Shown here: positions 1 through 64,000 of the stretch, piece by piece
Numbering within the stretch: the stretch's first letter is position 1
How the letters are laid out: every line of letters begins with the position of its first letter
From: an uncultured Bacteroides sp.
GTDB lineage: Bacteria > Bacteroidota > Bacteroidia > Bacteroidales > GCA-2748055
Reading direction: 5' to 3'
Length of the DNA stretch: 64,000 nucleotides
Assembly (NCBI GenBank): GCA_964453785.1
Contig: CAYVRK010000010.1
Location: 1,117 to 65,116, forward strand
Notes under the pieces: model-generated
What the model saw: only the letters and a program-made list of their open reading frames with translations
The model's database searches: none
What the model was told of the DNA's origin: nothing
Translations under genes and position numbers: made by a program

Positions 1-2298
1 AAGGGCTATGAGCGTAAAAACATTCCAGCTGAACACCCTTGCCGAAGGCCACCAACAGCCAGGTTGTGAAAGATCCATAGGTATGATTTCGTGACTGAAG
101 GGTTCATTATAGTTTAGATTGATTTCAGCCAGCATTCTTTTTTCAATTCGTTCCTTTGCAGGCTCCCATCCATGCTTCTTGCCTGCAACATATGCACAAA
201 TTTCATTTCGCATCCAGCTTCCTCCGTTATAATATTGTCCATCAGGCCACATTTGGTCTGGTAAAAAAGGCTTGTTTTCCTCGGTAAAAAAAGTATCAGT
301 CACATGGCAGATAATGGGTGAACAATCGTTTATCACGGGAAATTTATTCAGCGTGTTGATCACCATTTCGGAGTCGAGAAGGGGAGTGTCCCACAACCAC
401 CATGACACAAATTCGGGCATCAGGTCGGTGAAGGAAACAACGTACGGAAAATTTCTGTCGGAAACGATGTACCCTTTTTCCCTGTCGTAAAAATTTCTGT
501 ATTCCTGTATTGCTTTATCAATATAATCCGGATCAATTTCGAATCCTAATTCTTTGGCAGCCATCAGGGTTACCGCATATACACCCTGGTTGACAGCAAG
601 GGTTGATGTTTTTTGTTCGTAGAACACGACATCGTTCTGGCTTAGAGAAAACTGTGAATCAACAACACCATCCCTGTCGGGATCAAATTCCTGAATGCAA
701 AACTCCAATGCCCGCTTCAAACGCAGCGTATCCAGGGATGAATGATACCTTCTTTTGTTAATCAGCCCCCACCAGATCCACTGGCAGGTGGCCTCATTAC
801 CCTTTTTCTCAATACTGCCCATGAATGGTGTAATGATCGTGCCGATCGCACCCCTGCTATCCTGAGTTCCTCCCCATTTTTTCCAGATTGATTCATTCAG
901 CTTTTTATCATATACAGAAACCACACTCCAGAATGAATCCCTGTTGTACATATCAGGAGCATAGTTGATGCTGGGTACATTGTGTGGGCTGAAGTCCTGC
1001 GGAGATGTGATCCAGGTAAGCATCATAAAATCGGCATACAATACTTTTTCGACATCAGATCCTTCCAACCCCAATCCTTCTGCCAGCCTTGTCTGACTTG
1101 CCAATCGGAGATCTCTTAAATCTTTGGCCTTCTGTACAAACGTAAAAACTGTTTTTGTCTGTTTTTCACCTATGGGCATTCGGTGATAGGGAATCTTTTT
1201 GGGAGTTACTTCTGTGATTTCAAAATCATGAATTGTAATATCTGATTTGCTTTCAATCAACAGCAGCGCGCTGCTTCCTTCCAGTCCCTGCAGCAAAGCC
1301 GATTCTTCAAATGTGAGCCATTCACCTGATGAGGCAGGAATGCCGGTTTTATAATGAAATCCAATTACTTCCTCTGTGTTATTCCTGGTTTTTAATAGTC
1401 TCAGGTTGAATGGTTGTTCTGATTTGTATTTAAATTTGATGGTATAAAACCCGTCGGAAGAGGTAAATGGTATTTTTATTCCTGAATTTACTTCCACTTT
1501 TATTTCTCCTCCGTAATGAGGGTATGCATCAGTGAGATATTTGTTATTCAGAACCGTAGGAATTCCGGCATTATAATCTGAACATTCACCGAAGGTTAAG
1601 CTAACATATTGATCATTTCGTGATCGATCTTCTTGATTTGCAATCCGGTAGAGGTTAACGTCGGCAATGGTTTGTACAGCTTTAAAACCCAGGTTGCCGG
1701 TCCTCTGATCGGCTGGACGTTTTCGTATGTTCCGGGTCCATTGGTTCCGGTATCCGGTATCTGTTAATAAACCGACAGCAATGGAATCGTCAAGAAAAAA
1801 GCCCGCGGCAGGATATACTTCCCGTATGGCCCCCCCCTGGTGATCCATGTGGTCAAAACTCCAGTAAGAAACATCCTTGTCATATGGGATTAATTTGTGT
1901 TCAAGCTGGTAAAATAACAATGGGATATTGTTTTGCTCCAGGCTGATTTCTTTCTTTATTAAATATTCATTTACAAGGGTATAGTCTACCTCAATGGAAA
2001 TGGTTGTCATCAGGTTTTCCAGATAATACCGCCCTGAGAGTTTAATTCCATCGCTGTTTTCTTCTGCTCTGGTTGCTTTCCAATTGTAAAGGGTATCAGA
2101 AATACTGCGGTCATCGTTTTCAATTATCAGGTTAAACTCACCATTTACTTTGTTTGTGGCCACTGTCTTGTTGCCATATCCTATCTCCACATCATACCCA
2201 TCTTCACCATTGCCTGATAATTGCAGGGATACATTTTGTGAAAACAACAAAGAGCGGGCAGTAAAAATGATCAATAAGAACAATATACCTTTTCTCAT
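1..2298 (-). CDS. Secreted protein, 3'-partial (runs off the left edge). The C-terminal half resembles an (alpha/alpha)6 six-hairpin glycoside-hydrolase-like domain; family unassigned.
   Basis: Absent from the supplied ORF track because no stop lies in the window. My own reverse-strand translation from the ATG at 2298..2296 stays open to base 1. It begins MRKGILFLLIIFTARSLLFSQ (signal peptide). Later motifs are YAPDMYNRDSFWSVV, GVYAVTLMAAKELGF and YYNGGSWMRNEICAY. It lies on the same strand, directly downstream of the SusC/SusD genes. Confidence 0.6.
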   Translation of the reverse strand, partial: MRKGILFLLIIFTARSLLFSQNVSLQLSGNGEDGYDVEIGYGNKTVATNKVNGEFNLIIENDDRSISDTLYNWKATRAEENSDGIKLSGRYYLENLMTTISIEVDYTLVNEYLIKKEISLEQNNIPLLFYQLEHKLIPYDKDVSYWSFDHMDHQGGAIREVYPAAGFFLDDSIAVGLLTDTGYRNQWTRNIRKRPADQRTGNLGFKAVQTIADVNLYRIANQEDRSRNDQYVSLTFGECSDYNAGIPTVLNNKYLTDAYPHYGGEIKVEVNSGIKIPFTSSDGFYTIKFKYKSEQPFNLRLLKTRNNTEEVIGFHYKTGIPASSGEWLTFEESALLQGLEGSSALLLIESKSDITIHDFEITEVTPKKIPYHRMPIGEKQTKTVFTFVQKAKDLRDLRLASQTRLAEGLGLEGSDVEKVLYADFMMLTWITSPQDFSPHNVPSINYAPDMYNRDSFWSVVSVYDKKLNESIWKKWGGTQDSRGAIGTIITPFMGSIEKKGNEATCQWIWWGLINKRRYHSSLDTLRLKRALEFCIQEFDPDRDGVVDSQFSLSQNDVVFYEQKTSTLAVNQGVYAVTLMAAKELGFEIDPDYIDKAIQEYRNFYDREKGYIVSDRNFPYVVSFTDLMPEFVSWWLWDTPLLDSEMVINTLNKFPVINDCSPIICHVTDTFFTEENKPFLPDQMWPDGQYYNGGSWMRNEICAYVAGKKHGWEPAKERIEKRMLAEINLNYNEPFSHEIIPMDLSQPGCWWPSARVFSWNVFTLIAL

Positions 2299-2337
2299 AA
2301 AAGTCTATTATAAAATGGAGAACAGCGATCACTGATT

Positions 2338-2376
2338 AAAAAAAGGGGAGGGATATTATATGTATCCCTTCCCCTT
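2338..2376 (-). terminator. Rho-independent terminator-like hairpin between the LamG lipoprotein gene and the downstream six-hairpin-like gene
   Basis: On the minus strand, GGGGAAGGGATA / TATCCCTCCCC form a roughly 11-bp stem with one bulge and a 7-nt loop. A run of 7 T (A-run 2338-2344 on the plus strand) follows directly. Confidence 0.6.
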
Positions 2377-2394
2377 ATAATATTCTTTTACTGG

Positions 2395-3456
2395 TTATTG
2401 GACTTCAGCATTTTCTAAGGTATATATCGAAAGTGCTTCAGCATCTGTTAAAGCTTTGTTGTAAAGGCGCAGGTCATCCATAGAGCCTTTGAAGAATCCA
2501 TCGGTTGCACCTTCCTCCTCAACCATGTAATCTGAAGTTGGAAGTTGTTGACCGATACAAAGATTTTTGGTTACCTGCATTAAATCACCGGTAACACCTC
2601 TGTCATTAATTTCCCTTACCTTCATACCATTAGCGAAGAATGTGATTACTCCCTCGGCAGCATAGGAACAAACAACGTGTGTCCATACATTTTCATTAAC
2701 TGTATATGGGTTACTATCGTCATCACAAACAAACTCCCATGTATCAGGATCAGTTTGTTTTCTAATGGTATAATAAAGCTTGTCTTCCGATTGCAGGTTT
2801 AGTTTATAACCGATCCAACGATCCAAAGAAATAATATAATCATTGTTATCCTGGCTTTCCATCTTAATCCAGACACTCACGCTTAATTCTTGATCAGGAT
2901 TTAGTTGTGAGCTATAAGGTACCTCAATATTTGCACCTTTATCAAAGTAGTAAGCGTAGCCTGCATTTCCAAATCTGTCAGCAGTTAAAACTGGCAGTAC
3001 GGGACTGCCTGCAGTATAGAAATTCGCATGGCCTGACTTTAATTCTCCATCATGACCATTACCTGAATTATCGGTTGCATCGCCATTAAACAGCCATTGT
3101 GCAATCAGATATTCGGCACTTACCGGCTGTATTTCCCTGTTCATAAATACATCCATAGCGGTGTTTAGCTGCGTAATCATTGCAGCTACGGTTCCTTCGG
3201 TAGTGTACAGGTCGTCAAGAACAGTTTTAGCTGCATCAATTACAATTTTGAAATCAGCTTTTGCACCAGAAGCGTACTGACCTGCATTGGTTCCTTCTAC
3301 AGCACCATCATGCAATGCAAGGGCTTCGTCATAGAGTGCCTGTAATTCAGTTTTGTCTACATTGGTAGGCTCGGGTTCATCGTCTTTTTTACAACTTGTA
3401 ACAATGGCTGCAGCAATAATGATCGCAGCAACCGAAAATTTTAACAAATTTTTCAT
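2395..3456 (-). CDS. PUL-encoded surface lipoprotein with an N-terminal FIVAR-like helical region and a C-terminal LamG/concanavalin-A-like lectin domain (SusE/F-position glycan-binding candidate)
   Basis: Signal peptide with lipobox (AAIVTSC). Helical segment KTELQALYDEALALHDG...ITQLNTAMDVF. LamG_3-like motifs LIAQWLFNGDATDNSGNGHDGEL and FKGSMDDLRLYNKALTDAE. It lies immediately downstream of susD-like. Confidence 0.75.
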   Translation of the reverse strand: MKNLLKFSVAAIIIAAAIVTSCKKDDEPEPTNVDKTELQALYDEALALHDGAVEGTNAGQYASGAKADFKIVIDAAKTVLDDLYTTEGTVAAMITQLNTAMDVFMNREIQPVSAEYLIAQWLFNGDATDNSGNGHDGELKSGHANFYTAGSPVLPVLTADRFGNAGYAYYFDKGANIEVPYSSQLNPDQELSVSVWIKMESQDNNDYIISLDRWIGYKLNLQSEDKLYYTIRKQTDPDTWEFVCDDDSNPYTVNENVWTHVVCSYAAEGVITFFANGMKVREINDRGVTGDLMQVTKNLCIGQQLPTSDYMVEEEGATDGFFKGSMDDLRLYNKALTDAEALSIYTLENAEVQ

Positions 3457-3513
3457 GGTTTCACTTTTTTAGATTAATAATGAATGTGTTTTTCACGCTG
3501 TATAATTTTAGTT

Positions 3514-5061
3514 TTACTGATAATTTCTTAGTTCATAATTTGTATCAAGCTCTCTCTGAGGGTAAGGTAGATATCTGTTTTGCTGATAGTTGAAGTGATC
3601 TACGTCTTTAAAAACCTTGTTGGCGTATTGTTCTCCGTATCTCATGATATCAAAATACCGGTGGAACTCAAAGCCTAATTCGGTTCGGCGTTCGTGACGT
3701 ATGATATCTCTGAGTGAATTTTGGTCAGTTTCTGAAATATCTTCCAACAAGCCTGAAGGAATTGTCGGATAATTTGTCAGGTTCTCATCTACCTGGAAAC
3801 ATCCCCTGGCTCTTTCTCTGATCTGATTTAAATACCCAAGCGCCAGTGCCGGCATTGCGTCTTCGTTATAAGCCTCGGCAATCCAAAGCAGTACATCTGC
3901 ATAGCGAATGGCTGTGTAATTCAGGTCGCCGTCACCCTTAATATTTCCCGGAATTTCTGAAATAGGCTGTAGGCATTTTTTTGCGACGTAACCCGTTTCT
4001 GTCCACCCGCTGCTGTAAGTGATTGTGTCGTCTATCCATGGCAGTTGAGCGTTTTCCCGCCCCAAGGTATAGTCAAGCCTTGGATCGGCATAATCTGTTC
4101 CCTCGATATTTACTGTCTCAAACTCATCAACAAAATTCTGGGTGGGCAGATTAAAGTAATAACCTTCGCCCATTCCGTAGTCAGCAGGTGGAGCAAACGC
4201 CTGGTTCAGAAGATTTCCTGAATTCGGATTTTGGTGGCTTAAATGTTGAACTTCAAATACCGACTCTGCATTGTTTTCAAAGGCTACATTGAAGTTGTGC
4301 TGGTAATTTGACATCAACATATATGTAAAAGGAGGCTGGGTAAGAAGTACAGCCGTTTCGTGTGCTTCTTTCCACTTTCCCTGGTACAGGTAACTTTTTG
4401 CCAAAAGTGCGATAGCTGCACCTTTTGTTGCTCTGCCAACTTCTGCCGGAGGGTAAGAAACCGGCAATACCTTTTGTGCATCATCGCAATCCTTTTCGAT
4501 TTGTGCATAGATCTCACCAACTGTTGAAGGAGCAATTTGCAGTTCACTGGCGATTTTGGGTTCCAACACAACGGGCGCATCACCGTAAATATTAACCAGA
4601 TAGAAATAATAATAAGCACGTAGAAATTTTGCTTCAGCTATTATCCTGTTTTTCAATTCATTATCTATAATTGTGGCGCTCATGGCCCCAACATTCAGGA
4701 TGGTATAGTTGCAACGGGTTATCCCTTCGTAATAGTTCGCCCAAAGCGTTGCAACAACACCATTGTTGGTGTTTTCTGTAAAATTGTCAATATCAGCGGC
4801 ATCGGCTTTATCGCCTGCATCTCCCCCTTTTATGGCATCATCTGATCTGGTATCCCCCACTACCCATATTTCGGCTCCATCCGTAGCAAATGACAGGGGC
4901 CGGTAAGCAGCATTTACAGCCAGAATTGCATTTTCCTTCGACACGAAAAAAGTTTCCGTCGTATAACTTCCTTTTAGATCTGTATCTAAAATGTCTTCAC
5001 ATGAGTATAAAAAGAAACCCAAAAGGATAATTATCAATGTTTTATACATCGTTGTTTTCAT
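3514..5061 (-). CDS. SusD/RagB-family nutrient-binding outer-membrane lipoprotein
   Basis: 515 aa with lipobox LYSC. Typical SusD features are RAYYYFYLVNIYGDAPV, TPR-like helices and the C-terminal RHERRTELGFEFHRYFDIMRYG. It starts 13 bp downstream of the SusC-like gene. Confidence 0.9.
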   Translation of the reverse strand: MKTTMYKTLIIILLGFFLYSCEDILDTDLKGSYTTETFFVSKENAILAVNAAYRPLSFATDGAEIWVVGDTRSDDAIKGGDAGDKADAADIDNFTENTNNGVVATLWANYYEGITRCNYTILNVGAMSATIIDNELKNRIIAEAKFLRAYYYFYLVNIYGDAPVVLEPKIASELQIAPSTVGEIYAQIEKDCDDAQKVLPVSYPPAEVGRATKGAAIALLAKSYLYQGKWKEAHETAVLLTQPPFTYMLMSNYQHNFNVAFENNAESVFEVQHLSHQNPNSGNLLNQAFAPPADYGMGEGYYFNLPTQNFVDEFETVNIEGTDYADPRLDYTLGRENAQLPWIDDTITYSSGWTETGYVAKKCLQPISEIPGNIKGDGDLNYTAIRYADVLLWIAEAYNEDAMPALALGYLNQIRERARGCFQVDENLTNYPTIPSGLLEDISETDQNSLRDIIRHERRTELGFEFHRYFDIMRYGEQYANKVFKDVDHFNYQQNRYLPYPQRELDTNYELRNYQ

Positions 5062-5074
5062 GGTAGAAATGTTT

Positions 5075-8000
5075 TTAAAAAGTTAGGTTCAGCCCTATCA
5101 GGTAGGTTTTTGAAGAAGGGTATGTACCCCAGTCTATACCTACTGCTCTGTCTCCTTCTGCTGCGGAATTTTCGCTGGTTTGCATCTCCGGATCTAAACC
5201 GGAAAATTTGGTGTAGGTGAACAAATTCTGTGCGCTCACATAAATTCTTAATTGTTCTACCCTGACTTTTTTGCCTGAGCTGAAAGGAATGGTGTAGCCA
5301 ATTTGTATGTTTTTAAGTCTTACATATGAGCCATCTTCGATAAAGCGGGTCGAAGGCCGATTGTTGTTGGTAGCTCCGCCCCATGCGGCGCGCGGAACTT
5401 CATTACTCGGGTTTTCAGTCGTCCAGTGATTTTCGTAAAAACGTTCTGTTACAGGGAATGCTCTGTAGAATCCTTCAATGTCTTTGTTTATTTGCATGTA
5501 GACTTTGTTTCCCTGTACACCCTGGAAGAAGGCTGAGAAGTCGAAATTTTTATATGCAAGATTGACGGTTAATCCATAGGTAAAATCAGGGATGGCACTT
5601 CCTGCATATACCCGGTCAAAAGCATCAATTGTACCGTCGGGGACTCCGTCAGGACCACTCATGTCTTTGTATTTTACATCGCCGGGCTTAATATTTGGCC
5701 CCTGGTATGCATGCGTTAATATTTCAGTGGTGGATTGGAATATGCCATCCATCTGGTACACATAGAAAGTTCCTATGGCCTCCCCGACTCCGGTTACCGT
5801 AACAAAAGTGTTGTTATCCACTTCGCCACCTATAATCGGCTTTGCATCCTCACCGCTCAGTGAGAGCACCTTGTTGTTTACTTTCGCAAAATTTCCGCTT
5901 ATTTCATAGCTGAAATCTCCGGCGTGATTCTGATAACCAAGCTCAAGCTCAAATCCCTTGTTTTCAACACTGCCGGCATTTACCCAGGGGTAGGATGCCG
6001 AACCACCGATGGAGGGGGCAGGATAAGGAATAAGCATGTCGCTTGTTACTTTGTAGAAATAATCAGCATTGAAGATCAGTTTGTTTTGAAACATTCTTAA
6101 GTCAATACCAAAATCCATTTGTTTGGTGGTTTCCCACTTTACCTCATCGTTGCCCTGGGTGCTAATGGCATATCCATGTTGTTCCCTTTGCGCCAGTCCG
6201 CCAAAAGGATAATCGTAACCACCGCTAATGATCGTTGCCCATGGATAATCACCAATTTCCTGATTACCAAGCTTACCATATGAACCTCTGATCTTCAGCA
6301 AGCTGATATTGGCTTTTTCAACAAAGTTGGCCAGAAAAGGCTCCTTGTCTAAGCGCCAAGCTGCTGACCCTGAATAGAATATGCCATACCGGTTCTTTGC
6401 TGAAAATCTTGATGAGCCATCTCTGCGAATGGTTAAGGTCATCAGGTATTTATCGTTGAAAATATATTCCAGATTGGCAAAATAGGAGGTCAGAGCCCAT
6501 TCCCAGGCATTTCCATAGCTTGTTTGTTCTCCAATTCCGGCATCCAGATAGCGAAAGTATATGCTTTGCTGGGGATAGTTTTGCCGGCTGCCTCCGTGCT
6601 CTTCAGTCATATCTTTAATGATTTCGGAACCCAAAAGGACTCGCAGGTAATGCAGTTCATGAAAGGTTTTGGTGTATTCCAGCACATTGTTTGTGGTGAG
6701 GGCTGTATTTATTGCGGTTGAATGCGTAGCACTGCCAGGAGCATCAATACCCCTGTCGCCCCATTCTTCGTAGAATTTTTTTCGGTCTTTTATATTCAGA
6801 TTGACGCCATTGTTGGACCTGAAAACAAGACCCTTTAATATTTTTATTTCAAGAAGCACATTGTTGAGGGAAATATATCTGCGCTCTTTGTCATCGAAAT
6901 GATTTGCAAGTCCAACGGGGTTGTATCCATCTCCCAGGAATTTTGGATTTTGAGGCAAATCAACATATTCGCCATTCTCCTTATAGATCGGTGTCCCGGG
7001 AGTTCTGAAAAATGCATATCGAACAACACTTCCTTTGTCGCTGGAAGCTCCATCACCCGAATTGGAAATGATATTTCTCTTGGTAGATGCAAAGTTTGTA
7101 TTGATATTGATCCGAAACCAATCGGATAAATTTGAATTCACATTTGCTTTGAAGGAATACCTTTTATAGAACGAATTAAGGATGATGCCATCCTGATTGA
7201 AATAATCACCCGAAATCAGGTATTGTGATTTTTTATCGCCGCCGGAGATGCTAACCTGGTGACTTTGAACCGGAGCCATTTGGAATATTGATTCCATATG
7301 GTCAACATCGGCAAAAGTCGCCGCTATTTCAGGAGAAATTATATCTCTGTCATCTGCCCTTGCAGCCTCGTTGTATATATCTATGTACTCAGCTGTATTC
7401 ACCATGGGGGTGAGTTTCCCGTGTTTCTGTACCCCATAGTACCCATTGTAGGTTACGGTTTGTTTTCCTGATGCCCCTTTTTTGGTGGTAATCACCACCA
7501 CTCCGTTAGCCGAACGCGAACCATAAATAGCTGCCGATGCGGCATCTTTCAGGATCGAAATGGATTCGATATCGGAAGGAGAAATAACATTTAAGGCACC
7601 TTTTGTGGGTATTCCATCGATCACATAAAGAGGATCATTGTTTCCTATGGTTCCAACCCCTCTGATTCTAATGGACACATCATCTCCCGGAGCACCGGTC
7701 GCCTGGTTTACCCTTACTCCGGATACCTTGCCGGCCAATGAACGATCAACACCAACCACAGGCATTTTTGAAAGTTCTGAAGCTTTAACTGTCGAAATTG
7801 CCCCGGTTATATTGCTTTTGCGTACCGTTGAGTACCCGGTTACTACCACCTCCTCCAATTGTTCCAAATCAGGCATCAGTTGAACCTCAATATTCGTCAG
7901 AAGGCCCGTTTCAATTTCTTTGGGTATATATCCTATAAAAGAGACTGAAAGTTTGTTTCCCTCTGAAATGCTTATGGAAAACTTTCCTTCAATATCAGTT

Positions 8001-8167
8001 GTTGTTCCTATTACAGTTCCTGAAATGATGATTGTTGCGCCAGGCAAAACCTCACCAGTAGCAGCATCAGTCACAGTACCTGTAATTACCCTTTCCTGTG
8101 CATACAAATGCACGACAAAAAGGAGTCCGATGAAGGACATGAGAAGTATTCTTGCAGTTTTTTTCAT
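5075..8167 (-). CDS. SusC/RagA-family TonB-dependent outer-membrane transporter
   Basis: 1030 aa. It has an N-terminal carboxypeptidase-regulatory-like domain (VITGTVTDAATGEVLPGATIIISGT) and a plug (DPLYVIDGIP, ESISILKDAASAAIYGSRSANGVVVITTKKG). The beta-barrel ends in ...YLIGLNLTF. It is paired with SusD. Confidence 0.92.
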   Translation of the reverse strand: MKKTARILLMSFIGLLFVVHLYAQERVITGTVTDAATGEVLPGATIIISGTVIGTTTDIEGKFSISISEGNKLSVSFIGYIPKEIETGLLTNIEVQLMPDLEQLEEVVVTGYSTVRKSNITGAISTVKASELSKMPVVGVDRSLAGKVSGVRVNQATGAPGDDVSIRIRGVGTIGNNDPLYVIDGIPTKGALNVISPSDIESISILKDAASAAIYGSRSANGVVVITTKKGASGKQTVTYNGYYGVQKHGKLTPMVNTAEYIDIYNEAARADDRDIISPEIAATFADVDHMESIFQMAPVQSHQVSISGGDKKSQYLISGDYFNQDGIILNSFYKRYSFKANVNSNLSDWFRININTNFASTKRNIISNSGDGASSDKGSVVRYAFFRTPGTPIYKENGEYVDLPQNPKFLGDGYNPVGLANHFDDKERRYISLNNVLLEIKILKGLVFRSNNGVNLNIKDRKKFYEEWGDRGIDAPGSATHSTAINTALTTNNVLEYTKTFHELHYLRVLLGSEIIKDMTEEHGGSRQNYPQQSIYFRYLDAGIGEQTSYGNAWEWALTSYFANLEYIFNDKYLMTLTIRRDGSSRFSAKNRYGIFYSGSAAWRLDKEPFLANFVEKANISLLKIRGSYGKLGNQEIGDYPWATIISGGYDYPFGGLAQREQHGYAISTQGNDEVKWETTKQMDFGIDLRMFQNKLIFNADYFYKVTSDMLIPYPAPSIGGSASYPWVNAGSVENKGFELELGYQNHAGDFSYEISGNFAKVNNKVLSLSGEDAKPIIGGEVDNNTFVTVTGVGEAIGTFYVYQMDGIFQSTTEILTHAYQGPNIKPGDVKYKDMSGPDGVPDGTIDAFDRVYAGSAIPDFTYGLTVNLAYKNFDFSAFFQGVQGNKVYMQINKDIEGFYRAFPVTERFYENHWTTENPSNEVPRAAWGGATNNNRPSTRFIEDGSYVRLKNIQIGYTIPFSSGKKVRVEQLRIYVSAQNLFTYTKFSGLDPEMQTSENSAAEGDRAVGIDWGTYPSSKTYLIGLNLTF

Positions 8168-8223
8168 TTGGTATACAGATTTAAAATTTTAGTCATTCAG
8201 TTAAATCTTATTGCGCTGCTGTC

Positions 8224-9945
8224 TTATTGGTATGCTACCACAATCTTGTTTACAGTCGTTTTATTGCCCATCTTTTCAAGCATGCTTCCAGCCGGAAATG
8301 CTACAATAAGCATGGTCTTGTCAGCAGGCAGAGTAAATTGTCCCGAATCTATGATGCTTTGGGCCACGAGCTTATGACCAATGGCATCGTAAAGATCTAC
8401 CGGATCACCATCGTTGAAGTATTCGATAACCCTCTCCTCTCCAAATGGATTAAAGTACAGGTAGGTTGGGTAGGCCGGGTTGCGGTAAAAGTCAGTAGCC
8501 AGACAATTTAATTGTAGTATCTTCTCCACATTGGTTTCGCGAATAATCGATCCGAAAATTCCAACATGAGCTGATCCATATATACTGAACATGGAAAGTG
8601 CCGGCTCTCCAACAACCCAGTTTGGACCATCTCCCAATGCGACTGGTGAGATACCTATAAGGCTTTCCTTTTTATAGGCATCCGTTTTCTTTAACCCCTC
8701 GTAGGCAATAACATTTCTCGTAATGGCCTTCTCTTCCGGCAGCCATTGATTCTTATCCGGAATTTCATAGGGGTAAAAAAGGCGGGCAGCATTGGCAACA
8801 TTCAACATCCATTTGCCAATAATTTCAGCATATTCAGGCTCATAACGGACCATGGCTACAAGAGGCCAGGCCATGTCAAAGGTATTCATCAGAAATCCGT
8901 AACCTCCTTCCTGAATGATATTGCCTTGTATTCCACTTACATCATACGCTCCCCAATGGTCATTTATAATTCCCCATCCATAACGTCCCTCCGGGTTTGT
9001 GCAACCATCGAACGTCCAATCCAGAATTGTCGAAATATCATATTTTGTCCCCTTTTCTGCATTTAATCTCGCTGCCGTATAGGCGCCAAATGGCATCAGC
9101 ACTTCATAGAAACGACTCTCGCTTTGGCTGTACAGCGCATCCAGAGCTGAAATTGCTCCCTCTAAATACCTTTCATCTCCAAATTTTTGATAGGCAGCGT
9201 ACAAGACCCAGGCATGACCTGCGGCTGCATCCTGCTGGTAGGGAATCTGGTTGATCTTTCCTTCCATCAGGGAATAGTCAAAATAGGAGTAATCGTAATT
9301 CCCGTCCATTACTGAATCGGCTTTATAAAACTGGTCGGCGACTATTCTTTGGAGGCTGTCAGCCCTTTCAACGTCAGGAAAGAGGTCGGAAACCGCATAA
9401 TACAATACATTGGGAAAAACATCATACCACCAATCCCGGCCATATCCCCCACCCTGCATAGCCACTTCCGCTGAAGTATTGTTCATCATGATATTCCAAC
9501 CATTTTCTCTGTTGAAATAATTCTGAATCATAAGCGGATAGTTGTAGCCTTGCTGATTGGTTTTATCGATCCCAACCAAACCGGCACTCAACAAGGCTCC
9601 CATGGAATTAATGGCTTCATGGAATTCACCGTTGTTTACGTCAGGCCCCTGTCGAATATCTCCTATCACCGTATATAAGCCGAATGTCTCCTGGGGGAAA
9701 TTTCTTTTTGCATTGTCGATCCAGATGAGTGCTTCTCCTTGATTATCTGGCTTATAGTCAAAAACGATATCGTCGAAATTCTTCGCCTTTTCGCACCAGT
9801 CGAGGATTTTGTATGGGGTGGGATCCAAAGGCATTTTTGATACCTTCTCCAATTCCAGCTGTTTAATTTCCAGCCGGTTGGAATTGCATGACGGAACTGC
9901 TGTCAGAGCAAATAAGGCAACTATATAAATCAGTTTTTTCATCAT
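8224..9945 (-). CDS. PUL-encoded lipoprotein of unassigned family, possibly a six-hairpin-type glycoside hydrolase
   Basis: 573 aa with lipobox (LTAVPSC). Helix-pair style motifs are AAAGHAWVLYAAYQKFGDERYLEGAISALDAL and MAWPLVAMVRYEPEYAEIIGKWM. It sits between SusC and the MFS/GH130 genes. I do not recognise a named CAZy family. Confidence 0.55.
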   Translation of the reverse strand: MMKKLIYIVALFALTAVPSCNSNRLEIKQLELEKVSKMPLDPTPYKILDWCEKAKNFDDIVFDYKPDNQGEALIWIDNAKRNFPQETFGLYTVIGDIRQGPDVNNGEFHEAINSMGALLSAGLVGIDKTNQQGYNYPLMIQNYFNRENGWNIMMNNTSAEVAMQGGGYGRDWWYDVFPNVLYYAVSDLFPDVERADSLQRIVADQFYKADSVMDGNYDYSYFDYSLMEGKINQIPYQQDAAAGHAWVLYAAYQKFGDERYLEGAISALDALYSQSESRFYEVLMPFGAYTAARLNAEKGTKYDISTILDWTFDGCTNPEGRYGWGIINDHWGAYDVSGIQGNIIQEGGYGFLMNTFDMAWPLVAMVRYEPEYAEIIGKWMLNVANAARLFYPYEIPDKNQWLPEEKAITRNVIAYEGLKKTDAYKKESLIGISPVALGDGPNWVVGEPALSMFSIYGSAHVGIFGSIIRETNVEKILQLNCLATDFYRNPAYPTYLYFNPFGEERVIEYFNDGDPVDLYDAIGHKLVAQSIIDSGQFTLPADKTMLIVAFPAGSMLEKMGNKTTVNKIVVAYQ

Positions 9946-9951
9946 TGTTTT

Positions 9952-11244
9952 TTATATACCCTGTTCTTCTGCAGGAGATGTTACGGGACCAGATTCATAT
10001 CTGTTTGCCCTCCTGACCACCCTTCTGGCCACTGGTATAGATAAGAGTTGTATTGCTGCAATAATAATAAGTGAGTATTTCAGGGCAAAGGATTCGGAGA
10101 CATACGTAATGAGAAAAATGAAAAGCCCAAGACCCAAAAATCTGCCTATATAAAGTCCGAATTCGTGATTGAAAATATAGGCGAACTGATTTCTTTTCTC
10201 CTTGTACGAGAGTACATCAATAACCTTCATCTGTATTGGAAAGTATGCGATGTCGTGCAATGGTTGAAACATCACTTTACAGATCACAAATACGATGACA
10301 CCGGTTGCCGAGAACAGGACTCCGTTAACAAGCGTTCCGATAAAGAAAACGACCAGGCCGGCGGAGAAAATATAGATTCTGTGCTTTGGTTTGGATGTCC
10401 TTCCAAGTATATACAGAATGATGGCCGACAGTACGCCCGAAAGGCTTTGAATATTGCCCAAAGAGCCCTCATCGCCTACCAATCGCATGATCAGAATGGC
10501 TGGTGACGTAACCAGGTATCCCTGTGCCAATCCTTTTAGTGAAGAGAGGAACAACATTCTGCTCCAGAGTTTGTCAAACCTGAAAAAGACAAACCTCTTC
10601 TGCGTAGGATTCCTGAATTTCTCCTTGTGAATGATATAACTTGAAAAAATGGTGAGAAGGAATACGATGAAGGTCACTATTTTATAGGCATTACCGATAT
10701 TGCCAATCCACTTCCATCGACCCGAACTAATTAGAAACCATCCAATGGTTACCGGGACCAGGATTGTGGTAACGGTATAGAAAAAAGTTTCCAGGCCATA
10801 ATAGTAATTCCGGTTGCTATCGTTGGTGGTATTCAGTGCAAGGAAATCGCGATTTGCCCAGAAAAAACCAAATGAAGAACCCATGATAAGACCTGAAAAT
10901 GCAACGCCCGGGGCATCAACCTCTCCCAGGGTCATCATAAATACCATCGAGATACCACTCAACAGCATGCCAAAACTATAGAGGTGAGCTATTTTTATCT
11001 TATTCAGAAGGAAGCCATTGATCAAAAAAGTGATTGGAATGCCGGTATAAACCGATAGCTGATAGATGGCCACCAGTCTGGGCTCATCCGATGTGCGCAT
11101 GATGTAAGCGCCTACGAACAGATCGATGACAGGTAGTACAAATGCATAGATAATATTGGTGATCAGCAGCACCCTCATTCCCCGGGGCATGCTGAGGAAG
11201 AAATCGTATTCGATTTTTGGCTTTTTCAGGATCGAAAATTTCAT
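9952..11244 (-). CDS. MFS-type transporter (probable oligosaccharide importer of the PUL)
   Basis: 430 aa with about 12 hydrophobic helices. Its ATG overlaps the GH130 stop (ATGA at 11244..11241), which suggests translational coupling. Confidence 0.8.
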   Translation of the reverse strand: MKFSILKKPKIEYDFFLSMPRGMRVLLITNIIYAFVLPVIDLFVGAYIMRTSDEPRLVAIYQLSVYTGIPITFLINGFLLNKIKIAHLYSFGMLLSGISMVFMMTLGEVDAPGVAFSGLIMGSSFGFFWANRDFLALNTTNDSNRNYYYGLETFFYTVTTILVPVTIGWFLISSGRWKWIGNIGNAYKIVTFIVFLLTIFSSYIIHKEKFRNPTQKRFVFFRFDKLWSRMLFLSSLKGLAQGYLVTSPAILIMRLVGDEGSLGNIQSLSGVLSAIILYILGRTSKPKHRIYIFSAGLVVFFIGTLVNGVLFSATGVIVFVICKVMFQPLHDIAYFPIQMKVIDVLSYKEKRNQFAYIFNHEFGLYIGRFLGLGLFIFLITYVSESFALKYSLIIIAAIQLLSIPVARRVVRRANRYESGPVTSPAEEQGI

Positions 11245-12290
11245 TTGCTAATTTTAAGTGAAGCCAGAATTTCTTTCACAGAGAACTCTGCCATGCAAAT
11301 GACTTCGTCGCTTGCCCCGTAGTAAATAGTGATGGTATCTCCATCAACAAGTTGTCCGTTGGTAAAGATCACCTTTCCAAAAAAGCCGTTTCGTTCGTAT
11401 TCTTCTGTTGGTTCCATAATGGGTTCCTCGCTTCGGGAAAGGACCAATGAGGGATTATTGAGATCAAGAAGCAAGGCTCCCAGGCAATACCTGTGGTCAC
11501 TGTCTGCACCATGATATATTTCAAGCCAACCTTCAGAAGTTCTTATGGGAGCCGCGCCGGCGCCAATCCTGGCACTATCCCAGGATTGATCCCTTGTGGT
11601 GGCAATACATTGATGATCGCCCCAATGAATAAGGTCATTGGATTGGGAAATCCAGATATAATTACCACCAAGTTCAGGACTGCTGGGCCTGTGAAGCGCA
11701 TAATACCTGTTGTTTAGCTTCTCCCCGAAAATGGCACAATCCTTATTATGAGGAGGGAAAATCATTCCACGCCGATCAAATTGTTTCCAATTCCGCGTAA
11801 ACATGTAACCCACACCCACCCCCTGGGGCGAAACTTTTGTATAGGTAAGGTGATAGGATTTGCCTATGGTGGTTACGCGACAATCTTCGATTCCAAATGA
11901 CTCCTGGGGACCCTCTCCAAATATCGGAGCATGGTCCCGGGATTCCTTAAAATGTACTCCATCGTCACTGCATACAAGCCTGAGATGTGACAGGGTTGTA
12001 AGATAGGAGGTGCCTCTGTATTGTATAATGCGTGGATCTGAACTATCAAGATCGGGGTCGTTTGTTCTGAAGCTCAATATTTCCATTTTTCCATTTTTCA
12101 GAACCGGAAAGCTCAACTCTCCATCCTTCTGCTCAGGACGTTCGGCTACCCGAAGCAAAAGCCATGTCTTATTCTCAAATCTGAATACCCCGGGATTTAG
12201 CAGGCACTCTATTTTCATGCCTTCTGTGCTCGGGGAGATGTCTTCCGGATTTAAAATAGGATTGTGTATATTTCTTTTTGAGAGATCCAT
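11241..12290 (-). CDS. GH130-family glycoside phosphorylase/hydrolase (beta-mannoside-type)
   Basis: Motifs NPILNPEDI, FNPGVF-like LNPGVFRFENKTWLLLRVAE, GIEDCRVT, YHLTYT, NKDCAIFGEK, YYALHRP and IYYGASD. The track ORF extends to 12389. I prefer the ATG at 12290 (MDLSKRNIHNPIL) because it gives a typical GH130 N-terminus. Confidence 0.85.
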   Translation of the reverse strand: MDLSKRNIHNPILNPEDISPSTEGMKIECLLNPGVFRFENKTWLLLRVAERPEQKDGELSFPVLKNGKMEILSFRTNDPDLDSSDPRIIQYRGTSYLTTLSHLRLVCSDDGVHFKESRDHAPIFGEGPQESFGIEDCRVTTIGKSYHLTYTKVSPQGVGVGYMFTRNWKQFDRRGMIFPPHNKDCAIFGEKLNNRYYALHRPSSPELGGNYIWISQSNDLIHWGDHQCIATTRDQSWDSARIGAGAAPIRTSEGWLEIYHGADSDHRYCLGALLLDLNNPSLVLSRSEEPIMEPTEEYERNGFFGKVIFTNGQLVDGDTITIYYGASDEVICMAEFSVKEILASLKISK

Positions 12291-12434
12291 GTGTTGTTTC
12301 ACAGATATGGTAAGTTCAAGTACCGACAAATCCACCGGTTTGGCTTCCGGCCTGTGACCAAAGTTGTCCGCCCTGTTCCCAAAATGCATCTCAATATTTA
12401 GTCTGTAATCAATTAAATTGTTGTAACTTACTCT

Positions 12435-12448
12435 GTTGAGTACTCAAC
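12435..12448. promoter_or_regulatory. Perfect 14-bp palindrome GTTGAGTACTCAAC, 23 bp upstream of the HTCS start (candidate operator)
   Basis: Read directly from the sequence. It lies in the divergent GH130/HTCS intergenic region. Confidence 0.25.
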
Positions 12449-12470
12449 TTCTTTTTCTCTAATCCACCAT

Positions 12471-15400
12471 ATGTTCAGACCTGTATATATATTCTCCCTG
12501 CTTTGCCTGCTTGTTTTTTATGTACTGCCCGGAAATACAAATAGCAAATGGATCCCTATGAATCTGAGTAATGAGGAGGGTCTTTCCAACTCTGCTATTA
12601 CCTGTATACTTCAGGATTCGGAAGGCGTGATGTGGTTTGGATCGTGGGACGGACTAAACAGGTATGATGGTACAAACATTACAGTATTCAAACCCGACTA
12701 TTTTGATAAGAGATCAATAAGCAACAATATTATCAGGAATATTCTGGAGGACAAGTACCACAACCTGTGGGTAATAACCAATAAGGATATCGACAGGTAT
12801 CTACCAAACACCCTGTCCTTTGAGTCATACTTTTCAGGAAATGTATATATGCCCGTACGCGAGGTGAACCTGAAGGCATGCATCGGGCCCGATTCCATGC
12901 TCTACGTTTCTCTAATGAGATTCGGACTCTCCTACTACGAACAATCCGGAAATATATTCCGGCAACTGGATCTTACAGGAATATCCGAAGCAGATCACAA
13001 AAATATTATTGGTCTTGCAGGAGGCAGGAATAATAATTTGTACCTGCTGGGATCCGGGGGGAAATTATTTATCTACTCTAAAAATAAGGGGTTTAGGAAG
13101 GAGTATGAATATGATCTTGGAAATTTCGGGGAGCTTAAATTTGAAAGAAATTGGTTTATCCGGGGTGATCAGACTACATATCTTGTTATTAGCATTGAAA
13201 CAGGCGGAGTGTTTATTTTGAACCTGGAGACCCGGGAAGTGAAGAGAATCAGCGAGGGAGATGGTCAATTCAATGTTACTACCGTGAATGAGTCGGGCAC
13301 TGCCAACGAATTCTGGCTGGGTACAGATGATGGTTCTGTATATAGCCTGACATTAAACAATATTCCGGAACTGACTCTCATGAATGAGAAAATGCCTGAC
13401 CTCTCTTCCGATAAAGTAAAAATCTGGACCATCAGGCAGACCAGTGATGATTTGTTGTGGATAGGAACCGATGGTAATGGGGTGTATCGATATATAACGA
13501 AGGGAAAACCTTTTTTCAATATAAAAAAGGGAAGCAGTGAATCCGGTTCTCTCAGCCATAATATCGTGCGATCGGTGTATGGTGATAAGCGTGGGAATTT
13601 ATGGGTGGGTACCAGGGGAGGCGGCCTGAACAAATTACCACCCGGATCAGGAAGCAGGATTTCCTATATGATGGAGAACGGACTGTCAAACAATGCGGTT
13701 CTCGCCCTAAACATGGATAAAAACAACAATTTATGGATTGGAGTTGACGGAGAAGGGATTGATATGCTGGAACAATCGTCCGGAAAAATATTCCATTTTC
13801 CGGGAGATTTTAAAAATGAAGAGAACCTTGATTTTGGAAATGTATATGCAATTTGTATTGATGTTTACGGAAGTTTATGGTTGGGTACAAATGGTTACGG
13901 ATTGGTCAATATGGAAGTTGCCAGGGAAAGTAAAGGTGGATATGTGCTACGAAAATTCCGGCAATTCCGGTACAAGCAGGGGGAGAAGGGTTTAAACAGC
14001 GATATTGTTTATTCCATTGTTGAGGAGGGTCCGAATGTACTCTGGATAGGAACCAGGGGAGGCGGACTTAACCGGCTGAATACCCTGAATTATTCCTTTG
14101 AAATTTTTGGAGTGAGAAAGAATACTGAAAAGGCGTTTATTGATGACGATATACTTTCACTTTGCATGAGCGGCAATCAGAAGTTATGGATTGGCACCAG
14201 CGAGGGATTAAGTGTACTCAACCTGTCGTACAAGCCATACCAGTTTATACACTATACAGAGCGAAACGGCATGCCAAATAATACGGTACACGGCATACTG
14301 GAAGATGCCGAAGGAGAAATCTGGATAAGTACGAACCAGGGGCTTTCAAGGTTAGATGTTTCCCATGGTGTTTTTCTGAACTTCAATAAGAGTGATGGAT
14401 TACAAAATTCAGAATATACTGATGGTGCATATTTTAAAAATCCGGTTTCAAACACACTCTACTTCGGAGGAGTTGAAGGTCTTGATTGGTTCAACCCACA
14501 GGAGATAGAGTCGTCAAATAATTTTCCTCCAATCATTCTGGGTGAGTTTCGGTTAAACAATAGCCTGGTCATGCCCGGAGATTCTACCAGGATATTACAA
14601 AACAATTTAGACAATTCCGGTGAAATTGTTCTGAAGCATAATCAGAATTTTTTTAGTATCTCTTTTACAACACTGAATTATTACAACTCTCATAAATGTC
14701 AATTTTACTACAAATTGGAAGGTTTTTCCAAATCCTGGGTTGAAGCAGGTGATCAAAGAATCGCGGGATTCACCAACGTGCCTCCCGGAAAATATACCCT
14801 GAAAATAAAAGCGACCAACGAAGATGGAATATACGGTCCGGAGATCAAGGAACTTCCGATAATCATTCGTCGACCTTATTGGAAAACAATAGGTGCATAC
14901 CTCGTATATATGGCTCTTGCCGGGTTAATCATCTTCTTATTAATAAAGTTTTTACAACGAAGGACCCAGCTGCGTCGCCAGATTGAAACTGACAAGCTGG
15001 AAAGGGCAAAACTGGATGAGATCAATCAATATAAACTACAGTTCTTCACGGATATAGCTCATGAGTTCAGGACTCCGCTTACACTTATTTTAGCCCCAGC
15101 AGCACTTTTGGAAGAAAAATTGGCCGATAAACGCCGCCTGGGGCTTTATGCCCGATCGATATTTCAAAATGCCAGCAAGTTGCAAAAATTGATCAGTGAG
15201 CTGATTGAATTCAGGAAAGTAGAAACCAGGAACATGAAATTATCCTTACAGAGATATGACCTGGTGAACTATATTTCGAAGCTGGTAAAAGCTTTTGAAG
15301 TCTATGATAAGATCAGTAATGTGAAGCTGATTTTTGTTCACCCAAATGAACCGTTCATCGCATGGATCGATCCTGATAAATTTGAAAGAATTGTCCTCAA

Positions 15401-16622
15401 CCTTTTAAGCAATGCAATAAAGTATACACCTGCGGGAGGCAGTGTAGAAATTGAGCTCATTGAGGAAGAGATCCAATTTCAACTCATTGTGAGGGATACG
15501 GGAATAGGCATTCCCCCGGAACTGCTTGACAAGATTTTCGATCGGTTTTATCACCATGGAAGCAGCAGTCATGATTCGACATTTTTGCAGGAAAGCGGAG
15601 GGGTGGGACTCTCTCTGACCCGGGGACTTGTTGAATTGCATCATGGATCAATCAGTGCAAAAAACCTTCCCTCCGGAGGAAGTGAATTTTGTGTAACCAT
15701 GCCCCGCCCTCAGCAGGGAAATGAGACAGACGAGGCGGAAAATATGCAATACCCCAGCAGCGAAAAAATTGCATTGAAGGTAGACACTGAGTTCCAGAGT
15801 CTGAAGCTGATCGATATCAAAGATGATGATACCAACCGACCGCGTGACAAACGCCAATACTCCGTATTGGTTGTAGACGATAATGTTGAGGTCTGTTCAC
15901 TGGTGGAAAGCATGTTGATTGATACCTATCATATTTTTAAGGCTTACGATGGAAATAGCGCTCTTGATATCCTGAATAAAGAATCCATTGATCTGGTTAT
16001 CAGCGATGTAGTCATGAAGGGTATGGATGGAATAGAATTAACAAGAAGAATTAAAAGTGATATGAATACCAGTCATATTCCATTGATCATGCTTACAGCC
16101 AAAGCAGAAATCGAAGACCGGATAGAGGGTTTGGAGGTAGGAGCTGACTCATATATTCCCAAGCCCTTTCATCCCCGCCATTTGATGATCAGGGTAGAAA
16201 AACTAATTTCCAGAAGGGAACAATTCAGAAAGACATTCAGTGAACTGGACGAGAATATTTCCTACTCAGAGCTGTTGACGGGCCTTACTCCATATGATCA
16301 GAAGATCATGAAGAGCCTGGTTGAATATATCGATGAAAATCTTCAGGTTCCTGATCTCAACGCCAATTCATTGGCACATCATGTTGCCTTGAGCAAAACA
16401 CAGCTCTACAGGAAGATAAAAGCCCTGACCGGTTTAACGCCACATGGACTCATCAACAACCTTCGGTTGAAAAGAGCGGCAAAAGCACTTAAACTCAGCC
16501 AGAAAACTGTTTCTGAAGTCTATTATGAAACGGGATTTAACAGTCGCTCTTATTTTTATCAAACCTTTAAAGATGCCTACGGAGTTCCACCCGGCGATTA
16601 TAAAAATGGAAAATCTGATTGA
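12471..16622 (+). CDS. Hybrid two-component system (HTCS) regulator with periplasmic beta-propeller repeats, Y_Y_Y, HisKA, HATPase, REC and AraC-type HTH
   Basis: 1383 aa. Repeated two-component-regulator propeller motifs (WFGSWDGLNRYDG, LWIGTDGNGVYRY, LWVGTRGGGLNKL, LWIGTRGGGLNRL, IWISTNQGLSRLD). Y_Y_Y (FYYKLEGFSKSW...PGKYTLKIKATNEDG). One TM segment. H-box FFTDIAHEFRTPLT, GGVGLSL, REC (VLVVDDN...VISDVVMKGMDG...LTAK) and a C-terminal AraC HTH (YETGFNSRSYFYQTFKDAYGVPP). Confidence 0.92.
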   Translation: MFRPVYIFSLLCLLVFYVLPGNTNSKWIPMNLSNEEGLSNSAITCILQDSEGVMWFGSWDGLNRYDGTNITVFKPDYFDKRSISNNIIRNILEDKYHNLWVITNKDIDRYLPNTLSFESYFSGNVYMPVREVNLKACIGPDSMLYVSLMRFGLSYYEQSGNIFRQLDLTGISEADHKNIIGLAGGRNNNLYLLGSGGKLFIYSKNKGFRKEYEYDLGNFGELKFERNWFIRGDQTTYLVISIETGGVFILNLETREVKRISEGDGQFNVTTVNESGTANEFWLGTDDGSVYSLTLNNIPELTLMNEKMPDLSSDKVKIWTIRQTSDDLLWIGTDGNGVYRYITKGKPFFNIKKGSSESGSLSHNIVRSVYGDKRGNLWVGTRGGGLNKLPPGSGSRISYMMENGLSNNAVLALNMDKNNNLWIGVDGEGIDMLEQSSGKIFHFPGDFKNEENLDFGNVYAICIDVYGSLWLGTNGYGLVNMEVARESKGGYVLRKFRQFRYKQGEKGLNSDIVYSIVEEGPNVLWIGTRGGGLNRLNTLNYSFEIFGVRKNTEKAFIDDDILSLCMSGNQKLWIGTSEGLSVLNLSYKPYQFIHYTERNGMPNNTVHGILEDAEGEIWISTNQGLSRLDVSHGVFLNFNKSDGLQNSEYTDGAYFKNPVSNTLYFGGVEGLDWFNPQEIESSNNFPPIILGEFRLNNSLVMPGDSTRILQNNLDNSGEIVLKHNQNFFSISFTTLNYYNSHKCQFYYKLEGFSKSWVEAGDQRIAGFTNVPPGKYTLKIKATNEDGIYGPEIKELPIIIRRPYWKTIGAYLVYMALAGLIIFLLIKFLQRRTQLRRQIETDKLERAKLDEINQYKLQFFTDIAHEFRTPLTLILAPAALLEEKLADKRRLGLYARSIFQNASKLQKLISELIEFRKVETRNMKLSLQRYDLVNYISKLVKAFEVYDKISNVKLIFVHPNEPFIAWIDPDKFERIVLNLLSNAIKYTPAGGSVEIELIEEEIQFQLIVRDTGIGIPPELLDKIFDRFYHHGSSSHDSTFLQESGGVGLSLTRGLVELHHGSISAKNLPSGGSEFCVTMPRPQQGNETDEAENMQYPSSEKIALKVDTEFQSLKLIDIKDDDTNRPRDKRQYSVLVVDDNVEVCSLVESMLIDTYHIFKAYDGNSALDILNKESIDLVISDVVMKGMDGIELTRRIKSDMNTSHIPLIMLTAKAEIEDRIEGLEVGADSYIPKPFHPRHLMIRVEKLISRREQFRKTFSELDENISYSELLTGLTPYDQKIMKSLVEYIDENLQVPDLNANSLAHHVALSKTQLYRKIKALTGLTPHGLINNLRLKRAAKALKLSQKTVSEVYYETGFNSRSYFYQTFKDAYGVPPGDYKNGKSD

Positions 16623-16634
16623 TAAGATGTCTTA

Positions 16635-17924
16635 TTAAAATGCCCTGTAGGATAATTGCAAAAGTCTGTTCGCTTCTTGTTCTTTGAATCCAGCTGCATG
16701 ATTGTCCCAATGAAGAGTCTTATAGGGGAAACGGTTTGCTACCACTCCCAATAAAATGGATTCTGTTAACCTGGCGGCATAAGAGAACGGTGCACTGCAT
16801 TGATCCTTGCCTAAACAAGTGTCCACAAACTGATGATAGTGATCGTTCACTTCCAGTTCCGGAAAATCGATCTTTTCATATTTTCCATCGATGATCAATT
16901 TCGGATAATCCCAATGAGGCAACAACAAATTCCCTTTTTCGCCCACAAACAGAGCTCCCTGCTCAGGAAGCTTTTCACTTTCAGGAAGAATAAGATCTTT
17001 ATGTTTCTCAGGGGCCTCAATTCCATCATACCAGACCCATTTTAATTTTTCTGCAGAATATTTTGTTCCGGGGAATGTATACTCAACCTTATTCTTTTCA
17101 GGGTGCGCGAATCCGGTAGGCTTTCTACAGCTTGTTTTTATTGTTTCGGGCACATCTAGTTCCAGAGCAGTATAGGGAGTATCAAAAATATGTACCCCCA
17201 TATCACCCAGCGTGCCACAGCCGTAATCTAATATTTTTCTCCAGTTAACGGGATGATAGATATGATCCTTATATGGCCTTTCCGGCGAGGTTCCTAACCA
17301 GAGGTTCCAGTCCAAATTATTGGGTACCGGATCGCTATCCACTGGCGGAGCCCCGTCAAAGCCCCAGTTCTTATTAGACCATGCATGTACGGTACTCACT
17401 TTCCCAATGAGACCTGACTGGATGATGATAACAGCCTTTCTGTATTCATCACTGGAGTGACATTGAATACCCATCTGGGTAATCAAATTATTTTCCGATG
17501 CTAACTTTCGCATGGCCCTGGCCTCGGAAACATGATGTGTTAAGGGTTTTTCACAATACACAGGCTTACCCAAACCCATTGCCATTAATGAGGCTGGGGC
17601 ATGGGTATGATCGGGGGTGGACACAACCACGGCATCAATGGCATGTCCCAATTCAGTGAGAAGCTTTCTGTAATCTGTAAAAACCTTTGCATTTGGATGC
17701 AATTTTTTGGCTGCCGCCAGGCAATTTGAGTCCACATCACATAAAGCAGTAACCTCAACCATCGGGTGAGAAGCAATAAGGCTCAGGTTTGATTCCCCTT
17801 TGCCTCCCACACCAATGTGTGCCGTTCTCAATTTTCCGTTTTTTACAAGGGCCCAAACGGATGATGGTAAAAAAGTTAAAGAGGCAAATGCCCCGGTACT
17901 CTTCAGAAAATCTCTTCTTTTCAT
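16635..17924 (-). CDS. Tat-exported Gfo/Idh/MocA-family NAD(P)-dependent oxidoreductase
   Basis: Twin-arginine leader MKRRDFLKSTGAFASLTFLPSSVWA. Rossmann-type start LRTAHIGVGGKG. VVVSTPDHTHA and VYCEKPL motifs are typical of the family. Confidence 0.88.
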   Translation of the reverse strand: MKRRDFLKSTGAFASLTFLPSSVWALVKNGKLRTAHIGVGGKGESNLSLIASHPMVEVTALCDVDSNCLAAAKKLHPNAKVFTDYRKLLTELGHAIDAVVVSTPDHTHAPASLMAMGLGKPVYCEKPLTHHVSEARAMRKLASENNLITQMGIQCHSSDEYRKAVIIIQSGLIGKVSTVHAWSNKNWGFDGAPPVDSDPVPNNLDWNLWLGTSPERPYKDHIYHPVNWRKILDYGCGTLGDMGVHIFDTPYTALELDVPETIKTSCRKPTGFAHPEKNKVEYTFPGTKYSAEKLKWVWYDGIEAPEKHKDLILPESEKLPEQGALFVGEKGNLLLPHWDYPKLIIDGKYEKIDFPELEVNDHYHQFVDTCLGKDQCSAPFSYAARLTESILLGVVANRFPYKTLHWDNHAAGFKEQEANRLLQLSYRAF

Positions 17925-17947
17925 TGCACTATTTTTTTGTGGGTGTT

Positions 17948-18637
17948 TTAATTCAATTCCTTAATTGAAATGTTCCTGAACCAAAGCACATACCCGTGTC
18001 CCAGAAAACCAATATGGCCCCCCTTGTTTCCTAAACCCGGGTGGTCTTTCCCATCGATGGTCCTTCCGTTTTTGATATACAATCCAATGTCTCCATCAAG
18101 GATCACAGTACCATTCAAAGTGACCTTGATTTTTGATCCATCGGCAATGACTTCCTGGCTGTTCCACTCCCCTACTGGTTTCAGATAACCCCTTAAGGCC
18201 GGAATAACCCCGTATACCGAACCATGGTACTGGTAACAGTGCAAATCCTTGTATACTTCTGCATCATTATCCAATATCTGAATCTCCATTCCAACATAAG
18301 CCGCATCACCTTTGGTTGGTGTCCTGATTCCCAATCCATTGTTTGCTCCTTCGGTCAGCTTAAACTCGAAGCGGAAAATGAAGTTGTCGTATTGTTCTTT
18401 TGTGTAGAGATTCCCTCCCCCTTCGCCTTTGGAAGGCCTTACAGCCAGGGTCCCATCCTCGATGGCATAAGATTTTGTATCGCCGGTCCAGGAGTCCATG
18501 CTGCTTCCATCAAACAGGACTGTAAAACCCTGTTCCGGTACAAAGGATGGATCTTTCATCTTATTTTCCTGTGCAGTTGAAACCTGAATACAGGTACTCA
18601 GCAAAAAAACCAATTGAATGCTTTTCGGTATAGACAT
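17948..18637 (-). CDS. DUF1080 (3-keto-disaccharide hydrolase-like, concanavalin-type) secreted protein
   Basis: 229 aa with a signal peptide. Family-typical motifs are GFTVLFDGSSMDSW, FIFRFEFKLTEGANNGLGIR, EIQILDN, NGTVILD and the C-terminal GHIGFLGHGYVLWFRNISIKEL. Confidence 0.8.
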   Translation of the reverse strand: MSIPKSIQLVFLLSTCIQVSTAQENKMKDPSFVPEQGFTVLFDGSSMDSWTGDTKSYAIEDGTLAVRPSKGEGGGNLYTKEQYDNFIFRFEFKLTEGANNGLGIRTPTKGDAAYVGMEIQILDNDAEVYKDLHCYQYHGSVYGVIPALRGYLKPVGEWNSQEVIADGSKIKVTLNGTVILDGDIGLYIKNGRTIDGKDHPGLGNKGGHIGFLGHGYVLWFRNISIKELN

Positions 18638-18899
18638 TTATTCTGTTTTTAATAGTGATAAAGATATGAGTTTATCTTTTCAGATAATAGTTGATGCATA
18701 ATATTCAATATTTCTGAGACATGAACTTTGAGTTACATAAAAATAATTCCATACGTTTCCTCAAATCCCAATAGCTACGAACAAGGAAAATGAATCCTCT
18801 TTTTCAGGATGGTCCTGATATCCATGAATTCAGTTTACCAGCAATGCATAGGAGGAATTAGAAATAGGTTTCATATTTTTATCTTTTAACTGTATCTGT

Positions 18900-21080
18900 A
18901 TGCTGAAGCTTTTGATCCCGAAAGTTAATGCATGGATAAATCGTTTGGCTTTCGTTCCGGGCGACAGTGAGGATGTCTGCCTGTTGAAACGGATTCACTG
19001 GATCTTATCACTTGTTGGGGTGTTTCTGGTTTCACCACTCATTCCGGTATCTTTGATTCTTGGAGTTTCTAACTGGACGCTGATGGGAATAGCCTATGTA
19101 GGGTTTTTTTCTGTTCAGTTGATTATTTTCTACAAAGTTCGCCGGGGAGTTGCCTGCTTTGGTTTTATTACCCAACTATTTCATGTGATTTTCTCCTTTG
19201 TTGGTGTTTTAATTACCGGGGGGATTCTTCATTCAGCTGGTATTATTTTTATAGGCTTGGTAGGGCCATTGTATGCGCTTGTTTTTCCAAGCAGAAGGCG
19301 TGCAATCATCCTGTTGATTCTCTATTTGGTAAGTGTAGTCGCCGAAGCTCTTCTGCAACCTGTTATTCCTCCTTATCCGCCTATTACTCCTGTTATCAAT
19401 ACGGTCATGTTCCTGATTCAGTTCATGGTTGTGGTCTACGCTATTTTTTTTACCATCCAATATTATACGAGTCAGATGATTCGCATGAAAATGTTGGAAT
19501 CTGAGCGATTGAAGGAACTTGACGAAGTGAAAACAAAGATCTATAGCAACATTACCCACGAGTTCAGAACTCCTTTAACCATTATCCTGGGAATGGCTGA
19601 TCAGATCCTGGAGCGTCCGGCCAAAATGCTGAATGAGGGAATGTACATGATCAAGAGAAACGGTCAGAACCTTTTACATCTTGTGAATCAGATGCTTGAT
19701 TTATCAAAGATCGAAGCAAAAGCGATGTCGGTAAATTATTACCAGGGAGAAATGATTGCTTACCTCAGGTATCTGTTTCATACATTTAATTCGCTGGCTG
19801 AAAGCAAAAATATCACGCTGGAGTTCCATACCGGTATCGATGAATTGTTCATGGATATAGACCCTGAGAAACTCATGCAGATCCTGTCCAATCTGATGTC
19901 AAATGCGGTCAAATATACCCCCGAGGGTGGTAAAATTCAGATGGCGGCAGGTACACATAAAACCAAGGAGAAGAATGAACTGATTATAAAAGTGAAGGAT
20001 AACGGTATGGGTATCCCTGCTGAGAAAATTCCTTATATTTTCGATCGGTTTTATAAAATTGAAGACCAGCCCTCGGGTAAATCTGCAGGAACCGGCATTG
20101 GATTGGCCCTGACCAAAGAAATGACAGCACTTTTGCAGGGAACGATCCAAGTTCAAAGTGACATAAAAAACGGAACCGAATTCACCATTACCTTGCCTGT
20201 AACAAATAATGCTGAATTTGAGAAGGATATTGATCCGGCAAGACTCAAATCTTCCATGTCATGGATGCTGCCCGAAGAAATCCCTGCATATGCTGAAACC
20301 AGAGGAGACAACGAAGAAGGAGACCCTTTTCCGATCCTGTTAATCGTAGAGGATAATCCGGATGTGATCCGTTACCTGGAATCCATATTGGGTGCAGAAT
20401 ATAGAATTAAAACAGCAACGAATGGTCAGGAAGGTTTGGATATTGCGCTTGACTGTGTCCCCGATATTGTGATCAGCGACGTGATGATGCCCGGGATGAG
20501 CGGATTTATACTCTGTGAAAAATTGAAGACCGATGAACGGACCAGCCATATCCCGGTTATCCTGCTGACGGCCCTGGCTGCTGATGCAAAAAAACTGGAA
20601 GGGCTTGAAACAGGAGCTGATGACTACCTTGTAAAACCATTTAATGATACCGAATTAAAAGTCAGGACAAGAAATCTGATTGAACAGCGACGTAATTTGC
20701 GTGAACATTTTACACGTAATATCTCCATCTCCCCCAAAGAAATAACTGTAACATCTGCCGATGAAAGGTTTTTGATTCGTGCCATGGATGTTATTGAGGC
20801 GCAACTTAGCAATCCGGATTTCGGGGTCGATATATTCGGAAAGGAGGTGGGGATGAGCCATTCGCAACTGTACCGTAAAATACACGCCCTCACCAATCTG
20901 GCACCAGTGGATCTGATTCGAACCATCAGGCTGAGACGTGCAGCCAGCCTGTTACAACAAAAATTCGGTACCATCTCAGAAATTGCTTATGAAACGGGAT
21001 TCAGCAGTCCTTCCTATTTCTCAGACTGCTTCCGGAAACAGTTTGGCAAATCGCCAACTGAGTTTCAAACACAGAATTAA
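18900..21080 (+). CDS. Hybrid sensor kinase / response regulator / AraC-HTH protein with a membrane-only N-terminus (no periplasmic sensor domain)
   Basis: 726 aa. The first ~190 aa are about 6 hydrophobic helices. These are followed by the H-box ITHEFRTPLT, N-box LSNLMSNAVKYTPEGG, GTGIGLAL, REC (ILLIVEDNPDV...VISDVMMPGMSG...LTAL) and an AraC HTH (AYETGFSSPSYFSDCFRKQFGKSP). Confidence 0.85.
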   Translation: MLKLLIPKVNAWINRLAFVPGDSEDVCLLKRIHWILSLVGVFLVSPLIPVSLILGVSNWTLMGIAYVGFFSVQLIIFYKVRRGVACFGFITQLFHVIFSFVGVLITGGILHSAGIIFIGLVGPLYALVFPSRRRAIILLILYLVSVVAEALLQPVIPPYPPITPVINTVMFLIQFMVVVYAIFFTIQYYTSQMIRMKMLESERLKELDEVKTKIYSNITHEFRTPLTIILGMADQILERPAKMLNEGMYMIKRNGQNLLHLVNQMLDLSKIEAKAMSVNYYQGEMIAYLRYLFHTFNSLAESKNITLEFHTGIDELFMDIDPEKLMQILSNLMSNAVKYTPEGGKIQMAAGTHKTKEKNELIIKVKDNGMGIPAEKIPYIFDRFYKIEDQPSGKSAGTGIGLALTKEMTALLQGTIQVQSDIKNGTEFTITLPVTNNAEFEKDIDPARLKSSMSWMLPEEIPAYAETRGDNEEGDPFPILLIVEDNPDVIRYLESILGAEYRIKTATNGQEGLDIALDCVPDIVISDVMMPGMSGFILCEKLKTDERTSHIPVILLTALAADAKKLEGLETGADDYLVKPFNDTELKVRTRNLIEQRRNLREHFTRNISISPKEITVTSADERFLIRAMDVIEAQLSNPDFGVDIFGKEVGMSHSQLYRKIHALTNLAPVDLIRTIRLRRAASLLQQKFGTISEIAYETGFSSPSYFSDCFRKQFGKSPTEFQTQN

Positions 21081-21202
21081 TTTACAAAGGACTATTTCTT
21101 AAAGCATTTGGATTATTTCTGATATCCCTCCGGGAAGGTGAACCCTAATTTTGAATGATCAAATCTATTCAGTTTAACCAATTCATTCAAAAGGAGGTCA
21201 TC

Positions 21203-22495
21203 ATGAAAAAAGTAACTACACCATGTCAACTGTTTTTTGGGGCAATCTTGTTTACCGGCTTGCTGGTTATCTCTCCTCTTGTTCTGGGACAAGGCAATCC
21301 CTGGACAACAAAAAATCCCATGCCTACAGGAAGGGTAACTTCAACTGCATGCGAGGTGAATGGAAAAATTTATGTTTTGGGAGGTGCAAGTAACAATGGA
21401 TCACCCGGTCTTTCAGCCGTAGAAGAGTACGATCCGGCCACCGATACCTGGACAACGAAAGCGAATATGCCCACTGCCCGGGCAGGCTTATCAGCCTGCG
21501 TGATTAATGGGAAGATCTATGCTATTGGGGGAGGACTCTCCTGGGGTGGAGTGTGCGTTAAGGTAGTAGAAGTATACGACCCGGCCACCGATACCTGGAC
21601 GGCGAAGGCCAATATGCCGACAGCCAGAGCGAATTTTTCCACCTGTGTAGTCAATGGTAAAATTTATGCCATTGGAGGAGCAATTGGTCCGGATGGAGTT
21701 TTTTCCGTGGTGGAAGAATACGACCCGTCTACCGATACCTGGACCACGAAAGCTGATATGCCCACTGCAAGAAATGCTCCATCTGCCAGCGTGGTGAATG
21801 GAAAGGTTTATGTGATGGGCGGGGCATTAAGTCAACAGCAACTCACCTCGAAAGTTGAAGTTTACGATCCCGAGACCAATACCTGGTCGGATTCCACAGC
21901 CCGTATGCTTACCGTAAGAGCGGCTTTTGCTACCAGCGTAGTAAACGGGAAGATCTATGCTTTTGGAGGAATCACCTCCATGCTCGCAGAGCCTCTGTCA
22001 ACCATGGAAGAGTATGATCCGGAAACTGATACCTGGACAAAAAAAACAGCAATGCCGACCGCAAGATCGTTTTTTACCTCTGCAGCAGTGAATGAGAAGA
22101 TCTATATTATGGGAGGAACAGTGAAAAATGTTTTGAATATCTCACTGACGGACCATCTTGATGTTTATAATCCGGAGATTGATCAGGAACTTCCTTCTTC
22201 CGTTAAAAGTAGTTACGATGGCAAATCAATTTTGTCCACGCTGCATCAGAATCATCCAAATCCTTTCGGTTCAGCCACAACCATTCCGTATGAACTGTCA
22301 ACCCATGCGTGGGTTAGACTTTTTGTTTGTGATTTACAGGGCCGTGAAATTGACCTGTTGGTTGACGGGTATTTTCCGGGCGGGAAATACCAGACTGAAT
22401 GGAACGCCGGTAACATGGAGGGGGGAATGTACCTTGCAAGGCTCATATTAAACAATGAATTCTCAGGATCAATAAAACTGCTCCTGCAAAAATAA
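21203..22495 (+). CDS. Kelch-repeat beta-propeller protein with a T9SS C-terminal sorting domain
   Basis: Signal peptide from the ATG at 21203 (MKKVTTPCQLFFGAILF...). Six repeats of the form Y-D-P-x-T-D-T-W-T-x-K-A-x-M-P-T-A-R...V-N-G-K-I-Y-A-I-G-G. The C-terminus NHPNPFGSATTIPYEL...GMYLARLILNNEFSGSIKLLLQK matches the Por/T9SS type A CTD pattern. Confidence 0.85.
   Translation: MKKVTTPCQLFFGAILFTGLLVISPLVLGQGNPWTTKNPMPTGRVTSTACEVNGKIYVLGGASNNGSPGLSAVEEYDPATDTWTTKANMPTARAGLSACVINGKIYAIGGGLSWGGVCVKVVEVYDPATDTWTAKANMPTARANFSTCVVNGKIYAIGGAIGPDGVFSVVEEYDPSTDTWTTKADMPTARNAPSASVVNGKVYVMGGALSQQQLTSKVEVYDPETNTWSDSTARMLTVRAAFATSVVNGKIYAFGGITSMLAEPLSTMEEYDPETDTWTKKTAMPTARSFFTSAAVNEKIYIMGGTVKNVLNISLTDHLDVYNPEIDQELPSSVKSSYDGKSILSTLHQNHPNPFGSATTIPYELSTHAWVRLFVCDLQGREIDLLVDGYFPGGKYQTEWNAGNMEGGMYLARLILNNEFSGSIKLLLQK
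21296..22175 (+). repeat. Six tandem Kelch-blade coding repeats (period about 144-150 bp) with strong DNA-level similarity between blades 2, 3, 4 and 6
   Basis: Recurrent strings such as gatacctggacaacgaaagcgaatatgcccactgcc, gatacctggacggcgaaggccaatatgccgacagcc, gatacctggaccacgaaagctgatatgcccactgca and gatacctggacaaaaaaaacagcaatgccgaccgca. Confidence 0.8.
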
Positions 22496-22524
22496 GACCC
22501 TGTCCAAATTACATGGTGAAGGGC

Positions 22525-22896
22525 TCAGTCCATGGGGCGGAACAGGACATATCCATAAGCAATTGTAAACAACAGGTAGATCCCAACAACGGCCCAACCG
22601 ATGGTCATGGTGCCGGCAAGGGTGCCGAAGAGAGAAACCATCACACCAAGGATATAGGTGATTAAAAAGGCCAAGATGATGGCTTTCTGTGCTTTTGCGT
22701 CTTCCACATTTCTGCTGAACCAGGCAAGCAAAGCAATGACCAGGGATCCCAATCCTGCATATTGAGCCATTAACTGAACGGCCGGACCGGATTCCACCCC
22801 GTAAAGAGACAATACGCTTGAGGGTAACAACAGGGCCAAAATTCCGCTGCACCCCAGGACAAACGCATTGACGATGAGCAAGGTTCTTAACTTCAT
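22525..22896 (-). CDS. Small integral membrane protein (4 predicted TM helices), function unknown
   Basis: 123 aa, hydrophobic throughout (LLIVNAFVLGCSGILALLL, GLGSLVIALLAWF, IILAFLITYILGVMVSLFG, WAVVGIYLLFTIAYGYVLF). I prefer it over the overlapping out-of-frame 155-aa ORF. Confidence 0.6.
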   Translation of the reverse strand: MKLRTLLIVNAFVLGCSGILALLLPSSVLSLYGVESGPAVQLMAQYAGLGSLVIALLAWFSRNVEDAKAQKAIILAFLITYILGVMVSLFGTLAGTMTIGWAVVGIYLLFTIAYGYVLFRPMD

Positions 22897-22994
22897 CAGA
22901 ATAAATATTAAATTTAATCCTATGAAAGTTAGACAATTGGTATAGTTATGTCAAATAAATACATTTGTTTTGGTTTATCTTAAAAGGAATCAAA

Positions 22995-24281
22995 ATGAAT
23001 TTCCCCGTGAAATATCGATTTTACACGGTCCGTTGCGCAGCACTCATCCTGTCGGTTTTATTCTCGAATGATGTGTACGCCTTTTCACCGTATGATGAAC
23101 AGAAATCACAGGATTCAGCCATTGAATCAAATCGAAAGGGTATGCTTTTTATCAAAGGGAAACCCGGCGTTGAGGTGCATATAGAACAATTAAAACATGA
23201 GTTTTGGTTTGGTTGTGCTATTTCGTCGCAGGTCTTTGCCGGGAATTCAAGAATGTCTGAATCTGACATCAGAATGTACAAAGCGAAATTCCTGGAAAAC
23301 TTCAATGCTGCAGTCACCGAGAATGCTGTGAAGTGGGGTTCAATGGAGAGAAACCGGGGTACAATCGATTATAAAACTGCAGACAATATATTGGACTGGA
23401 CCGAAGAAAACAATCTGCCCTGCAGGGGACACAATTTATATTGGGGCATCGAAAAGTTTGTGCAAAAATGGGTGAAAGAACTGGATGAAAAAGAGCTTCG
23501 GGAAGCGCTGGAAAAACGGGGAACCGAAACCGCAGAACATTTCGAAGGGCGGTTTGTGGAATACGATCTGAACAATGAAATGATTCATGGAAATTATTAT
23601 GCCGTGAAATTGGGAGATGGAATTACCAAAGAGATGGCTGACTGGGTTTTACAAGGCGATCCGCAAGCGAAACTTTGGGTGAACGATTATGATATACTTA
23701 CCGGCGTGCGTCTGGATGATTATTTGAAGCACATCCGGAAGATGCAGCAAGAAGGTGTTCCCATAGCTGGAATCGGGGTTCAGGGTCATTTGCACGGCGA
23801 CACTTTTTCAAGAGAAAAATTGAAAGCAAGTTTGGACTCACTGGCACAATTTGGCTTGCCCATACGCATTACTGAATTTAATTTCCCGGGGCAGCGCTCG
23901 AAGTATTATGAGGACAGATCACTGAAGCTGACCGAGGAGGAAGAGCTGCATAAAGCCAATGAAATTGTGGATTTTTACCGGATTTGTTTTGCACACCCTG
24001 CTGTGGAGGGAATACTGATGTGGGGGTTCTGGGAGGGTGCAAACTGGATTAGAGTTTCTTCTTTATACCATCAGGATTGGTCGCCGACACCGGCTTTGGC
24101 GGCATACCAGGATCTGGTCTTTCATCAGTGGAATACATCAGTTTCAGTTACTCTTGATCAAAATGGAGAAGCGCTTGTACCCGCTTTTTATGGCGAATAC
24201 AAAATTTCAAGTGGTCAAAAAGAGACCCGTATTTCTCTGGAAAAAAAGACGGGGATCAAGGAAGTCAGACTGGCATTTTAA
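22995..24281 (+). CDS. GH10-family endo-beta-1,4-xylanase-like glycoside hydrolase
   Basis: Motifs ENAVKWGSME, RGHNLYWG, YDLNNEMIHG (acid/base NE) and IRITEFNF (nucleophile TE), with a signal-like N-terminus from the ATG at 22995. The track start at 22965 is a TTG. Confidence 0.82.
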   Translation: MNFPVKYRFYTVRCAALILSVLFSNDVYAFSPYDEQKSQDSAIESNRKGMLFIKGKPGVEVHIEQLKHEFWFGCAISSQVFAGNSRMSESDIRMYKAKFLENFNAAVTENAVKWGSMERNRGTIDYKTADNILDWTEENNLPCRGHNLYWGIEKFVQKWVKELDEKELREALEKRGTETAEHFEGRFVEYDLNNEMIHGNYYAVKLGDGITKEMADWVLQGDPQAKLWVNDYDILTGVRLDDYLKHIRKMQQEGVPIAGIGVQGHLHGDTFSREKLKASLDSLAQFGLPIRITEFNFPGQRSKYYEDRSLKLTEEEELHKANEIVDFYRICFAHPAVEGILMWGFWEGANWIRVSSLYHQDWSPTPALAAYQDLVFHQWNTSVSVTLDQNGEALVPAFYGEYKISSGQKETRISLEKKTGIKEVRLAF

Positions 24282-24410
24282 CCTGTATTGCGTTACAACA
24301 AAGAAGAGCCTGTGCCAAAATTACACACATGGTTAGGTATGCCCGGGAGGAAGCCTATAAATGTTTATGCAATAAAGATTTTAAGCGACGAACGGGTATA
24401 CCTAACCAAG

Positions 24411-24440
24411 AAGAGGCTGTACCTTTCGATACAGCCTCTT
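24411..24440 (+). terminator. Perfect 11-bp-stem hairpin between convergent GH10 and htrA genes
   Basis: AAGAGGCTGTA - cctttcga - TACAGCCTCTT, followed on the plus strand by the T-rich atctgtttgcttttt. Confidence 0.5.
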
Positions 24441-24462
24441 ATCTGTTTGCTTTTTGAGTGTT

Positions 24463-26007
24463 TTATTCAGGTAGCCCAAACGCAAAATAGAGTTCCCCCG
24501 GATAGTTTTCATAGATTCCCTGGATCAAAACGCCCCCTTTCTGTTGTTTCAGGAACTTGCGGATATCATTTACCGAAGTAACTTTTTCCTGGTTGATCCC
24601 GGTGATTATAAATCCTTCGGAGATGTCGGTCTGGTTTTTCAGAAGTCCGCTCTTCAGCTCTTTTACCCTCACTCCGCCTTCTATTCCAAGCTTCTTGGCA
24701 GTAGGTCTGTCAACATCCTCCAGTTCTGCCCCCAGAATGTCCAGGATGTCCATTTGTTCCTTGGATGCCAGCTTCTTTTTGCCATTTTGATCTGCAAGCA
24801 TCACATGAAAAGTCATTTCCTTTCCATTCCGGTCCACTGCGACAGCAACCTCATCACCGGGTCTGTGCCTGCCTATCTGTTCCAACACGTCTGAAGATTG
24901 CAGAACCGGAGTATCATTTACGCCGGTGATCACATCCCCGGCCAGAATACCTGCTTCAGCAGCTGCTCCCTTTGCCATCACGCTGTCCACATAGGCGCCT
25001 TCACTCTTTTTCAATTTCTCATCCTTTAACAGGCTGCCATCTATGTTCCTGATCATAATTCCAAGGTAAGCCCTTTGAACAACACCGTAGTTTAATAAAT
25101 CCTCGACAACCTTGTTAACGATGTTCGCAGGAATGGCAAACCCATAGCCTGTATAGGCACCGGTTGGGCTTGCAATGGCAGTGTTTATGCCAATCAGCTC
25201 GCCATTCAGGTTGACCAGGGCACCACCGCTGTTCCCCGGATTGATGGCTGCATCGGTCTGGATAAAGGCTTCAATGGCCGACTTGTCATCGATGATATTG
25301 ATGTTCCTTCCTTTGGCACTGATAATGCCGGCCGTAACCGTCGAATTCAGGTTGAAGGGATTCCCGATGGCCATGACCCACTCTCCCACTTCCACCTGGT
25401 CCGAATTACCGATGGGTATATCCTCCAGATTGTCTTCCCGGATCTGCAAAAGAGCTATATCGGTTGAAGGATCAGCCCCTACCACTTTGGCCTTATAGGT
25501 TTCATTGTTATGCAGGGTAACCTCAATCTCATCTGCATTCTCAATCACATGGTTGTTGGTGACAATATACCCGTTTTTGCTGATGATGACACCCGAACCG
25601 GTTCCCATCTGGACAAAAGGTTCAGAACGCCCCCGCTGCTGCCCCTGTGGTTCCGGGGTACCCTGGAAAAATCTAAAAAAGTCATCCCCAAACATGTCCC
25701 CGAAGGGATTGCGCTGATTGTTATAAAACGGATTCGACGAAGGTTGTACCTTGTGGGCCGACCGAATGTGAACCACCGAATTCATCACCTCCTTAGAAAC
25801 CCCTGTAAAATCAAGTGGAACATACTCCCCATTCTCTTTTACCGTGTATAAGGCATGGTGAACCGGCAAAACCTCTTGTTTTTGAAAAGACTTGGTTGAA
25901 TCTCCATGGTTGAACCCAAGGAGAAAAAAGACCGCAATGGTCAGACCACTTCCTATGATGGAAGGGATCATCAGTTTTATGAACTTTTTCATTTTAATTT
26001 CCTCCAT
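24463..26007 (-). CDS. htrA: HtrA/DegP/DegQ-family periplasmic serine endoprotease with two PDZ domains
   Basis: Catalytic-triad context NNHVIENADEI (His), DIALLQI (Asp) and GNSGGALVNLNGELIGINTAI (Ser). Two PDZ-like regions lie C-terminal. An alternative ATG sits at 25992. Confidence 0.92.
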   Translation of the reverse strand: MEEIKMKKFIKLMIPSIIGSGLTIAVFFLLGFNHGDSTKSFQKQEVLPVHHALYTVKENGEYVPLDFTGVSKEVMNSVVHIRSAHKVQPSSNPFYNNQRNPFGDMFGDDFFRFFQGTPEPQGQQRGRSEPFVQMGTGSGVIISKNGYIVTNNHVIENADEIEVTLHNNETYKAKVVGADPSTDIALLQIREDNLEDIPIGNSDQVEVGEWVMAIGNPFNLNSTVTAGIISAKGRNINIIDDKSAIEAFIQTDAAINPGNSGGALVNLNGELIGINTAIASPTGAYTGYGFAIPANIVNKVVEDLLNYGVVQRAYLGIMIRNIDGSLLKDEKLKKSEGAYVDSVMAKGAAAEAGILAGDVITGVNDTPVLQSSDVLEQIGRHRPGDEVAVAVDRNGKEMTFHVMLADQNGKKKLASKEQMDILDILGAELEDVDRPTAKKLGIEGGVRVKELKSGLLKNQTDISEGFIITGINQEKVTSVNDIRKFLKQQKGGVLIQGIYENYPGELYFAFGLPE

Positions 26008-26019
26008 TTTTATTATTTA

Positions 26020-26439
26020 TTAATTGCTATTTCTCCCCCATGGCCTGAATCCAAGAATGACCTTCAATATTTTTGAGTCAATAGCCTGACAGGATATGAG
26101 ATGGTATATATAACCGGGCTTCAGTTTGACTTCCGAAAAACCGATGACCATAAGGTCCTCTTCAAAATCGCCATCGTTCTTCTGCTTAACCAGGTGCGTC
26201 CTGAATGGTTTGTTATAGGAGGACACCAAGGGTGCCTCCAGGATAACACTGTTTCCCTTCAGGAAAGCATTGATGTCCTGACTGTCCATTTGGTCAGTCT
26301 CTATGATCAGGACCAGTTGCTGCCTTTTACGGTCCCAAATAAAATTGGTATTCCTGATCCCAAGCGTATTCCCTGATTGCGAGAAATGGTGTCTTACTTT
26401 TTCGAAAGACAGGCTGGAAGTATAATGATTTCTGTACAT
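26020..26439 (-). CDS. Hypothetical protein, possibly a divergent alpha-crystallin/Hsp20-like fold, co-directional with htrA (12-bp gap)
   Basis: There is only a weak topological resemblance to Hsp20 (QLVLIIETDQMDSQDINAFLKGNSVILEAPL ... DLMVIGFSEVKLKPG ... SKILKVILG). I chose the start at the ATG at 26439; the track ORF extends to 26529. Confidence 0.35.
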   Translation of the reverse strand: MYRNHYTSSLSFEKVRHHFSQSGNTLGIRNTNFIWDRKRQQLVLIIETDQMDSQDINAFLKGNSVILEAPLVSSYNKPFRTHLVKQKNDGDFEEDLMVIGFSEVKLKPGYIYHLISCQAIDSKILKVILGFRPWGRNSN

Positions 26440-26633
26440 GATACATTGATTTAAATAATAATTGATTGATCGATTCATTCCCGGACAAAGTGTCCCCTTA
26501 TCTACCTGAATCCGGAGGGGGCAGATCAATTAAAAAAGGTACCGGATGAATAATTAAGCTCATTTCATTATTAACTTTTAGATCATTCATTCAAATAGAC
26601 GCAAAACAGCAAGAATTTGGTTCATAACCTGTG

Positions 26634-26647
26634 TTAAGAATTCTTAA
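26634..26647. promoter_or_regulatory. Perfect 14-bp palindrome TTAAGAATTCTTAA, 43 bp upstream of the PfkB kinase gene (candidate operator)
   Basis: Read directly from the sequence. Confidence 0.2.
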
Positions 26648-26689
26648 TTCCACTGTTAAAGAATATTAAATCATGGTTAATTTAGATTC

Positions 26690-27901
26690 ATGAAAAGCAA
26701 TAAAATTGTCATTTCAGGAATTGGTTGTGCATTGATCGATCACATCTATAACAACATCTCGTTTGAAGATGATTCCTTCAAAAATTTCCTTTCAGTTAAA
26801 ACCGGCGATGGTGGCCTGGTCCCGGGGAAGCTGGTTTTTAAGGAGGAGCTGGAAACATTTGCATCAGAACCATACCAGGAGATACTGGACCAGATCATTG
26901 AGGGGTGCAGTTCCATGGAATTTAACCTCGGAGGGCCCTCCCTGGTAGCCCTTATTCATGCTGTTCAAATACTTGATCCCAATGAATTTGATATCAATTT
27001 TTATGGGATCACCGGAAAAGATGAAGCTGCCAGCCAGATCATGAGCCTGATAAAAAAGACACCCCTTGATATTTCAAACTACAAGATGGAGGGAACGCTG
27101 AACACACCTTTTACCGATGTGTTTTCAGATCCTTTATATGATCACGGGCATGGGGAACGTACGTTTGTCAATAGCATTGGGGCTGCAGGGGAGTTAAGCC
27201 CGGCACATATCCCCGATGAATTTTTCACTGCCGATGTGGTTTGTTTCGGAGGCACAGCATTGGTTCCTCAAATTCATGATGACTTATCAAACTTGTTACG
27301 CCGGGGAAAGAAAAACGGAAACATCACCCTGGTCAACACGGTCTTTGATTTCCGGAATGAAAAAAGAAATCCGGACCGGCCCTGGCCACTGGTTGATCAT
27401 GTTTCCGATTTTAAACTGATCGATGTTCTGATTCTCGATTGTGAAGAAGCCTTGCGGATCAGCGGGACAAAAGAGATGGATGAGGCAGCCCTTTTCTTTA
27501 AAGATGCCGGGGTTTCTGCTTTTTTGATTACCAATGGCAGTAAATACATCATCGGGTATTCCGATGGAGGGCTGTTTCATAAACAGGACATTGCAAAGTT
27601 TCCTGTTTCAGAAAGGGTCGTGAAGGAATTGAAAAACAATCCCCATCTGAAAGGGGATACCACCGGTTGTGGTGATAACTTTGCGGGTGGTTTCATCGCT
27701 TCACTGGCCCAACAGTTGAAATCGGAGAAAAAGAAACCGCTCAGTTTTATTGAAGCCATTTCATGGGCTGTAGCTTCAGGTGGATTTGCCTGTTTCCATG
27801 TGGGGGGTACTTACTATGAAGCATCCGGAGGGGAGAAACTAGCTAAAATCAAAGACTATCAGCAAGGGTATATCAATCAAACAGGCAATACGCTTCAATA
27901 A
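26690..27901 (+). CDS. PfkB-family carbohydrate/nucleoside kinase (long form)
   Basis: N-terminal GIGCALIDHIY, and the PfkB signature DTTGCGDNFAGGFIASLAQ near the C-terminus. Confidence 0.85.
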   Translation: MKSNKIVISGIGCALIDHIYNNISFEDDSFKNFLSVKTGDGGLVPGKLVFKEELETFASEPYQEILDQIIEGCSSMEFNLGGPSLVALIHAVQILDPNEFDINFYGITGKDEAASQIMSLIKKTPLDISNYKMEGTLNTPFTDVFSDPLYDHGHGERTFVNSIGAAGELSPAHIPDEFFTADVVCFGGTALVPQIHDDLSNLLRRGKKNGNITLVNTVFDFRNEKRNPDRPWPLVDHVSDFKLIDVLILDCEEALRISGTKEMDEAALFFKDAGVSAFLITNGSKYIIGYSDGGLFHKQDIAKFPVSERVVKELKNNPHLKGDTTGCGDNFAGGFIASLAQQLKSEKKKPLSFIEAISWAVASGGFACFHVGGTYYEASGGEKLAKIKDYQQGYINQTGNTLQ

Positions 27902-27972
27902 TTCCGGCGAATATGATTCATTATCTTGGATTTTTCACAGATATTTAGGATGGTTTTTACCTTTTCAAGATC

Positions 27973-29748
27973 ATGGCATACTTCAAAAGGAAAGTAATTG
28001 CTTATACAGGCCTGATTCTATCGGTGGTGTGGCTCATCTTTTACCTGAAGCAGGTTGATCTGACCCTGATCTACTACTGGCAGCAAACAGTACCCTTATC
28101 TTTGGCAGAATACATGTTGGTTCCGGGAGGCTTTTCCAACCTTCTGGCCATCAGGTTTAATGAATGGCTCACCTTTCCCTTCCGGGGCACAGTGGCAGTA
28201 ATATTTCTGCTTGCTGTAACATATTGGCTCCTTCGCAGTTTATTTACCAATTACAGGGAAAACCCGTTTTACCATCCCCTTCTTCTGGCATCCATGGTTC
28301 CGTTGGTATTAACACTGGCCAGTTACAGGCTGCCCATGGGACTGACTTTCGGTTTTGTCACCGGACTGTTTATTTCCGTTATTCATACATTGTATACCCC
28401 CGGGAACCCTGTTGTGAAACTGGTCTATATCTTTGTTACCGGGATCATCACCTTCCTGCTGGCAGGTCCGGTTGGCCTGTTTGTATTCCTGCAGATCACA
28501 TTTTATCTAAGCATCCGGAAAGGGAAATATGCCGGACTGATTGCCACCGTCATACCTTTGCTAACCCTCCCCTTTCTCTATCTGCTTTTCAATCCGGCCA
28601 TTACGGCAAAGCAATCCCTTCTGGGAACACTTATCATTTCAAAATATGATGAAATCCCGGCCACCTATTTCATCTGCCTCTTTGTTCCCATGATGCTCAT
28701 GATCTTATTTTTCGGGATCAACAGGCTGTTTTCAAAGGCGGGACCAAACAGGAGGTTGTTGTTTGAGGGTGTCAGTACCGCAGTGGTACTGGGCGGGCTG
28801 GTTGTCTCTTCAATTTTTGCGATTGACAATGAAGAAAGATCCATATTACAGATCGAGCAGGCCAGTTTCAATGATGACTGGCAGCGGGTGACGGAGCTTG
28901 CTGAGGCAAATCTGCTTAACAATAAACTTGTGCAATTCGAAATAAACAGGGCCCTTTATCACCAGGGAGTATTGTTGGAGGAGGCTTTCAGCTACCCGCA
29001 AATCTTCGGTGAGGAGAGCGTATTTATGGTACAGGTTTTTTCCGGACGCAACGGAATGCATGTGAGTGATTTTTATGCTGATCTTGGATTTGCAAATGAA
29101 TCAAGGCACTGGGCCAATGAATCTAACATGGTCATGATGAGGCATCCCATCCTGCTAAAACAACTCATTCTTTCCTATCTCGCCATGGACATGAGGAATA
29201 TGGCGGTAAAATACCTGGGTATACTCTCCGGATCCAAAGTTCACCGGGCGTGGTGTGTACAGACAATGGAATCCATTGAGGAAAATGATCTGGAAGCCAT
29301 CCCTTTCTTTAAAGCATTTACAGACAACAATCCGTCGGATGATTTCTTCGCCAGTCCATCACACCCGGTTCAGGGATTACAATATTTCTACACGGTCAAT
29401 CCCGACAACAGGGCAGCATTTGAGTTCCTGATGACCAGCTATATGCTCAAGCATCAACTGGGCCCGGTAATCAGTCATATCAAAGATTTCAAAAGATTCG
29501 GATACAGCCACCTGCCCAGGGTCATTGAAGAGGCAGTGATGATCTATTTAGACAAGACACATTCCCGAACCATGGATCTGAGCGGTTATCAAATCAGTCA
29601 GAAAACGACGGAGGAATTTAAAGATTTCAGCCGGTTGGTCACCAGCAGCAAAAGCCGGTCAGAAGCAAGGGCTCGTGTATCAAAATACAGAAAGACTTAC
29701 TGGTACTATGTTATGTATGCCAGTCCCTATGCGCCAAAAAGCAAATAG
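27973..29748 (+). CDS. Polytopic membrane protein (about 8-9 TM) with a ~300-aa helical C-terminal domain; resembles the uncharacterised Bacteroidota DUF6057-type family
   Basis: 591 aa. The N-terminal half is hydrophobic helices. The C-terminal half is soluble and helical/TPR-like (NNKLVQFEINRALYHQGVLLEEAF...). The family name is from memory and was not verified. Confidence 0.65.
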   Translation: MAYFKRKVIAYTGLILSVVWLIFYLKQVDLTLIYYWQQTVPLSLAEYMLVPGGFSNLLAIRFNEWLTFPFRGTVAVIFLLAVTYWLLRSLFTNYRENPFYHPLLLASMVPLVLTLASYRLPMGLTFGFVTGLFISVIHTLYTPGNPVVKLVYIFVTGIITFLLAGPVGLFVFLQITFYLSIRKGKYAGLIATVIPLLTLPFLYLLFNPAITAKQSLLGTLIISKYDEIPATYFICLFVPMMLMILFFGINRLFSKAGPNRRLLFEGVSTAVVLGGLVVSSIFAIDNEERSILQIEQASFNDDWQRVTELAEANLLNNKLVQFEINRALYHQGVLLEEAFSYPQIFGEESVFMVQVFSGRNGMHVSDFYADLGFANESRHWANESNMVMMRHPILLKQLILSYLAMDMRNMAVKYLGILSGSKVHRAWCVQTMESIEENDLEAIPFFKAFTDNNPSDDFFASPSHPVQGLQYFYTVNPDNRAAFEFLMTSYMLKHQLGPVISHIKDFKRFGYSHLPRVIEEAVMIYLDKTHSRTMDLSGYQISQKTTEEFKDFSRLVTSSKSRSEARARVSKYRKTYWYYVMYASPYAPKSK

Positions 29749-29754
29749 CAGAAA

Positions 29755-31302
29755 ATGAAAAAAACAGGATCGAATATATTCATACGATTGTTGCCCTTGC
29801 TTTATATCATGATTGCATGCAACAGCGTGCCCCCCGACCCTGCATTGACAGAGGAGCCTGTAAAGATTTTTCCCGATTACACTGCTGTGACAATCCCTCC
29901 CAACATTGCACCCATGAATTTTCAGATTGAGAATGACGGGCAGGCATACATGGCTGTTTTCTCCAACAGCAAAAAGGGCAGGGTGAAGGTGGAAAGCGGT
30001 TCGGGGAAGATTGTCATACCCGCAAAGGCCTGGAAAAAGCTTCTGGATGAGGACAGGAGTGGCATGCTGACCATTGACATCATGAGAAAAAGCGGAAAAG
30101 GTTCATGGGAGAGATTCAATCAGATCAAGAATCCTATTTCCATGAAGGAGATTGATCCCTATATCGCTTACCGGAAAATTCCACCTGCCAATATTGTGTG
30201 GAAGGAGATGGGCATTTTCCAGAGATCGCTGGAGAGTTTTAAGGTTTCCCCCATCGTCACAAACAATGTGACGGGAAATAATTGTATGAACTGTCATAGT
30301 TTTAATGCAGGGGATCCGGATCAAATGATGTTTCACATGCGTGCTTCTTATGGAGGTACTTTGGTGAAAAATCATGAAGAAATCATCCTGGTTGATACAA
30401 AGAGTGAGCATACCCGGAGTGCAGGTGCTTATCCTTCCTGGCATCCGGGTGGAAATCTGATTGCCTTCTCGGTAAATCTGATTAAACAGGGATTTCATGC
30501 ACGCATGGGAAAGATCTCTTATGTCCACGATAACTATTCTGATATTGTGCTCTATGATGTAAACGACAACTCCATCACAAGGCCTGCAGCACTATCCACG
30601 AAGAACCTGGAGAATCTGCCCACATGGTCGCCCGACGGTAAAAAAATGTTCTACATAAGTGCCCCGGAAAACATCGATACAATGCCATATACTTCAGTGG
30701 TCTATAGCCTGATGAGCATTGAATTCAACGAGGAAGAAAGAAGCTTCAGGAAAAAAGATACAGTGATTGACAGTGACGATTTTGGTCAGAGCATCACATT
30801 TCCCAGGGTCTCCCCAGGAAATAAGCTGATCAGTTTTATTGGGGTTGACTACGGTTACTTTTCCATCAACAACAGAGAAGCTGATGTTTATCTCTATAAC
30901 CGGGAAACCATGGAGATCATCAAACCTGATGTGAATTCCGTTGAGACAGAAAGCTATCCCTCCTGGTCCAGCAACGGATCATGGCTCATGTTCATCAGCA
31001 AACGGACCGATGGACTGTTGTCTCAGGTTTGGTTCAGCTATGTGGATGAAAAAGGAAAGGCAGGCAAACCCTTTGTGCTCCCACAGAAAGATCCCGCTTT
31101 TTATGATGACTATTTATACAATTATAACAGGCCCGAATTCATTACCGGCAAAGTTGATATTAGCCCCCGAAGGGTGCGATCCCTGGCAAAAGCAGGCAGC
31201 GTTGCCAGTACATTCAATGAAAAAGGAAGCGTGAGCCTTTCAACCGGGGCAACGGTAACATCAAATGAACCTGAAAGCCAGATGTACCGAAGCGATGAAT
31301 GA
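29755..31302 (+). CDS. Lipoprotein with a single CXXCH heme-binding motif followed by TolB/PD40-like beta-propeller repeats
   Basis: Lipobox LYIMIAC. CMNCH lies at 30283..30297. PD40-type repeats are YPSWHPGGNLIAFS, LPTWSPDGKKMFYIS, FPRVSPGNKLISFIG and YPSWSSNGSWLMFISKRTDG. It starts 6 bp after the preceding membrane-protein gene. Confidence 0.75.
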   Translation: MKKTGSNIFIRLLPLLYIMIACNSVPPDPALTEEPVKIFPDYTAVTIPPNIAPMNFQIENDGQAYMAVFSNSKKGRVKVESGSGKIVIPAKAWKKLLDEDRSGMLTIDIMRKSGKGSWERFNQIKNPISMKEIDPYIAYRKIPPANIVWKEMGIFQRSLESFKVSPIVTNNVTGNNCMNCHSFNAGDPDQMMFHMRASYGGTLVKNHEEIILVDTKSEHTRSAGAYPSWHPGGNLIAFSVNLIKQGFHARMGKISYVHDNYSDIVLYDVNDNSITRPAALSTKNLENLPTWSPDGKKMFYISAPENIDTMPYTSVVYSLMSIEFNEEERSFRKKDTVIDSDDFGQSITFPRVSPGNKLISFIGVDYGYFSINNREADVYLYNRETMEIIKPDVNSVETESYPSWSSNGSWLMFISKRTDGLLSQVWFSYVDEKGKAGKPFVLPQKDPAFYDDYLYNYNRPEFITGKVDISPRRVRSLAKAGSVASTFNEKGSVSLSTGATVTSNEPESQMYRSDE

Positions 31303-32478
31303 TCATTGACGGACAGAAGCCAGCGCCTCTATCTCAACCAGCAGGCTGTCACGGCAAACATCCGAGACCACATAGACGCCGGATATTCCTGGCCAGCGGC
31401 TTTCACATGTGCGCTTTACCAGCTGGTAATCTGAAGGATTTTTGATATATACCCTGAAGAAATTTATTTGCATTTGTCCGGCCAGAACCCTGTTTATTTT
31501 TGATAGTGTCTGCTCACTGATCAGCTTCTCCACATTATCGATGGTAATCCTGGTCTGCTCTGCCACATCATTTTCAGCAATGGTCTTCTCTTCTCGTATG
31601 GAGGCCGTTCCGGAAATGTAAACCTGAACAGATTGGGTATTGGATACAAGTTTTGCCCTGGCAAATTTGGGGGTGCACTTACAGAACCCCTCATACTCAG
31701 ATTCCCCGATCAACACCTCTTCGGAATATTCGAACGCGGCCTTCTGAAGGGGATTTTCAACGGAGATAACATCCGGCCCTGACTGGGTGGTGGCGTAAAA
31801 ACTGATGACCACTCCTCCTGCCATGGTGCCGATTCCGGTTGCAGCCGGATATCCGTTTACAAACTCAGATTTTGCATAATATTTGGAACGGACATTATTG
31901 AAAAGCTGGTAGTGCTGGTTTTCAGCATTTTCCTTCAACTCCACAGTTGTAATTCCTTCAATGTAATTCCATTGACGGAAGATATTCGAAAAGTCAAGTC
32001 CTTCTGATTGAAGGATGGCTTCCATGACACCAAACACCCAGTCCGAATCTTCCGCTATCTGATGTTTTTTCTTTCCGGTGCAAATTCCATTGGCAACCAC
32101 CCACTTATCACCTCCCTTGCTTTCAATAACCAGGTAATTTGTTCCAGCCATGTTTTTGGGGGTTACCACAACACCTTCCATATCAGGAAGATAATGCATT
32201 TCAACGGATATCGTTGCTCCATTCGCAGGAGCCTGGGCAAGATAAGCTACGGGGATAACTTCTTTTATGGCGTCCGGCAGACAATCAGCCAGTAGTTTCT
32301 TTTGACCTTCAAAGGCCGGAACATCCGTGGCACTTAAAAAGAAATTGAGGGCAATAATATTTGAAATACCGCAACCTCCCTTTGAAATAAACTCATTCAG
32401 CTGTCTAATACAATCTGCAGCCTGTTCCTCAAGTGTACCAATCTCCTGAATTTCAAAGGCTACTATGGAAAGCTTCAT
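31303..32478 (-). CDS. RidA/YjgF-fold protein resembling FkbO/Hyg5-family chorismatases
   Basis: The C-terminal YISGTASIREEKTIAENDVAEQTRITIDNVEKLI matches the ISGTASI...Q...N pattern of FkbO/Hyg5/RidA-like proteins. I prefer the ATG at 32478; the track start at 32523 is a TTG. Confidence 0.45.
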   Translation of the reverse strand: MKLSIVAFEIQEIGTLEEQAADCIRQLNEFISKGGCGISNIIALNFFLSATDVPAFEGQKKLLADCLPDAIKEVIPVAYLAQAPANGATISVEMHYLPDMEGVVVTPKNMAGTNYLVIESKGGDKWVVANGICTGKKKHQIAEDSDWVFGVMEAILQSEGLDFSNIFRQWNYIEGITTVELKENAENQHYQLFNNVRSKYYAKSEFVNGYPAATGIGTMAGGVVISFYATTQSGPDVISVENPLQKAAFEYSEEVLIGESEYEGFCKCTPKFARAKLVSNTQSVQVYISGTASIREEKTIAENDVAEQTRITIDNVEKLISEQTLSKINRVLAGQMQINFFRVYIKNPSDYQLVKRTCESRWPGISGVYVVSDVCRDSLLVEIEALASVRQ

Positions 32479-32582
32479 CGGTGTCGAATCATGAATTTCG
32501 CACAAAGATATAATCTTTACCAATGATACAACATGCTATAAAGAACAAAAGCAATAAGTATTCCTAAACGTAAGGGTTGAAA

Positions 32583-33104
32583 ATGTCTGCGAAAAAGGTT
32601 GGTTCAGTCAATATTCTATGGATTGTTGCGCTGTTTCTCATCATGATCAGTTGTGAATCTGCAGATCAGAGGGATCCGGTCCCTGATGAACCTGGTGAGC
32701 GGCCGGCCTTTCCTGATTTCATTACACCCAACAAAGTCTATTTTGATCTGCGCATTGCCGGAGATCACAACATCGACAGCAATTATTACCACCTTAAAAT
32801 TTCCGGCGGGGCCGATCATCCTGCCGTGTTTTCACTGGAAGAATTAAGAAACCTGGAGATGGCTGAAAAAACCCTTACTGTTGAATGCATCGGGAATCCG
32901 GCCACCCTGATACAGAGCATGGACCAGGATAATGTATGGGTTTTCTGGGAAGCCGTTTTCACCCCCCTCTCCCCAGGCCCCCTTACCATTCGGGCAAAGG
33001 CCACAGGAGAGGATGGCAGGACCCAGCCCCGGGAAGATGAAAATTACCTGGATGGAACCAACGCATGGCCCAAAGTGACTGTTGTTGTGACAGATGGCAG
33101 CTAG
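32583..33104 (+). CDS. Short sulfite-oxidase/YedY-family (molybdopterin oxidoreductase) ORF that appears to lack the central Moco-binding core; possible in-frame deletion remnant
   Basis: Lipobox MISC. The family N-terminus is FITPNKVYF...YHLKISGGADHPAVFSLEELRNLEMAEKTLTVECIGN. This joins almost directly to a dimerisation-domain-like C-terminus (WVFWEAVFTPLSPGPLTIRAKATGEDGRTQP...NAWPKVTVVV). The total is about 173 aa. Confidence 0.5.
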   Translation: MSAKKVGSVNILWIVALFLIMISCESADQRDPVPDEPGERPAFPDFITPNKVYFDLRIAGDHNIDSNYYHLKISGGADHPAVFSLEELRNLEMAEKTLTVECIGNPATLIQSMDQDNVWVFWEAVFTPLSPGPLTIRAKATGEDGRTQPREDENYLDGTNAWPKVTVVVTDGS

Positions 33105-33142
33105 GTGGATTTTGTTACTTTTGTTGCCTAAAATATATCCAT

Positions 33143-33976
33143 ATGCCAACCATTCATCTGGACAAATGTATCAAGTGCCTAAAATGTGTACATGATTGTC
33201 CGTCCGAAGCCATTGACATTGAACTGGGAACCATCAACGATTCATGCATCCGCTGCGGACACTGTGTGGCCATTTGCCCGGAGTCCACTGTTTTCCCCGA
33301 TGCAGGGGGTATTCAAAAACTACAGGTTTCCACTGTCACTCCTGCTGATTTTCAACAGCTATCTGCGGGTATCAGAACCTGCAGAAGCTATCTGGACAGG
33401 GAGGTGGATGATGACCTGTTACATTTGCTGATCGGCAATATGAAGCACTATCCTTCGGCCAGCAATGCGCGACCCGTTGAGATTACCGTTGTGAAGAGCC
33501 GGGAGGCTGTTCAAAGGCTCAATGATCAAACGGGGCTAAAACTGATCAGGGCGATTCGGTTCATTACATTACCTGTCCTGAAGCCAGTGATTGGGATCAT
33601 GGCTCCAAAAATGAATGTATCCCGTCTGGTAAATTACAAGAAGCGGTTTATCACACGGCAAATCCCCGAATCCTCTCAGATCTGCCATCATGCTCCGGCG
33701 GTTATGTTATTTCATGCCCCGGAAGGGAAATACAGTCTGGCTGCAGATGACTCTAATATCTGGGCTACATATACCTCCCTGTATGCCAATACCCTTGGAT
33801 TGGGAACCTGTTTCAATGGTTTCATCGTAAAGGCCATGGAGCGCAGCAAAGCATTGCGAAAAGAGTTTGGGATTCCTGACAATCACAGGGTCCATACAGC
33901 CTTGCTAATGGGCCATCCCAAAATGAAGTATACCAACCAGGCCGGACGGGACACGCCCAAAGCAAACTTCATTTGA
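33143..33976 (+). CDS. 4Fe-4S dicluster ferredoxin domain fused to a nitroreductase-family domain
   Basis: Two CxxCxxCxxxCP motifs (CIKCLKCVHDCP and CIRCGHCVAICP) are followed by a nitroreductase-like region (RTCRSY...PSASNARP...MLFHAP...LGLGTC). The ATG at 33143 avoids overlap with the upstream gene. Confidence 0.8.
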   Translation: MPTIHLDKCIKCLKCVHDCPSEAIDIELGTINDSCIRCGHCVAICPESTVFPDAGGIQKLQVSTVTPADFQQLSAGIRTCRSYLDREVDDDLLHLLIGNMKHYPSASNARPVEITVVKSREAVQRLNDQTGLKLIRAIRFITLPVLKPVIGIMAPKMNVSRLVNYKKRFITRQIPESSQICHHAPAVMLFHAPEGKYSLAADDSNIWATYTSLYANTLGLGTCFNGFIVKAMERSKALRKEFGIPDNHRVHTALLMGHPKMKYTNQAGRDTPKANFI

Positions 33977-34057
33977 TATGCCCATGAAACTAATTTAGTT
34001 TTTACCTGGGACCGATATTTCTGCCCTTCATCACAATAACCGGTAAAAACCTTTTTG

Positions 34058-36178
34058 ATGATGAAGAAAAAAATTACACCATTGTGTATGGGTGCCATGC
34101 TGATTTTATCACTATCAGCCAGATCCCAGAACGGATTATTCATTTCGGAGGTCACAGACCCGGCAGATGACTATTCCGGACGATTTATTGAACTCTACAA
34201 CGCAGGACCTGAGGCTGTGGATTTCAGTTCCGTGACACTTTACCTGTCCCGCCAGAGCAACGGGGGAACCGGCTGGGGAGATCTGCAACTGGAAGGGACG
34301 GTAGCCGCAGGTCAAACATTTGTCATTGGTGGTTCTGCCTTTGCCGGCGTATTTGGATTTGTTCCAGACCAGGAAACCGGGATTCTCATTGGCAATGGGG
34401 ATGATGCCTATTTCCTTTATATGGATGGTGATCATACAACAGGAACCCTGCATGACATCTATGGCGCCCTGGACACCGACGGGACCGGAGAGCCATGGGA
34501 GTATGAAGATTCCAGGGCCGTCAGGGTTCTGGGAGTCTCAGCTCCCAATCCGGTCTGGACAGCGTCAGAGTGGGAAATTGTCTCTGCCGGTGTGGCTGAA
34601 TGTGATCCGGGAACGCACCATGGTTCCTCCGTGGTGGTCAGCCACGCCTCCCTTGCCATTATCAATGATACTGTGGGTCTGGGGCAGCCTGTGGAAATTT
34701 CCGTTTCAGTCAGTGGGATTACTGTGGCCGATCAGGTGATTTCCTACCAGTTTGATGTTCACTTTGATCATTTGGTATTGCAATATACAGGAAATGATAT
34801 CACAGGAACCCTTGCCGATGGTGGGACGGTTGTGGTCAATACCAATGTGACAGGAAAATTATCTTTCAGCTATATGAACACGGCCCCCATGGTCGGGGCA
34901 GGTGAGATCCTGAAACTCAGGTTCAATTCACTGGCTCCGGATACCACTGAATTAACCCTGTCCAATGCCTATTTGAACAACAATCCCGTACAGGATATCA
35001 CAAACGGGACAGTGTTTATCAAAAGTTTGCTCCCTCCCACTGCAATCATTACTTACGATGACACCCTGTACAGGTTTGCAGATACCCTGTTGCTGACCGC
35101 TACCTTCAGTCAGCCCATGGATCAGGCCCATGCGGTTCTGATCAGTTTCAGTGGTGCTGTTTCCCTGGCAAATGAAGTGATGACCCGTCAAAATGAAACG
35201 ACCTATATATACAGGTACCGAATCCCAAAAACAGAAGGAGATGTGACCGTCAGGTTGAGCAATGGGAAAAATCTATGGGGCAACGAATTGGTTCCGGTAC
35301 CCGAAGAGGGGGAAACTTTTTACGTCGTTAAGTTTTTCCCGGGCGATGTGGATGATGACGGGACGATCATGGCTTATGATGCGGCCCTTGCACTGCAACA
35401 CTCCGTGGGTCTGGACCCATTGCCAGCCATCGACCCGTTGCCCTGGGAGCCCTGGCGGGACAGCACAGCCAATGTGGATGGTTCGGGGGGAATTACAGCC
35501 TATGATGCCGGAATGATCCTGCAGTACTCGGCAGGAATCATTACTGGTTTTTCTGCATCAGCCAGTAAGTCAGCTCCATATGCGGATGTGACTTTCCGGG
35601 TGGTAGAGGGTGACATTATATTTTACGCCCATGGTGAACTGGTTGGTTTAAATATCTTCACCACCAACGAGCAAGGGATGCTGGGTATACCGGTGGTCAT
35701 GGGAGAAAATCTGGCTTCGGAGATTCCCGACGGATACCTGTCAGCATTCAACAACAATGGAAACTCTTTTCGCATCGGGCTTTGCACGGCTGTCCCCCCC
35801 GGAGAAGGGGTTGCAGTATTGAGAATTCCCTATTACCAGAGCGGACCAATCACCTTCCTGTTGTTGATAAATGGCAACGAAAGGGCTCTGACCCTGAACC
35901 TGGGAACAGGGATGGACGAATCCGGGATGGAGAATTTTTCAGTCTATCCCAATCCTGCCAGGGACCGGCTGGTTATACAAACCGGGGAATATGGCAAAAT
36001 GGAAGGGTACAAGTTGAGAATAACCAACCAGCTGGGTGTCTCACTCCTGGATATACAGGTGGTGGAACCTCTGTGTGAGATAGACATTACAAACTGGTCG
36101 GGTACGGGTTTGTTTTATGTCCATTTGACCAATCCGGGGGGAGCGGTGGTCGCGACCCGAAAGGTAGTATTGTATTAG
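34058..36178 (+). CDS. T9SS cargo protein with lamin-tail domain (LTD), cohesin-like domain, dockerin-like double EF-hand repeat and a C-terminal sorting domain
   Basis: LTD: LFISEVTDPADDYSGRFIELYNAGPEAVDFSSVTLYL. Cohesin-like: VEISVSVSGITVADQVISYQFDVHFDHLVLQYTG...GEILKLRFNSLAPDTTELTLSNAYLNNNPV. Dockerin-like: GDVDDDGTIMAYDAALALQHSVG ... ANVDGSGGITAYDAGMILQYSAG. CTD: FSVYPNPARDRLVIQ...GLFYVHLTNPGGAVVATRKVVLY. Confidence 0.8.
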   Translation: MMKKKITPLCMGAMLILSLSARSQNGLFISEVTDPADDYSGRFIELYNAGPEAVDFSSVTLYLSRQSNGGTGWGDLQLEGTVAAGQTFVIGGSAFAGVFGFVPDQETGILIGNGDDAYFLYMDGDHTTGTLHDIYGALDTDGTGEPWEYEDSRAVRVLGVSAPNPVWTASEWEIVSAGVAECDPGTHHGSSVVVSHASLAIINDTVGLGQPVEISVSVSGITVADQVISYQFDVHFDHLVLQYTGNDITGTLADGGTVVVNTNVTGKLSFSYMNTAPMVGAGEILKLRFNSLAPDTTELTLSNAYLNNNPVQDITNGTVFIKSLLPPTAIITYDDTLYRFADTLLLTATFSQPMDQAHAVLISFSGAVSLANEVMTRQNETTYIYRYRIPKTEGDVTVRLSNGKNLWGNELVPVPEEGETFYVVKFFPGDVDDDGTIMAYDAALALQHSVGLDPLPAIDPLPWEPWRDSTANVDGSGGITAYDAGMILQYSAGIITGFSASASKSAPYADVTFRVVEGDIIFYAHGELVGLNIFTTNEQGMLGIPVVMGENLASEIPDGYLSAFNNNGNSFRIGLCTAVPPGEGVAVLRIPYYQSGPITFLLLINGNERALTLNLGTGMDESGMENFSVYPNPARDRLVIQTGEYGKMEGYKLRITNQLGVSLLDIQVVEPLCEIDITNWSGTGLFYVHLTNPGGAVVATRKVVLY

Positions 36179-36188
36179 CCAATGGAGG

Positions 36189-36217
36189 GCCTTGTACGAA
36201 AGTGCAGGGCTCTTTTT
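36189..36217 (+). terminator. Rho-independent terminator after the LTD-cohesin-dockerin gene
   Basis: GCCUUGUAC-GAAA-GUGCAGGGC forms a 9-bp stem including two G-U pairs, with a GAAA tetraloop. UCUUUUU follows. Confidence 0.55.
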
Positions 36218-36223
36218 GAGGAT

Positions 36224-38665
36224 CTACCTGGATAATTGTACCACAGATTCGGCCGAAACAAGCCCCTCAGATTTTGCCTTTACCCTGATGGTCTCACCAC
36301 TTTCACAGGAGCGCACGATGAGTTGACACCGGCCGCGGAATGTGTTTGTTGCGGGCGATTGAAAGCCATGCATACCGGTCGGATTTGCATTGCCTGCTGC
36401 CTGTATTTTGCACCTGCCAGCAATGCTAAATTCAACAAGGAGTTCAGCTGTAGGAACAAGGTTTCCCTCCTGATCCAGCACATCAATGTTGAAATAGGCC
36501 AGTTCCCCGGAACTGGCACGAACAGTCTCTTCTTCTGCAGTAATTCTTAACCGATAGGGTGTTCCTGTTGTTTTTAAACTCTTCCTGCATACCTCCTTTC
36601 CACCGTTCAATCCGATGGCCAGAAGCTCCCCTGCCTGGTAAGGCACCTGAAAGACAGCCGTTAACCTGGACTGTTCTGAAACCTGCCTGGTCCCGATGAC
36701 CTGGCTGTTTAACTCCAGGCGCACCTGTTCGCAACGGGTATAAACAGACACCTGGAGCGGTACACCTTCATTACCATCCCAGTTCCAATGGGGCAACTCA
36801 TCCGGCCAGCCCCAGTAACTGGAATGTTCATATTTTCCCTTAGGAACAGGTGCATGCACCAGAACTTCCAACTCACTCTGGCGCCAGACCACTTCACGAT
36901 ACAGAAATTGCGGTTTCTTATTTCCCATGATGTCAATATCACCACACCATGCGTTAAACCAGGGCCATCCGGGAAGCCCCATCCACGCTTCCTGATCACT
37001 ATCACTGTACCTGGTCCGTCCAATGCCCGCTTCTCCGAAATAATCCATGCCGGTCCACACAAAATCCCCGATTATATAGGGATGCTTTTCTACCATGGAC
37101 CAGTTGTCTAATGCCTCTTTGGGAGTGGATTCAGAACCGAACATGACCCGTTCCGGATGGTTTTTATGATCATCCTCATACCTGTCCCACCTGTAATTAT
37201 AACCCTGTACATCCATGATTGCAAAAGCCGGAGCAGTGGCGCTCCAATCTCTTCCGGGATGATCCCAGAATTCACAAATGGCCTGGGTGGAAGGGCGGGA
37301 AGGATCCATCTCGTGGATTTTAGCCACCAGCATTTTTGCAATTTCAAGTCCCGAAGAATCAGCACGCTCATTGATCTCGTTGCCATAACTCCACATGATG
37401 ACAGAGGGATGATTGCGGTCCCGCAACAACATCGCCTCCATGTCCCTCTCCCACCACCGGTCAAAATAGAGGTTGTAATCATCCTTGTTCTTGGGCCGCT
37501 GCCACTGATCAAACGCTTCATCAATCACCAGCATGCCCAGCTGATCGCATGCTTCAAGAAAGAAAGCGGAAGGTGGATTGTGGGATGTGCGAATGGCATT
37601 AAATCCATGTTCCTTCATGGTTCTTACCCTGCGAAACTCGGCTGTCTTGAACGCTACGGAACCCAGCATGCCGTTGTCGTGGTGCAAACATGCTCCTTTG
37701 AGCAGGAGGCGCTCTCCATTGATGAGAAAGCCTTTTTCAGGTGAAAATCCGATGCTTCGAACACCAAATTTCTCCACCCTGCAATCAAGCTCATTTCCAT
37801 TTTCCAAAACCTGAATCCGGGCTGCATACAGCTCCGGACTTTCAGGAGACCACAGGTTCGGTGCATTGATCAACAATTTTTGATGAACAGTGCCCTTTTC
37901 GTTTTTATCCAATGTAATAGCCTTCTCAGCCATGGCCACCTGATCTCCCGAAACATCCGTTACATACACATTCACAGTAATTTCCTTCTCCTTTCCGGAT
38001 GAATTAACCACTTCCGTTTGAATATCTACCAAAGCCCTTTCCAAAGATACTTCGGGTGTTGCGATGTAGTTCCCCCACACGGTCATATATACAGGGTTGG
38101 TTCTAATCAGTGTCACATTGCGGTAGATCCCCGATCCGCTGTACCACCGCGAATTGGCTCCCTCATTTTTTACCTCCACGGCGATCACATTCTCTTCGCC
38201 GGGAGCATGCAGGAATGGGGTCAGATCATATGAAAATGGGGTATAGCCATAGGGGTGATTTCCCAGATGATGCCCGTTAATCCACACATCGGAATTCATA
38301 TATACCCCATCAAACAGAACCTGAATAACTTTCCCCTGATCCTCTTTTCCCAACTGAAAATGTTTGCGGTACCAGGCAGTACCCCCGACCACAAATCCGG
38401 TTGATGACCCGCCCACACTCTCCCTGGTAAACGGACCTATGGTTGAATCCTCCTTTTGAAACGGGAGGTCTTCGATGCTGTAATCATGGGGCAGATCAAC
38501 ACTCCGCCATCCCGAGTCATCAAAGTCCGGCAATCGGGCACCCTCAGCAACTCCCCTGTAAAACATCCATCCGCCATTAAAATGAGTTTCTCTGTTCATT
38601 TGTTCTTTCGGACTCATGCAACTGCCCAGCAGGACAATGCTAAGGATGTAAAAAAAATTCCTCAT
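36224..38665 (-). CDS. GH2-family glycoside hydrolase (beta-galactosidase/beta-glucuronidase-like)
   Basis: 813 aa with a signal/lipobox-like N-terminus. Motifs GWRSVDLPHDYSIE, NAIRTSHNPPS, NHPSVIMWSYGNEINE and GDFVWTGMDYFGE, with C-terminal Ig-like domains. Confidence 0.9.
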   Translation of the reverse strand: MRNFFYILSIVLLGSCMSPKEQMNRETHFNGGWMFYRGVAEGARLPDFDDSGWRSVDLPHDYSIEDLPFQKEDSTIGPFTRESVGGSSTGFVVGGTAWYRKHFQLGKEDQGKVIQVLFDGVYMNSDVWINGHHLGNHPYGYTPFSYDLTPFLHAPGEENVIAVEVKNEGANSRWYSGSGIYRNVTLIRTNPVYMTVWGNYIATPEVSLERALVDIQTEVVNSSGKEKEITVNVYVTDVSGDQVAMAEKAITLDKNEKGTVHQKLLINAPNLWSPESPELYAARIQVLENGNELDCRVEKFGVRSIGFSPEKGFLINGERLLLKGACLHHDNGMLGSVAFKTAEFRRVRTMKEHGFNAIRTSHNPPSAFFLEACDQLGMLVIDEAFDQWQRPKNKDDYNLYFDRWWERDMEAMLLRDRNHPSVIMWSYGNEINERADSSGLEIAKMLVAKIHEMDPSRPSTQAICEFWDHPGRDWSATAPAFAIMDVQGYNYRWDRYEDDHKNHPERVMFGSESTPKEALDNWSMVEKHPYIIGDFVWTGMDYFGEAGIGRTRYSDSDQEAWMGLPGWPWFNAWCGDIDIMGNKKPQFLYREVVWRQSELEVLVHAPVPKGKYEHSSYWGWPDELPHWNWDGNEGVPLQVSVYTRCEQVRLELNSQVIGTRQVSEQSRLTAVFQVPYQAGELLAIGLNGGKEVCRKSLKTTGTPYRLRITAEEETVRASSGELAYFNIDVLDQEGNLVPTAELLVEFSIAGRCKIQAAGNANPTGMHGFQSPATNTFRGRCQLIVRSCESGETIRVKAKSEGLVSAESVVQLSR

Positions 38666-38717
38666 TACCGTTTATTTAATGTGGCTAAAATTGATTCTAT
38701 TCCTGGAATCCCTGATA

Positions 38718-38933
38718 TCAACTGCTGATCCGCCGGTCTCTGCCAATGAGAAAGTAGAGCAGTGAGCCCAGGAACGGCAGGAAAATGATGATCAGTACCC
38801 ACACGATTTTATCATTTCCCCTGAATTCACTGGTCAGCACACTGACCAGGGCCAGAAGTGGCAATAGAATGATAAAAAGGATGATAAAAAGGGTCAGGAA
38901 AATTCCACCTCCGAAAAAGAACAGAATTGTCAT
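38718..38933 (-). CDS. Small membrane protein of the PLD-nuclease-N-terminal (PLDc_N) type
   Basis: 71 aa with two TM helices. The characteristic segment is KIVWVLIIIFLPFLGSLLYFLIGR. Confidence 0.7.
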   Translation of the reverse strand: MTILFFFGGGIFLTLFIILFIILLPLLALVSVLTSEFRGNDKIVWVLIIIFLPFLGSLLYFLIGRDRRISS

Positions 38934-39115
38934 GGGTCAGATAATTGGTGAAGGATATAAATCTATATAAATTCATTTGCCTTCGCAAATATCCCGACAT
39001 GAATGCCATCAAATCCTTACACCTCCCATGTTGGCCAAGGGATAGTCCGGATGGTTTCATGGTTTAAAATTGGGTGATTTTTCATATATTGGTTACATCT
39101 TTAAATCCTTGAATC

Positions 39116-40156
39116 ATGACTTTACGACTCGACAATACCCGCCGGGAATTCCTGAGAAAGCTGATTGCCGGCACCTCCATGATGGGAATGGCTCCTGTGA
39201 TAAGCAGCCTGCAATCCTGTGCAGGACCTGGTCAGAAAATTGGTCTTCCGCAAAGAACTTTTGGGGACACCGGTGAAAAAATAGGGATCTATAGCCTTGG
39301 AGCACAGGCCACGGTGGAACAGGTCGGTATGCAGACACAGGCTGTGGAAATCATCAACAGGTGCATCGACCTTGGCATCAACTACATTGACACATCGGCA
39401 TGGTACGGTATGGACGGGACCAGCAGCGAGGGGGATCATCTCAGGGGAACCAGTGAAAGACATGTGGGAGAGGTGATGAAAACACGCCGCAATGAGGTGT
39501 TTCTGGCCACCAAAACCCATGACAGGAGTTATGACGGGGCCATGCGGCACCTGGAGAGTTCACTGAAGAACCTGCAGACCGACACCATTGACCTCTGGCA
39601 GATCCACAACATCAAAGGAGGCGGGAACGAGGATATCGACTATATCTTTTCCGATGAGGGTTGTTTGAAGGCATTGCAAAAAGCCAAAGATGAGAAGGTG
39701 GTCCGCTTCCTGGGCATCACGGGCCATGCAGATCCCGACCCCATGAAGCAACTGATCGAGCGTTATCATTTCGATACGGTACTGATGGCCCTGAATGCGG
39801 CTGACAAACACTACAACTCCTTTATCGAGAAGCTGATGCCCACAGCAGTAGAAAAGAACATGGGTATCATCGGCATGAAGATCCCTGCAAGGGACCGGAT
39901 CTTCGATCATGGGGGGATCATCAGCATGAAAGAGGCCATGAGCTACACCATGTCACTTCCGGTAAGCACCATCATTGTTGGAATTGATAAGATTGCTGAA
40001 CTGGAAGAGAACATTAAAATCGCACAGGAATTTGAACCCCTCACTGTGGATGAAATGCTGGCCATCGAAGACAAGGTGAAGCCCTATTACGAACACCTGA
40101 TGTTTTACAAAGGATTGTCCGACTGGCCCGAGGTTTGGTCAGGCAACAACGTATAA
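39116..40156 (+). CDS. Tat-exported aldo/keto reductase
   Basis: Twin-arginine leader TRREFLRKLIAGTSMMGMAPV. AKR motifs GINYIDTSAWYG, VFLATK, IDLWQIHN and RFLGITGH. Confidence 0.85.
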   Translation: MTLRLDNTRREFLRKLIAGTSMMGMAPVISSLQSCAGPGQKIGLPQRTFGDTGEKIGIYSLGAQATVEQVGMQTQAVEIINRCIDLGINYIDTSAWYGMDGTSSEGDHLRGTSERHVGEVMKTRRNEVFLATKTHDRSYDGAMRHLESSLKNLQTDTIDLWQIHNIKGGGNEDIDYIFSDEGCLKALQKAKDEKVVRFLGITGHADPDPMKQLIERYHFDTVLMALNAADKHYNSFIEKLMPTAVEKNMGIIGMKIPARDRIFDHGGIISMKEAMSYTMSLPVSTIIVGIDKIAELEENIKIAQEFEPLTVDEMLAIEDKVKPYYEHLMFYKGLSDWPEVWSGNNV

Positions 40157-40184
40157 CCTTCTTGCTGTCCTCAGAGCACAGACC

Positions 40185-42380
40185 ATGGAACAGCAGGTGA
40201 CATCATCCTATCACGGATTCAGAATCTTCCTTATATCTTCTATTTTCTTTTTCCTGCTGGTCTTTCCATTTATGATCTACATGGGGATCCAAAGTCTGCC
40301 TGCAGTAGCCGAACGGGAGGGTCTTTTCAGAAACGATTCCACCGGGCTGACCAATTCTTCAAAGATTTTCTCGGATTCCATCAGCGAATTCACCCCGGAG
40401 AATTTTGACAGTCTGATAAACCAGGCCGTTGTGAAGGGTGAGAAATTAGCCGACACCATTGTGAAGAAACGTACCCCCGGCGGGATCATCTCTTTCCAGG
40501 ATGACGGGGAAGAGGTCAACGCCTTCGATAAAAAAGGGCCCTTTTTGAAGTTTTTCAAATGGTTCTTCATGTTAACGCTGCTCAGTTACATTGCAGGATT
40601 AATGTATAACATCCGGTTTAAGATATTCTTCAAAAGAAAGCAGCGCAAACAGGAAATATCCGAAAAAATTCAATCTTTCTGCAAAAAACAGCTTCTTCAC
40701 ACTCCTCTGGTCAATGCCCTGATCATCACCCTGCCCAACCTGGTGCTCATCATCTTCTCCCTGGTCTATATCCTCTCCGGGCATGAGTACAGCACGGATA
40801 CAGAAAGGGATCTGTTTGTCCAGTTCTTCTACCTCACACTGGCAGCCTCACTGCTGGAATTCCTGTTTGCCTTCTACTGGCAGAAACACAGGGTTCAGCT
40901 GAAATATATTGACTATGTTTATCCAGCCGAGGAACTGAGGACCCGTGTATTTCGGAGGAAGGGAGGCAAGATCAGACACCGCTATATCATTGCCAGTGTA
41001 ATCACCACCCTGCTTCCACTCCTGATTGTTGCGGTATACCTGATCCTGAGCATGACTTCTGTGAAAGAGCTGGATCTTGACACGATCTCCAATGAACAAA
41101 TTGATATCCTGATTGGTCCCTGGGGATCCCTGTTCCACCTTGATCAGGTTTCCTTTAACATGGAGAAATTAGGTTGGTTGTTCTATGTTAATGCCGGAGA
41201 TTCCCTGTTGATGATTATCGGGATCTGTAACGGGATCCTGGTCACCTTCATCTACCTGTTGCTCCTGATTAAGTGGACAAGCCAGGACATAACCCGCCCG
41301 GTAAAGGAAATCCTGATGAACATGAGAAACACCAAGGGAGGTGCCATAGAGCAATACACCATCGTACGGACCAACGATGAGATCGGGGAACTGGCCGAGG
41401 GATACAATGAGATGACCAGCAAGATCCATGATCACATGGAGCATATTTTCACCATGAACCGTGACCTGGAACTTACCGTTGAAGAACGGACGCAGGAGGT
41501 GGTTATGCAGAAAGAAGAGATCGAAGCACAGAAGGAGGAGATCGAGGCTCAACTGGACCTGACCATGCTCCAGCGGGATACCATCTCAAACCAAAAGGAA
41601 CAGATTCTGGACTCGATTCGCTATGCAGAGAAAATCCAGTCGGCCCTTCTTCCTCCCGACAGATACCTTGCCGAATCACTTACTGACCATTTCATCCTGT
41701 TCAAGCCCAGAGATATTGTCAGCGGTGATTATTACTGGACAACCTTCAAAGATGGCAAGCTTCTGATCGCTGTGGCTGATTGCACGGGACACGGTGTCCC
41801 GGGAGCATTCCTGAGCGTGCTAGGAATTTCCTCCATGAATGAGATCGTGAACAGGGAAGGGATATCCAAGGCCAGCCATATCCTGGAGCACCTTAGAAAC
41901 TTTGTGATCCAAACTTTGCACCAGACCGGGGCCCGGGGCGAAGCACAGGACGGGATCGAAATCGCCCTGTGCATCATTGATACAAAGAAGCTTTCCCTGG
42001 AATTTGCGGGTGCAAACAGACCCCTTTACCTGGTCAGATCTGTCACCGGCAAAACGGGTGAAACCAAACCCGAACTGATTCATATCAGGGGGGACAGGAT
42101 GCCGATCGGGATCTACCAGCAGGAGGCTGATCCATTTACCAACCATAGCCTGAAACTGAAGAAGGATGATACCATCTACCTCTTCTCAGATGGCTATACA
42201 GATCAGCTGGGGGGTGCTAAAAGAAAGACATTCCGTTCGGTACATTTCAGGGAACTGCTCATGCAAATCCAGGATAAGACCATGGACCAGCAGAAAAGGA
42301 TTCTTCTTGAGAATCATGAATCATGGCGCGGAGAGGTGGAGCAGATTGATGATATTCTTGTGGTGGGAATCAGGTTGTAA
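40185..42380 (+). CDS. Membrane-bound PP2C/SpoIIE-family Ser/Thr phosphatase with a HAMP-like linker and coiled coil (SiaA/RsbU-like)
   Basis: Six hydrophobic helices lie in the first ~370 aa. HAMP-like ITRPVKEILMNMRN...NDEIGELAEGYNEMT. Coiled coil with QKEEIEAQKEEIEAQ. PP2C motifs SGDYYW, AVADCTGHGVPGAFLS, LFSDGYTDQ and DDILVVGIRL. Confidence 0.85.
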   Translation: MEQQVTSSYHGFRIFLISSIFFFLLVFPFMIYMGIQSLPAVAEREGLFRNDSTGLTNSSKIFSDSISEFTPENFDSLINQAVVKGEKLADTIVKKRTPGGIISFQDDGEEVNAFDKKGPFLKFFKWFFMLTLLSYIAGLMYNIRFKIFFKRKQRKQEISEKIQSFCKKQLLHTPLVNALIITLPNLVLIIFSLVYILSGHEYSTDTERDLFVQFFYLTLAASLLEFLFAFYWQKHRVQLKYIDYVYPAEELRTRVFRRKGGKIRHRYIIASVITTLLPLLIVAVYLILSMTSVKELDLDTISNEQIDILIGPWGSLFHLDQVSFNMEKLGWLFYVNAGDSLLMIIGICNGILVTFIYLLLLIKWTSQDITRPVKEILMNMRNTKGGAIEQYTIVRTNDEIGELAEGYNEMTSKIHDHMEHIFTMNRDLELTVEERTQEVVMQKEEIEAQKEEIEAQLDLTMLQRDTISNQKEQILDSIRYAEKIQSALLPPDRYLAESLTDHFILFKPRDIVSGDYYWTTFKDGKLLIAVADCTGHGVPGAFLSVLGISSMNEIVNREGISKASHILEHLRNFVIQTLHQTGARGEAQDGIEIALCIIDTKKLSLEFAGANRPLYLVRSVTGKTGETKPELIHIRGDRMPIGIYQQEADPFTNHSLKLKKDDTIYLFSDGYTDQLGGAKRKTFRSVHFRELLMQIQDKTMDQQKRILLENHESWRGEVEQIDDILVVGIRL

Positions 42381-42392
42381 GGATTTTCCCTC

Positions 42393-42773
42393 CTATATCT
42401 CTTCCTTCACATAATCAAATTTAATCCCGGACATCCTGGACATTTCCAGTCCTACTTCATACATGTCCTCATCATCCTCTTCATAATGCCATTTCACTCC
42501 GACATCAGTTCCGGATTCCTGAATGGAATGAAGGATCTTGAAGATATCCAGAATGTATTTGGCCGACGTGGAATTGAAGTACTCTAAATTAAATTTGAAA
42601 GTGCATGGACCGGTATCCCCGGCTGCAAACTGCTCCAGCCATTCCAGGATGGGTATATAAAAATTTCTTACGTTTTCAGGTCGTGATTCACCGGAAAACT
42701 CAAACAGTTTTTCCACGGGATCCAGAACAACGCCGGGGGAATTTAATGTGGGTTCAATGGTCAGTTTTTCCAT
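42393..42773 (-). CDS. DUF1987 / SiaC-like partner-switch phosphoprotein
   Basis: 126 aa. Family-typical TPGVVLD-like NSPGVVLDPVEKLFEFSGESRPENVRNFYIPILEWL and FKFNLEYFNSTSAKYILDIFKIL. Confidence 0.72.
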   Translation of the reverse strand: MEKLTIEPTLNSPGVVLDPVEKLFEFSGESRPENVRNFYIPILEWLEQFAAGDTGPCTFKFNLEYFNSTSAKYILDIFKILHSIQESGTDVGVKWHYEEDDEDMYEVGLEMSRMSGIKFDYVKEEI

Positions 42774-42776
42774 GAG

Positions 42777-43289
42777 TTATCCGTTTAGGGTGATTTTCAT
42801 CTCAAAAAAAGAATGGTCCGCATCCACGGGGGCGAAACTGTACTCAATATCTGAATCTGTACGCATAGCCATGGTGATCAGCCCCAGTCCCGCCCCGGTA
42901 TCACTGGCGCTTGATTCTTTATTGATTACCTCTTCGTATAAAGATTTAAGTGCTTCAAAGTCCAGTTGATTTACCCTGTCGAGCTTAAATTTCAGGTCCC
43001 CTATATCGTCATTCAGAACCAGGTTGCCGACCCTGACATAGTATTGATCCTTCTGCTTCATCACAATGATCTTTGGAGTCCGGGATGAATTGCGGGATTT
43101 CCCTGGCAACTTGGCTCCATATTTGAAAATGTTATCGATGGATTCGACGAAGATCCCGTAAAGCCTTTTTTTTGACGGTTTATTCATCTTCTGGAATTCC
43201 TGGTTGTCCCTCAAAGTATTCAATAGTATTTCAATAGTCCCAAAGGTAATGGCACCTTCAAAATCTACCAGGGTTGCTGATTTCGACAT
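42777..43289 (-). CDS. SiaB-like GHKL-type protein kinase (anti-sigma-kinase fold)
   Basis: 170 aa. FEGAITFGTIEILLNTL, IFVESIDNIFKYG (N-box-like) and DTGAGLGLITMA (G-box). It lies 3 bp upstream of the SiaC-like gene. Confidence 0.68.
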   Translation of the reverse strand: MSKSATLVDFEGAITFGTIEILLNTLRDNQEFQKMNKPSKKRLYGIFVESIDNIFKYGAKLPGKSRNSSRTPKIIVMKQKDQYYVRVGNLVLNDDIGDLKFKLDRVNQLDFEALKSLYEEVINKESSASDTGAGLGLITMAMRTDSDIEYSFAPVDADHSFFEMKITLNG

Positions 43290-43332
43290 TCCGTTTACAA
43301 AGAAAAGAAAAAAATAGTTACCTTAATCATCC

Positions 43333-46300
43333 ATGAGCGAAGCCATATTAAAAGCCTTGATGCAATTGTTTGCATTGATCATCGACATAGACGAGGTCGA
43401 TGAGATTTCTGACAGGGAAAGGGAGATTATCCGGGCTTTTCTCACGCGCCAGCTGAGCACTGAACTGGTGGATAAGTACCTGAAAGTATTCGATGAGTAT
43501 CTGGCGCTCTATCACCAGGACAGGATCACAAAGGGCAGTCTAAGGGACAAAAAACGAACCTCCCTGACCGCAGTCAGAATTCTTGGGATCTGCCAAAAAA
43601 TCAACGAGGAACTGGAACAGAAGCAGAAAATTTATGTTCTCATCCAGCTTATTGAATATATTGCTTACGGAATTGAGATCCGTGAGAAAGAGTTGGATTT
43701 TCTCAATACAGTTGCCTCTGCATTCAATATCCATGAGGAAGAGTATGAGAACATCCTCAGGTTTGTGGCCTATTCCCGTGAAGAGATCCCACAGAAAAGC
43801 AGGGTCCTGGTGATCAACAGTGAGGATACAGCGATCTACGAAGAGGTCCATCACATCAGAGACGAGAAGATGACCGGAGAGATCTCTTTTTTGAGCATTG
43901 AAAGTGTGAACACATTTGTCCTCAGGTACCATGGAAAAGAGGACCTGTATCTCAACGGGCAACATCTTCAGACGGGGACAACCACTACCTTCGAATACGG
44001 ATCCTCCATCAGGGGTTCAAGCATTGACACCATCTACTATTCTGATGTGGCAGGGGTGTTTTCAAAGTCCTCCATTGCTTTCAGCCTCACCTTTGAGGCA
44101 AGAGGTGTGGAATTCAGGTTTCGAAACAGTAAGAACGGTATTCAGGAATTCAACCTGCAGGAAGAATCGGGAACGCTGGTTGGAATAATGGGAGGAAGCG
44201 GTGTAGGGAAATCCACCTTGTTGAATGTACTGAACGGCAACCTGAAACCCATGAGCGGTGAGATCCTGATCAACGGAATCAACATCCACGATGAAAAAGA
44301 GAAGGAGAAGCTGAACGGGGTCATTGGTTTTATCCCACAGGACGACCTGCTGATTGAGGACCTGACCGTATATCAAAACCTCTACTACAATGCACTACTC
44401 TGCCTGGACCGGTATGAGGATCAGCAGATCAGGGAAGTGGTGGACCGGGTGCTGGTGGACCTGGATCTGTATGAGATCCGGAACCTGAAGGTGGGAAAAC
44501 CACTGAACAAAGTTATAAGCGGGGGCCAGCGGAAAAGGGTGAATATTGGTCTGGAGCTGATCAGGGAACCATCAGTCCTTTTCGTGGATGAACCCACCTC
44601 CGGACTGTCATCGGTGGACTCAGAAATGGTCATGACCCTGCTGAAAGAACAGGTCTACAAAGGCAAACTGGTGTTCGTAAACATCCACCAACCATCTTCT
44701 GACCTTTACAAGATGTTCGATAAGATCATCTTCATGGACAAGGGCGGTTACCAGATCTATTATGGCAATCCCTCCGAAGCCGTGGTCTACTTCAAGACCA
44801 AAAGCAAGCATGCCAATGCCAAGGAGGACCAGTGTCCCAGATGCGGGAACATTGATCCGGACCAGGTGATGCAGATCATCGAGGCAAAGATAGTCAATGA
44901 ACACGGCAAACTCTCCAGGACCAGAAAAGTAAGCCCGAAAGAATGGTTTGCACGCTATAAGGAAGGCAAGCCACCGAACCCGGAAAAAAAGCAGGAAAAA
45001 GCGGAACTTCCCGAGAATTATTACAGCATCCCGGGGCTCCTGAAACAATTGAAGATATATTTCATCCGTGATCTCCTTTCAAAGCTGACCAACAAACAGT
45101 ATGTCCTGATCAGTTTGTTGGAGGCGCCGCTACTGGCTGTGATCCTGGGTTATTTCACCAAGTACGCTAGCGGGGTTTCAGGGAATCCGGCAGCCTATGT
45201 TTTCAGAAACAATGAGAACCTCCCCGCCTTCCTGCTGATGAGCGTCATTGTTTTTTTGTTCCTTGGGCTGACCATCAGTTCGGAAGAGATCATCAAAGAG
45301 CGCAAGATACTTCAAAGAGAGTCCTTCCTGAACCTGAGCAGGGCCAGTTTTCTGAACTCAAAAATACTGATCATGTTCCTGATCTCGGCCATCCAGTCCA
45401 TCTCTTATGTGCTGATCGCTAACTTCATTTTCGAAATCAGAGGAATGACATTTTCTTACTGGCTGATTCTCTTTAGCACATCCTGTTTTGCCAACCTCCT
45501 GGGCCTCAATATTTCGTCAGGACTCAATTCGGTGATCACCATCTATATCCTGGTGCCTTTTCTCCTGATCCCCCAGATTCTCTTTTGCGGTGTCCTTGTG
45601 AAGTTTGACAAGCTGCACCGATCCCTGACCAATTACCAGTATGTCCCTTTTATCGGTGACATGATGACCTCACGGTGGGCTTACGAGGCCCTGTCAGTGG
45701 AACAGTTTAAAAACAACCGGTACATGCGTGAGTTCTTCGACATTGAACAGGAGATCAGCAACAATGCCTACCTGGAATCCTTCCTGCTGCCTTCACTGGA
45801 ATCAAGCATGGATGAAACCCTTCAGTATATGGCCTTGGGGAAAGAGAAAGAACAGGTAAAGCTGAACCTTCAGATGCTGGACCGTCAATTATCGTTTCTG
45901 GCAGACCAGTTTCCACAAGTTCCCGGGACCAGTCCGGAACAGATTGCAGTTAAGTCATTTAACGATTCTGTAGCCAGCGGAATCAAACAATATCTAGAGG
46001 CATTGAGACAGATTGCGCACAAGCAACGTGTCCATGCCAGTGAAGCAAGAAACATGAAGCAGAGACAGTTGACCGATCAACTGGGTGGGGTTGCATCGTA
46101 TACCGCGTTCAGGGATGCCTATGAAAACGTTCAGCTTTCAGACATCCTGCTCAATAACAAGGCCCTGGACAAGATTGAACAGAAAGGTTCCTTATTGATC
46201 AGCAGGTACAATCCGGTTTATATGGAATCCCCGTCAAAGATTGGAAGGGCCCAACTCTATGCAGCACATAAAAGAATCGGGAACTGGAAAATCTCTACGC

Positions 46301-46431
46301 TCTGGTTCAATGTGATGGTAATCTGGTTTACCTGCCTGCTGCTTTACATGACGCTTTACTACGATACGCTCAGAAAAATCCTGGGATTTTTCGACCATGT
46401 AAACCTCGCCAGGCAATCCGGGAATGGTTGA
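43333..46431 (+). CDS. ABCG-type fused ATPase/ABC-2 permease transporter with an N-terminal TerB-like helical module and an FHA-like beta module
   Basis: 1032 aa. Residues 1-140 are a helical bundle, TerB-like (AILKALMQLFALIIDIDEVDEISDREREIIRAFL). Residues ~190-240 read FVLRYHGKEDLYLNGQHLQTGTTTTFEYGSSIRGSS (FHA-like, degenerate). Walker A GGSGVGKST, signature ISGGQRKRV, Walker B LFVDEPTSGLS and ABCG-style H-loop NIHQPS. The C-terminus has 6-7 TM helices. Confidence 0.88.
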   Translation: MSEAILKALMQLFALIIDIDEVDEISDREREIIRAFLTRQLSTELVDKYLKVFDEYLALYHQDRITKGSLRDKKRTSLTAVRILGICQKINEELEQKQKIYVLIQLIEYIAYGIEIREKELDFLNTVASAFNIHEEEYENILRFVAYSREEIPQKSRVLVINSEDTAIYEEVHHIRDEKMTGEISFLSIESVNTFVLRYHGKEDLYLNGQHLQTGTTTTFEYGSSIRGSSIDTIYYSDVAGVFSKSSIAFSLTFEARGVEFRFRNSKNGIQEFNLQEESGTLVGIMGGSGVGKSTLLNVLNGNLKPMSGEILINGINIHDEKEKEKLNGVIGFIPQDDLLIEDLTVYQNLYYNALLCLDRYEDQQIREVVDRVLVDLDLYEIRNLKVGKPLNKVISGGQRKRVNIGLELIREPSVLFVDEPTSGLSSVDSEMVMTLLKEQVYKGKLVFVNIHQPSSDLYKMFDKIIFMDKGGYQIYYGNPSEAVVYFKTKSKHANAKEDQCPRCGNIDPDQVMQIIEAKIVNEHGKLSRTRKVSPKEWFARYKEGKPPNPEKKQEKAELPENYYSIPGLLKQLKIYFIRDLLSKLTNKQYVLISLLEAPLLAVILGYFTKYASGVSGNPAAYVFRNNENLPAFLLMSVIVFLFLGLTISSEEIIKERKILQRESFLNLSRASFLNSKILIMFLISAIQSISYVLIANFIFEIRGMTFSYWLILFSTSCFANLLGLNISSGLNSVITIYILVPFLLIPQILFCGVLVKFDKLHRSLTNYQYVPFIGDMMTSRWAYEALSVEQFKNNRYMREFFDIEQEISNNAYLESFLLPSLESSMDETLQYMALGKEKEQVKLNLQMLDRQLSFLADQFPQVPGTSPEQIAVKSFNDSVASGIKQYLEALRQIAHKQRVHASEARNMKQRQLTDQLGGVASYTAFRDAYENVQLSDILLNNKALDKIEQKGSLLISRYNPVYMESPSKIGRAQLYAAHKRIGNWKISTLWFNVMVIWFTCLLLYMTLYYDTLRKILGFFDHVNLARQSGNG

Positions 46432-46458
46432 CGCGGACAATCCAATTTCAGCACCGGA

Positions 46459-47631
46459 TCACCCGGCCCGCATGTGCCGCAGTTTGAACAGCCAGGTTCC
46501 CAGGAAAAAGTAAAGGATGGCAAGTACCAGAATGGCTGCCATTTCGGGAAGGATATCCCGGGCCTCCAGTCCCACTACCAGCACCTTGTTCAGAGCATCC
46601 ACCGCCCAGGTAGGAGAGAGAAGATGGTTCAACATCACATCGAATTCCCCCACCGAAAAAAGCCTGCCTCCCGAAACCGGGAAGGCAGCTCCGGTGAAAA
46701 ACATCAGCAGGAACAGGGGGAAGGTCCCGATGATGGCCACCTCCTTGATGGACCTGCACATGGCTGCCACAATGAGACTGAAGCTGATCATGGAGAGCGA
46801 TGTGAGGAAAGCTATCAGGAACAGGATTCCCAGGGTGCCTGGAATCAAGGTATAACCCATCGCCAGCGCTGCCAGGAGGGCAACCACCAGAGAGACAAAG
46901 GCTATAATAATCTGTACCAGGGAGATCCCGCCCAGGAACTCCACAGAAGTAAGCCGTGAGATCTTCAGACGTTCCAGGGTCTTGGTTTCGGGCTCCCTTA
47001 CAATGGCTGCAGAAGCTGAAAAGATAATCATGATGATGGAGAGAATCAGCAGTCCGGGCACATAAAGCTCAAATTCGGACCGGTCTCCCGAATGACCCAG
47101 TGTGGTTTCGGTCCAGGTCACGGGAAGCCGGATACCGGCAGCTTCCAAAATTAGGGCATTGGCCATTTCTTCCGTCCAGATGGCACCCACAATATACTGC
47201 AGGCTGGTCACATTCCCCGCCAGCTCCATCACCGCCGGTGCGGGTGGACTGAGCGTTTGGTCAGCATGTGTCATGATGGAACCGGAAAAGTCTTCCGGGA
47301 TCACCATCAGGACATCTGCTTTACCCTTTTTTAGCTTGTCTATGGCGCTTTCCCTGTCCCTCCCCATTGAATAAACCAGGTTTGCAATTTCTTTATGAGC
47401 CACCGTTTGAAGGGTGTTGATCAGGGTGTCGCCCAGGTTTATCTTCTCGCCCGCATGGACTACTCCCTTGTCCCTGTTGACCAGGATCACCTCGTAGCTC
47501 ACCTCACCCGGGTCCGACATAAGGAAATAGATACCGATAAACAGGGGGGCCATCACCACAATCATGATCAGTATCCAGTAGTCCCTCCACTGCTCCCTGA
47601 CTCCCTTGATAAATACATAATACCACCTCAT
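46459..47631 (-). CDS. ABC-2-type transporter permease
   Basis: 390 aa. One N-terminal TM helix, a large extracytoplasmic loop, then 5 C-terminal TM helices. Its start overlaps the ATPase stop by 4 nt. Confidence 0.8.
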   Translation of the reverse strand: MRWYYVFIKGVREQWRDYWILIMIVVMAPLFIGIYFLMSDPGEVSYEVILVNRDKGVVHAGEKINLGDTLINTLQTVAHKEIANLVYSMGRDRESAIDKLKKGKADVLMVIPEDFSGSIMTHADQTLSPPAPAVMELAGNVTSLQYIVGAIWTEEMANALILEAAGIRLPVTWTETTLGHSGDRSEFELYVPGLLILSIIMIIFSASAAIVREPETKTLERLKISRLTSVEFLGGISLVQIIIAFVSLVVALLAALAMGYTLIPGTLGILFLIAFLTSLSMISFSLIVAAMCRSIKEVAIIGTFPLFLLMFFTGAAFPVSGGRLFSVGEFDVMLNHLLSPTWAVDALNKVLVVGLEARDILPEMAAILVLAILYFFLGTWLFKLRHMRAG

Positions 47632-48605
47632 GACCGCAGGCTTTTGCCGGTTAATTGGATAAATACATCTTCCAGGGTATTCTCGCGCACTTTTAATTCC
47701 AACACAGTAACTTTTTCATACTCCAGAAGCTGATAAATTTCATGAATTCGCGGCACCAGGTCCATGGAGCGGACCACCAGGGTTTCATCTTCGCGGGTTA
47801 CCGTAAAACCTCTCTCGGTCAGCCTCTTCTCTGCCACATGAAGTGCATCTCTTTCATCAGATTGTGTTTTCAGTTCCAGGATGTCCCCCTGGCCAATGGA
47901 GCGTTTCAGATTCCCCGGTGTATCCAGTTTCAGCAACTTCCCCGAATCGATGATGGCCACCCTGTGGGCAAGCCGGTCCGCTTCATCCATGTTGTGGGTG
48001 GTGATGATCACCGTCTTTGTCGCGGCTGTCTCTCTGATGAAATCCCTCACCAGGACCCTGCTCTGTGGATCCAGACCCGCTTCCGGTTCATCAAACACCA
48101 GGATCTCCGGATCGTGCATAAGGGCCAGGATCACATTCATCCGCCTTTTCATTCCTCCCGAAAGCGTGGCCGCCAGCTTATTCTTCTTCCCATCCAGACC
48201 CATGTGGGAAAGCAAGCTGGCTGCCCTTTTCCTGGCCACAGGTCCGGGCACGTTGTACATCCTGGCACTGAATACCAGCTGCTCGAAGCAGGTGAGCCTG
48301 CTCCAGAGGATGTTTTCCTGTGGACAGATGCCCACCCTGGAACGCACTTCCGCCCCCCATTCCTCCTCAATATCCTTTCCTCCCACCAGGACCTGGCCTG
48401 AAGTGGGCTTGAGGAGACCGCACATCATCCGGATGGAGGTGGTTTTACCGGCACCATTGGGTCCGAGCAATCCAAGAATCTCTCCCCGGCGGACCTCCAG
48501 TGAGAGATGATCCACCGCGGCGAGGTCCCCATAGGTTTTAACCAGGTCCCTGACCTCTAGGACAGAGGTAAGATTTGCTGCCGGGATTATCATAGTTCCA
48601 CTCAA
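47628..48605 (-). CDS. ABC transporter ATP-binding protein (ABC-2/DrrA-like exporter ATPase)
   Basis: Walker A GPNGAGKTT, Q-loop ICPQEN, signature LSGGMKRRMNV, Walker B LVFDEPEAGLD and H-loop ITTHNM. Confidence 0.92.
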   Translation of the reverse strand: MSGTMIIPAANLTSVLEVRDLVKTYGDLAAVDHLSLEVRRGEILGLLGPNGAGKTTSIRMMCGLLKPTSGQVLVGGKDIEEEWGAEVRSRVGICPQENILWSRLTCFEQLVFSARMYNVPGPVARKRAASLLSHMGLDGKKNKLAATLSGGMKRRMNVILALMHDPEILVFDEPEAGLDPQSRVLVRDFIRETAATKTVIITTHNMDEADRLAHRVAIIDSGKLLKLDTPGNLKRSIGQGDILELKTQSDERDALHVAEKRLTERGFTVTREDETLVVRSMDLVPRIHEIYQLLEYEKVTVLELKVRENTLEDVFIQLTGKSLRS

Positions 48606-48654
48606 GTTCGGAAATTTTTATCTTTGCTGCAACGAACCTAAAAAGAGAAATCCC

Positions 48655-49044
48655 ATGCCCAGAGTTTTTACCACGGTGGATATCACCCAGGAAGAGAAGG
48701 AAGTCCGGAAAGACTATTTTGACAGGCACACCCCCGTGTTGATTTGCGACCCCTTTGCAAAGGAAGGTGAGAAATTCAGGGTAAAGGTGAGGCTGGGGAC
48801 CGAATACACCCATCCCGATGATCCCGACCACCACATCAAATACGTACAGTTGTGGAACCGGGAAACCTTCCTGGCAGAAGCACATTTTGCCCCTGGATCT
48901 ATGGGAAACAAATCCGAACACGTGGAGGTGGATTTCTATATTGTACCCGGTCCGGTGAGCATGAACCTCTCGGCCATGTCGGTCTGCACCAAACACGGAC
49001 TCTGGCAGAGTGAATCAAAAGAGGTAACCGTCAGGAAGGGCTGA
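48655..49044 (+). CDS. Superoxide reductase (desulfoferrodoxin ferrous-iron-binding domain, 1Fe neelaredoxin-like)
   Basis: 129 aa. Putative Fe ligands lie in DRHTPVL, EYTHPDDPDHHIKYVQLW and CTKHGLW, the pattern of SOR centre II. Confidence 0.72.
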   Translation: MPRVFTTVDITQEEKEVRKDYFDRHTPVLICDPFAKEGEKFRVKVRLGTEYTHPDDPDHHIKYVQLWNRETFLAEAHFAPGSMGNKSEHVEVDFYIVPGPVSMNLSAMSVCTKHGLWQSESKEVTVRKG

Positions 49045-49126
49045 CCCTTTAAATTTACCATATACCGAGATTTTCAGCCCGCTTGCCGAAAATCCCGTGC
49101 ATCTGTCCCCCGGGTGTCATTTCTTT

Positions 49127-50245
49127 ATGATTTCAAACCACCAAAGCATGACACCTTCCACAGATTTGAACTACAGAGACAAATTCTCCAACAGCTTCAA
49201 CCAGCTCTTTTACGATGCATGCAGAATCACCAGGTTTACTCCAACCGAATGCTTTTACTGGTTCAGAACATACCTGAGGCAGAAAAGAAAAGCCATTGCC
49301 AGGAGAAAAGCAGAATCTGAACAGCTCATTGTACCTCCCATCCTTATCTTCAGTTCCACAACCCGGTGCAACCTTCAGTGCAAGGGGTGTTATACCAGAT
49401 CCAGGAACGAAAATCTGGATGAGCTCCCCATTGAAAAGGTATCTGACCTGTTCCGTGAAGCCTCCGAACTGGGGGTTGGTGTGATCATGATTGCAGGAGG
49501 AGAACCCCTGATGAAACCTGAGATTCTCTGGCTGGCTGCAAAACAGAAAGACATCATATTTCCTGTCTTCACAAATGGAATGTTGCTCAACCAGGGCAGC
49601 ATCTCCTTTTTCAGGCATCACAGGAACCTGATACCCATTCTAAGCGTGGAAGGAGAAAGGAATAGAACAGACAGCCGGCGGGGAAAGGGGGTTTATGCCC
49701 GGCTGATCCAGAATATGGAGCGTTTTCATAGCATGCGACAGATGTATGGACTATCTTTCACCCTCACAAGTGAGAACTTCGAGGAAGTAACCCATCCTTT
49801 ACTCATGCGCACCCATCACGATCTTGGTTGCAGGCTTTTTTTTATGGTGGACTATGTCCCTCAATCTGAAACGGATACAGACCTGTGTCTCAAAGATTCA
49901 CAGAAAGCTGGACTCTCTGGCCGCATTGAAAGATTAAGAAAAACCGTTCCAGGATTGTTTATTTCACTTCCAGGTGACGAGGAGAAATATGGGGGATGCC
50001 TGGCAGGTGGACGGGGATTCGCGCACATCAGCGCCTCGGGAAGCCTTGAACCGTGTCCTTTTGCACCCTATTCTGATACTGATCTAAGCAACAGAGGCCT
50101 CAAAGAAGCGCTCGGCTCCCCCTTTATGAAAACCATCAGGGAGTCACATCATATGCTTGGAGAAGCAAAAGGGGGTTGCACACTATGGGAAAACAGGGAT
50201 TGGGTTCGTTCCGAACTTGAATTATCCCTTGCTTCACCTGCCTAA
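49127..50245 (+). CDS. Radical SAM enzyme with a C-terminal Cys-containing extension (not a canonical SPASM)
   Basis: CNLQCKGCY (CX3CX2C), a GGEPL SAM-binding motif, and C-terminal GGCLAGG...LEPCPF...GGCTLW. The start is uncertain (GTG 49097, ATG 49127 or ATG 49148). Confidence 0.8.
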   Translation: MISNHQSMTPSTDLNYRDKFSNSFNQLFYDACRITRFTPTECFYWFRTYLRQKRKAIARRKAESEQLIVPPILIFSSTTRCNLQCKGCYTRSRNENLDELPIEKVSDLFREASELGVGVIMIAGGEPLMKPEILWLAAKQKDIIFPVFTNGMLLNQGSISFFRHHRNLIPILSVEGERNRTDSRRGKGVYARLIQNMERFHSMRQMYGLSFTLTSENFEEVTHPLLMRTHHDLGCRLFFMVDYVPQSETDTDLCLKDSQKAGLSGRIERLRKTVPGLFISLPGDEEKYGGCLAGGRGFAHISASGSLEPCPFAPYSDTDLSNRGLKEALGSPFMKTIRESHHMLGEAKGGCTLWENRDWVRSELELSLASPA

Positions 50246-50763
50246 TTTTCCAGTTCTTCTGTCTCTTCAATTTCATCATAACCCGATGTCCCTATGAAGG
50301 AAACAAACGAGATTTTCCATTCCCCTTCAATCTTCTCCAGGAAGCGCACCTGGATGCTTTTGATCTCTGTCACATCATCGTCATAGGTAGAGGTCCATGT
50401 TTGATCACATACGACAAAGGCCGTGGTGGGATAGATCTTCATCCGCCAGTTGTACTTCTCAACTTTAATGTGAAGGTCCGGGCCCAGAATATCCTCAGTC
50501 TGATCGCCGCTCATGTGTTTTGAAACATTCTCCCACCCTTCCGCAAAAACGTAGTTGTCAGCGCCGGCAGTCAGCCTCATGTTCAGCGAATCATGCACAT
50601 GGGTGGCATACATGGTCTCAAAATCACGTGCCAGGTAGGCGTCGGTTTCCGTGTTGATCACCTTGATGATGGCTTCCCTTTCTTTCTCCATATCAATGGC
50701 TTGCTCGCACCCGGAAAAGGCAAAGGTCAGGAGTACTGCAAGGGATGTGATGGTGTATTTCAT
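50242..50763 (-). CDS. NTF2/SnoaL-like (DUF4440-type) lipoprotein
   Basis: 173 aa with lipobox FAFSGC. NTF2-like pattern KVINTETDAYLARDFETM ... TTAFVVCDQTW ... FLEKIEGEWKISF. Confidence 0.5.
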   Translation of the reverse strand: MKYTITSLAVLLTFAFSGCEQAIDMEKEREAIIKVINTETDAYLARDFETMYATHVHDSLNMRLTAGADNYVFAEGWENVSKHMSGDQTEDILGPDLHIKVEKYNWRMKIYPTTAFVVCDQTWTSTYDDDVTEIKSIQVRFLEKIEGEWKISFVSFIGTSGYDEIEETEELEN

Positions 50764-50848
50764 TTCATATATTGTTTGGTGTATGGTTGGGTATATGCAA
50801 AATACAACATTGACCAGTTAAAGTCAATTTATTATTACATTTGCCTCT

Positions 50849-52801
50849 GTGAAACCACATCTAGTCATCGTGTTATTGCTGTTTGCATTTGGCATAAACT
50901 GTATGGCTTCCTCTACACACAATTCCATTCCCGAAAAGGGTGTGCTGGACCTGAGCGGAACCAAGTTCACGAGCAATAGTATTTACAACCTTAACGGCGA
51001 GTGGGAGTTCTACTGGGAAAAACTGCTTACACCTGCCAGTTACAAGGATGAAAAAATGAGCGGTTCCGGAATCATGGTAAGCGTACCCTCCTATTGGGAG
51101 AGCTACGAAGTGAATGGTGAAAAACTCACGGGAGAGGGATACGGCACCTATGCCCTGACCATCATTCTTCCCCAGGGTTACAGGTCAGGTCTCTGTATAG
51201 ACATCCCCCTGTTCGATGTGGCCTATAATTTTTACCTGGACAACAAACTGGTGGGAAGAAACGGGAAAGTGGGAAGCACACGGGAAAAGGAAGAAGCCTG
51301 GTACGAACCTTCACGGTTTTGCTATGTTCCGGATACAGACACCTTACAGATCCTGATCCAAGTCTCCAATTTCCATCACAGGAGAGGGGGATTCTGGCAA
51401 TCATTGCTGATAGGCGGCACCAAAGGGATCCTTGTTAAGGCTGAGCGCAGAAAAATATTCAACTACTCAACCATTGGCGTTCTGTTTTTTTTCACCATAT
51501 TCTTTGTGATTTTCTGGACCTTTTCAAGGAAGGAAACCATCATGCTGCTTTTTGCGCTCACCACCCTGGGCATCCTGATCCGTTCTGTGGTCACCGGGCT
51601 CTATATTTCCAACAACTTTATCTATATTCCGTGGGCCTGGCAGATCCGGATGGAGTATTTCGGCACCTATCTGGCGAATTTAGCCGGAATGATCTTCCTG
51701 CACCGGATGTTTCCCAGGAATTACATGAAGCATGTGATCACGGGCAATACCATTCTCACAGCCCTAATGATGGTCTGCGTAGTCACAATTCCACCCCGGT
51801 TGTTTTCCTACACCATGCTCGTTTTTCAACCCCTGATCCTTCTGTTCCTTACCCATTACCTGCTGGTAAGCTTTTTCGGAATGCTCAGAGGAAAGATCAC
51901 AGATGCCCTTTTCTTCATCTCACTGGGCCTGTTTATCTATGCGCTTACCAACGATATCCTGCTTGCCAATTCAGCCGGATCTGTGAGCAACACCTACCTG
52001 TCCCAGATCTCCTTCCAGGTGTTTATTTTTGCCATGTCAGTAATGATCATCATGCAATGGGTCAGCAATTACAATATAAGGGTCCAACTGGAATCCTCAC
52101 TCCGGTTTAAGAACAAGGTCCTGTCGGTCATTGCCCATGACCTGAAAAACCCCATAGCCAGCATCGCTCAGTTCTCAGACCTGCTGGTCACGAAACCCGG
52201 GCTTGTGGGCAAACGCCAGATTCTCGATTCTCTGCAGGAGTCGTCACAGGCTGCTGTAGCCCTGCTGGACAATCTACTCTACTGGGGAAGGAGCCAGGCA
52301 GATGAATTGTCCGTATCATCTGAGGACCTGAAAATGGAAAGCCTCATTGCCGAAGTAATAGCACTTTTTACCCACATGGCTGCACAGAAAGAGGTGACCC
52401 TCCATTCCAGTGTCTTTCCGGGTACAACGGCATATGCAGACAAAGCCCTGATCAAAATTGTGATACGAAACCTGGTTTCCAACGCTATAAAATTTACCCC
52501 CGGAAAAGGAACTGTGACCATCCAGGTACAACCTGAAAAGAACGAGGTCCGTGTATCTGTGTCAGATACCGGTATTGGTATTAAACAGGAGATCCTGGAG
52601 CAGTTCAATAAAGCGGGCCAGCTAAAATCGACCATGGGGACAGACAAGGAGATCGGAACCGGGCTCGGGCTTCAACTGGTCAGCGACCTGGTTGAAAAAA
52701 GCGGAGGCAAACTGATTATTGACAGCAAGACAGGGAAGGGTTCCACTTTTACGTTTATACTTCCCGTAGGGAAACAACAGAAGAATAATGAGGATAATTA
52801 A
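50849..52801 (+). CDS. 7TMR-DISM-type sensor histidine kinase (extracellular DISMED2 domain, 7 TM, HisKA, HATPase); no receiver domain
   Basis: N-terminal GVLDLSGTKFTSNSIYNLNGEWEFYWEKLLTP, seven hydrophobic helices, H-box IAHDLKNPIASI, N-box LVSNAIKFTPGKG and GTGLGLQLV. The start codon is GTG. Confidence 0.85.
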   Translation: MKPHLVIVLLLFAFGINCMASSTHNSIPEKGVLDLSGTKFTSNSIYNLNGEWEFYWEKLLTPASYKDEKMSGSGIMVSVPSYWESYEVNGEKLTGEGYGTYALTIILPQGYRSGLCIDIPLFDVAYNFYLDNKLVGRNGKVGSTREKEEAWYEPSRFCYVPDTDTLQILIQVSNFHHRRGGFWQSLLIGGTKGILVKAERRKIFNYSTIGVLFFFTIFFVIFWTFSRKETIMLLFALTTLGILIRSVVTGLYISNNFIYIPWAWQIRMEYFGTYLANLAGMIFLHRMFPRNYMKHVITGNTILTALMMVCVVTIPPRLFSYTMLVFQPLILLFLTHYLLVSFFGMLRGKITDALFFISLGLFIYALTNDILLANSAGSVSNTYLSQISFQVFIFAMSVMIIMQWVSNYNIRVQLESSLRFKNKVLSVIAHDLKNPIASIAQFSDLLVTKPGLVGKRQILDSLQESSQAAVALLDNLLYWGRSQADELSVSSEDLKMESLIAEVIALFTHMAAQKEVTLHSSVFPGTTAYADKALIKIVIRNLVSNAIKFTPGKGTVTIQVQPEKNEVRVSVSDTGIGIKQEILEQFNKAGQLKSTMGTDKEIGTGLGLQLVSDLVEKSGGKLIIDSKTGKGSTFTFILPVGKQQKNNEDN

Positions 52802-54224
52802 GACCACTTCAATAGCGGAAAAAAGTATCAGGTTACTCCTGGTACGAAAAGGACAGGATCTGGTTGCACGGATTCCTGATAAGCATGAGCGAAGGTATGT
52901 GGAAGAGCGGTTTGGCGATGACAGGGATACAGCCCAGCTGAACCACCTGGATCACCACCTGTTTGTGAGGCGGCTTGCGGAAGAGAAGGTTCCTGCTAAC
53001 CAGCTGCTGGAAGAAGCCAGGATCGCTGCCCATTCCATGCATCCGGCATTGAATGATCTGGGGATAACACGGCTTGATATCATCAATGGCGGAGTTACTC
53101 CGGAAGAGACCATTGCTTTTGCAGAGGGGCTGGCCCTGACCAGTTATCAGTTTCTGAAATACAAAACCGGCGAAAAGGAGGAGAAGTTTTCACTGGATGA
53201 GATCCATCTCTATGACGATGGCCTCACCGACGATCAGGTGCTGAAACTTGACAACCTGTTACGCGCCGTATATATTGCAAAGGACCTGGTCAATGAGCCC
53301 CTCTCCTATTTGTCAGCTGTTCAGTTATCAGCAGAGTTTGAAAAGATGGGGAAGGAGGCTGGCTTTTCGGTGGAAGTATTCAACAAAAAAAAGATCGAAT
53401 CCCTGAAGATGGGTGGACTTCTTGCTGTCAACAAGGGAAGTGTGGATCCACCCACATTCTCCATCATGACCTACCATCCTCAAGGGGCTGTGAACAAGAA
53501 TCCCATTGTTCTGGTGGGCAAGGGAGTGGTATATGATACAGGTGGACTCAGCCTGAAACCCACCCTTGATTCAATGGATTACATGAAATGCGACATGGGC
53601 GGGGCAGCAGCAGTTGCCGGGGCGCTGTATGCGGCCGCAAAAAACAATCTTCCACTCTGGATTATCGGGCTGGTACCAGCCACCGACAACAGGCCCGATG
53701 GTAATGCATATGTTCCGGGGGACGTGGTGACCATGTATGACGGAACCTCCGTAGAGGTACTCAACACGGATGCCGAGGGAAGAATGATCCTGGCCGATGC
53801 CCTCAGTTATGCAAAACAGTATGACCCGGAGGTAGTCATAGAACTATCCACACTCACAGGAGCTGCCCAAATGGCTATTGACAAATATGGAATTGTGGGC
53901 ATGGGCAATGCAGGTCGTGAAATCATGGACAACCTGAAGATATGTGGCGAAGCCACCTCGGAACGGATCGCGGAATTCCCGTTCTGGGACGAATATAAAG
54001 AACATCTTAAATCTGACATTGCCGACCTGAAAAACATTGGCGGCAAGTATGCAGGAGCCATCACCGCAGGAAAATTCCTGGAACACTTCACCGATTATCC
54101 TTATATCCACCTGGACATTGCCGGACCATCCTTCAACAAAATCCCTTTCAACTATCGTGGAAAAGGAGGCAGTGGCGTAGGGGTCAGGATCCTGTACAAT
54201 TATCTTCTCAACCGTTCAATGTAA
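52788..54224 (+). CDS. pepA: Leucyl aminopeptidase (M17 family)
   Basis: VGKGVVYDTGGLSLKP, MKCDMGGAAAV and NTDAEGRMILADAL motifs. Confidence 0.92.
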   Translation: MRIIKTTSIAEKSIRLLLVRKGQDLVARIPDKHERRYVEERFGDDRDTAQLNHLDHHLFVRRLAEEKVPANQLLEEARIAAHSMHPALNDLGITRLDIINGGVTPEETIAFAEGLALTSYQFLKYKTGEKEEKFSLDEIHLYDDGLTDDQVLKLDNLLRAVYIAKDLVNEPLSYLSAVQLSAEFEKMGKEAGFSVEVFNKKKIESLKMGGLLAVNKGSVDPPTFSIMTYHPQGAVNKNPIVLVGKGVVYDTGGLSLKPTLDSMDYMKCDMGGAAAVAGALYAAAKNNLPLWIIGLVPATDNRPDGNAYVPGDVVTMYDGTSVEVLNTDAEGRMILADALSYAKQYDPEVVIELSTLTGAAQMAIDKYGIVGMGNAGREIMDNLKICGEATSERIAEFPFWDEYKEHLKSDIADLKNIGGKYAGAITAGKFLEHFTDYPYIHLDIAGPSFNKIPFNYRGKGGSGVGVRILYNYLLNRSM

Positions 54225-54235
54225 GAACCGTACTG

Positions 54236-55333
54236 ATGCAACAGAAAATCAAAATCGGAATATCCCATGGGGATGTCAATGGGATCAGTTACGAAGTGAT
54301 CATCAAGACCCTGATGGATACCAGGATCAGTGAAATATGTATCCCGGTAATATTCGGTTCTTCTAAGGTGGTGGGATATCACAGGAAAGCCCTTGAAATT
54401 GAAAATTTCGTGCCCATCAGTATTCATTCTCCCTCAGAAGCACTGGGGAACAAAGTTTATGTAGTGAACTGCGTGGATGATAACATCAGGGTTGAACTTG
54501 GAAAAAACACGGAAGCCGCTGGGATCTCCTCCTATGCAGCTTTGAAAGCCGCCACCGATGCACTTGAACAGGGAACCATTGATGCACTTGTAACCGGCCC
54601 GGTAAACAAACAGAATATTCAGCACGCCGAATTCCGCTACAACGGGCATACTGAATATCTTCAGGCACGTTTCAAAGCTGATGAAGTGATGATGCTGTTG
54701 GTGAGCGACCTGATGAAGGTAGGGCTTGTTACAGGTCATGTTCCCATCGCTCAACTCAGCTCCTATATTACCACCGGGCTGATTGTTGATAAGCTGAAGA
54801 TCTTAGCCAGGTCTCTGCTGGTGGATTTCGGGATCAGGAATCCGCGAATTGCGGTTCTGGGGCTTAATCCCCATGCTGGCGACAACGGATTGCTGGGCAA
54901 AGAGGAACAGGAAGTGCTCATTCCTGCAATTGAACAGGCCAGGAATATGAAAATAATGGCATTCGGACCCATGCCGGCTGACGGATTTTTCGGTGCAGGG
55001 CGCTACAAACAGTTCGATGCAATACTTGCCATGTATCATGATCAGGGGCTGGCTCCCTTCAAGGCCCTGAACATGGAGAACGGGGTGAATTTTACCGCCG
55101 GGCTTCCGGTGGTCAGGACCAGTCCTGCCCATGGAACTGCATTTGAACTGGCAGGAAAAAACGAGGCTTCTCCCACGTCATTCAGGAATGCCATTTACAT
55201 GGCCATTGATGTAGTCAGGAACAGGAAAACCTACATAGAGATCTCCAAAGATCCGCTGCCCGTGGGCAGAACACCCGACAGCGGCAAAGATGAATCGCCC
55301 GATGACCTGGAGTCATCCGAAAACAACAGTTAG
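54236..55333 (+). CDS. pdxA: 4-hydroxythreonine-4-phosphate dehydrogenase
   Basis: GDVNGISYEV, GHTEYL, LGLNPHAGDNG, MYHDQGL and VRTSPAHGTAFE motifs. Confidence 0.93.
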   Translation: MQQKIKIGISHGDVNGISYEVIIKTLMDTRISEICIPVIFGSSKVVGYHRKALEIENFVPISIHSPSEALGNKVYVVNCVDDNIRVELGKNTEAAGISSYAALKAATDALEQGTIDALVTGPVNKQNIQHAEFRYNGHTEYLQARFKADEVMMLLVSDLMKVGLVTGHVPIAQLSSYITTGLIVDKLKILARSLLVDFGIRNPRIAVLGLNPHAGDNGLLGKEEQEVLIPAIEQARNMKIMAFGPMPADGFFGAGRYKQFDAILAMYHDQGLAPFKALNMENGVNFTAGLPVVRTSPAHGTAFELAGKNEASPTSFRNAIYMAIDVVRNRKTYIEISKDPLPVGRTPDSGKDESPDDLESSENNS

Positions 55334-55334
55334 C

Positions 55335-57338
55335 ATGCAGGTGCTTGTCTTCAGGAGATGGTCTAATAAAAAATGGGCCATCCTGGCCAGTTTTCACAAG
55401 GTGATCATCATCGGTACCCTCTGCTTCAGTAACCAGATCCTTGGGCAGGAGGCGGTGGAGGGACACAAGGATACGCTCCGCTCAGGGATCATGGTGGAAC
55501 TGGAGGAGGTAGAGGCCTCCGGGGAGTGGCCCGCCGACCTGGAGGATGCTTCGCTGAAACCGGTGATCCTGGTTACATCTACCGATATCAGTTCCTCGGC
55601 AGCCACCTCACATGAGGACATGCTGGAATACCTTCCCCAGGTGGATATTCGTCAGAGGGGGAGGCACGGAATCCAGGCCGATCTCTCCATACAAGGAAGC
55701 TCTTTCGATCAGTCCATGGTTCTTCTCAACGGCATCAACATGTCCGATCCACAAACCGGTCATTTCCAGCTAAATCTGCCTCTGGATCTCTATTCCATCC
55801 ACCACATGGAGGTGATCACCGGTTCTGCAACACGCCGATTGGGGGCCAATGCCTTTGCCGGAGCAGTCAATGTGGTCACCAGGCCCGGGGATTCCACTTT
55901 TTTCAATGCAGGGTTCCGTGTGGGACAACACAAGCTTTACAATGCGAACCTGAAGGGCAACCTGGGCGGAAAATATATCTCCACCCTGGTCAGCCTCAAT
56001 ACATCGGGAAGCAACGGGTACAGGGAAAACACAGATTTTAAAACCACCCGGGCTTTCATCCACACCGCCGCCGGGAGGGGCAAACTGAAAACCCAGGTGA
56101 TGGCAGGGATGAATACCAGGGCATTCGGAGCCAACTCCTTCTATTCCCCCCTGTTTATCCAACAGTATGAAGAGACAACCACCGGTCTGGCCGCACTGAA
56201 AATGGACCTCAGTGAATCCCGCTCCCAATGGGCCCTCAATGCCTACCTGAAAGTAAACCGGGATCATTTCCTGCTGGACCGCAGTAAGCCCACTTTTTAT
56301 GTGAATGACCACCTCACTAGGGTTACAGGGACTGACCTGAGCGGAGCGTTTTCAACTGTGGCTGGTATTACCCAGACCGGTCTGCATTACAGGGGGGAAC
56401 AGATCAGCAGCACCTCCCTGGGCGAACCTTTTGATCCGGACGAGACAGTCCGCTTCAATGACACCATTACCTTTACCCACGGGCATCAGCGGAACCAGTT
56501 TAACTGGAATCTGAACCACACTTATGAAAGGGGAAGGTTTTCCCTGTCAGGCGGTTTCATGGTACACATGAATTCGGACCTGGATTACCGGCCGGGGATC
56601 TTCCCGGGAATGGATATCCGCATGCGTCTCCCGGCATCATTCAGGATCTTTTCCTCGCTGAACCAATCCATGCGCCTGCCCACCTTTACGGATCTTTATT
56701 ACCAGGGACCTTCCAACGTTGGAAATCCTGCACTGACCCCGGAGAAAGCAAGCACCCTCGAATGGGGGATCTACAGGGATAACAGGGGATTGCGAATGGG
56801 TATCAATGGCTTCTACAGGCAGGGAAAGAATCTGATTGACTGGATCTGGATGGAGGATGAAAAATGGCATACCATGAACCTGACCCGGGTGGATGCCATG
56901 GGCGGTGACATCCTTTTTCACTACAGGCGCCCGGAGCAAAGCGACGATTTATTCTCTTTGGAAACCGCGGAATTTTCCTATTCTTTTACCCATTTAACCA
57001 GGGTCTCCGGCCATGCTGTTTCATTGTACCTACTGGATAACCTGAGGCACAAGGTGGTTCTGGGAACAGGATTACGGATTACCGGGAACCTTCTGATCAG
57101 TCTGAAAGTCTCGGGACAGGACAGGAACGGAACCTTCCTTACTTATGACACAGAGACAGGTCAATCCGTCGAAAAGCCTTTCGAACCCTTCATCCTGATG
57201 GATCTAAAACTGGACTACGGAATGGGGCGCTTCCATATTTTCCTTGAAGCTACCAACCTGCTGGATGCAGCGTACAACGACATTGGAAATGTAATTCAAC
57301 CGGGAAGATGGTTCCTCACAGGTGTTGAAATTCGCTGA
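55335..57338 (+). CDS. TonB-dependent receptor (BtuB-like small-substrate class)
   Basis: Plug motifs VDIRQRGRHGIQADLSIQGSSFDQSMVLLNGINMSDPQTGH and GANAFAGAVNVVTRPG. A beta-barrel with the terminal LTGVEIR. The ATG at 55335 directly follows the pdxA stop. Confidence 0.88.
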   Translation: MQVLVFRRWSNKKWAILASFHKVIIIGTLCFSNQILGQEAVEGHKDTLRSGIMVELEEVEASGEWPADLEDASLKPVILVTSTDISSSAATSHEDMLEYLPQVDIRQRGRHGIQADLSIQGSSFDQSMVLLNGINMSDPQTGHFQLNLPLDLYSIHHMEVITGSATRRLGANAFAGAVNVVTRPGDSTFFNAGFRVGQHKLYNANLKGNLGGKYISTLVSLNTSGSNGYRENTDFKTTRAFIHTAAGRGKLKTQVMAGMNTRAFGANSFYSPLFIQQYEETTTGLAALKMDLSESRSQWALNAYLKVNRDHFLLDRSKPTFYVNDHLTRVTGTDLSGAFSTVAGITQTGLHYRGEQISSTSLGEPFDPDETVRFNDTITFTHGHQRNQFNWNLNHTYERGRFSLSGGFMVHMNSDLDYRPGIFPGMDIRMRLPASFRIFSSLNQSMRLPTFTDLYYQGPSNVGNPALTPEKASTLEWGIYRDNRGLRMGINGFYRQGKNLIDWIWMEDEKWHTMNLTRVDAMGGDILFHYRRPEQSDDLFSLETAEFSYSFTHLTRVSGHAVSLYLLDNLRHKVVLGTGLRITGNLLISLKVSGQDRNGTFLTYDTETGQSVEKPFEPFILMDLKLDYGMGRFHIFLEATNLLDAAYNDIGNVIQPGRWFLTGVEIR

Positions 57339-57347
57339 TCCCGGATC

Positions 57348-58082
57348 CTACAAGACCTCCTGGTACTGTTTGTATACAAACTGAAACAACTGGTCTTCCA
57401 GCGGAATGCAGAACATGATAAATCCTGTCTCCTCAAAAACCGGGAAAAAGACATATCCGCTGACCACCTTTCCGGGGGGAATCTCTCCCGGTCTCAGGAT
57501 CTCAGCACTGACCACCTCCTTTTCATTGAAGATCTGATCAAGATCATTTCCGATCTTCCTGTCCTGACTTACATAATGACCGGCTGTTCCAACCGTATTG
57601 AATACCCCATCTACGATGGTTCCCGGATTTTCAGTGGCCAGAAAGGAGGAAGCACTGGCAAGGATCCCAATGCCTGTTTCAATAAATCCGAAAATAGAGT
57701 TGATGCTCTTAACCGTGGAGCATGTTTCCATGGCCTGATCATAGTGCTGAAGGATCCTTTCAGGATGAACCGCTTTAAATGGCGGGAGCAGGGATGAATC
57801 CGCATCGGCACTTTCCAGAAGGAGGTAATGAAAACCTGAGGGATCCAGGAATAGCGAATCGCCGGTGTCATTGAACACCACCACGTCAAAAACCATAAAC
57901 CCCTCAAAAAAACCGTCAAACCCAAGTTCTACCCTGACATGGTCATTTTCAAGAGCGATGTATTCACGACCCATTTCAAAATGCCCCTCAGGAGCTTCCG
58001 GAGTCAGCCTTGTGACGGGCTGGGAAAGGACACTGAGAGCCATTCCCGGCCAGAAGATCAGAATCGCGAATAATTTTTTCAT
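57348..58082 (-). CDS. Hypothetical secreted protein
   Basis: Signal peptide MKKLFAILIFWPGMALSVLSQ from the ATG at 58082. I recognise no family. Confidence 0.5.
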   Translation of the reverse strand: MKKLFAILIFWPGMALSVLSQPVTRLTPEAPEGHFEMGREYIALENDHVRVELGFDGFFEGFMVFDVVVFNDTGDSLFLDPSGFHYLLLESADADSSLLPPFKAVHPERILQHYDQAMETCSTVKSINSIFGFIETGIGILASASSFLATENPGTIVDGVFNTVGTAGHYVSQDRKIGNDLDQIFNEKEVVSAEILRPGEIPPGKVVSGYVFFPVFEETGFIMFCIPLEDQLFQFVYKQYQEVL

Positions 58083-58131
58083 GCGGCGGGGTTCTGCCCT
58101 AACCAACACAAAAACCCTGCCGAAAAAACGG

Positions 58132-58509
58132 TCAGCCGATCAGTTTACCGTACTCCTCAGCTGATAACAGGTCATCCAACTGGGCGGGATCAGACATTTT
58201 GATCCGGACCATCCAGCCCTCAACAAACGGATCAGAGTTGATCAGTTCAGGATTATCTTCCAGGGCCGCATTTACCACAAGTACCTCACCGTCCACAGGC
58301 ATGTAAATGTCCGAAACGGTTTTGACAGCCTCAATGGTTCCGAAAGTATCACCTTTGGCAAGGGTCTCTCCTTCTGTTTCAATCTCCAGAAATACCACAT
58401 CTCCCAGCTCGCTCTGGGCAAAATCGGTCACTCCCACAACAATTTCATCACCTTCAATCCGGACCCATTCGTGTTCGCTGGTGTACTTCAAATCATTTGG
58501 AACGTTCAT
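58132..58509 (-). CDS. gcvH: Glycine cleavage system protein H
   Basis: 125 aa. YTSEHEWVR, GVTDFAQ and the lipoyl-lysine motif IEAVKTVSDIYMPVDGEV. Confidence 0.95.
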   Translation of the reverse strand: MNVPNDLKYTSEHEWVRIEGDEIVVGVTDFAQSELGDVVFLEIETEGETLAKGDTFGTIEAVKTVSDIYMPVDGEVLVVNAALEDNPELINSDPFVEGWMVRIKMSDPAQLDDLLSAEEYGKLIG

Positions 58510-58518
58510 AATTTAAAT

Positions 58519-58650
58519 GTTAGTTTGCTCACTTCGTGAGCGTTAGCATGTTTGCTTCGCAAACGTTAGTGTGTTAGTGTGTTATTAAGATATCCAATAA
58601 CACAAACCCTTAATAACACAACCCCTCAATAACATAATAACACACCAACT
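58519..58650. repeat. Dense short-repeat array in the sprA-gcvH spacer: GTTAG units at 23-nt spacing flanking two 6-bp TTC-loop mini-hairpins, then one TGTGTTATT and four inverted AATAACA(CA) copies
   Basis: Plus strand reads GTTAG-TTT-GCTCAC-TTC-GTGAGC-GTTAG-CAT-GTTTGC-TTC-GCAAAC-GTTAG-TGT-GTTAG-TGTGTTATT-AAGATATCC-AATAACACA-(6)-AATAACACA-(7)-AATAACA-T-AATAACACA. Confidence 0.7.
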
Positions 58651-58711
58651 CATCTATCCAAATGTAACAATTCCCGGATACATTTCAGCCTGTTTTAGAT
58701 CATAATTCACT

Positions 58712-61700
58712 TTATAAAGTGAAAGTCAAACTGAAGCCTACGTTGTAGTTCGCATTTGGATAACTGTTTGATATATAGGGCGTAGTAAGCCGCTGGTCAT
58801 AGAATGCACGGATGGTGAACTTATCACTCAACATGTAGTCAGCCGCCGCCTTCAGACTGAAAATCCGCTGTCCTGCAGTGATCTCGCTGCCCGACAGGTC
58901 CTCCAGCTTACGAATCACCGTGCGGTTGTTGCGCATGGAAAAATCGAGTCTGATGTTCAGGTCACTGCTAAAAGACTTCTGGTTGATTGAAATGGGCACC
59001 TCATTGAAACGGAAACCTGCCCCAATAATGAACTCCCCACTGTTCACTTCATTCACCTGGGTGTTGGCCATGTTCATGGCCACGGTCCTAGATCGCCGGT
59101 ACTCGATCCGCGTGGTCAGGCTGTTTTTCCAGTCCATGTTCAGGTCGATCAGCGGACTGAAATTCTCATTGATGCTCACCGTATTGATGTTTTGTTCCAC
59201 CATGAAATTCCCCTGCAGGTCCTTGGCAATGGGGACTCCGTTGATGGTATCATAGGTAAAGAAAGGGTTGTTAATGAAAGAACCCACGCTGTAGGTAGAG
59301 CGGTAGGAGTGGTTCATCACGATTGAATTCGCGATCTGCTGGAGTGCCGGGATCCTGCCCAAACCGTCAAACCTGACCTGCCAGTTGGGCATGATCTCCA
59401 GGAGGGATCTCACCGCTTTCAGTGAGATCCGGTCCACATCCTGATTCCCATAGGCTGCCAGGAAAGCCGGGATGAGTACCTCCTGGGAGGTGGGCCCATA
59501 CCCCTGCACATAACGGGCATCGGAGGAATCGGGAGGAAGGACAATTCCTGTTTTCTCTGTGTATTCGTCTCCCAGCCTTTGTGAAATATTGATCCGGTAC
59601 TCCTCTTTCAGTTTCAGAAATGTTTTAGAGGATTCAACCTTGTCGTCAATCTTTTCAAAAGAGGTTCCGAAGGAGATGTAGGACATGCTGAAATTACCAC
59701 TGTAAACCCTTCCCCGGGCTGTATCAGCCGGAAGCTCACCGTTCACGGCAGTATAATATTCAGACAGGTTGGAGCTGTACATCCGGTTGGCCGTCAGGTC
59801 GATTTTCAGTCCGTTAAATGGTTCAATATCGGCCCGGGCAGTAAACCGCTCTGTATTGTTCATGTTGAAAGGCTGGTTCAGGGCTTCATCCAGGGTAAGG
59901 ATGTGCCGGCCGAAAGCATCCTTTGCATAATCGGGATTCTGCCAGCCGGATACAAATCCCCATCCCGGTTCAAGATTCCCCCCGTAACCTGTCATTCCAA
60001 AATAGCCCGTACCCAGATTATATCCGGGCAGGAAAGTACCCCCGCTCTTTGAATAGGTGACATTGACCGTCCGCAGGCCCATCAAGATTCGCAGGCTTGT
60101 CTCAGCAACCAGGATCAGGGGATTTTCACCTTTTTGGATGGACCCGGTGACCTGAATGGTAGCGCTTCGAACCGCCTTATCCGAAATAATGCTGATCCGG
60201 GTATCACTGAGGATCTCGGTGGTAACCTCCACAGGCTGGTTGTTTTCATCAAGCACCTCCACGCTGATCTGTTCGGTCCTCAGGTTATGGGTCACATACC
60301 GGGGCTTCCCTTCACGAAGGTAGAGGTTCTCCTTGCTGTATACTTTTGTTTTGGTCCGGGACTCCGCCTCTTTCTGTCTGCTTTTGGCGCTGCGGTATTT
60401 GTTGTTGATCTCCTTCAGGTAATTCACTTTGTTGTAAAGGTTCACCATGTTCAGCTGACCGTTGAGCTGAATGGTATTGGAGTTCTTAATGGAGTTCCCC
60501 AGGTTGATGGAACCGTATTCAGGATCATCCGGAATAATGGGTCCCACAGTCCATCCATAGGTTCCGCCGTACCTCGCATTGGCACTGGTCCAGTCCAGCA
60601 GCGGTATCTTATTGATGGGGATGGTATAGGAAACATTGAATGACTGGATATAACTGGTGACGCGTCCTCCGGCCTTGATGCTTCTCCAGAGTGAATCCCT
60701 GTAAATCTCATAGCTATCCATATCCCGGTTCCACCGCCCGTCAGGCTCATCAATCCGGGCCATGTTGGTGTTTGAAAAATCAAATTTCAGGCTACGGGTA
60801 GGATCATATTTCAGATCAAAATAACGGTTCCACATAAAATCCTTCTTGAAGGTGGGAGCTACAATGAATCCGGGGTTGTTGATATTCCGCACCTGCTTCT
60901 CCAGGTAATACCGGTCCATATCGGTCCGGTAAGAGATTCTCGAAGGAGTGTAGTTGAAATTGAAGTCCTTGACAAGTCTCAGCCAGTCAGAATTCATCCA
61001 TTTAACCGTTTTAAAGGGCTGTACATTTTTTGGCCTTATGTTATAATTGTAGCTCAGGTTCCCCCTGACCTTCCTGGTGTTATAAAAATCCAGATTGGGA
61101 TTCCGGCTCGACATTTCGTTGAGCGAGAAGCTTGCAGAAAAGTTGGAAAGGCTGAAGATCCTCTTCTTCGTCCCTGTCTTGTTCATCCTGATGTTGGTTA
61201 CCGCAAAAGATTTTCGCTCTACCAGGTCCCGTGCATTCCGGATGATGGAATCCCTTTCAACCTTGGTCTCTGCCTCATCAATGGCCTCTTTCAGGGGAAT
61301 ATCAGGATCCAGCGGATTGTATTCGGGATTCACAATAGCCTTTGAGTAACTTGCAAATACAGGAATGTTCACCCCGCTCTCCTGTTTAAAGAATTTACCC
61401 ATCTGCAGATTGGTGGACAGGTCATACTGGATAATCTGTTCACGTTGCCTTTCATTCACTTTCTGTTCGATGCTCCCGAATCCGGGCTGACTGGTATTCC
61501 CGGCCAGGGTGACATTTCCGAAATCGGCCAGTTTTAGTGTGGCCCTGCCGGTAGCAGCCCAGCCTCCGCTTTCATTGAAATCGGTCAGGCGCAATTCGTT
61601 GAGCCAGATCTCCCCCGATTTGGGTAGTCCGTCGTCGGGGCCAAAGGGATTGTTGCCTGCTTTGGGGTTCCGTACCCCAATCATGATAGTCCGAATACTG

Positions 61701-64000
61701 CTCAGGTTCGGGTTCCCCGACACAGAAATACGGTTTCCGTTTCGATCTTTCACCGAGTAGACCGAGGTAATGGCCACCTCTCTCTCCGGGTCGGCCATGG
61801 CACGGTTTCTTTCCTGCTTAACCTCCGTGAATTGATCCAGATCGATCACAAATTTATTATCTGCCGGCCATACCAGCAATCTGTCACTTTCATTGTCATT
61901 GGCATACCTTCCGGGGGCAGTAAGCTTCAGGGGAACTTCATATTCATAGTAGTTGCCCTGGTAATCGGAACCAAGTCTGATAAAAGCCACCAGTTCGTTA
62001 TCTTCAAGTTGGGTCCCAGGAATGGCTTCCCCGTGTGCTTCCATCCTGAGCTTCCTGTACTGCCGCATGTCCAACTCCGTATTCTTGTAGGCAGCCCTGG
62101 CATCACCATCAGCCAGTTCATTAACTTTCAGTACGATAGATTGTTCATTCAGCTGTCTCAACTGGGGCTGAGTGGGATCGATCTGGCGGCTGAATCCTGG
62201 CGGCAATACATAGTTCACAGGGGTCTTTCCTGCATTTTCTTCAATGTTCACTGCCGAAATGGCGAGGTTTCCCTCGGGAGGTTCCGATCCCGTCCAGTCC
62301 TCTCCTCCCTGAGTAAAGGGAAGTACATACCGGCGCCATTCGCCCCGGACCAGGTCCAGTTTGGCAAACCGCAGGAAAGTGGTATCCTGGAAACCGGTCA
62401 GGAACATCCGCATAAACCGGATGGTTTTGAAATCGGATATATCACCCACGGTTCCTTCATAGTTAAAGACAGGGATCCTGAACTGGTACCAGGTCACGTC
62501 GGCTTTCTCTCCATTTTTATAGACCACCCGGTCGACCACCTTATCCACGATGTTGTTTCGACCTACCTCAAGCGAATTCTTATCCACATCAACCCGGTAG
62601 TAAAAATAGCTCTCCCCTTCACTGAGTGTATTGTCCCTGTTGATATCCTCAATATCGGGAAGTGAAGTCCCCGAGGTAGGATAGGATTCGGGATTGTCCA
62701 GGTCGCTGGGAGAATTGCCTTCGTGGTTGTTGTACTCCTTGTAACGGCTCAGGATATCCAGCTCCTGGGTATCATGATATGAACTCCGGTAGTAGCTGTA
62801 ATCATCCGATGAAGGATCCTCGAAAATTTTATCACGGGCCTGGGTGGAAAGATTTCCGGAATTATACAGGGCTTCGATCTGATTCAGATAATCCCCCGGC
62901 TTTTGAGAGAAGAAGGCCACCTCCTCATCACCATAGACCGAAGAGAGCCCGTCCAGACCGACATCCTGGTATTTCCTGGTTTCATCCCCGGCACTGAAGC
63001 CCTGAACCAGCGACTGGGTAAGGGGAATCCGGCCCCAAACGGTTGTATCCACCTTATCAATCACATCGGAAGTTGGCAATCCGTTCTCAAAGGTCTTACG
63101 TGAGTCTTTCAGCACATCTTCGGAAACATTCCCCAGGTTAAAATAGAGTTGTCCGCCCTCGTGATTGGGCATCTCCGCAAAGGGATCCATCATCCAGAAT
63201 TCGATGAATTCAACATTGGCCTGCTCAAAGTCACTGGAATAGATTTCCCGCATGATCCCTCCCCAGCGCTTCTCGGGGTTTAATAGTCTCCCATTATTGT
63301 CGATCTGCTCATAATCATAGTTATAGGGGCCCCTTTCATCGGGATAGTAAGCCAGGTTGAGGACCGATATCCTTGTGGGGATCCCGTTGGGATTCTCTTT
63401 GTTGGGGAAGATGTCCTGCTCATAGACCTCATATACATAGGCGTTGGATTGCAGGTCCGGATTGTCCTTGATGTAATCGGGGGTCCTGGATTCATTGTTC
63501 AGGAACAGTGGATCAATGTGATACCAGGCCAGTTTGGCGCGGTTATACCCGTACCTGAGGTTGTTGTTCAGATCTGCCTCGGGGAAGAAGCCCTTGGGGG
63601 TACTGGCCAGTTTCCAGGAGGAAAACTGTTTCAGGTCGATGGATGTTTCACTCCCCTCAAAGTCATCAATGTAAGCATTTCCCTCTATGGCCTTGGAATG
63701 ACCGGGAACCAGCTGGGCAAATTCACCCACCACCGAAAATTCGGATGGAGCCTTGGTCTCCAGGAATGGCAGCTTATCCACAATGGTGGTGATCAGCTGT
63801 GACTCAGTGCTGTAGCTTCCGTTCAATCCCCATATGGTATTGGAAATGGGCTCATCCCCTATGTTTACCTTCTGGGTAAGGGGACGCTCGGTAAGGTGCA
63901 TGGCTGTGGCCCCCAGGTTGAATTTATCAGACACCCGGTAATCCAGGTGTGTCCCCACCAGGGTTTTGGTCTGGAAGTTAAAGAGCGACTGGTTTTCCAG
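58712..64000 (-). CDS. sprA: T9SS translocon SprA, 5'-partial (N-terminus lies beyond the right edge)
   Basis: More than 1760 aa of open frame. The frame stays open upstream of the track's GTG at 63958, through to base 64000. It is a giant beta-rich outer-membrane protein ending in ...NYNVGFSLTFTL. Size and composition match SprA, and two T9SS CTD cargo genes lie in the same window. Confidence 0.88.
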   Translation of the reverse strand: MENQSLFNFQTKTLVGTHLDYRVSDKFNLGATAMHLTERPLTQKVNIGDEPISNTIWGLNGSYSTESQLITTIVDKLPFLETKAPSEFSVVGEFAQLVPGHSKAIEGNAYIDDFEGSETSIDLKQFSSWKLASTPKGFFPEADLNNNLRYGYNRAKLAWYHIDPLFLNNESRTPDYIKDNPDLQSNAYVYEVYEQDIFPNKENPNGIPTRISVLNLAYYPDERGPYNYDYEQIDNNGRLLNPEKRWGGIMREIYSSDFEQANVEFIEFWMMDPFAEMPNHEGGQLYFNLGNVSEDVLKDSRKTFENGLPTSDVIDKVDTTVWGRIPLTQSLVQGFSAGDETRKYQDVGLDGLSSVYGDEEVAFFSQKPGDYLNQIEALYNSGNLSTQARDKIFEDPSSDDYSYYRSSYHDTQELDILSRYKEYNNHEGNSPSDLDNPESYPTSGTSLPDIEDINRDNTLSEGESYFYYRVDVDKNSLEVGRNNIVDKVVDRVVYKNGEKADVTWYQFRIPVFNYEGTVGDISDFKTIRFMRMFLTGFQDTTFLRFAKLDLVRGEWRRYVLPFTQGGEDWTGSEPPEGNLAISAVNIEENAGKTPVNYVLPPGFSRQIDPTQPQLRQLNEQSIVLKVNELADGDARAAYKNTELDMRQYRKLRMEAHGEAIPGTQLEDNELVAFIRLGSDYQGNYYEYEVPLKLTAPGRYANDNESDRLLVWPADNKFVIDLDQFTEVKQERNRAMADPEREVAITSVYSVKDRNGNRISVSGNPNLSSIRTIMIGVRNPKAGNNPFGPDDGLPKSGEIWLNELRLTDFNESGGWAATGRATLKLADFGNVTLAGNTSQPGFGSIEQKVNERQREQIIQYDLSTNLQMGKFFKQESGVNIPVFASYSKAIVNPEYNPLDPDIPLKEAIDEAETKVERDSIIRNARDLVERKSFAVTNIRMNKTGTKKRIFSLSNFSASFSLNEMSSRNPNLDFYNTRKVRGNLSYNYNIRPKNVQPFKTVKWMNSDWLRLVKDFNFNYTPSRISYRTDMDRYYLEKQVRNINNPGFIVAPTFKKDFMWNRYFDLKYDPTRSLKFDFSNTNMARIDEPDGRWNRDMDSYEIYRDSLWRSIKAGGRVTSYIQSFNVSYTIPINKIPLLDWTSANARYGGTYGWTVGPIIPDDPEYGSINLGNSIKNSNTIQLNGQLNMVNLYNKVNYLKEINNKYRSAKSRQKEAESRTKTKVYSKENLYLREGKPRYVTHNLRTEQISVEVLDENNQPVEVTTEILSDTRISIISDKAVRSATIQVTGSIQKGENPLILVAETSLRILMGLRTVNVTYSKSGGTFLPGYNLGTGYFGMTGYGGNLEPGWGFVSGWQNPDYAKDAFGRHILTLDEALNQPFNMNNTERFTARADIEPFNGLKIDLTANRMYSSNLSEYYTAVNGELPADTARGRVYSGNFSMSYISFGTSFEKIDDKVESSKTFLKLKEEYRINISQRLGDEYTEKTGIVLPPDSSDARYVQGYGPTSQEVLIPAFLAAYGNQDVDRISLKAVRSLLEIMPNWQVRFDGLGRIPALQQIANSIVMNHSYRSTYSVGSFINNPFFTYDTINGVPIAKDLQGNFMVEQNINTVSINENFSPLIDLNMDWKNSLTTRIEYRRSRTVAMNMANTQVNEVNSGEFIIGAGFRFNEVPISINQKSFSSDLNIRLDFSMRNNRTVIRKLEDLSGSEITAGQRIFSLKAAADYMLSDKFTIRAFYDQRLTTPYISNSYPNANYNVGFSLTFTL

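Follow-up and report, generated by a model that had tools for sequence, protein, structure and literature searches.

The question raised by this locus is what a SiaABC-type partner switch controls where no diguanylate cyclase is encoded nearby. SiaABCD, the only DUF1987 system that has been studied, governs biofilm formation in Pseudomonas and has a diguanylate cyclase as its output, and DUF1987 proteins are widespread (PMC8457831); no DUF1987 target other than SiaD was named in the literature searched. In the 64-kb stretch of DNA analysed here (the window), a sequence-only reading had described the phosphatase, kinase and phosphoprotein of such a switch and had left its effector unknown. Since no neighbour of siaB-siaC is better conserved across Bacteroidota than the gene at 43333-46431, just outside the interval covered by that reading, the effector could be narrowed to a specific candidate, and the locus is interpreted, with roughly even confidence, as a SiaABC-type Ser/Thr switch without a diguanylate cyclase whose most likely target is this divergent ABCG-type exporter, a link drawn from gene neighbourhood. 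The features are as follows.

39116-40156 (+): aldo/keto reductase gene (Pfam Aldo_ket_red, 90 bits; twin-arginine-type signal TRREFLRK read from the translation)
40185-42380 (+): SiaA-like membrane PP2C phosphatase, 731 aa (SpoIIE, 77 bits, cut-off 25; PDB 6K4E)
40185-41279 (+): N-terminal membrane sensor module of the phosphatase, aa 1-365, with 5-6 hydrophobic segments (Kyte-Doolittle scan)
41280-41429 (+): HAMP-like linker, aa 366-415 (sub-threshold Pfam HAMP match, 20.1 bits against 25, E 8e-4)
41430-41624 (+): heptad-rich helical (coiled-coil-like) connector, aa 416-480 (aligned with the helix preceding the PP2C domain in 6K4E)
41751-42374 (+): PP2C/SpoIIE catalytic domain, aa 523-730 (Pfam PF07228)
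42393-42773 (-): SiaC-family phosphoprotein, 126 aa (PF09345, 117.6 bits, cut-off 24.5; PDB 6KKO_C)
42564-42572 (-): codons Ser68-Thr69-Ser70 of the SiaC-like protein (translation STS; Ser68 aligned with the phospho-acceptor Thr68 of 6KKO_C)
42777-43289 (-): SiaB-family GHKL-type Ser/Thr kinase, 170 aa (DUF6272, 115 bits, cut-off 26.6; NF038262, 128.4, cut-off 85; PDB 6KKO_A)
43290-43332 (no strand): divergent intergenic region between the siaB-like and ABC exporter genes, 43 bp (from the sequence)
43333-46431 (+): ABCG-type half-transporter, 1032 aa, the proposed switch output (ABC_tran, 104 bits; ABC2_membrane, 77 bits)
43333-43770 (+): TerB-like helical domain at the exporter N-terminus, aa 1-146 (Pfam TerB, weak, 21.7 bits against 24.4)
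43780-44118 (+): FHA-like beta-sandwich of the exporter, modelled as aa 150-262 with strands at aa 158-235 (AF2, pLDDT 88)

The three ORFs of the switch lie where the sequence-only reading had placed them, at 40185-42380 (+), 42393-42773 (-) and 42777-43289 (-), with convergent stop codons 12 bp apart (42381-42392) and the siaB-like gene followed after 3 bp by the siaC-like gene, and the strings DTGAGLGLITMA and FKFNLEYFNSTSAKY quoted there are both present in the ORF translations. Profile searches matched both small proteins to the families proposed for them, SiaB-like for the 170-aa and DUF1987/SiaC-like for the 126-aa protein, and likewise recovered the PP2C/SpoIIE domain of the 731-aa protein; at the observed bit scores chance matches are of no concern. 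The aldo/keto reductase gene precedes the phosphatase gene by 28 bp on the same strand and is probably co-transcribed with it as a peripheral part; the two adjoin or are one gene apart in about 20 of the 31 window-type relatives having the phosphatase gene (counted by eye). The gap between siaB and the exporter gene is mostly 34-53 bp in relatives with the same arrangement; a promoter scan of 43290-43332, whose coverage does not extend to Bacteroidota promoters, identified none.

The PP2C domain of Pseudomonas aeruginosa SiaA (PDB 6K4E) matches residues 445-730 of the 731-aa protein (E 9.5e-30), and the motifs GDYY, DCTGHGVPGA, SDGYTDQ and DDIL are common to both. The acidic residues D515, D532, D669, D722 and D723 of these four motifs are taken to be metal-binding; they are retained in 97% or more of the full-length sequences compared (n = 28). 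The protein is not a SiaA equivalog, as it scores 204 bits against NF038263 (cut-off 700). A Kyte-Doolittle scan gave five clear hydrophobic segments of the six TM helices originally described, the sixth being weaker (approximately residues 120-145) and seen by eye only, so that a count of six is plausible but unproven. A Pfam search of the sensor module (aa 1-365) returned no match, and its relatives are fused only to HAMP and SpoIIE (4 matches); conservation is low in its loop at aa 35-115, and W232, H235, R236, N336 and D339 in the membrane segments are kept in at least 97% of sequences. The HAMP-like linker of the earlier description scores below the Pfam cut-off but is backed by precomputed HAMP (PF00672) and SpoIIE assignments in relatives of the phosphatase, and aa 366-415 are also matched by HAMP regions of other sensor proteins. 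The coiled coil corresponds to the connector at aa 416-480; the connector sequence EEIEAQKEEIEAQ and its flanks are almost invariant.

The kinase aligns with P. aeruginosa SiaB (PDB 6KKO_A, E 4.3e-13) with conservation of the E..N and GAGLGL boxes, and is not an ortholog-level SiaB match, as it scores 74.4 against the equivalog model NF038264 (cut-off 225). The SiaC-like protein aligns without gaps with P. aeruginosa SiaC (PDB 6KKO_C, E 3.6e-13) and scores 74.7 against the SiaC equivalog model NF038265 (cut-off 150). Of the candidate phospho-site S68/T69/S70, the position proved to be conserved, the exact equivalent of the Pseudomonas Thr68 being Ser68 and not Thr69. All 79 aligned SiaC-like sequences have Ser (42) or Thr (37) at position 68, and Y65, N67, S70 and K72 are invariant among them. 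In P. aeruginosa, Y65, N67, T68 and S69 of SiaC contact SiaD, phosphorylation of T68 prevents binding, and the SiaD stalk is bound by a helix-3 surface comprising R103, L107, E110 and D114 (PMC8457831). Unlike that surface, the helix-3 region of the Bacteroidota proteins carries an almost invariant acidic stretch, WHYEEDDEDM, which points to a conserved partner other than SiaD.

The window had been described as free of GGDEF, EAL and HD-GYP genes, and this was borne out by both motif and Pfam scans: no GG[DE]EF, EAL or HD-GYP motif was found in its stop-free segments of at least 150 aa, and no corresponding Pfam domain in the plausible ORFs of 200 aa or more that were scanned. Left out of the Pfam scan were 47742-48401 (+) and 47881-48510 (+), which overlap an ABC ATPase gene (47628-48605, -), and 61832-62665 (+), which is antisense inside a SprA-like ORF. 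No GG[DE]EF motif was found in 1,956 ORFs (2.25 Mb) from 166 loci, and the 165 related loci were all free of it. As both small proteins match their families and no GGDEF is found in the window or GG[DE]EF in related loci, the earlier identification of a SiaABC-type switch holds.

For the gene neighbourhood, ORF clusters were built from 82 SiaC loci and the window, and in order of size the leading clusters were SiaC (80), SiaB (67) and the exporter (52), with the phosphatase (43) smaller still. Among the 46 SiaC loci that were assessable, with 6 kb or more on each flank, the exporter is no more than three genes away in 30. From the exporter side, where 49 metagenome loci were found using its N-terminal module, SiaC lies within three genes downstream in 32 and SiaB in 33, and the ORFs checked match PF09345 (34/34) and PF19788 (34/34). 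The partner gene is missing in about one third of assessable loci from either side. Two arrangements occur: 'ABC< B> C> A<' is that of the window's clade, and 'B> C> ABC<' that of a separate SiaC clade with only 37-45% identity to the window. The two sets have unrelated flanking genes. Adjacency of a phosphatase gene is confined to the window's clade and to Chitinophagales-type loci, where the gene takes a different form. Because housekeeping-like genes for an RNA methyltransferase, NadR/PnuC and ClpB (identified by eye) are also conserved around 'B> C> ABC<', the conservation of that arrangement could partly reflect inherited synteny. No siaBC genes are adjacent to two distant exporter relatives (29% identity).

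ABCG1 (7fdv) matches the exporter over both its NBD and its TMD (E 2.8e-39), and the N-terminal module is placed directly before the ATPase domain. The module is present in 107/107 full-length exporters from the loci, and its full-length matches in a library of 1.84 billion proteins are nearly all approximately 1000 aa long and begin with the module at residue 1; the family comprises about 400 sequence clusters at 50% identity. The AF2 model of aa 1-146 (pLDDT 84) has seven helices and a Foldseek match to 2h5n, TerB is precomputed in many exporter relatives, and the first 14 residues (MSExILKALMQLFA) are almost invariant. The second domain is termed FHA-like from its modelled fold: all 50 of the listed Foldseek PDB matches are to FHA domains or proteins of FHA fold (MEK1, KIF1A, Rad53, EssC, OdhI and others), with E-values of 3e-3 to 6e-2 and TM scores of 0.34-0.50, and sequence profiles (Pfam, PDB) gave no significant FHA match. 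N208, G209 and G223 are invariant, and from sequence alignment only, G182, S191 and the invariant N208-G209 are possible counterparts of the canonical FHA Gly, Ser and Asn. Most exporters have E, Q or D directly after G182, with Arg there in 3 of 40, and no His at Ser+3, as in the canonical Ser-x-x-His, occurs in the aligned exporter sequences. In some relatives, pairs of Hpt and STAS genes lie upstream of exporter homologues; they are absent from the window.

In the mechanism proposed, the SiaB-family kinase would phosphorylate the SiaC-family protein at Ser68, and the membrane-bound SiaA-like PP2C phosphatase, probably in answer to a signal that its 5-6-TM/HAMP module detects, would take the phosphate off. 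The phosphorylation state of SiaC would set its binding to the target, and binding to the cytoplasmic TerB-like and FHA-like N-terminal module of the exporter would turn export on or off. By analogy with SiaC-SiaD, the unphosphorylated form would bind the exporter; the FHA-like fold would equally allow binding of the phosphorylated form. DUF1987 proteins have been proposed to be modulators of adjacent proteins (PMC8457831). The wider proposal, that in many Bacteroidota a SiaB/SiaC phospho-switch directly gates an ABCG-type exporter through this module in a phosphorylation-dependent manner, is put forward tentatively, at somewhat less than even confidence.

It is unlikely, in our estimation, that the switch is real but acts on an unlinked enzyme, transporter or regulator encoded elsewhere, with the exporter merely a co-regulated or syntenic neighbour. 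Such a target would fit the 16 of 46 SiaC-centred loci that have no exporter within three genes (e.g. in Crocinitomicaceae), the 17 of 49 exporter-centred loci without SiaC and the housekeeping-like genes conserved around the convergent arrangement. However, exporter adjacency survives a rearrangement in which its side and orientation relative to siaBC change and all other neighbours are replaced, the exporter is commoner in the SiaC-centred clustering than the switch's own phosphatase (52 against 43), and its N-terminus forms a dedicated cytoplasmic module of regulatory type.

Two further explanations retain a more familiar output. An ordinary SiaABCD system split by rearrangement, its target a SiaD-like GGDEF cyclase elsewhere in the genome, would agree with the homology of all three proteins to SiaA, SiaB and SiaC and with the conserved contact residues Y65, N67 and S/T68, and the GGDEF search was confined to the 64-kb window and related loci. 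It is nevertheless very improbable: GGDEF is absent from the window and GG[DE]EF from the 166 loci, the surface that binds the SiaD stalk in P. aeruginosa is replaced by the acidic motif conserved in Bacteroidota, and the scores against the NCBIfam SiaA, SiaB and SiaC equivalog models are all far under the cut-offs. Least probable is a classical switch of the anti-sigma type with transcription as its output, in which a sigma factor or other transcription factor would be sequestered by the SiaB-like GHKL kinase and SiaC would be the antagonist. In its favour, SiaB belongs with RsbW and SpoIIAB among the GHKL-type kinases, and some Crocinitomicaceae loci have an ECF sigma-factor-like gene (by eye) a few genes off. 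SiaC is also structurally closest to anti-sigma-factor antagonists (PMC7647112), but in the only system studied SiaB phosphorylates SiaC and the output runs via SiaC (PMC7647112, PMC8457831), and siaBC has no adjoining sigma-factor gene in the window and no conserved one across loci.

The same switch thus occurs in Bacteroidota without a nearby cyclase and is tied to one exporter family from both sides and in two arrangements. If exporter control is true, this would be the first partner-switching system with a transporter output instead of a sigma factor or cyclase and the first DUF1987 function beyond c-di-GMP signalling, and transport would join the processes under partner-switching control. 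Should the FHA-like domain read phospho-Ser68, the polarity would be opposite to that in Pseudomonas, where only unphosphorylated SiaC binds the target. The targets of SiaC-like proteins beyond Pseudomonas are now testable through two small soluble pieces, SiaC and exporter residues 1-263, and the occurrence of the system in the named Marinifilum assemblies L057 and L062 (the latter Marinifilum sp. RC60d5) may permit genetics.

Compared with known systems, the locus shares with SiaABCD of P. aeruginosa (PA0172-PA0169) a membrane HAMP-PP2C phosphatase, a DUF6272/SiaB-family kinase and a DUF1987/SiaC phosphoprotein, each detectably homologous, as well as the acceptor and neighbouring contact residues of SiaC. 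It differs in that the window has no SiaD/GGDEF gene, which in P. aeruginosa is co-transcribed with siaABC and has its product activated by SiaC, that the siaA-like gene is convergent with siaBC whereas siaA comes first in a single operon in P. aeruginosa, that the acceptor is Ser and not Thr, that the sensor module, with its 5-6 TM segments, has relatives only within its own family, that the helix-3 surface of SiaC is different, that all three proteins fall below the equivalog cut-offs and that an ABC exporter, not a diguanylate cyclase, is the proposed output.

In the classical partner switches RsbU/RsbV/RsbW and SpoIIE/SpoIIAA/SpoIIAB, and in the STAS-based switches HsbR/HsbA-HsbD and BgrSTUWV, which control diguanylate cyclases, one Ser/Thr of a small alpha/beta protein is phosphorylated by a GHKL kinase and dephosphorylated by a PP2C phosphatase, and its state determines the choice of partner. 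As in these systems, a PP2C phosphatase, a GHKL kinase and a small phospho-acceptor are encoded together here with conserved catalytic motifs; the small protein, however, is DUF1987 and by sequence not STAS, and the window contains no sigma factor or cyclase.

Rv1747 of Mycobacterium tuberculosis is an ABC exporter bearing FHA-type domains and under the control of the Ser/Thr kinase PknF (PMC3138270, PMC3908365). Its kinase is Hanks-type, whereas here it is the GHKL-type SiaB, whose known substrate class is a separate small protein and not a transporter; the present exporter has one FHA-like domain, assigned from fold only, with a TerB-like domain before it, and the canonical phosphate-binding Arg of FHA domains is not conserved. 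Going by the description of Rv1747, the two systems would, if the fold-based assignment is right, be alike in having one or more cytoplasmic N-terminal FHA-type domains on an ABC transporter; transport controlled through Ser/Thr phosphorylation, as in Rv1747, is what is proposed here, and in both a kinase gene lies beside the transporter gene.

The open reading frames of the sequence-only reading were all recovered at their positions, as were the 12-bp gap between the convergent phosphatase and siaC genes, the 3-bp gap between the two small genes and the quoted peptide strings, which were found in the translations. The three ORF calls are as follows.

40185-42380, + strand: SiaA-like phosphatase gene, 731 aa
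42393-42773, - strand: siaC-like gene, 126 aa
42777-43289, - strand: siaB-like gene, 170 aa

Profile searches bore out the proposed family memberships. The 731-aa protein matched SpoIIE/PP2C in Pfam (77 bits), aligned with the SiaA PP2C domain (PDB 6K4E; E 9.5e-30) and keeps the phosphatase motifs GDYY, DCTGHGVPGA, SDGYTDQ and DDIL, the acidic residues of which recur in at least 97% of 28 full-length sequences. The 170-aa protein matched DUF6272 in Pfam (115 bits) and the NCBIfam SiaB-family kinase model (128.4 bits, cut-off 85), aligned with Pseudomonas aeruginosa SiaB (6KKO_A; E 4.3e-13) and has intact E..N and GAGLGL boxes. The 126-aa protein matched Pfam SiaC (PF09345, 117.6 bits) and aligned gap-free with P. 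aeruginosa SiaC (6KKO_C; E 3.6e-13). A complete SiaABC-family set of kinase, phosphatase and phospho-acceptor is thus encoded, with catalytic and acceptor residues intact. Against the SiaA, SiaB and SiaC equivalog models of NCBIfam, all three proteins scored far under the cut-offs; they are therefore family members and not orthologs of the Pseudomonas proteins.

The six transmembrane helices and HAMP-like linker ascribed to the phosphatase were upheld in part. Five clear membrane segments were found in a hydropathy scan, a weaker sixth at about residues 120-145 being read by eye; the HAMP match of the protein itself scored 20.1 bits, under the Pfam cut-off of 25, but close relatives carry precomputed HAMP and SpoIIE annotations and HAMP regions from other sensor proteins align onto the linker. 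Conservation is poor in the loop at aa 35-115, and several residues within the membrane segments recur in at least 97% of sequences. A search for the sensor module in other proteins gave four matches only, three with HAMP and SpoIIE and one without a precomputed domain. An aldo/keto reductase gene (39116-40156, +) bearing the twin-arginine export motif TRREFLRK precedes the phosphatase gene by 28 bp in the same orientation, and in about 20 of the 31 window-type relatives having the phosphatase it adjoins that gene or is one gene off (by eye); such a reductase, periplasmic and co-transcribed with the sensor phosphatase, might be connected with the signal. In three Chitinophagales-type loci collected from other genomes or metagenome contigs (L044, L045 and L081:6750-9956), the PP2C phosphatase encoded upstream of siaB-siaC is a protein of about 1060 aa in which a Reg_prop beta-propeller and a Y_Y_Y sensor replace the multi-TM module, and the same switch is therefore coupled there to a different input.

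The candidate phospho-site S68/T69/S70 was narrowed to its first residue, as Ser68 and not Thr69 aligns with the P. aeruginosa phospho-acceptor Thr68 (residue numbering checked against the residues named in PMC7647112). In an alignment of 79 sequences (78 Bacteroidota homologues and P. aeruginosa SiaC), position 68 is Ser in 42 and Thr in 37, with no other residue, and Y65, N67, S70 and K72 are invariant. In P. aeruginosa, Y65, N67, T68 and S69 of SiaC touch SiaD, the GGDEF diguanylate cyclase of that system, and phosphorylation of T68 blocks binding; unphosphorylated SiaC clamps the SiaD helices via its own helices 2 and 3 and the N67-T68-S69 turn (PMC8457831). Helix 3 of the Bacteroidota proteins carries a nearly invariant acidic motif, WHYEEDDEDM, in place of the P. 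aeruginosa helix 3 sequence. To judge from these residues, the conserved turn and the changed, acidic helix 3 would fit a different, conserved partner. Where NCBI names the SiaC homologues, it is only as 'DUF1987 domain-containing protein'. Gene fusions were considered as 'Rosetta stone' evidence and yielded none, the 120 best homologues all being stand-alone proteins of 126-136 aa.

The claimed absence of a diguanylate cyclase held throughout the window, where GG[DE]EF, EAL and HD-GYP motifs were absent from all stop-free segments of at least 150 aa and no GGDEF, EAL or HD-GYP domain was found by Pfam in the plausible ORFs of 200 aa or more that were scanned. Nor was a GG[DE]EF motif present among the 1,956 ORFs of 166 loci (2.25 Mb) gathered around homologues of SiaC or of the exporter described below. 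We are highly confident that this is a SiaABC-type switch without an adjacent cyclase. Since the family models match and no GG[DE]EF motif occurs in the window or the related loci, the sequence-only reading stands: its finding is real and its interpretation sound. Judged by the Pfam scans, the window is an ordinary piece of Bacteroidota chromosome, with genes for SusC/SusD, GH130, GH10, GH2, SprA and hybrid two-component systems. A polysaccharide utilisation locus at 2395-18637 includes a SusC/SusD pair, GH130, a Laminin_G_3 protein, a 3-keto-disaccharide hydrolase, a GFO/IDH/MocA oxidoreductase, a 1383-aa hybrid two-component regulator and two ORFs without a Pfam match (8224-9945 and 9952-11244). 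A 1748-aa ORF at 58712-63958 (-) matches SprA_N (585 bits) and would be the translocon of type IX secretion, as fits a Bacteroidota chromosome.

The SiaC protein was used to scan one genome per species, giving 80 Bacteroidota loci in which ORFs were called and BLAST-clustered. The largest cluster after SiaC (80) and SiaB (67) was that of the 1032-aa ABCG-type exporter (52), followed by the phosphatase (43). The exporter gene (43333-46431, +), just outside the coordinates of the earlier finding, is thus a commoner neighbour than the phosphatase. Where siaC had 6 kb or more on both sides (46 loci), siaB lay within three genes in 41, the exporter in 30 and a PP2C gene in 24. In the window clade, with SiaC proteins 62-100% identical, the exporter is divergent from siaB and the phosphatase convergent with siaC (ABC< B> C> A<, where ABC is the exporter, A the phosphatase gene, B siaB and C siaC). 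In Cryomorphaceae, other Flavobacteriales and Marinifilum, with SiaC 37-45% identical to that of the window, the exporter is convergent with siaC (B> C> ABC<), no phosphatase gene is close by and the flanks hold a wholly different set of genes; the two arrangements formed two separate SiaC lineages in a neighbour-joining tree. A gene of about 388 aa upstream of siaB in the latter arrangement was rejected as a phosphatase, as it reads by eye as a THUMP-type RNA methyltransferase. A further SiaC gene, with 32-36% identity to the copy beside the exporter, was seen at L094:15491-16449, L095:15429-16361, L119:12422-12805 and L088:16318-16722, preceded by its own siaB in L094 and L095; it is found just upstream of a gene for an S41 C-terminal processing peptidase, with the exporter-linked pair a few kb away, and may represent a second output or merely synteny.

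For the reverse view, metagenome contigs were scanned with an alignment of the N-terminal 260 residues of the exporter, led by a 42%-identical member. Within three genes downstream of the exporter, siaC was found in 32 and siaB in 33 of the 49 loci with a complete exporter gene and at least 1.2 kb downstream, in the mapped order ABC> C< B<; all of the ORFs checked matched their families (34 of 34 PF09345, 34 of 34 PF19788). The association is therefore a reciprocal one, seen in about 65% of loci from either side, and it has outlasted a rearrangement in which the side, the orientation and every other neighbour changed. Neither siaC nor a STAS gene was present in 12 of the 40 exporter loci assessable on both sides, siaBC was absent beside two exporter members at 29% identity, and no SiaA-like gene was found near the exporter in this metagenome sample.

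Several other genes recur near exporter homologues. Hpt and STAS genes, the latter anti-sigma antagonist-like with an IDS[ST]GFG motif, lie upstream on the same strand in L084:7186-7887 and in 14-15 of 51 metagenome loci (for example L086, L108, L136, L143 and L152), sometimes directly adjacent and often with other genes between. STAS was rejected as a stand-in for SiaC: STAS and Hpt co-occur with SiaB and SiaC in 8 loci, and ClpB-like and flavin-reductase-like genes (by eye) often separate STAS from the exporter. In 31 of 51 loci (L093-L165, e.g. L117:504-1421 and L105:1011-1436; also L043-L062), the exporter gene is preceded on its own strand by genes for a putative lipoprotein of about 305 aa and a secreted protein of about 141 aa, neither with a Pfam match. 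Both are absent from the window; their products may be partners of the exporter in the periplasm or outer membrane. At 50242-52801 in the window, a 173-aa ORF without a Pfam match (50242-50763) and a 7TMR-DISM histidine kinase gene (50849-52801) lie about 4 kb from the exporter, past an ABC-2 transporter pair and a radical SAM gene; both adjoin the exporter in L007, L008, L012, L014 and L017.

The exporter core is ABCG-type (ABC_tran and ABC2_membrane in Pfam), and ABCG1 and ABCG2 align with it across the ATPase and membrane domains (E ~1e-39 to 1e-38). About 260 extra residues precede the ATPase domain, for which an AF2 model (40 homologues, pLDDT 84) predicts seven helices at aa 1-146 and a beta-sandwich at aa 158-235. 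The helical domain is a weak TerB match (21.7 bits, cut-off 24.4), with TerB precomputed in many relatives, and a Pfam search with residues 1-269, allowing E values up to 1, gave this weak TerB only and no FHA. When the beta-sandwich was modelled as a single domain (pLDDT 88), all 50 listed Foldseek PDB matches were FHA domains or FHA-fold proteins, including MEK1, KIF1A, Rad53, EssC, OdhI and DgcB, at modest scores (E 3e-3 to 6e-2, TM 0.34-0.50). FHA was not reached by any sequence profile of the N-terminus: the first search against PDB sequences was swamped by the ATPase part, and the trimmed profile gave nothing significant (MEK1 FHA, E 0.31). G182, S191 and the invariant N208-G209 are possible counterparts of canonical phosphothreonine-binding positions, and the Arg that follows the canonical FHA Gly is not conserved. 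On the predicted fold, the domain is probably FHA-like. At identities from 32% to 81%, residues 1-14 (MSExILKALMQLFA) are almost invariant; the module was present in 107 of 107 full-length exporters of the loci, and 406 clusters in a library of 1.84 billion representatives contained it at E <=1e-10, the full-length proteins nearly all being about 1000-1050 aa with the module from residue 1. Past the ABC-2 membrane domain, a C-terminal extension of about 240 aa (aa ~790-1032; 45700-46431) ends in an extra hydrophobic segment (aa 990-1008) and matches no Pfam family. PADLOC defence models were discarded, giving generic ATPase similarity only, and a sigma-70 promoter and terminator scan, with models ill-suited to Bacteroidota, found no more sites than in shuffled sequence.

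In the mechanism that we propose, SiaB would phosphorylate SiaC at Ser68, and the membrane phosphatase would remove this phosphate when it senses a signal within or close to the membrane. One of the two states of SiaC would then bind the cytoplasmic N-terminal module of the exporter and alter its ATPase or transport activity, docking either on the TerB-like helical domain, by analogy with SiaD, or on the FHA-like domain, if the latter reads phospho-Ser68. From the gene neighbourhood, we give the exporter an even chance of being the output of the switch. An unlinked target with the exporter as a mere neighbour, which would account for the one third of loci without the partner gene and for the apparent housekeeping synteny around the convergent arrangement, is unlikely, given that the exporter is kept in two arrangements and carries a regulatory-type module.

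Two further readings place the output elsewhere. A SiaABCD system split by relocation of its GGDEF gene within the genome is very improbable, against which stand both the motif-free 2.25 Mb of loci and the changed helix-3 surface of SiaC. Least probable of all is an anti-sigma type output acting through SiaB, as a sigma-factor gene is neither adjacent nor conserved.

In the literature searched, neither SiaC nor DUF1987 was tied to a transporter or to Bacteroidota. The locus would work like P. aeruginosa SiaABC and the classical partner switches; two defining features of SiaABCD, SiaD and the single operon, are missing, and the locus is therefore not filed as a SiaABCD system. The conserved exporter turns the finding into a concrete, testable hypothesis of a new output class for a known switch. 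The output proposed here is similar to the FHA-bearing ABC transporter Rv1747, which is under the control of Ser/Thr phosphorylation (PMC3138270); the type of kinase and the FHA credentials differ.

Follow-up and report, generated by a model that had tools for sequence, protein, structure and literature searches.

An ABCG-type half-transporter with a TerB-like and FHA-like head is linked to SiaB/SiaC partner-switch genes in Bacteroidia and may be their output

Genes and features of the locus

The window, by which we mean the whole 64,000-nucleotide stretch of DNA analyzed from an uncultured Bacteroides sp., encodes on its plus strand an ABC transporter of 1032 amino acids, read from an ATG start codon (43333..46431). 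Family members show little or no variation at M1, E3, L6, and L12, which favors this start codon. The product runs in the order TerB-like bundle, FHA-like domain, nucleotide-binding domain (NBD), TM1-5, periplasmic domain, and TM6. Its immediate divergent neighbor is a SiaB-family gene that starts at 43289 on the minus strand; the spacer of 43 bp between them, pointed out in an earlier note on this DNA, agrees with the gene coordinates and the sequence. Features are listed here with their evidence in parentheses.

40185..42380, plus strand: SiaA-like membrane sensor phosphatase gene, convergent with the SiaC gene (PF07228, HAMP, NF038263)
42393..42773, minus strand: SiaC-family phosphoprotein gene, 126 aa (PF09345; alignment to 6kko_C and 7e6g)
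42777..43289, minus strand: SiaB-family protein kinase gene, 170 aa (NF038262, DUF6272, 6kko_A)
43290..43332, no strand: A-rich divergent spacer, 43 bp, between the SiaB-family and ABC genes (sequence, gene coordinates)
43333..46431, plus strand: ABCG-type half-transporter gene, 1032 aa (ORF and translation; Pfam, NCBIfam; AF2; Foldseek)
43333..43770, plus strand: TerB-like bundle of seven helices, residues 1-146 (Pfam, AF2, Foldseek)
43795..44073, plus strand: degenerate FHA-like beta sandwich with C-terminal helix, residues 155-247 (AF2, Foldseek, profile alignments)
44089..44832, plus strand: ATP-binding domain, residues 253-500 (PF00005; invariant motif residues in alignment)
45037..45711, plus strand: elbow helix, TM1-TM5a, and re-entrant helix, residues 569-793 (PF01061, AF2 helices, hydropathy)
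45715..46296, plus strand: large helical and beta-hairpin domain, residues 795-988, predicted periplasmic (hydropathy; ABCG topology)
46297..46431, plus strand: TM6 (residues 989-1009), short C-terminal helix, and stop codon (hydropathy, AF2 helices)

The SiaB-family protein scores 128.4 bits to NF038262, above the cut-off of 85, and matches both DUF6272 (E 2.6e-33) and the Pseudomonas aeruginosa SiaB chain 6kko_A (E 4.3e-13). The SiaC-family protein scores 117.6 bits to PF09345 (DUF1987) and aligns to 6kko_C and 7e6g (E 3.6e-13), placing its N67-S68-T69 on the P. aeruginosa phospho-site N67-T68-S69. The SiaA-like protein has a TM region, a HAMP domain at 366-415, and a PP2C/SpoIIE domain (PF07228) at 523-730; its match to NF038263 (E 3.8e-60) reaches 204 bits, under the equivalog cut-off of 700, and the local SiaC likewise scores under its NCBIfam equivalog cut-off. 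This set shares with P. aeruginosa SiaABCD (6kko, 6kkp, 7e6g; PMC8457831) a HAMP-containing PP2C phosphatase, a SiaB-family kinase, a DUF1987 SiaC with Asn-Ser/Thr-Ser/Thr at the phospho-site, and the clustering of the genes with a presumed output. It differs in gene order, siaA being convergent with siaBC here and the ABC gene divergent, and in the nature of the output, which is the diguanylate cyclase SiaD there, whereas the neighboring candidate here is an ABC transporter. No GGDEF domain is found at the locus or elsewhere in this 99%-complete genome, and a SiaD-type output therefore cannot exist here.

The transporter core and its N-terminal head

The earlier note recognized a 1032-residue ABCG-type protein carrying ISGGQRKRV and NIHQPS, and the open reading frame, translation, and Pfam matches bear this out. 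The two motifs fall at residues 395-403 and 450-455. The NBD precedes the membrane domain on one chain, with PF00005 (ABC_tran) matching 271-423 (E 1.3e-29) and PF01061 (ABC2_membrane) 572-771. An alignment of 95 family members shows little or no variation in the Walker A sequence GGSGVGKST, in Walker B with its catalytic Glu (D419 E420), and at H452 of the H-loop, and the Q-loop Q336 and signature ISGGQRKR are also conserved. Judged by these intact motifs, the protein is an ATPase-competent ABCG-type half-transporter, presumably acting as a homodimer. TIGR00955, the ABCG/white-type (eye-pigment-precursor) model, matches with an E-value of 3.6e-74, but at 250.5 bits against a curated cut-off of 736, so that the protein is related to the white subfamily and not a member of it. 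The full-length AF2 model (pLDDT 84.5) finds ABCG16, ABCG5/G8, ABCG2, ABCG1, and ABCG25 as its top Foldseek matches among solved transporters (TMt 0.73-0.80, E about 1e-23 to 1e-20, identity 21-25%). Shared with eukaryotic ABCG half-transporters are the NBD-TMD order, the NIHQPS H-loop motif, and a re-entrant helix after TM5a; those proteins differ in lacking the TerB-like and FHA-like head and in having a short extracellular loop 3, where the present protein has a domain of about 190 residues.

That domain looks at first like a C-terminal tail, and the earlier note passed over it. Hydropathy peaks in the TM region lie at 591-609, 630-648, 678-696, and 734-752. The helices within 798-940 lack hydrophobic character (Kyte-Doolittle -0.9 to 0.03 among those at least 11 residues long), and the sole hydrophobic helix after TM5a is 989-1009 (1.61-1.88), followed in the AF2 model by a last helix at 1012-1030. 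Residues from about 795 to 988 are therefore most likely a large periplasmic loop that precedes the real TM6. We predict this domain to correspond to extracellular loop 3 of the ABCG fold in enlarged form, its side of the membrane being deduced from that topology. A cytoplasmic C-terminal extension at 798-988, followed by a seventh TM helix, was also considered and was rejected on hydropathy.

Directly before the ATP-binding domain stands an N-terminal head of about 250 residues, slightly shorter than the 270 extra residues estimated in the earlier note. Modeled alone as residues 1-260, it is predicted with pLDDT 86.3 and pTM 0.83. AF2 places the helices of the bundle at residues 3-146. Pfam TerB (PF05099) scores 17.2-21.8 bits over residues 8-141, the highest value coming from the head alone, and remains below its cut-off of 24.4; seven of 18 relatives do match TerB, with a best E-value of 9.5e-10, and one of them (P0238) scores 27.3 bits. 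By Foldseek, the bundle matches 2h5n (PG1108), which we take to be a TerB-like protein, with probability 0.98-1.0 and TMt 0.56-0.61. The predicted fold agrees with the TerB-like bundle proposed in the earlier note.

The beta-rich segment that follows had been described as FHA-shaped and, as far as alignment by eye could tell, devoid of the canonical phosphothreonine-binding residues; the model and the profile alignments agree with both parts of that description. AF2 predicts eight strands at 158-235 with pLDDT above 90, and the Foldseek matches, led by MEK1, KIF1A, CEP170, and Rad53, are almost all FHA domains, at probability 0.97-1.0 although with E-values of just 0.02-0.3 and TMt of 0.4-0.5. 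Neither the single head sequence nor a whole-head profile matched any PDB sequence, and a profile of the beta domain had a sole, weak match, the MEK1 FHA domain (E 0.22). Pfam FHA (PF00498) finds no match in the transporter even at lenient thresholds, and matches one of 26 family members (E 0.034). The family consensus, L-I-N/D-n ... K-H-I ... G-x-x-E-L-Y-L-N-G ... G-S-S-I-R, offers no counterpart to the phosphothreonine-binding residues GR, SxxH, and beta6-beta7 Asn, nor do the profile alignments. Comparison by hhalign with three canonical FHA domains encoded in related genomes aligned only 28 columns, at low probability; these alignments and that to MEK1 span just the C-terminal, structural half, LyLNG...GssI, and contain no Asn at the T-N position. 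The hhalign result, which is a profile alignment and not a formal superposition, supports degeneracy. We regard the segment as a degenerate FHA-like domain whose phosphothreonine-reading residues have been lost. Four polar residues of the head, H174, R227, Y235, and D238, are nearly invariant.

Degenerate domains of this kind have precedents: the cytoplasmic domains of YscD/PrgH (type III secretion) and EssC (type VII) are phospho-independent FHA-like domains. The likeness lies in an FHA fold without phosphothreonine-binding residues on a membrane transport machine, and the machines themselves differ. Another comparison is Rv1747 of Mycobacterium tuberculosis, which has an FHA fold N-terminal to an NBD-then-TMD ABC-2/ABCG exporter, adjoins a Ser/Thr kinase gene, and is regulated by PknF (PMC3138270, PMC8339232). 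Rv1747 binds phosphothreonine through two canonical FHA domains and is paired with a Hanks-type kinase, whereas the present transporter has a single degenerate FHA-like domain that follows a TerB bundle, a large periplasmic domain, and a neighboring SiaB-type kinase with a separate phosphoprotein substrate. The combination that marks the Rv1747 type, canonical FHA plus cognate Hanks-type kinase, is thus not found.

Linkage and co-diversification with SiaB and SiaC

Of 401 Bacteroidia genomes sampled, 225 encode the ABC family, and many of these have multiple copies. Three of the four paralogues in the present genome adjoin a SiaB-SiaC pair, each arranged differently, and these pairs account for three of its five SiaC and three of its four SiaB homologues. 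Each paralogue, the fourth included, adjoins signaling genes of some kind; a REC-HisKA-HATPase gene overlaps the start of one (C18), and an Hpt gene lies near another (C19).

Neither of the outcomes that the earlier note named as refuting it was seen: the beta segment takes an FHA-like fold in the model, and the association with SiaB and SiaC extends far beyond this genome, in three arrangements and with matching phylogenies. SiaBC is adjacent at 18 of 29 orthologue loci from other species. Among 100 loci taken from a sample spanning the class, 31 have SiaB or SiaC within 8 kb and 24 have one of them within 1.3 kb. A set of 23 near-complete genomes has 33 ABC paralogues and 81 SiaC genes; 14 of the paralogues have a SiaC gene no more than 1.5 kb away, where by our estimate chance would give roughly 0.2, and in genomes with a single SiaC gene that gene adjoins the ABC gene in four of six. 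Just 17% of the SiaC genes in the 23-genome set adjoin the family, and SiaC therefore has other partners as well.

Arrangement follows the ABC tree. It is divergent in ten of ten members of the clade to which the present gene belongs, co-directional in eight of eight in a second, and convergent in 21 of 98 in a third; the gene abutting the ABC gene in convergent and co-directional loci is SiaC, not SiaB, and two loci (L099 and L130) have SiaC with no SiaB detected. The SiaC tree mirrors the ABC tree, each of the genome's three ABC-linked SiaC proteins grouping with the SiaC proteins of its counterpart ABC clade. In a fourth ABC clade the neighbors are instead genes for an RsbW-type kinase (HATPase_c_2), a STAS protein, and PP2C phosphatases. 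The RsbW-type kinase gene directly follows the ABC gene, and at one locus (L018) no STAS gene was found in the 6 kb of downstream flank. Orthologues without Sia genes were weighed as an argument against coupling and set aside, several of them carrying the RsbW/STAS/PP2C set instead. In about half or more of the family, the surrounding 8 kb contain neither SiaBC nor RsbW/STAS genes and the transporter still keeps the head, so the head is not specific to SiaC. No SiaC-transporter fusion occurs among three unusually long members (P0232, P0238, and P0258), and the loci compared share no other conserved protein that could serve as the output.

The transporter as a candidate output of the switch

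Linkage beyond this genome, together with co-diversification, makes the transporter a plausible output of the adjacent switch by comparative genomics, and the idea is strengthened by the lack of any GGDEF domain in this genome. The earlier note had named the transporter as the missing output, and to that extent the data favor it; its mechanism, recognition of phospho-SiaC through the FHA domain, is unsupported because no counterparts of the phosphothreonine-binding residues were found, the head persists where SiaBC is not nearby, and phosphorylation of SiaC abolishes binding in P. aeruginosa (PMC8457831). The analysis establishes the domain architecture, the predicted folds, the conserved motifs, and the gene linkage with co-diversification, whereas we infer any contact between the proteins, where it would be made, whether it would activate or inhibit, and what the pump carries. 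In this reading SiaA, at the membrane, would determine whether SiaC is phosphorylated at S68/T69. By analogy to SiaC and SiaD, the unphosphorylated form of SiaC would bind the transporter, either at the head on the cytoplasmic side or at the ATPase region, and alter ATP hydrolysis and export; SiaC would come off again once SiaB had phosphorylated it. We judge this reading, in which the pump is the output, SiaC docks, and SiaB releases it, to have slightly better than even prospects. Several points count against an output role, among them the switch-free family members and the SiaC genes without an ABC neighbor noted above. In addition, genes arranged divergently or convergently do not share a transcript, simple co-inheritance of neighbors would also produce both the linkage and the mirrored trees, and P. 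aeruginosa SiaC binds a parallel helical stalk of which we identified no equivalent in the transporter.

It is unlikely that the transporter is instead a sensor that reports its transport cycle or substrate load through the head to SiaB or SiaC, with the output elsewhere. Linkage data carry no direction, Bce-type ABC transporters report flux to their kinases and so provide an analogy, and signaling genes adjoin every paralogue in the genome; TerB domains, moreover, are generally discussed as ligand- or stress-sensing modules. The locus, however, already has in SiaA a dedicated membrane sensor with a TM region and HAMP domain, the compared loci conserve no other candidate output, and the genome has no GGDEF domain.

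Direct action of SiaB, phosphorylating or binding the head or linker while SiaC merely titrates SiaB in the manner of an anti-sigma system, seems to us rather improbable. The kinase (RsbW, SpoIIAB) is what binds the output in classical partner switches, an RsbW-type kinase gene directly follows the transporter gene in one ABC clade, SiaB is here the immediate divergent neighbor, and PknF phosphorylates Rv1747 between its FHA domains (PMC8339232). In SiaABCD, the only characterized system, SiaC and not SiaB binds the output (PMC8457831), and both the abutting position of SiaC elsewhere and the two loci without detected SiaB point the same way.

We give little credence to an Rv1747-like scheme, in which SiaB activity would recruit SiaC~P to the pump through the FHA-like domain. 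Its attractions are the FHA-like fold, the existence in Rv1747 of an FHA-bearing ABC exporter under Ser/Thr phosphorylation (PMC3138270), and the chance that H174, R227, Y235, and D238 form a non-canonical site. Family conservation shows no Gly-Arg, Ser-x-x-His, or beta6-beta7 Asn, however; T68 phosphorylation of P. aeruginosa SiaC blocks partner binding and does not create it (PMC8457831); and the same head stands beside STAS-type switches and where no switch is nearby. Docking of unphosphorylated SiaC is the more likely of the two. We hold it just as doubtful that the genes are neighbors through shared ancestry or shared regulation only, for although many family members have no switch genes nearby, most SiaC genes lie elsewhere, and divergent and convergent pairs are separate transcripts, the adjacency outlasts three different rearrangements and deep divergence, exceeds our chance estimate roughly 70-fold, recurs for three paralogous pairs in one genome, and is matched by an analogous STAS-type switch beside another ABC clade.

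Partner switches of phosphatase, kinase, and phosphoprotein are known to target sigma factors and diguanylate cyclases. PMC8457831 cites the RsbU/RsbW/RsbV-type switches with non-sigma outputs HsbR-HsbA-HsbD (P. aeruginosa) and BgrSTUWV (Sinorhizobium meliloti), and relates the DUF1987 fold of SiaC structurally to STAS. In such switches a phosphatase, a kinase, and a STAS-like antagonist control a non-sigma output by binding, and genes of exactly this type flank one clade of the ABC family. Comparative genomics suggests control of the transporter by SiaA/SiaB/SiaC, and as the output of a partner switch a transporter would be of a new kind. In the literature searched, we found no paper joining SiaB/SiaC or DUF1987/DUF6272 to ABC transporters, none joining TerB to FHA and ABC in Bacteroidota, and no transporter output of a partner switch.

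More tentatively, and with less than even confidence, we propose that partner-switch antagonists, SiaC/DUF1987 in three ABC clades and STAS proteins in the fourth, directly gate ABCG-type envelope exporters of Bacteroidota by docking on a TerB and phospho-blind FHA head. If true, no transporter would have been described before as the output of partner-switch signaling, and in a lineage without c-di-GMP synthesis, as here, SiaB/SiaC would serve mainly to gate exporters. The finding offers a testable answer to what SiaB and SiaC do where c-di-GMP is absent, and the head would show how nature can reuse an FHA fold, no longer reading phosphothreonine, on an ABCG-type pump of bacteria.

The pump probably carries a lipid of the envelope or another hydrophobic molecule, a proposal based on the operons of most relatives, which also encode a lipoprotein and a small secreted protein. 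The breadth of the family and these operons point to an unstudied, regulated envelope export pathway in a phylum that matters in the gut, in soil, and in the sea. The gene at 43333..46431 stands without the lipoprotein and small-protein partners typical of most relatives.

The ABC gene and its neighbors

The 1032-residue ABC protein is encoded beside homologs of SiaA (a PP2C sensor phosphatase), SiaB (a kinase), and SiaC (a DUF1987 phosphoprotein). The features of this part of the window, and of the ABC protein itself, are as follows.

43333..46431 (+), ABC transporter gene, an open reading frame with an ATG start, 1032 residues
residues 271-423 of the ABC protein, ABC ATPase domain (Pfam)
residues 572-771 of the ABC protein, ABC-2 membrane domain (Pfam)
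residues 734-750 of the ABC protein, TM5a
residues 779-793 of the ABC protein, re-entrant helix
42777..43289 (-), SiaB-family kinase gene, above cut-off for NF038262, starting 43 bp from the ABC start
42393..42773 (-), SiaC gene, next after the SiaB gene
40185..42380 (+), SiaA-like gene with a TM region, HAMP, and PP2C, convergent with the SiaC gene

The 43-bp distance between the ABC start and the divergent SiaB-like gene, reported in an earlier note made from the sequence alone, was confirmed from gene coordinates and sequence, and the ABCG motifs quoted there are found in the translation. In NCBIfam the protein is matched best by TIGR00955, a model of the ABCG/white type (E 3.6e-74), with a score well under that model's curated cut-off. 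Judged by its motifs, the protein looks catalytically competent: across 95 aligned relatives there is little or no variation in Walker A, the signature, Walker B and its catalytic Glu, the Q-loop Gln, or the H-loop His.

An aldo-keto reductase gene (39116-40156, +), whose product has an N-terminus resembling a twin-arginine signal (RREFLRK), immediately precedes the SiaA-like gene; by tblastn it occupies this position in six of the closest relatives (L001-L003, L005, L007, and L008). Convergent on the ABCG gene is an ABC-2 permease and ATPase pair (46459-48605, -), which is directly syntenic in L001, L005, and L009, occurs about 2.7 kb further away in L003 and L007, and is absent from 6 kb of flank in other close relatives. 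This pair is therefore probably an independent exporter.

Architecture of the head and the membrane part

Residues 1-250, the N-terminal head, are conserved as one unit across the family. A word-indexed search with residues 1-270 matched more than 1,100 proteins; among the 120 matches listed, nearly all complete proteins are about 1020-1035 residues long. An exhaustive search by HMMER yielded 717 cluster representatives, nearly all full-length ones being about 1000-1050 residues. An AlphaFold2 model of residues 1-260, built with a 95-sequence alignment (pLDDT 86.3, pTM 0.83), shows seven helices at 3-146, followed by eight strands at 158-235 and a last helix at 236-245. By Foldseek, the helical part resembles 2h5n (P. 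gingivalis PG1108; TM 0.56-0.61). The window protein scores 21.8 bits against TerB, just under the 24.4 threshold, and seven of 18 diverse relatives match that model, down to E 9.5e-10. For the beta part, Foldseek against the PDB returns almost only FHA domains (MEK1, KIF1A, CEP170, Rad53, TIFA, and Bdellovibrio DgcB), with probabilities of 0.97-1.0 but E-values of only 0.02-0.3 and TM-scores of 0.4-0.5. The sequence-level FHA signal is faint: the family profile reaches the MEK1 FHA domain at E 0.22, and Pfam FHA is matched in one of 26 family members. Only the structural half "L-Y-L-N-G ... G-S-S-I" is aligned, both with MEK1 and in an hhalign comparison with three canonical FHA domains taken from related genomes; the Gly-Arg, the Ser-x-x-His, and the beta6-beta7 Asn were not found in family alignments. 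Because the fold matches while the canonical phosphothreonine-binding residues were not found, the earlier description of the head as a TerB-like bundle followed by an FHA-like domain lacking the canonical pocket was correct. At E 1e-8 or better, no canonical FHA domain occurs in the window's genome, which is 99% complete.

The full-length model (pLDDT 84.5) best matches eukaryotic ABCG half-transporters (TM-scores 0.73-0.80), with which the window protein shares its core fold. After TM5a and the re-entrant helix, the helices at 798-940 are hydrophilic and 989-1009 is the sole hydrophobic helix left. A reading of residues ~795-988 as a cytoplasmic C-terminal extension was rejected on these grounds; from ABCG topology and helix hydropathy, we infer that residues ~795-988 form an enlarged periplasmic loop 3 and that 989-1009 is TM6. 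Between the ATPase and membrane domains is a C-x-x-C-G-N motif (residues 501-506, window 44833-44850) in which C501, C504, and G505 are invariant in 95 of 95 aligned relatives; the motifs of two subunits could provide a putative four-Cys metal site.

Family distribution and linkage to switch genes

Of 401 genomes drawn from the whole class, 225 have the family by the head profile; these cover 109 of 200 genera, and often a genome carries several copies. In a class-wide sample of 100 loci (L035-L134), about 90 have genes for a ~300-residue lipoprotein (motif FSIPSP-x-QTA) and a ~140-residue secreted protein (QCD..A..C......YISDGQ.YRALL) directly upstream on the same strand, making a conserved three-gene operon with the ABC gene (for example L042:6552-7923 and L058:6582-7929). 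Neither accessory protein has a Pfam match. The window paralog and its close orthologs lack both upstream genes, which have been lost from the locus in this clade.

Three of the four ABC paralogs in the window's genome adjoin a SiaB-SiaC pair, which is divergent in the window, convergent on contig C19, and co-directional behind a SiaA-like gene on contig C45. The fourth (C18:2050-6223) has no SiaBC, and its first 8 nt are shared with the end of a REC-HisKA-HATPase gene. Lipoprotein genes lie on either side of this paralog, and in the tree it shares a long branch with a Rikenellaceae homolog that has a divergent receiver gene just upstream.

Co-occurrence with Sia-like genes, which the earlier note had proposed to check, was also found beyond this genome. 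SiaBC is adjacent in 18 of 29 ortholog loci from other species, and of the 100 class-wide loci, 31 have SiaB or SiaC no more than 8 kb from the ABC gene and 24 have one or the other within 1.3 kb. Complete lists of the two families in 23 near-complete genomes gave 33 ABC paralogs, 81 SiaC genes, and 14 adjacencies of less than 1.5 kb, in 10 genomes, against roughly 0.2 expected by chance (estimated from gene and genome sizes); SiaC is beside an ABC gene in four of the six single-SiaC genomes. In a maximum-likelihood tree of 131 family members, ABC clades each have their own arrangement: divergent in the window's clade (10/10), co-directional in another (8/8), and convergent in 21 of the 98 members of the large lipoprotein-linked clade. 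The SiaC tree follows the same division: in the window's genome, the three SiaCs linked to ABC genes each group with SiaCs of the matching clade from other organisms, and the two unlinked ones sit apart. Read from these trees, each ABC-SiaC pair has been passed on and duplicated as a unit.

SiaBC is lacking in a further ABC clade (Prolixibacteraceae, Lentimicrobiaceae, and relatives). Here the ABC gene is followed by genes for a HATPase_c_2 kinase of the RsbW type and a STAS protein, and Cache-HAMP-PP2C or receiver-PP2C genes are close by; six of the clade's eight members in the ABC tree have some such genes nearby, which take the place of SiaABC (L021:8941-9796, L135:9184-9969, L136:10061-12763, and L137:692-1870). 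The DUF1987 fold of SiaC is reported to be structurally related to STAS (PMC8457831). That two analogous switches lie beside one transporter family speaks for a functional link and against chance synteny. Mere co-inheritance of transporter and switch genes is judged an unlikely alternative.

The transporter as a proposed output of the switch

When unphosphorylated, the SiaC of P. aeruginosa uses N67/T68/S69 to bind the diguanylate cyclase SiaD on its helical stalk, and phosphorylation of SiaC T68 by SiaB blocks this binding (PMC8457831). The local SiaC has N67-S68-T69 at the position of that phospho-site. The window's genome carries five SiaC, four SiaB, and about fifteen SiaA-like PP2C matches, and no GGDEF domain at E 0.001 or better, so the five SiaC homologs must have some other target. 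Best supported is the reading of the transporter as an output of the Sia switch; unphosphorylated SiaC would dock on the transporter's cytoplasmic head or ATPase region.

The earlier note had likewise suggested, as a speculation, that the transporter could be the output, and that part is supported by the comparative genomics. Three points speak against its mechanism, in which phospho-SiaC is read by the FHA-like domain: the phosphothreonine-binding residues are missing from the alignments, the characterized P. aeruginosa system has the opposite polarity, and the same head occurs on members without SiaC nearby. The reverse direction, a transporter acting as sensor and feeding the switch, and a kinase that acts directly on the pump are both judged unlikely.

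Of the known systems, three come closest: SiaABCD, with the same switch but another output; Rv1747, which has the FHA-ABC architecture in common with the window protein but whose FHA domains are canonical and whose kinase is of the Hanks type (PMC3138270); and the eukaryotic ABCG transporters, by their core fold. A literature search found no paper linking SiaB/SiaC, DUF1987, or DUF6272 to an ABC transporter, or describing this ABC family; these are known modules in an undescribed wiring, within a large unstudied ABC family.

Elsewhere in the window's genome, a further SiaC gene directly follows a gene that by eye resembles a MacB/FtsX-type ABC permease (C72:134-1771), and a SiaB-like gene directly precedes the gene for a putative 816-residue FtsX-type permease (C33:21591-24702). 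Because of these neighbors, the switch proteins of this genome may pair with other ABC transporters too.
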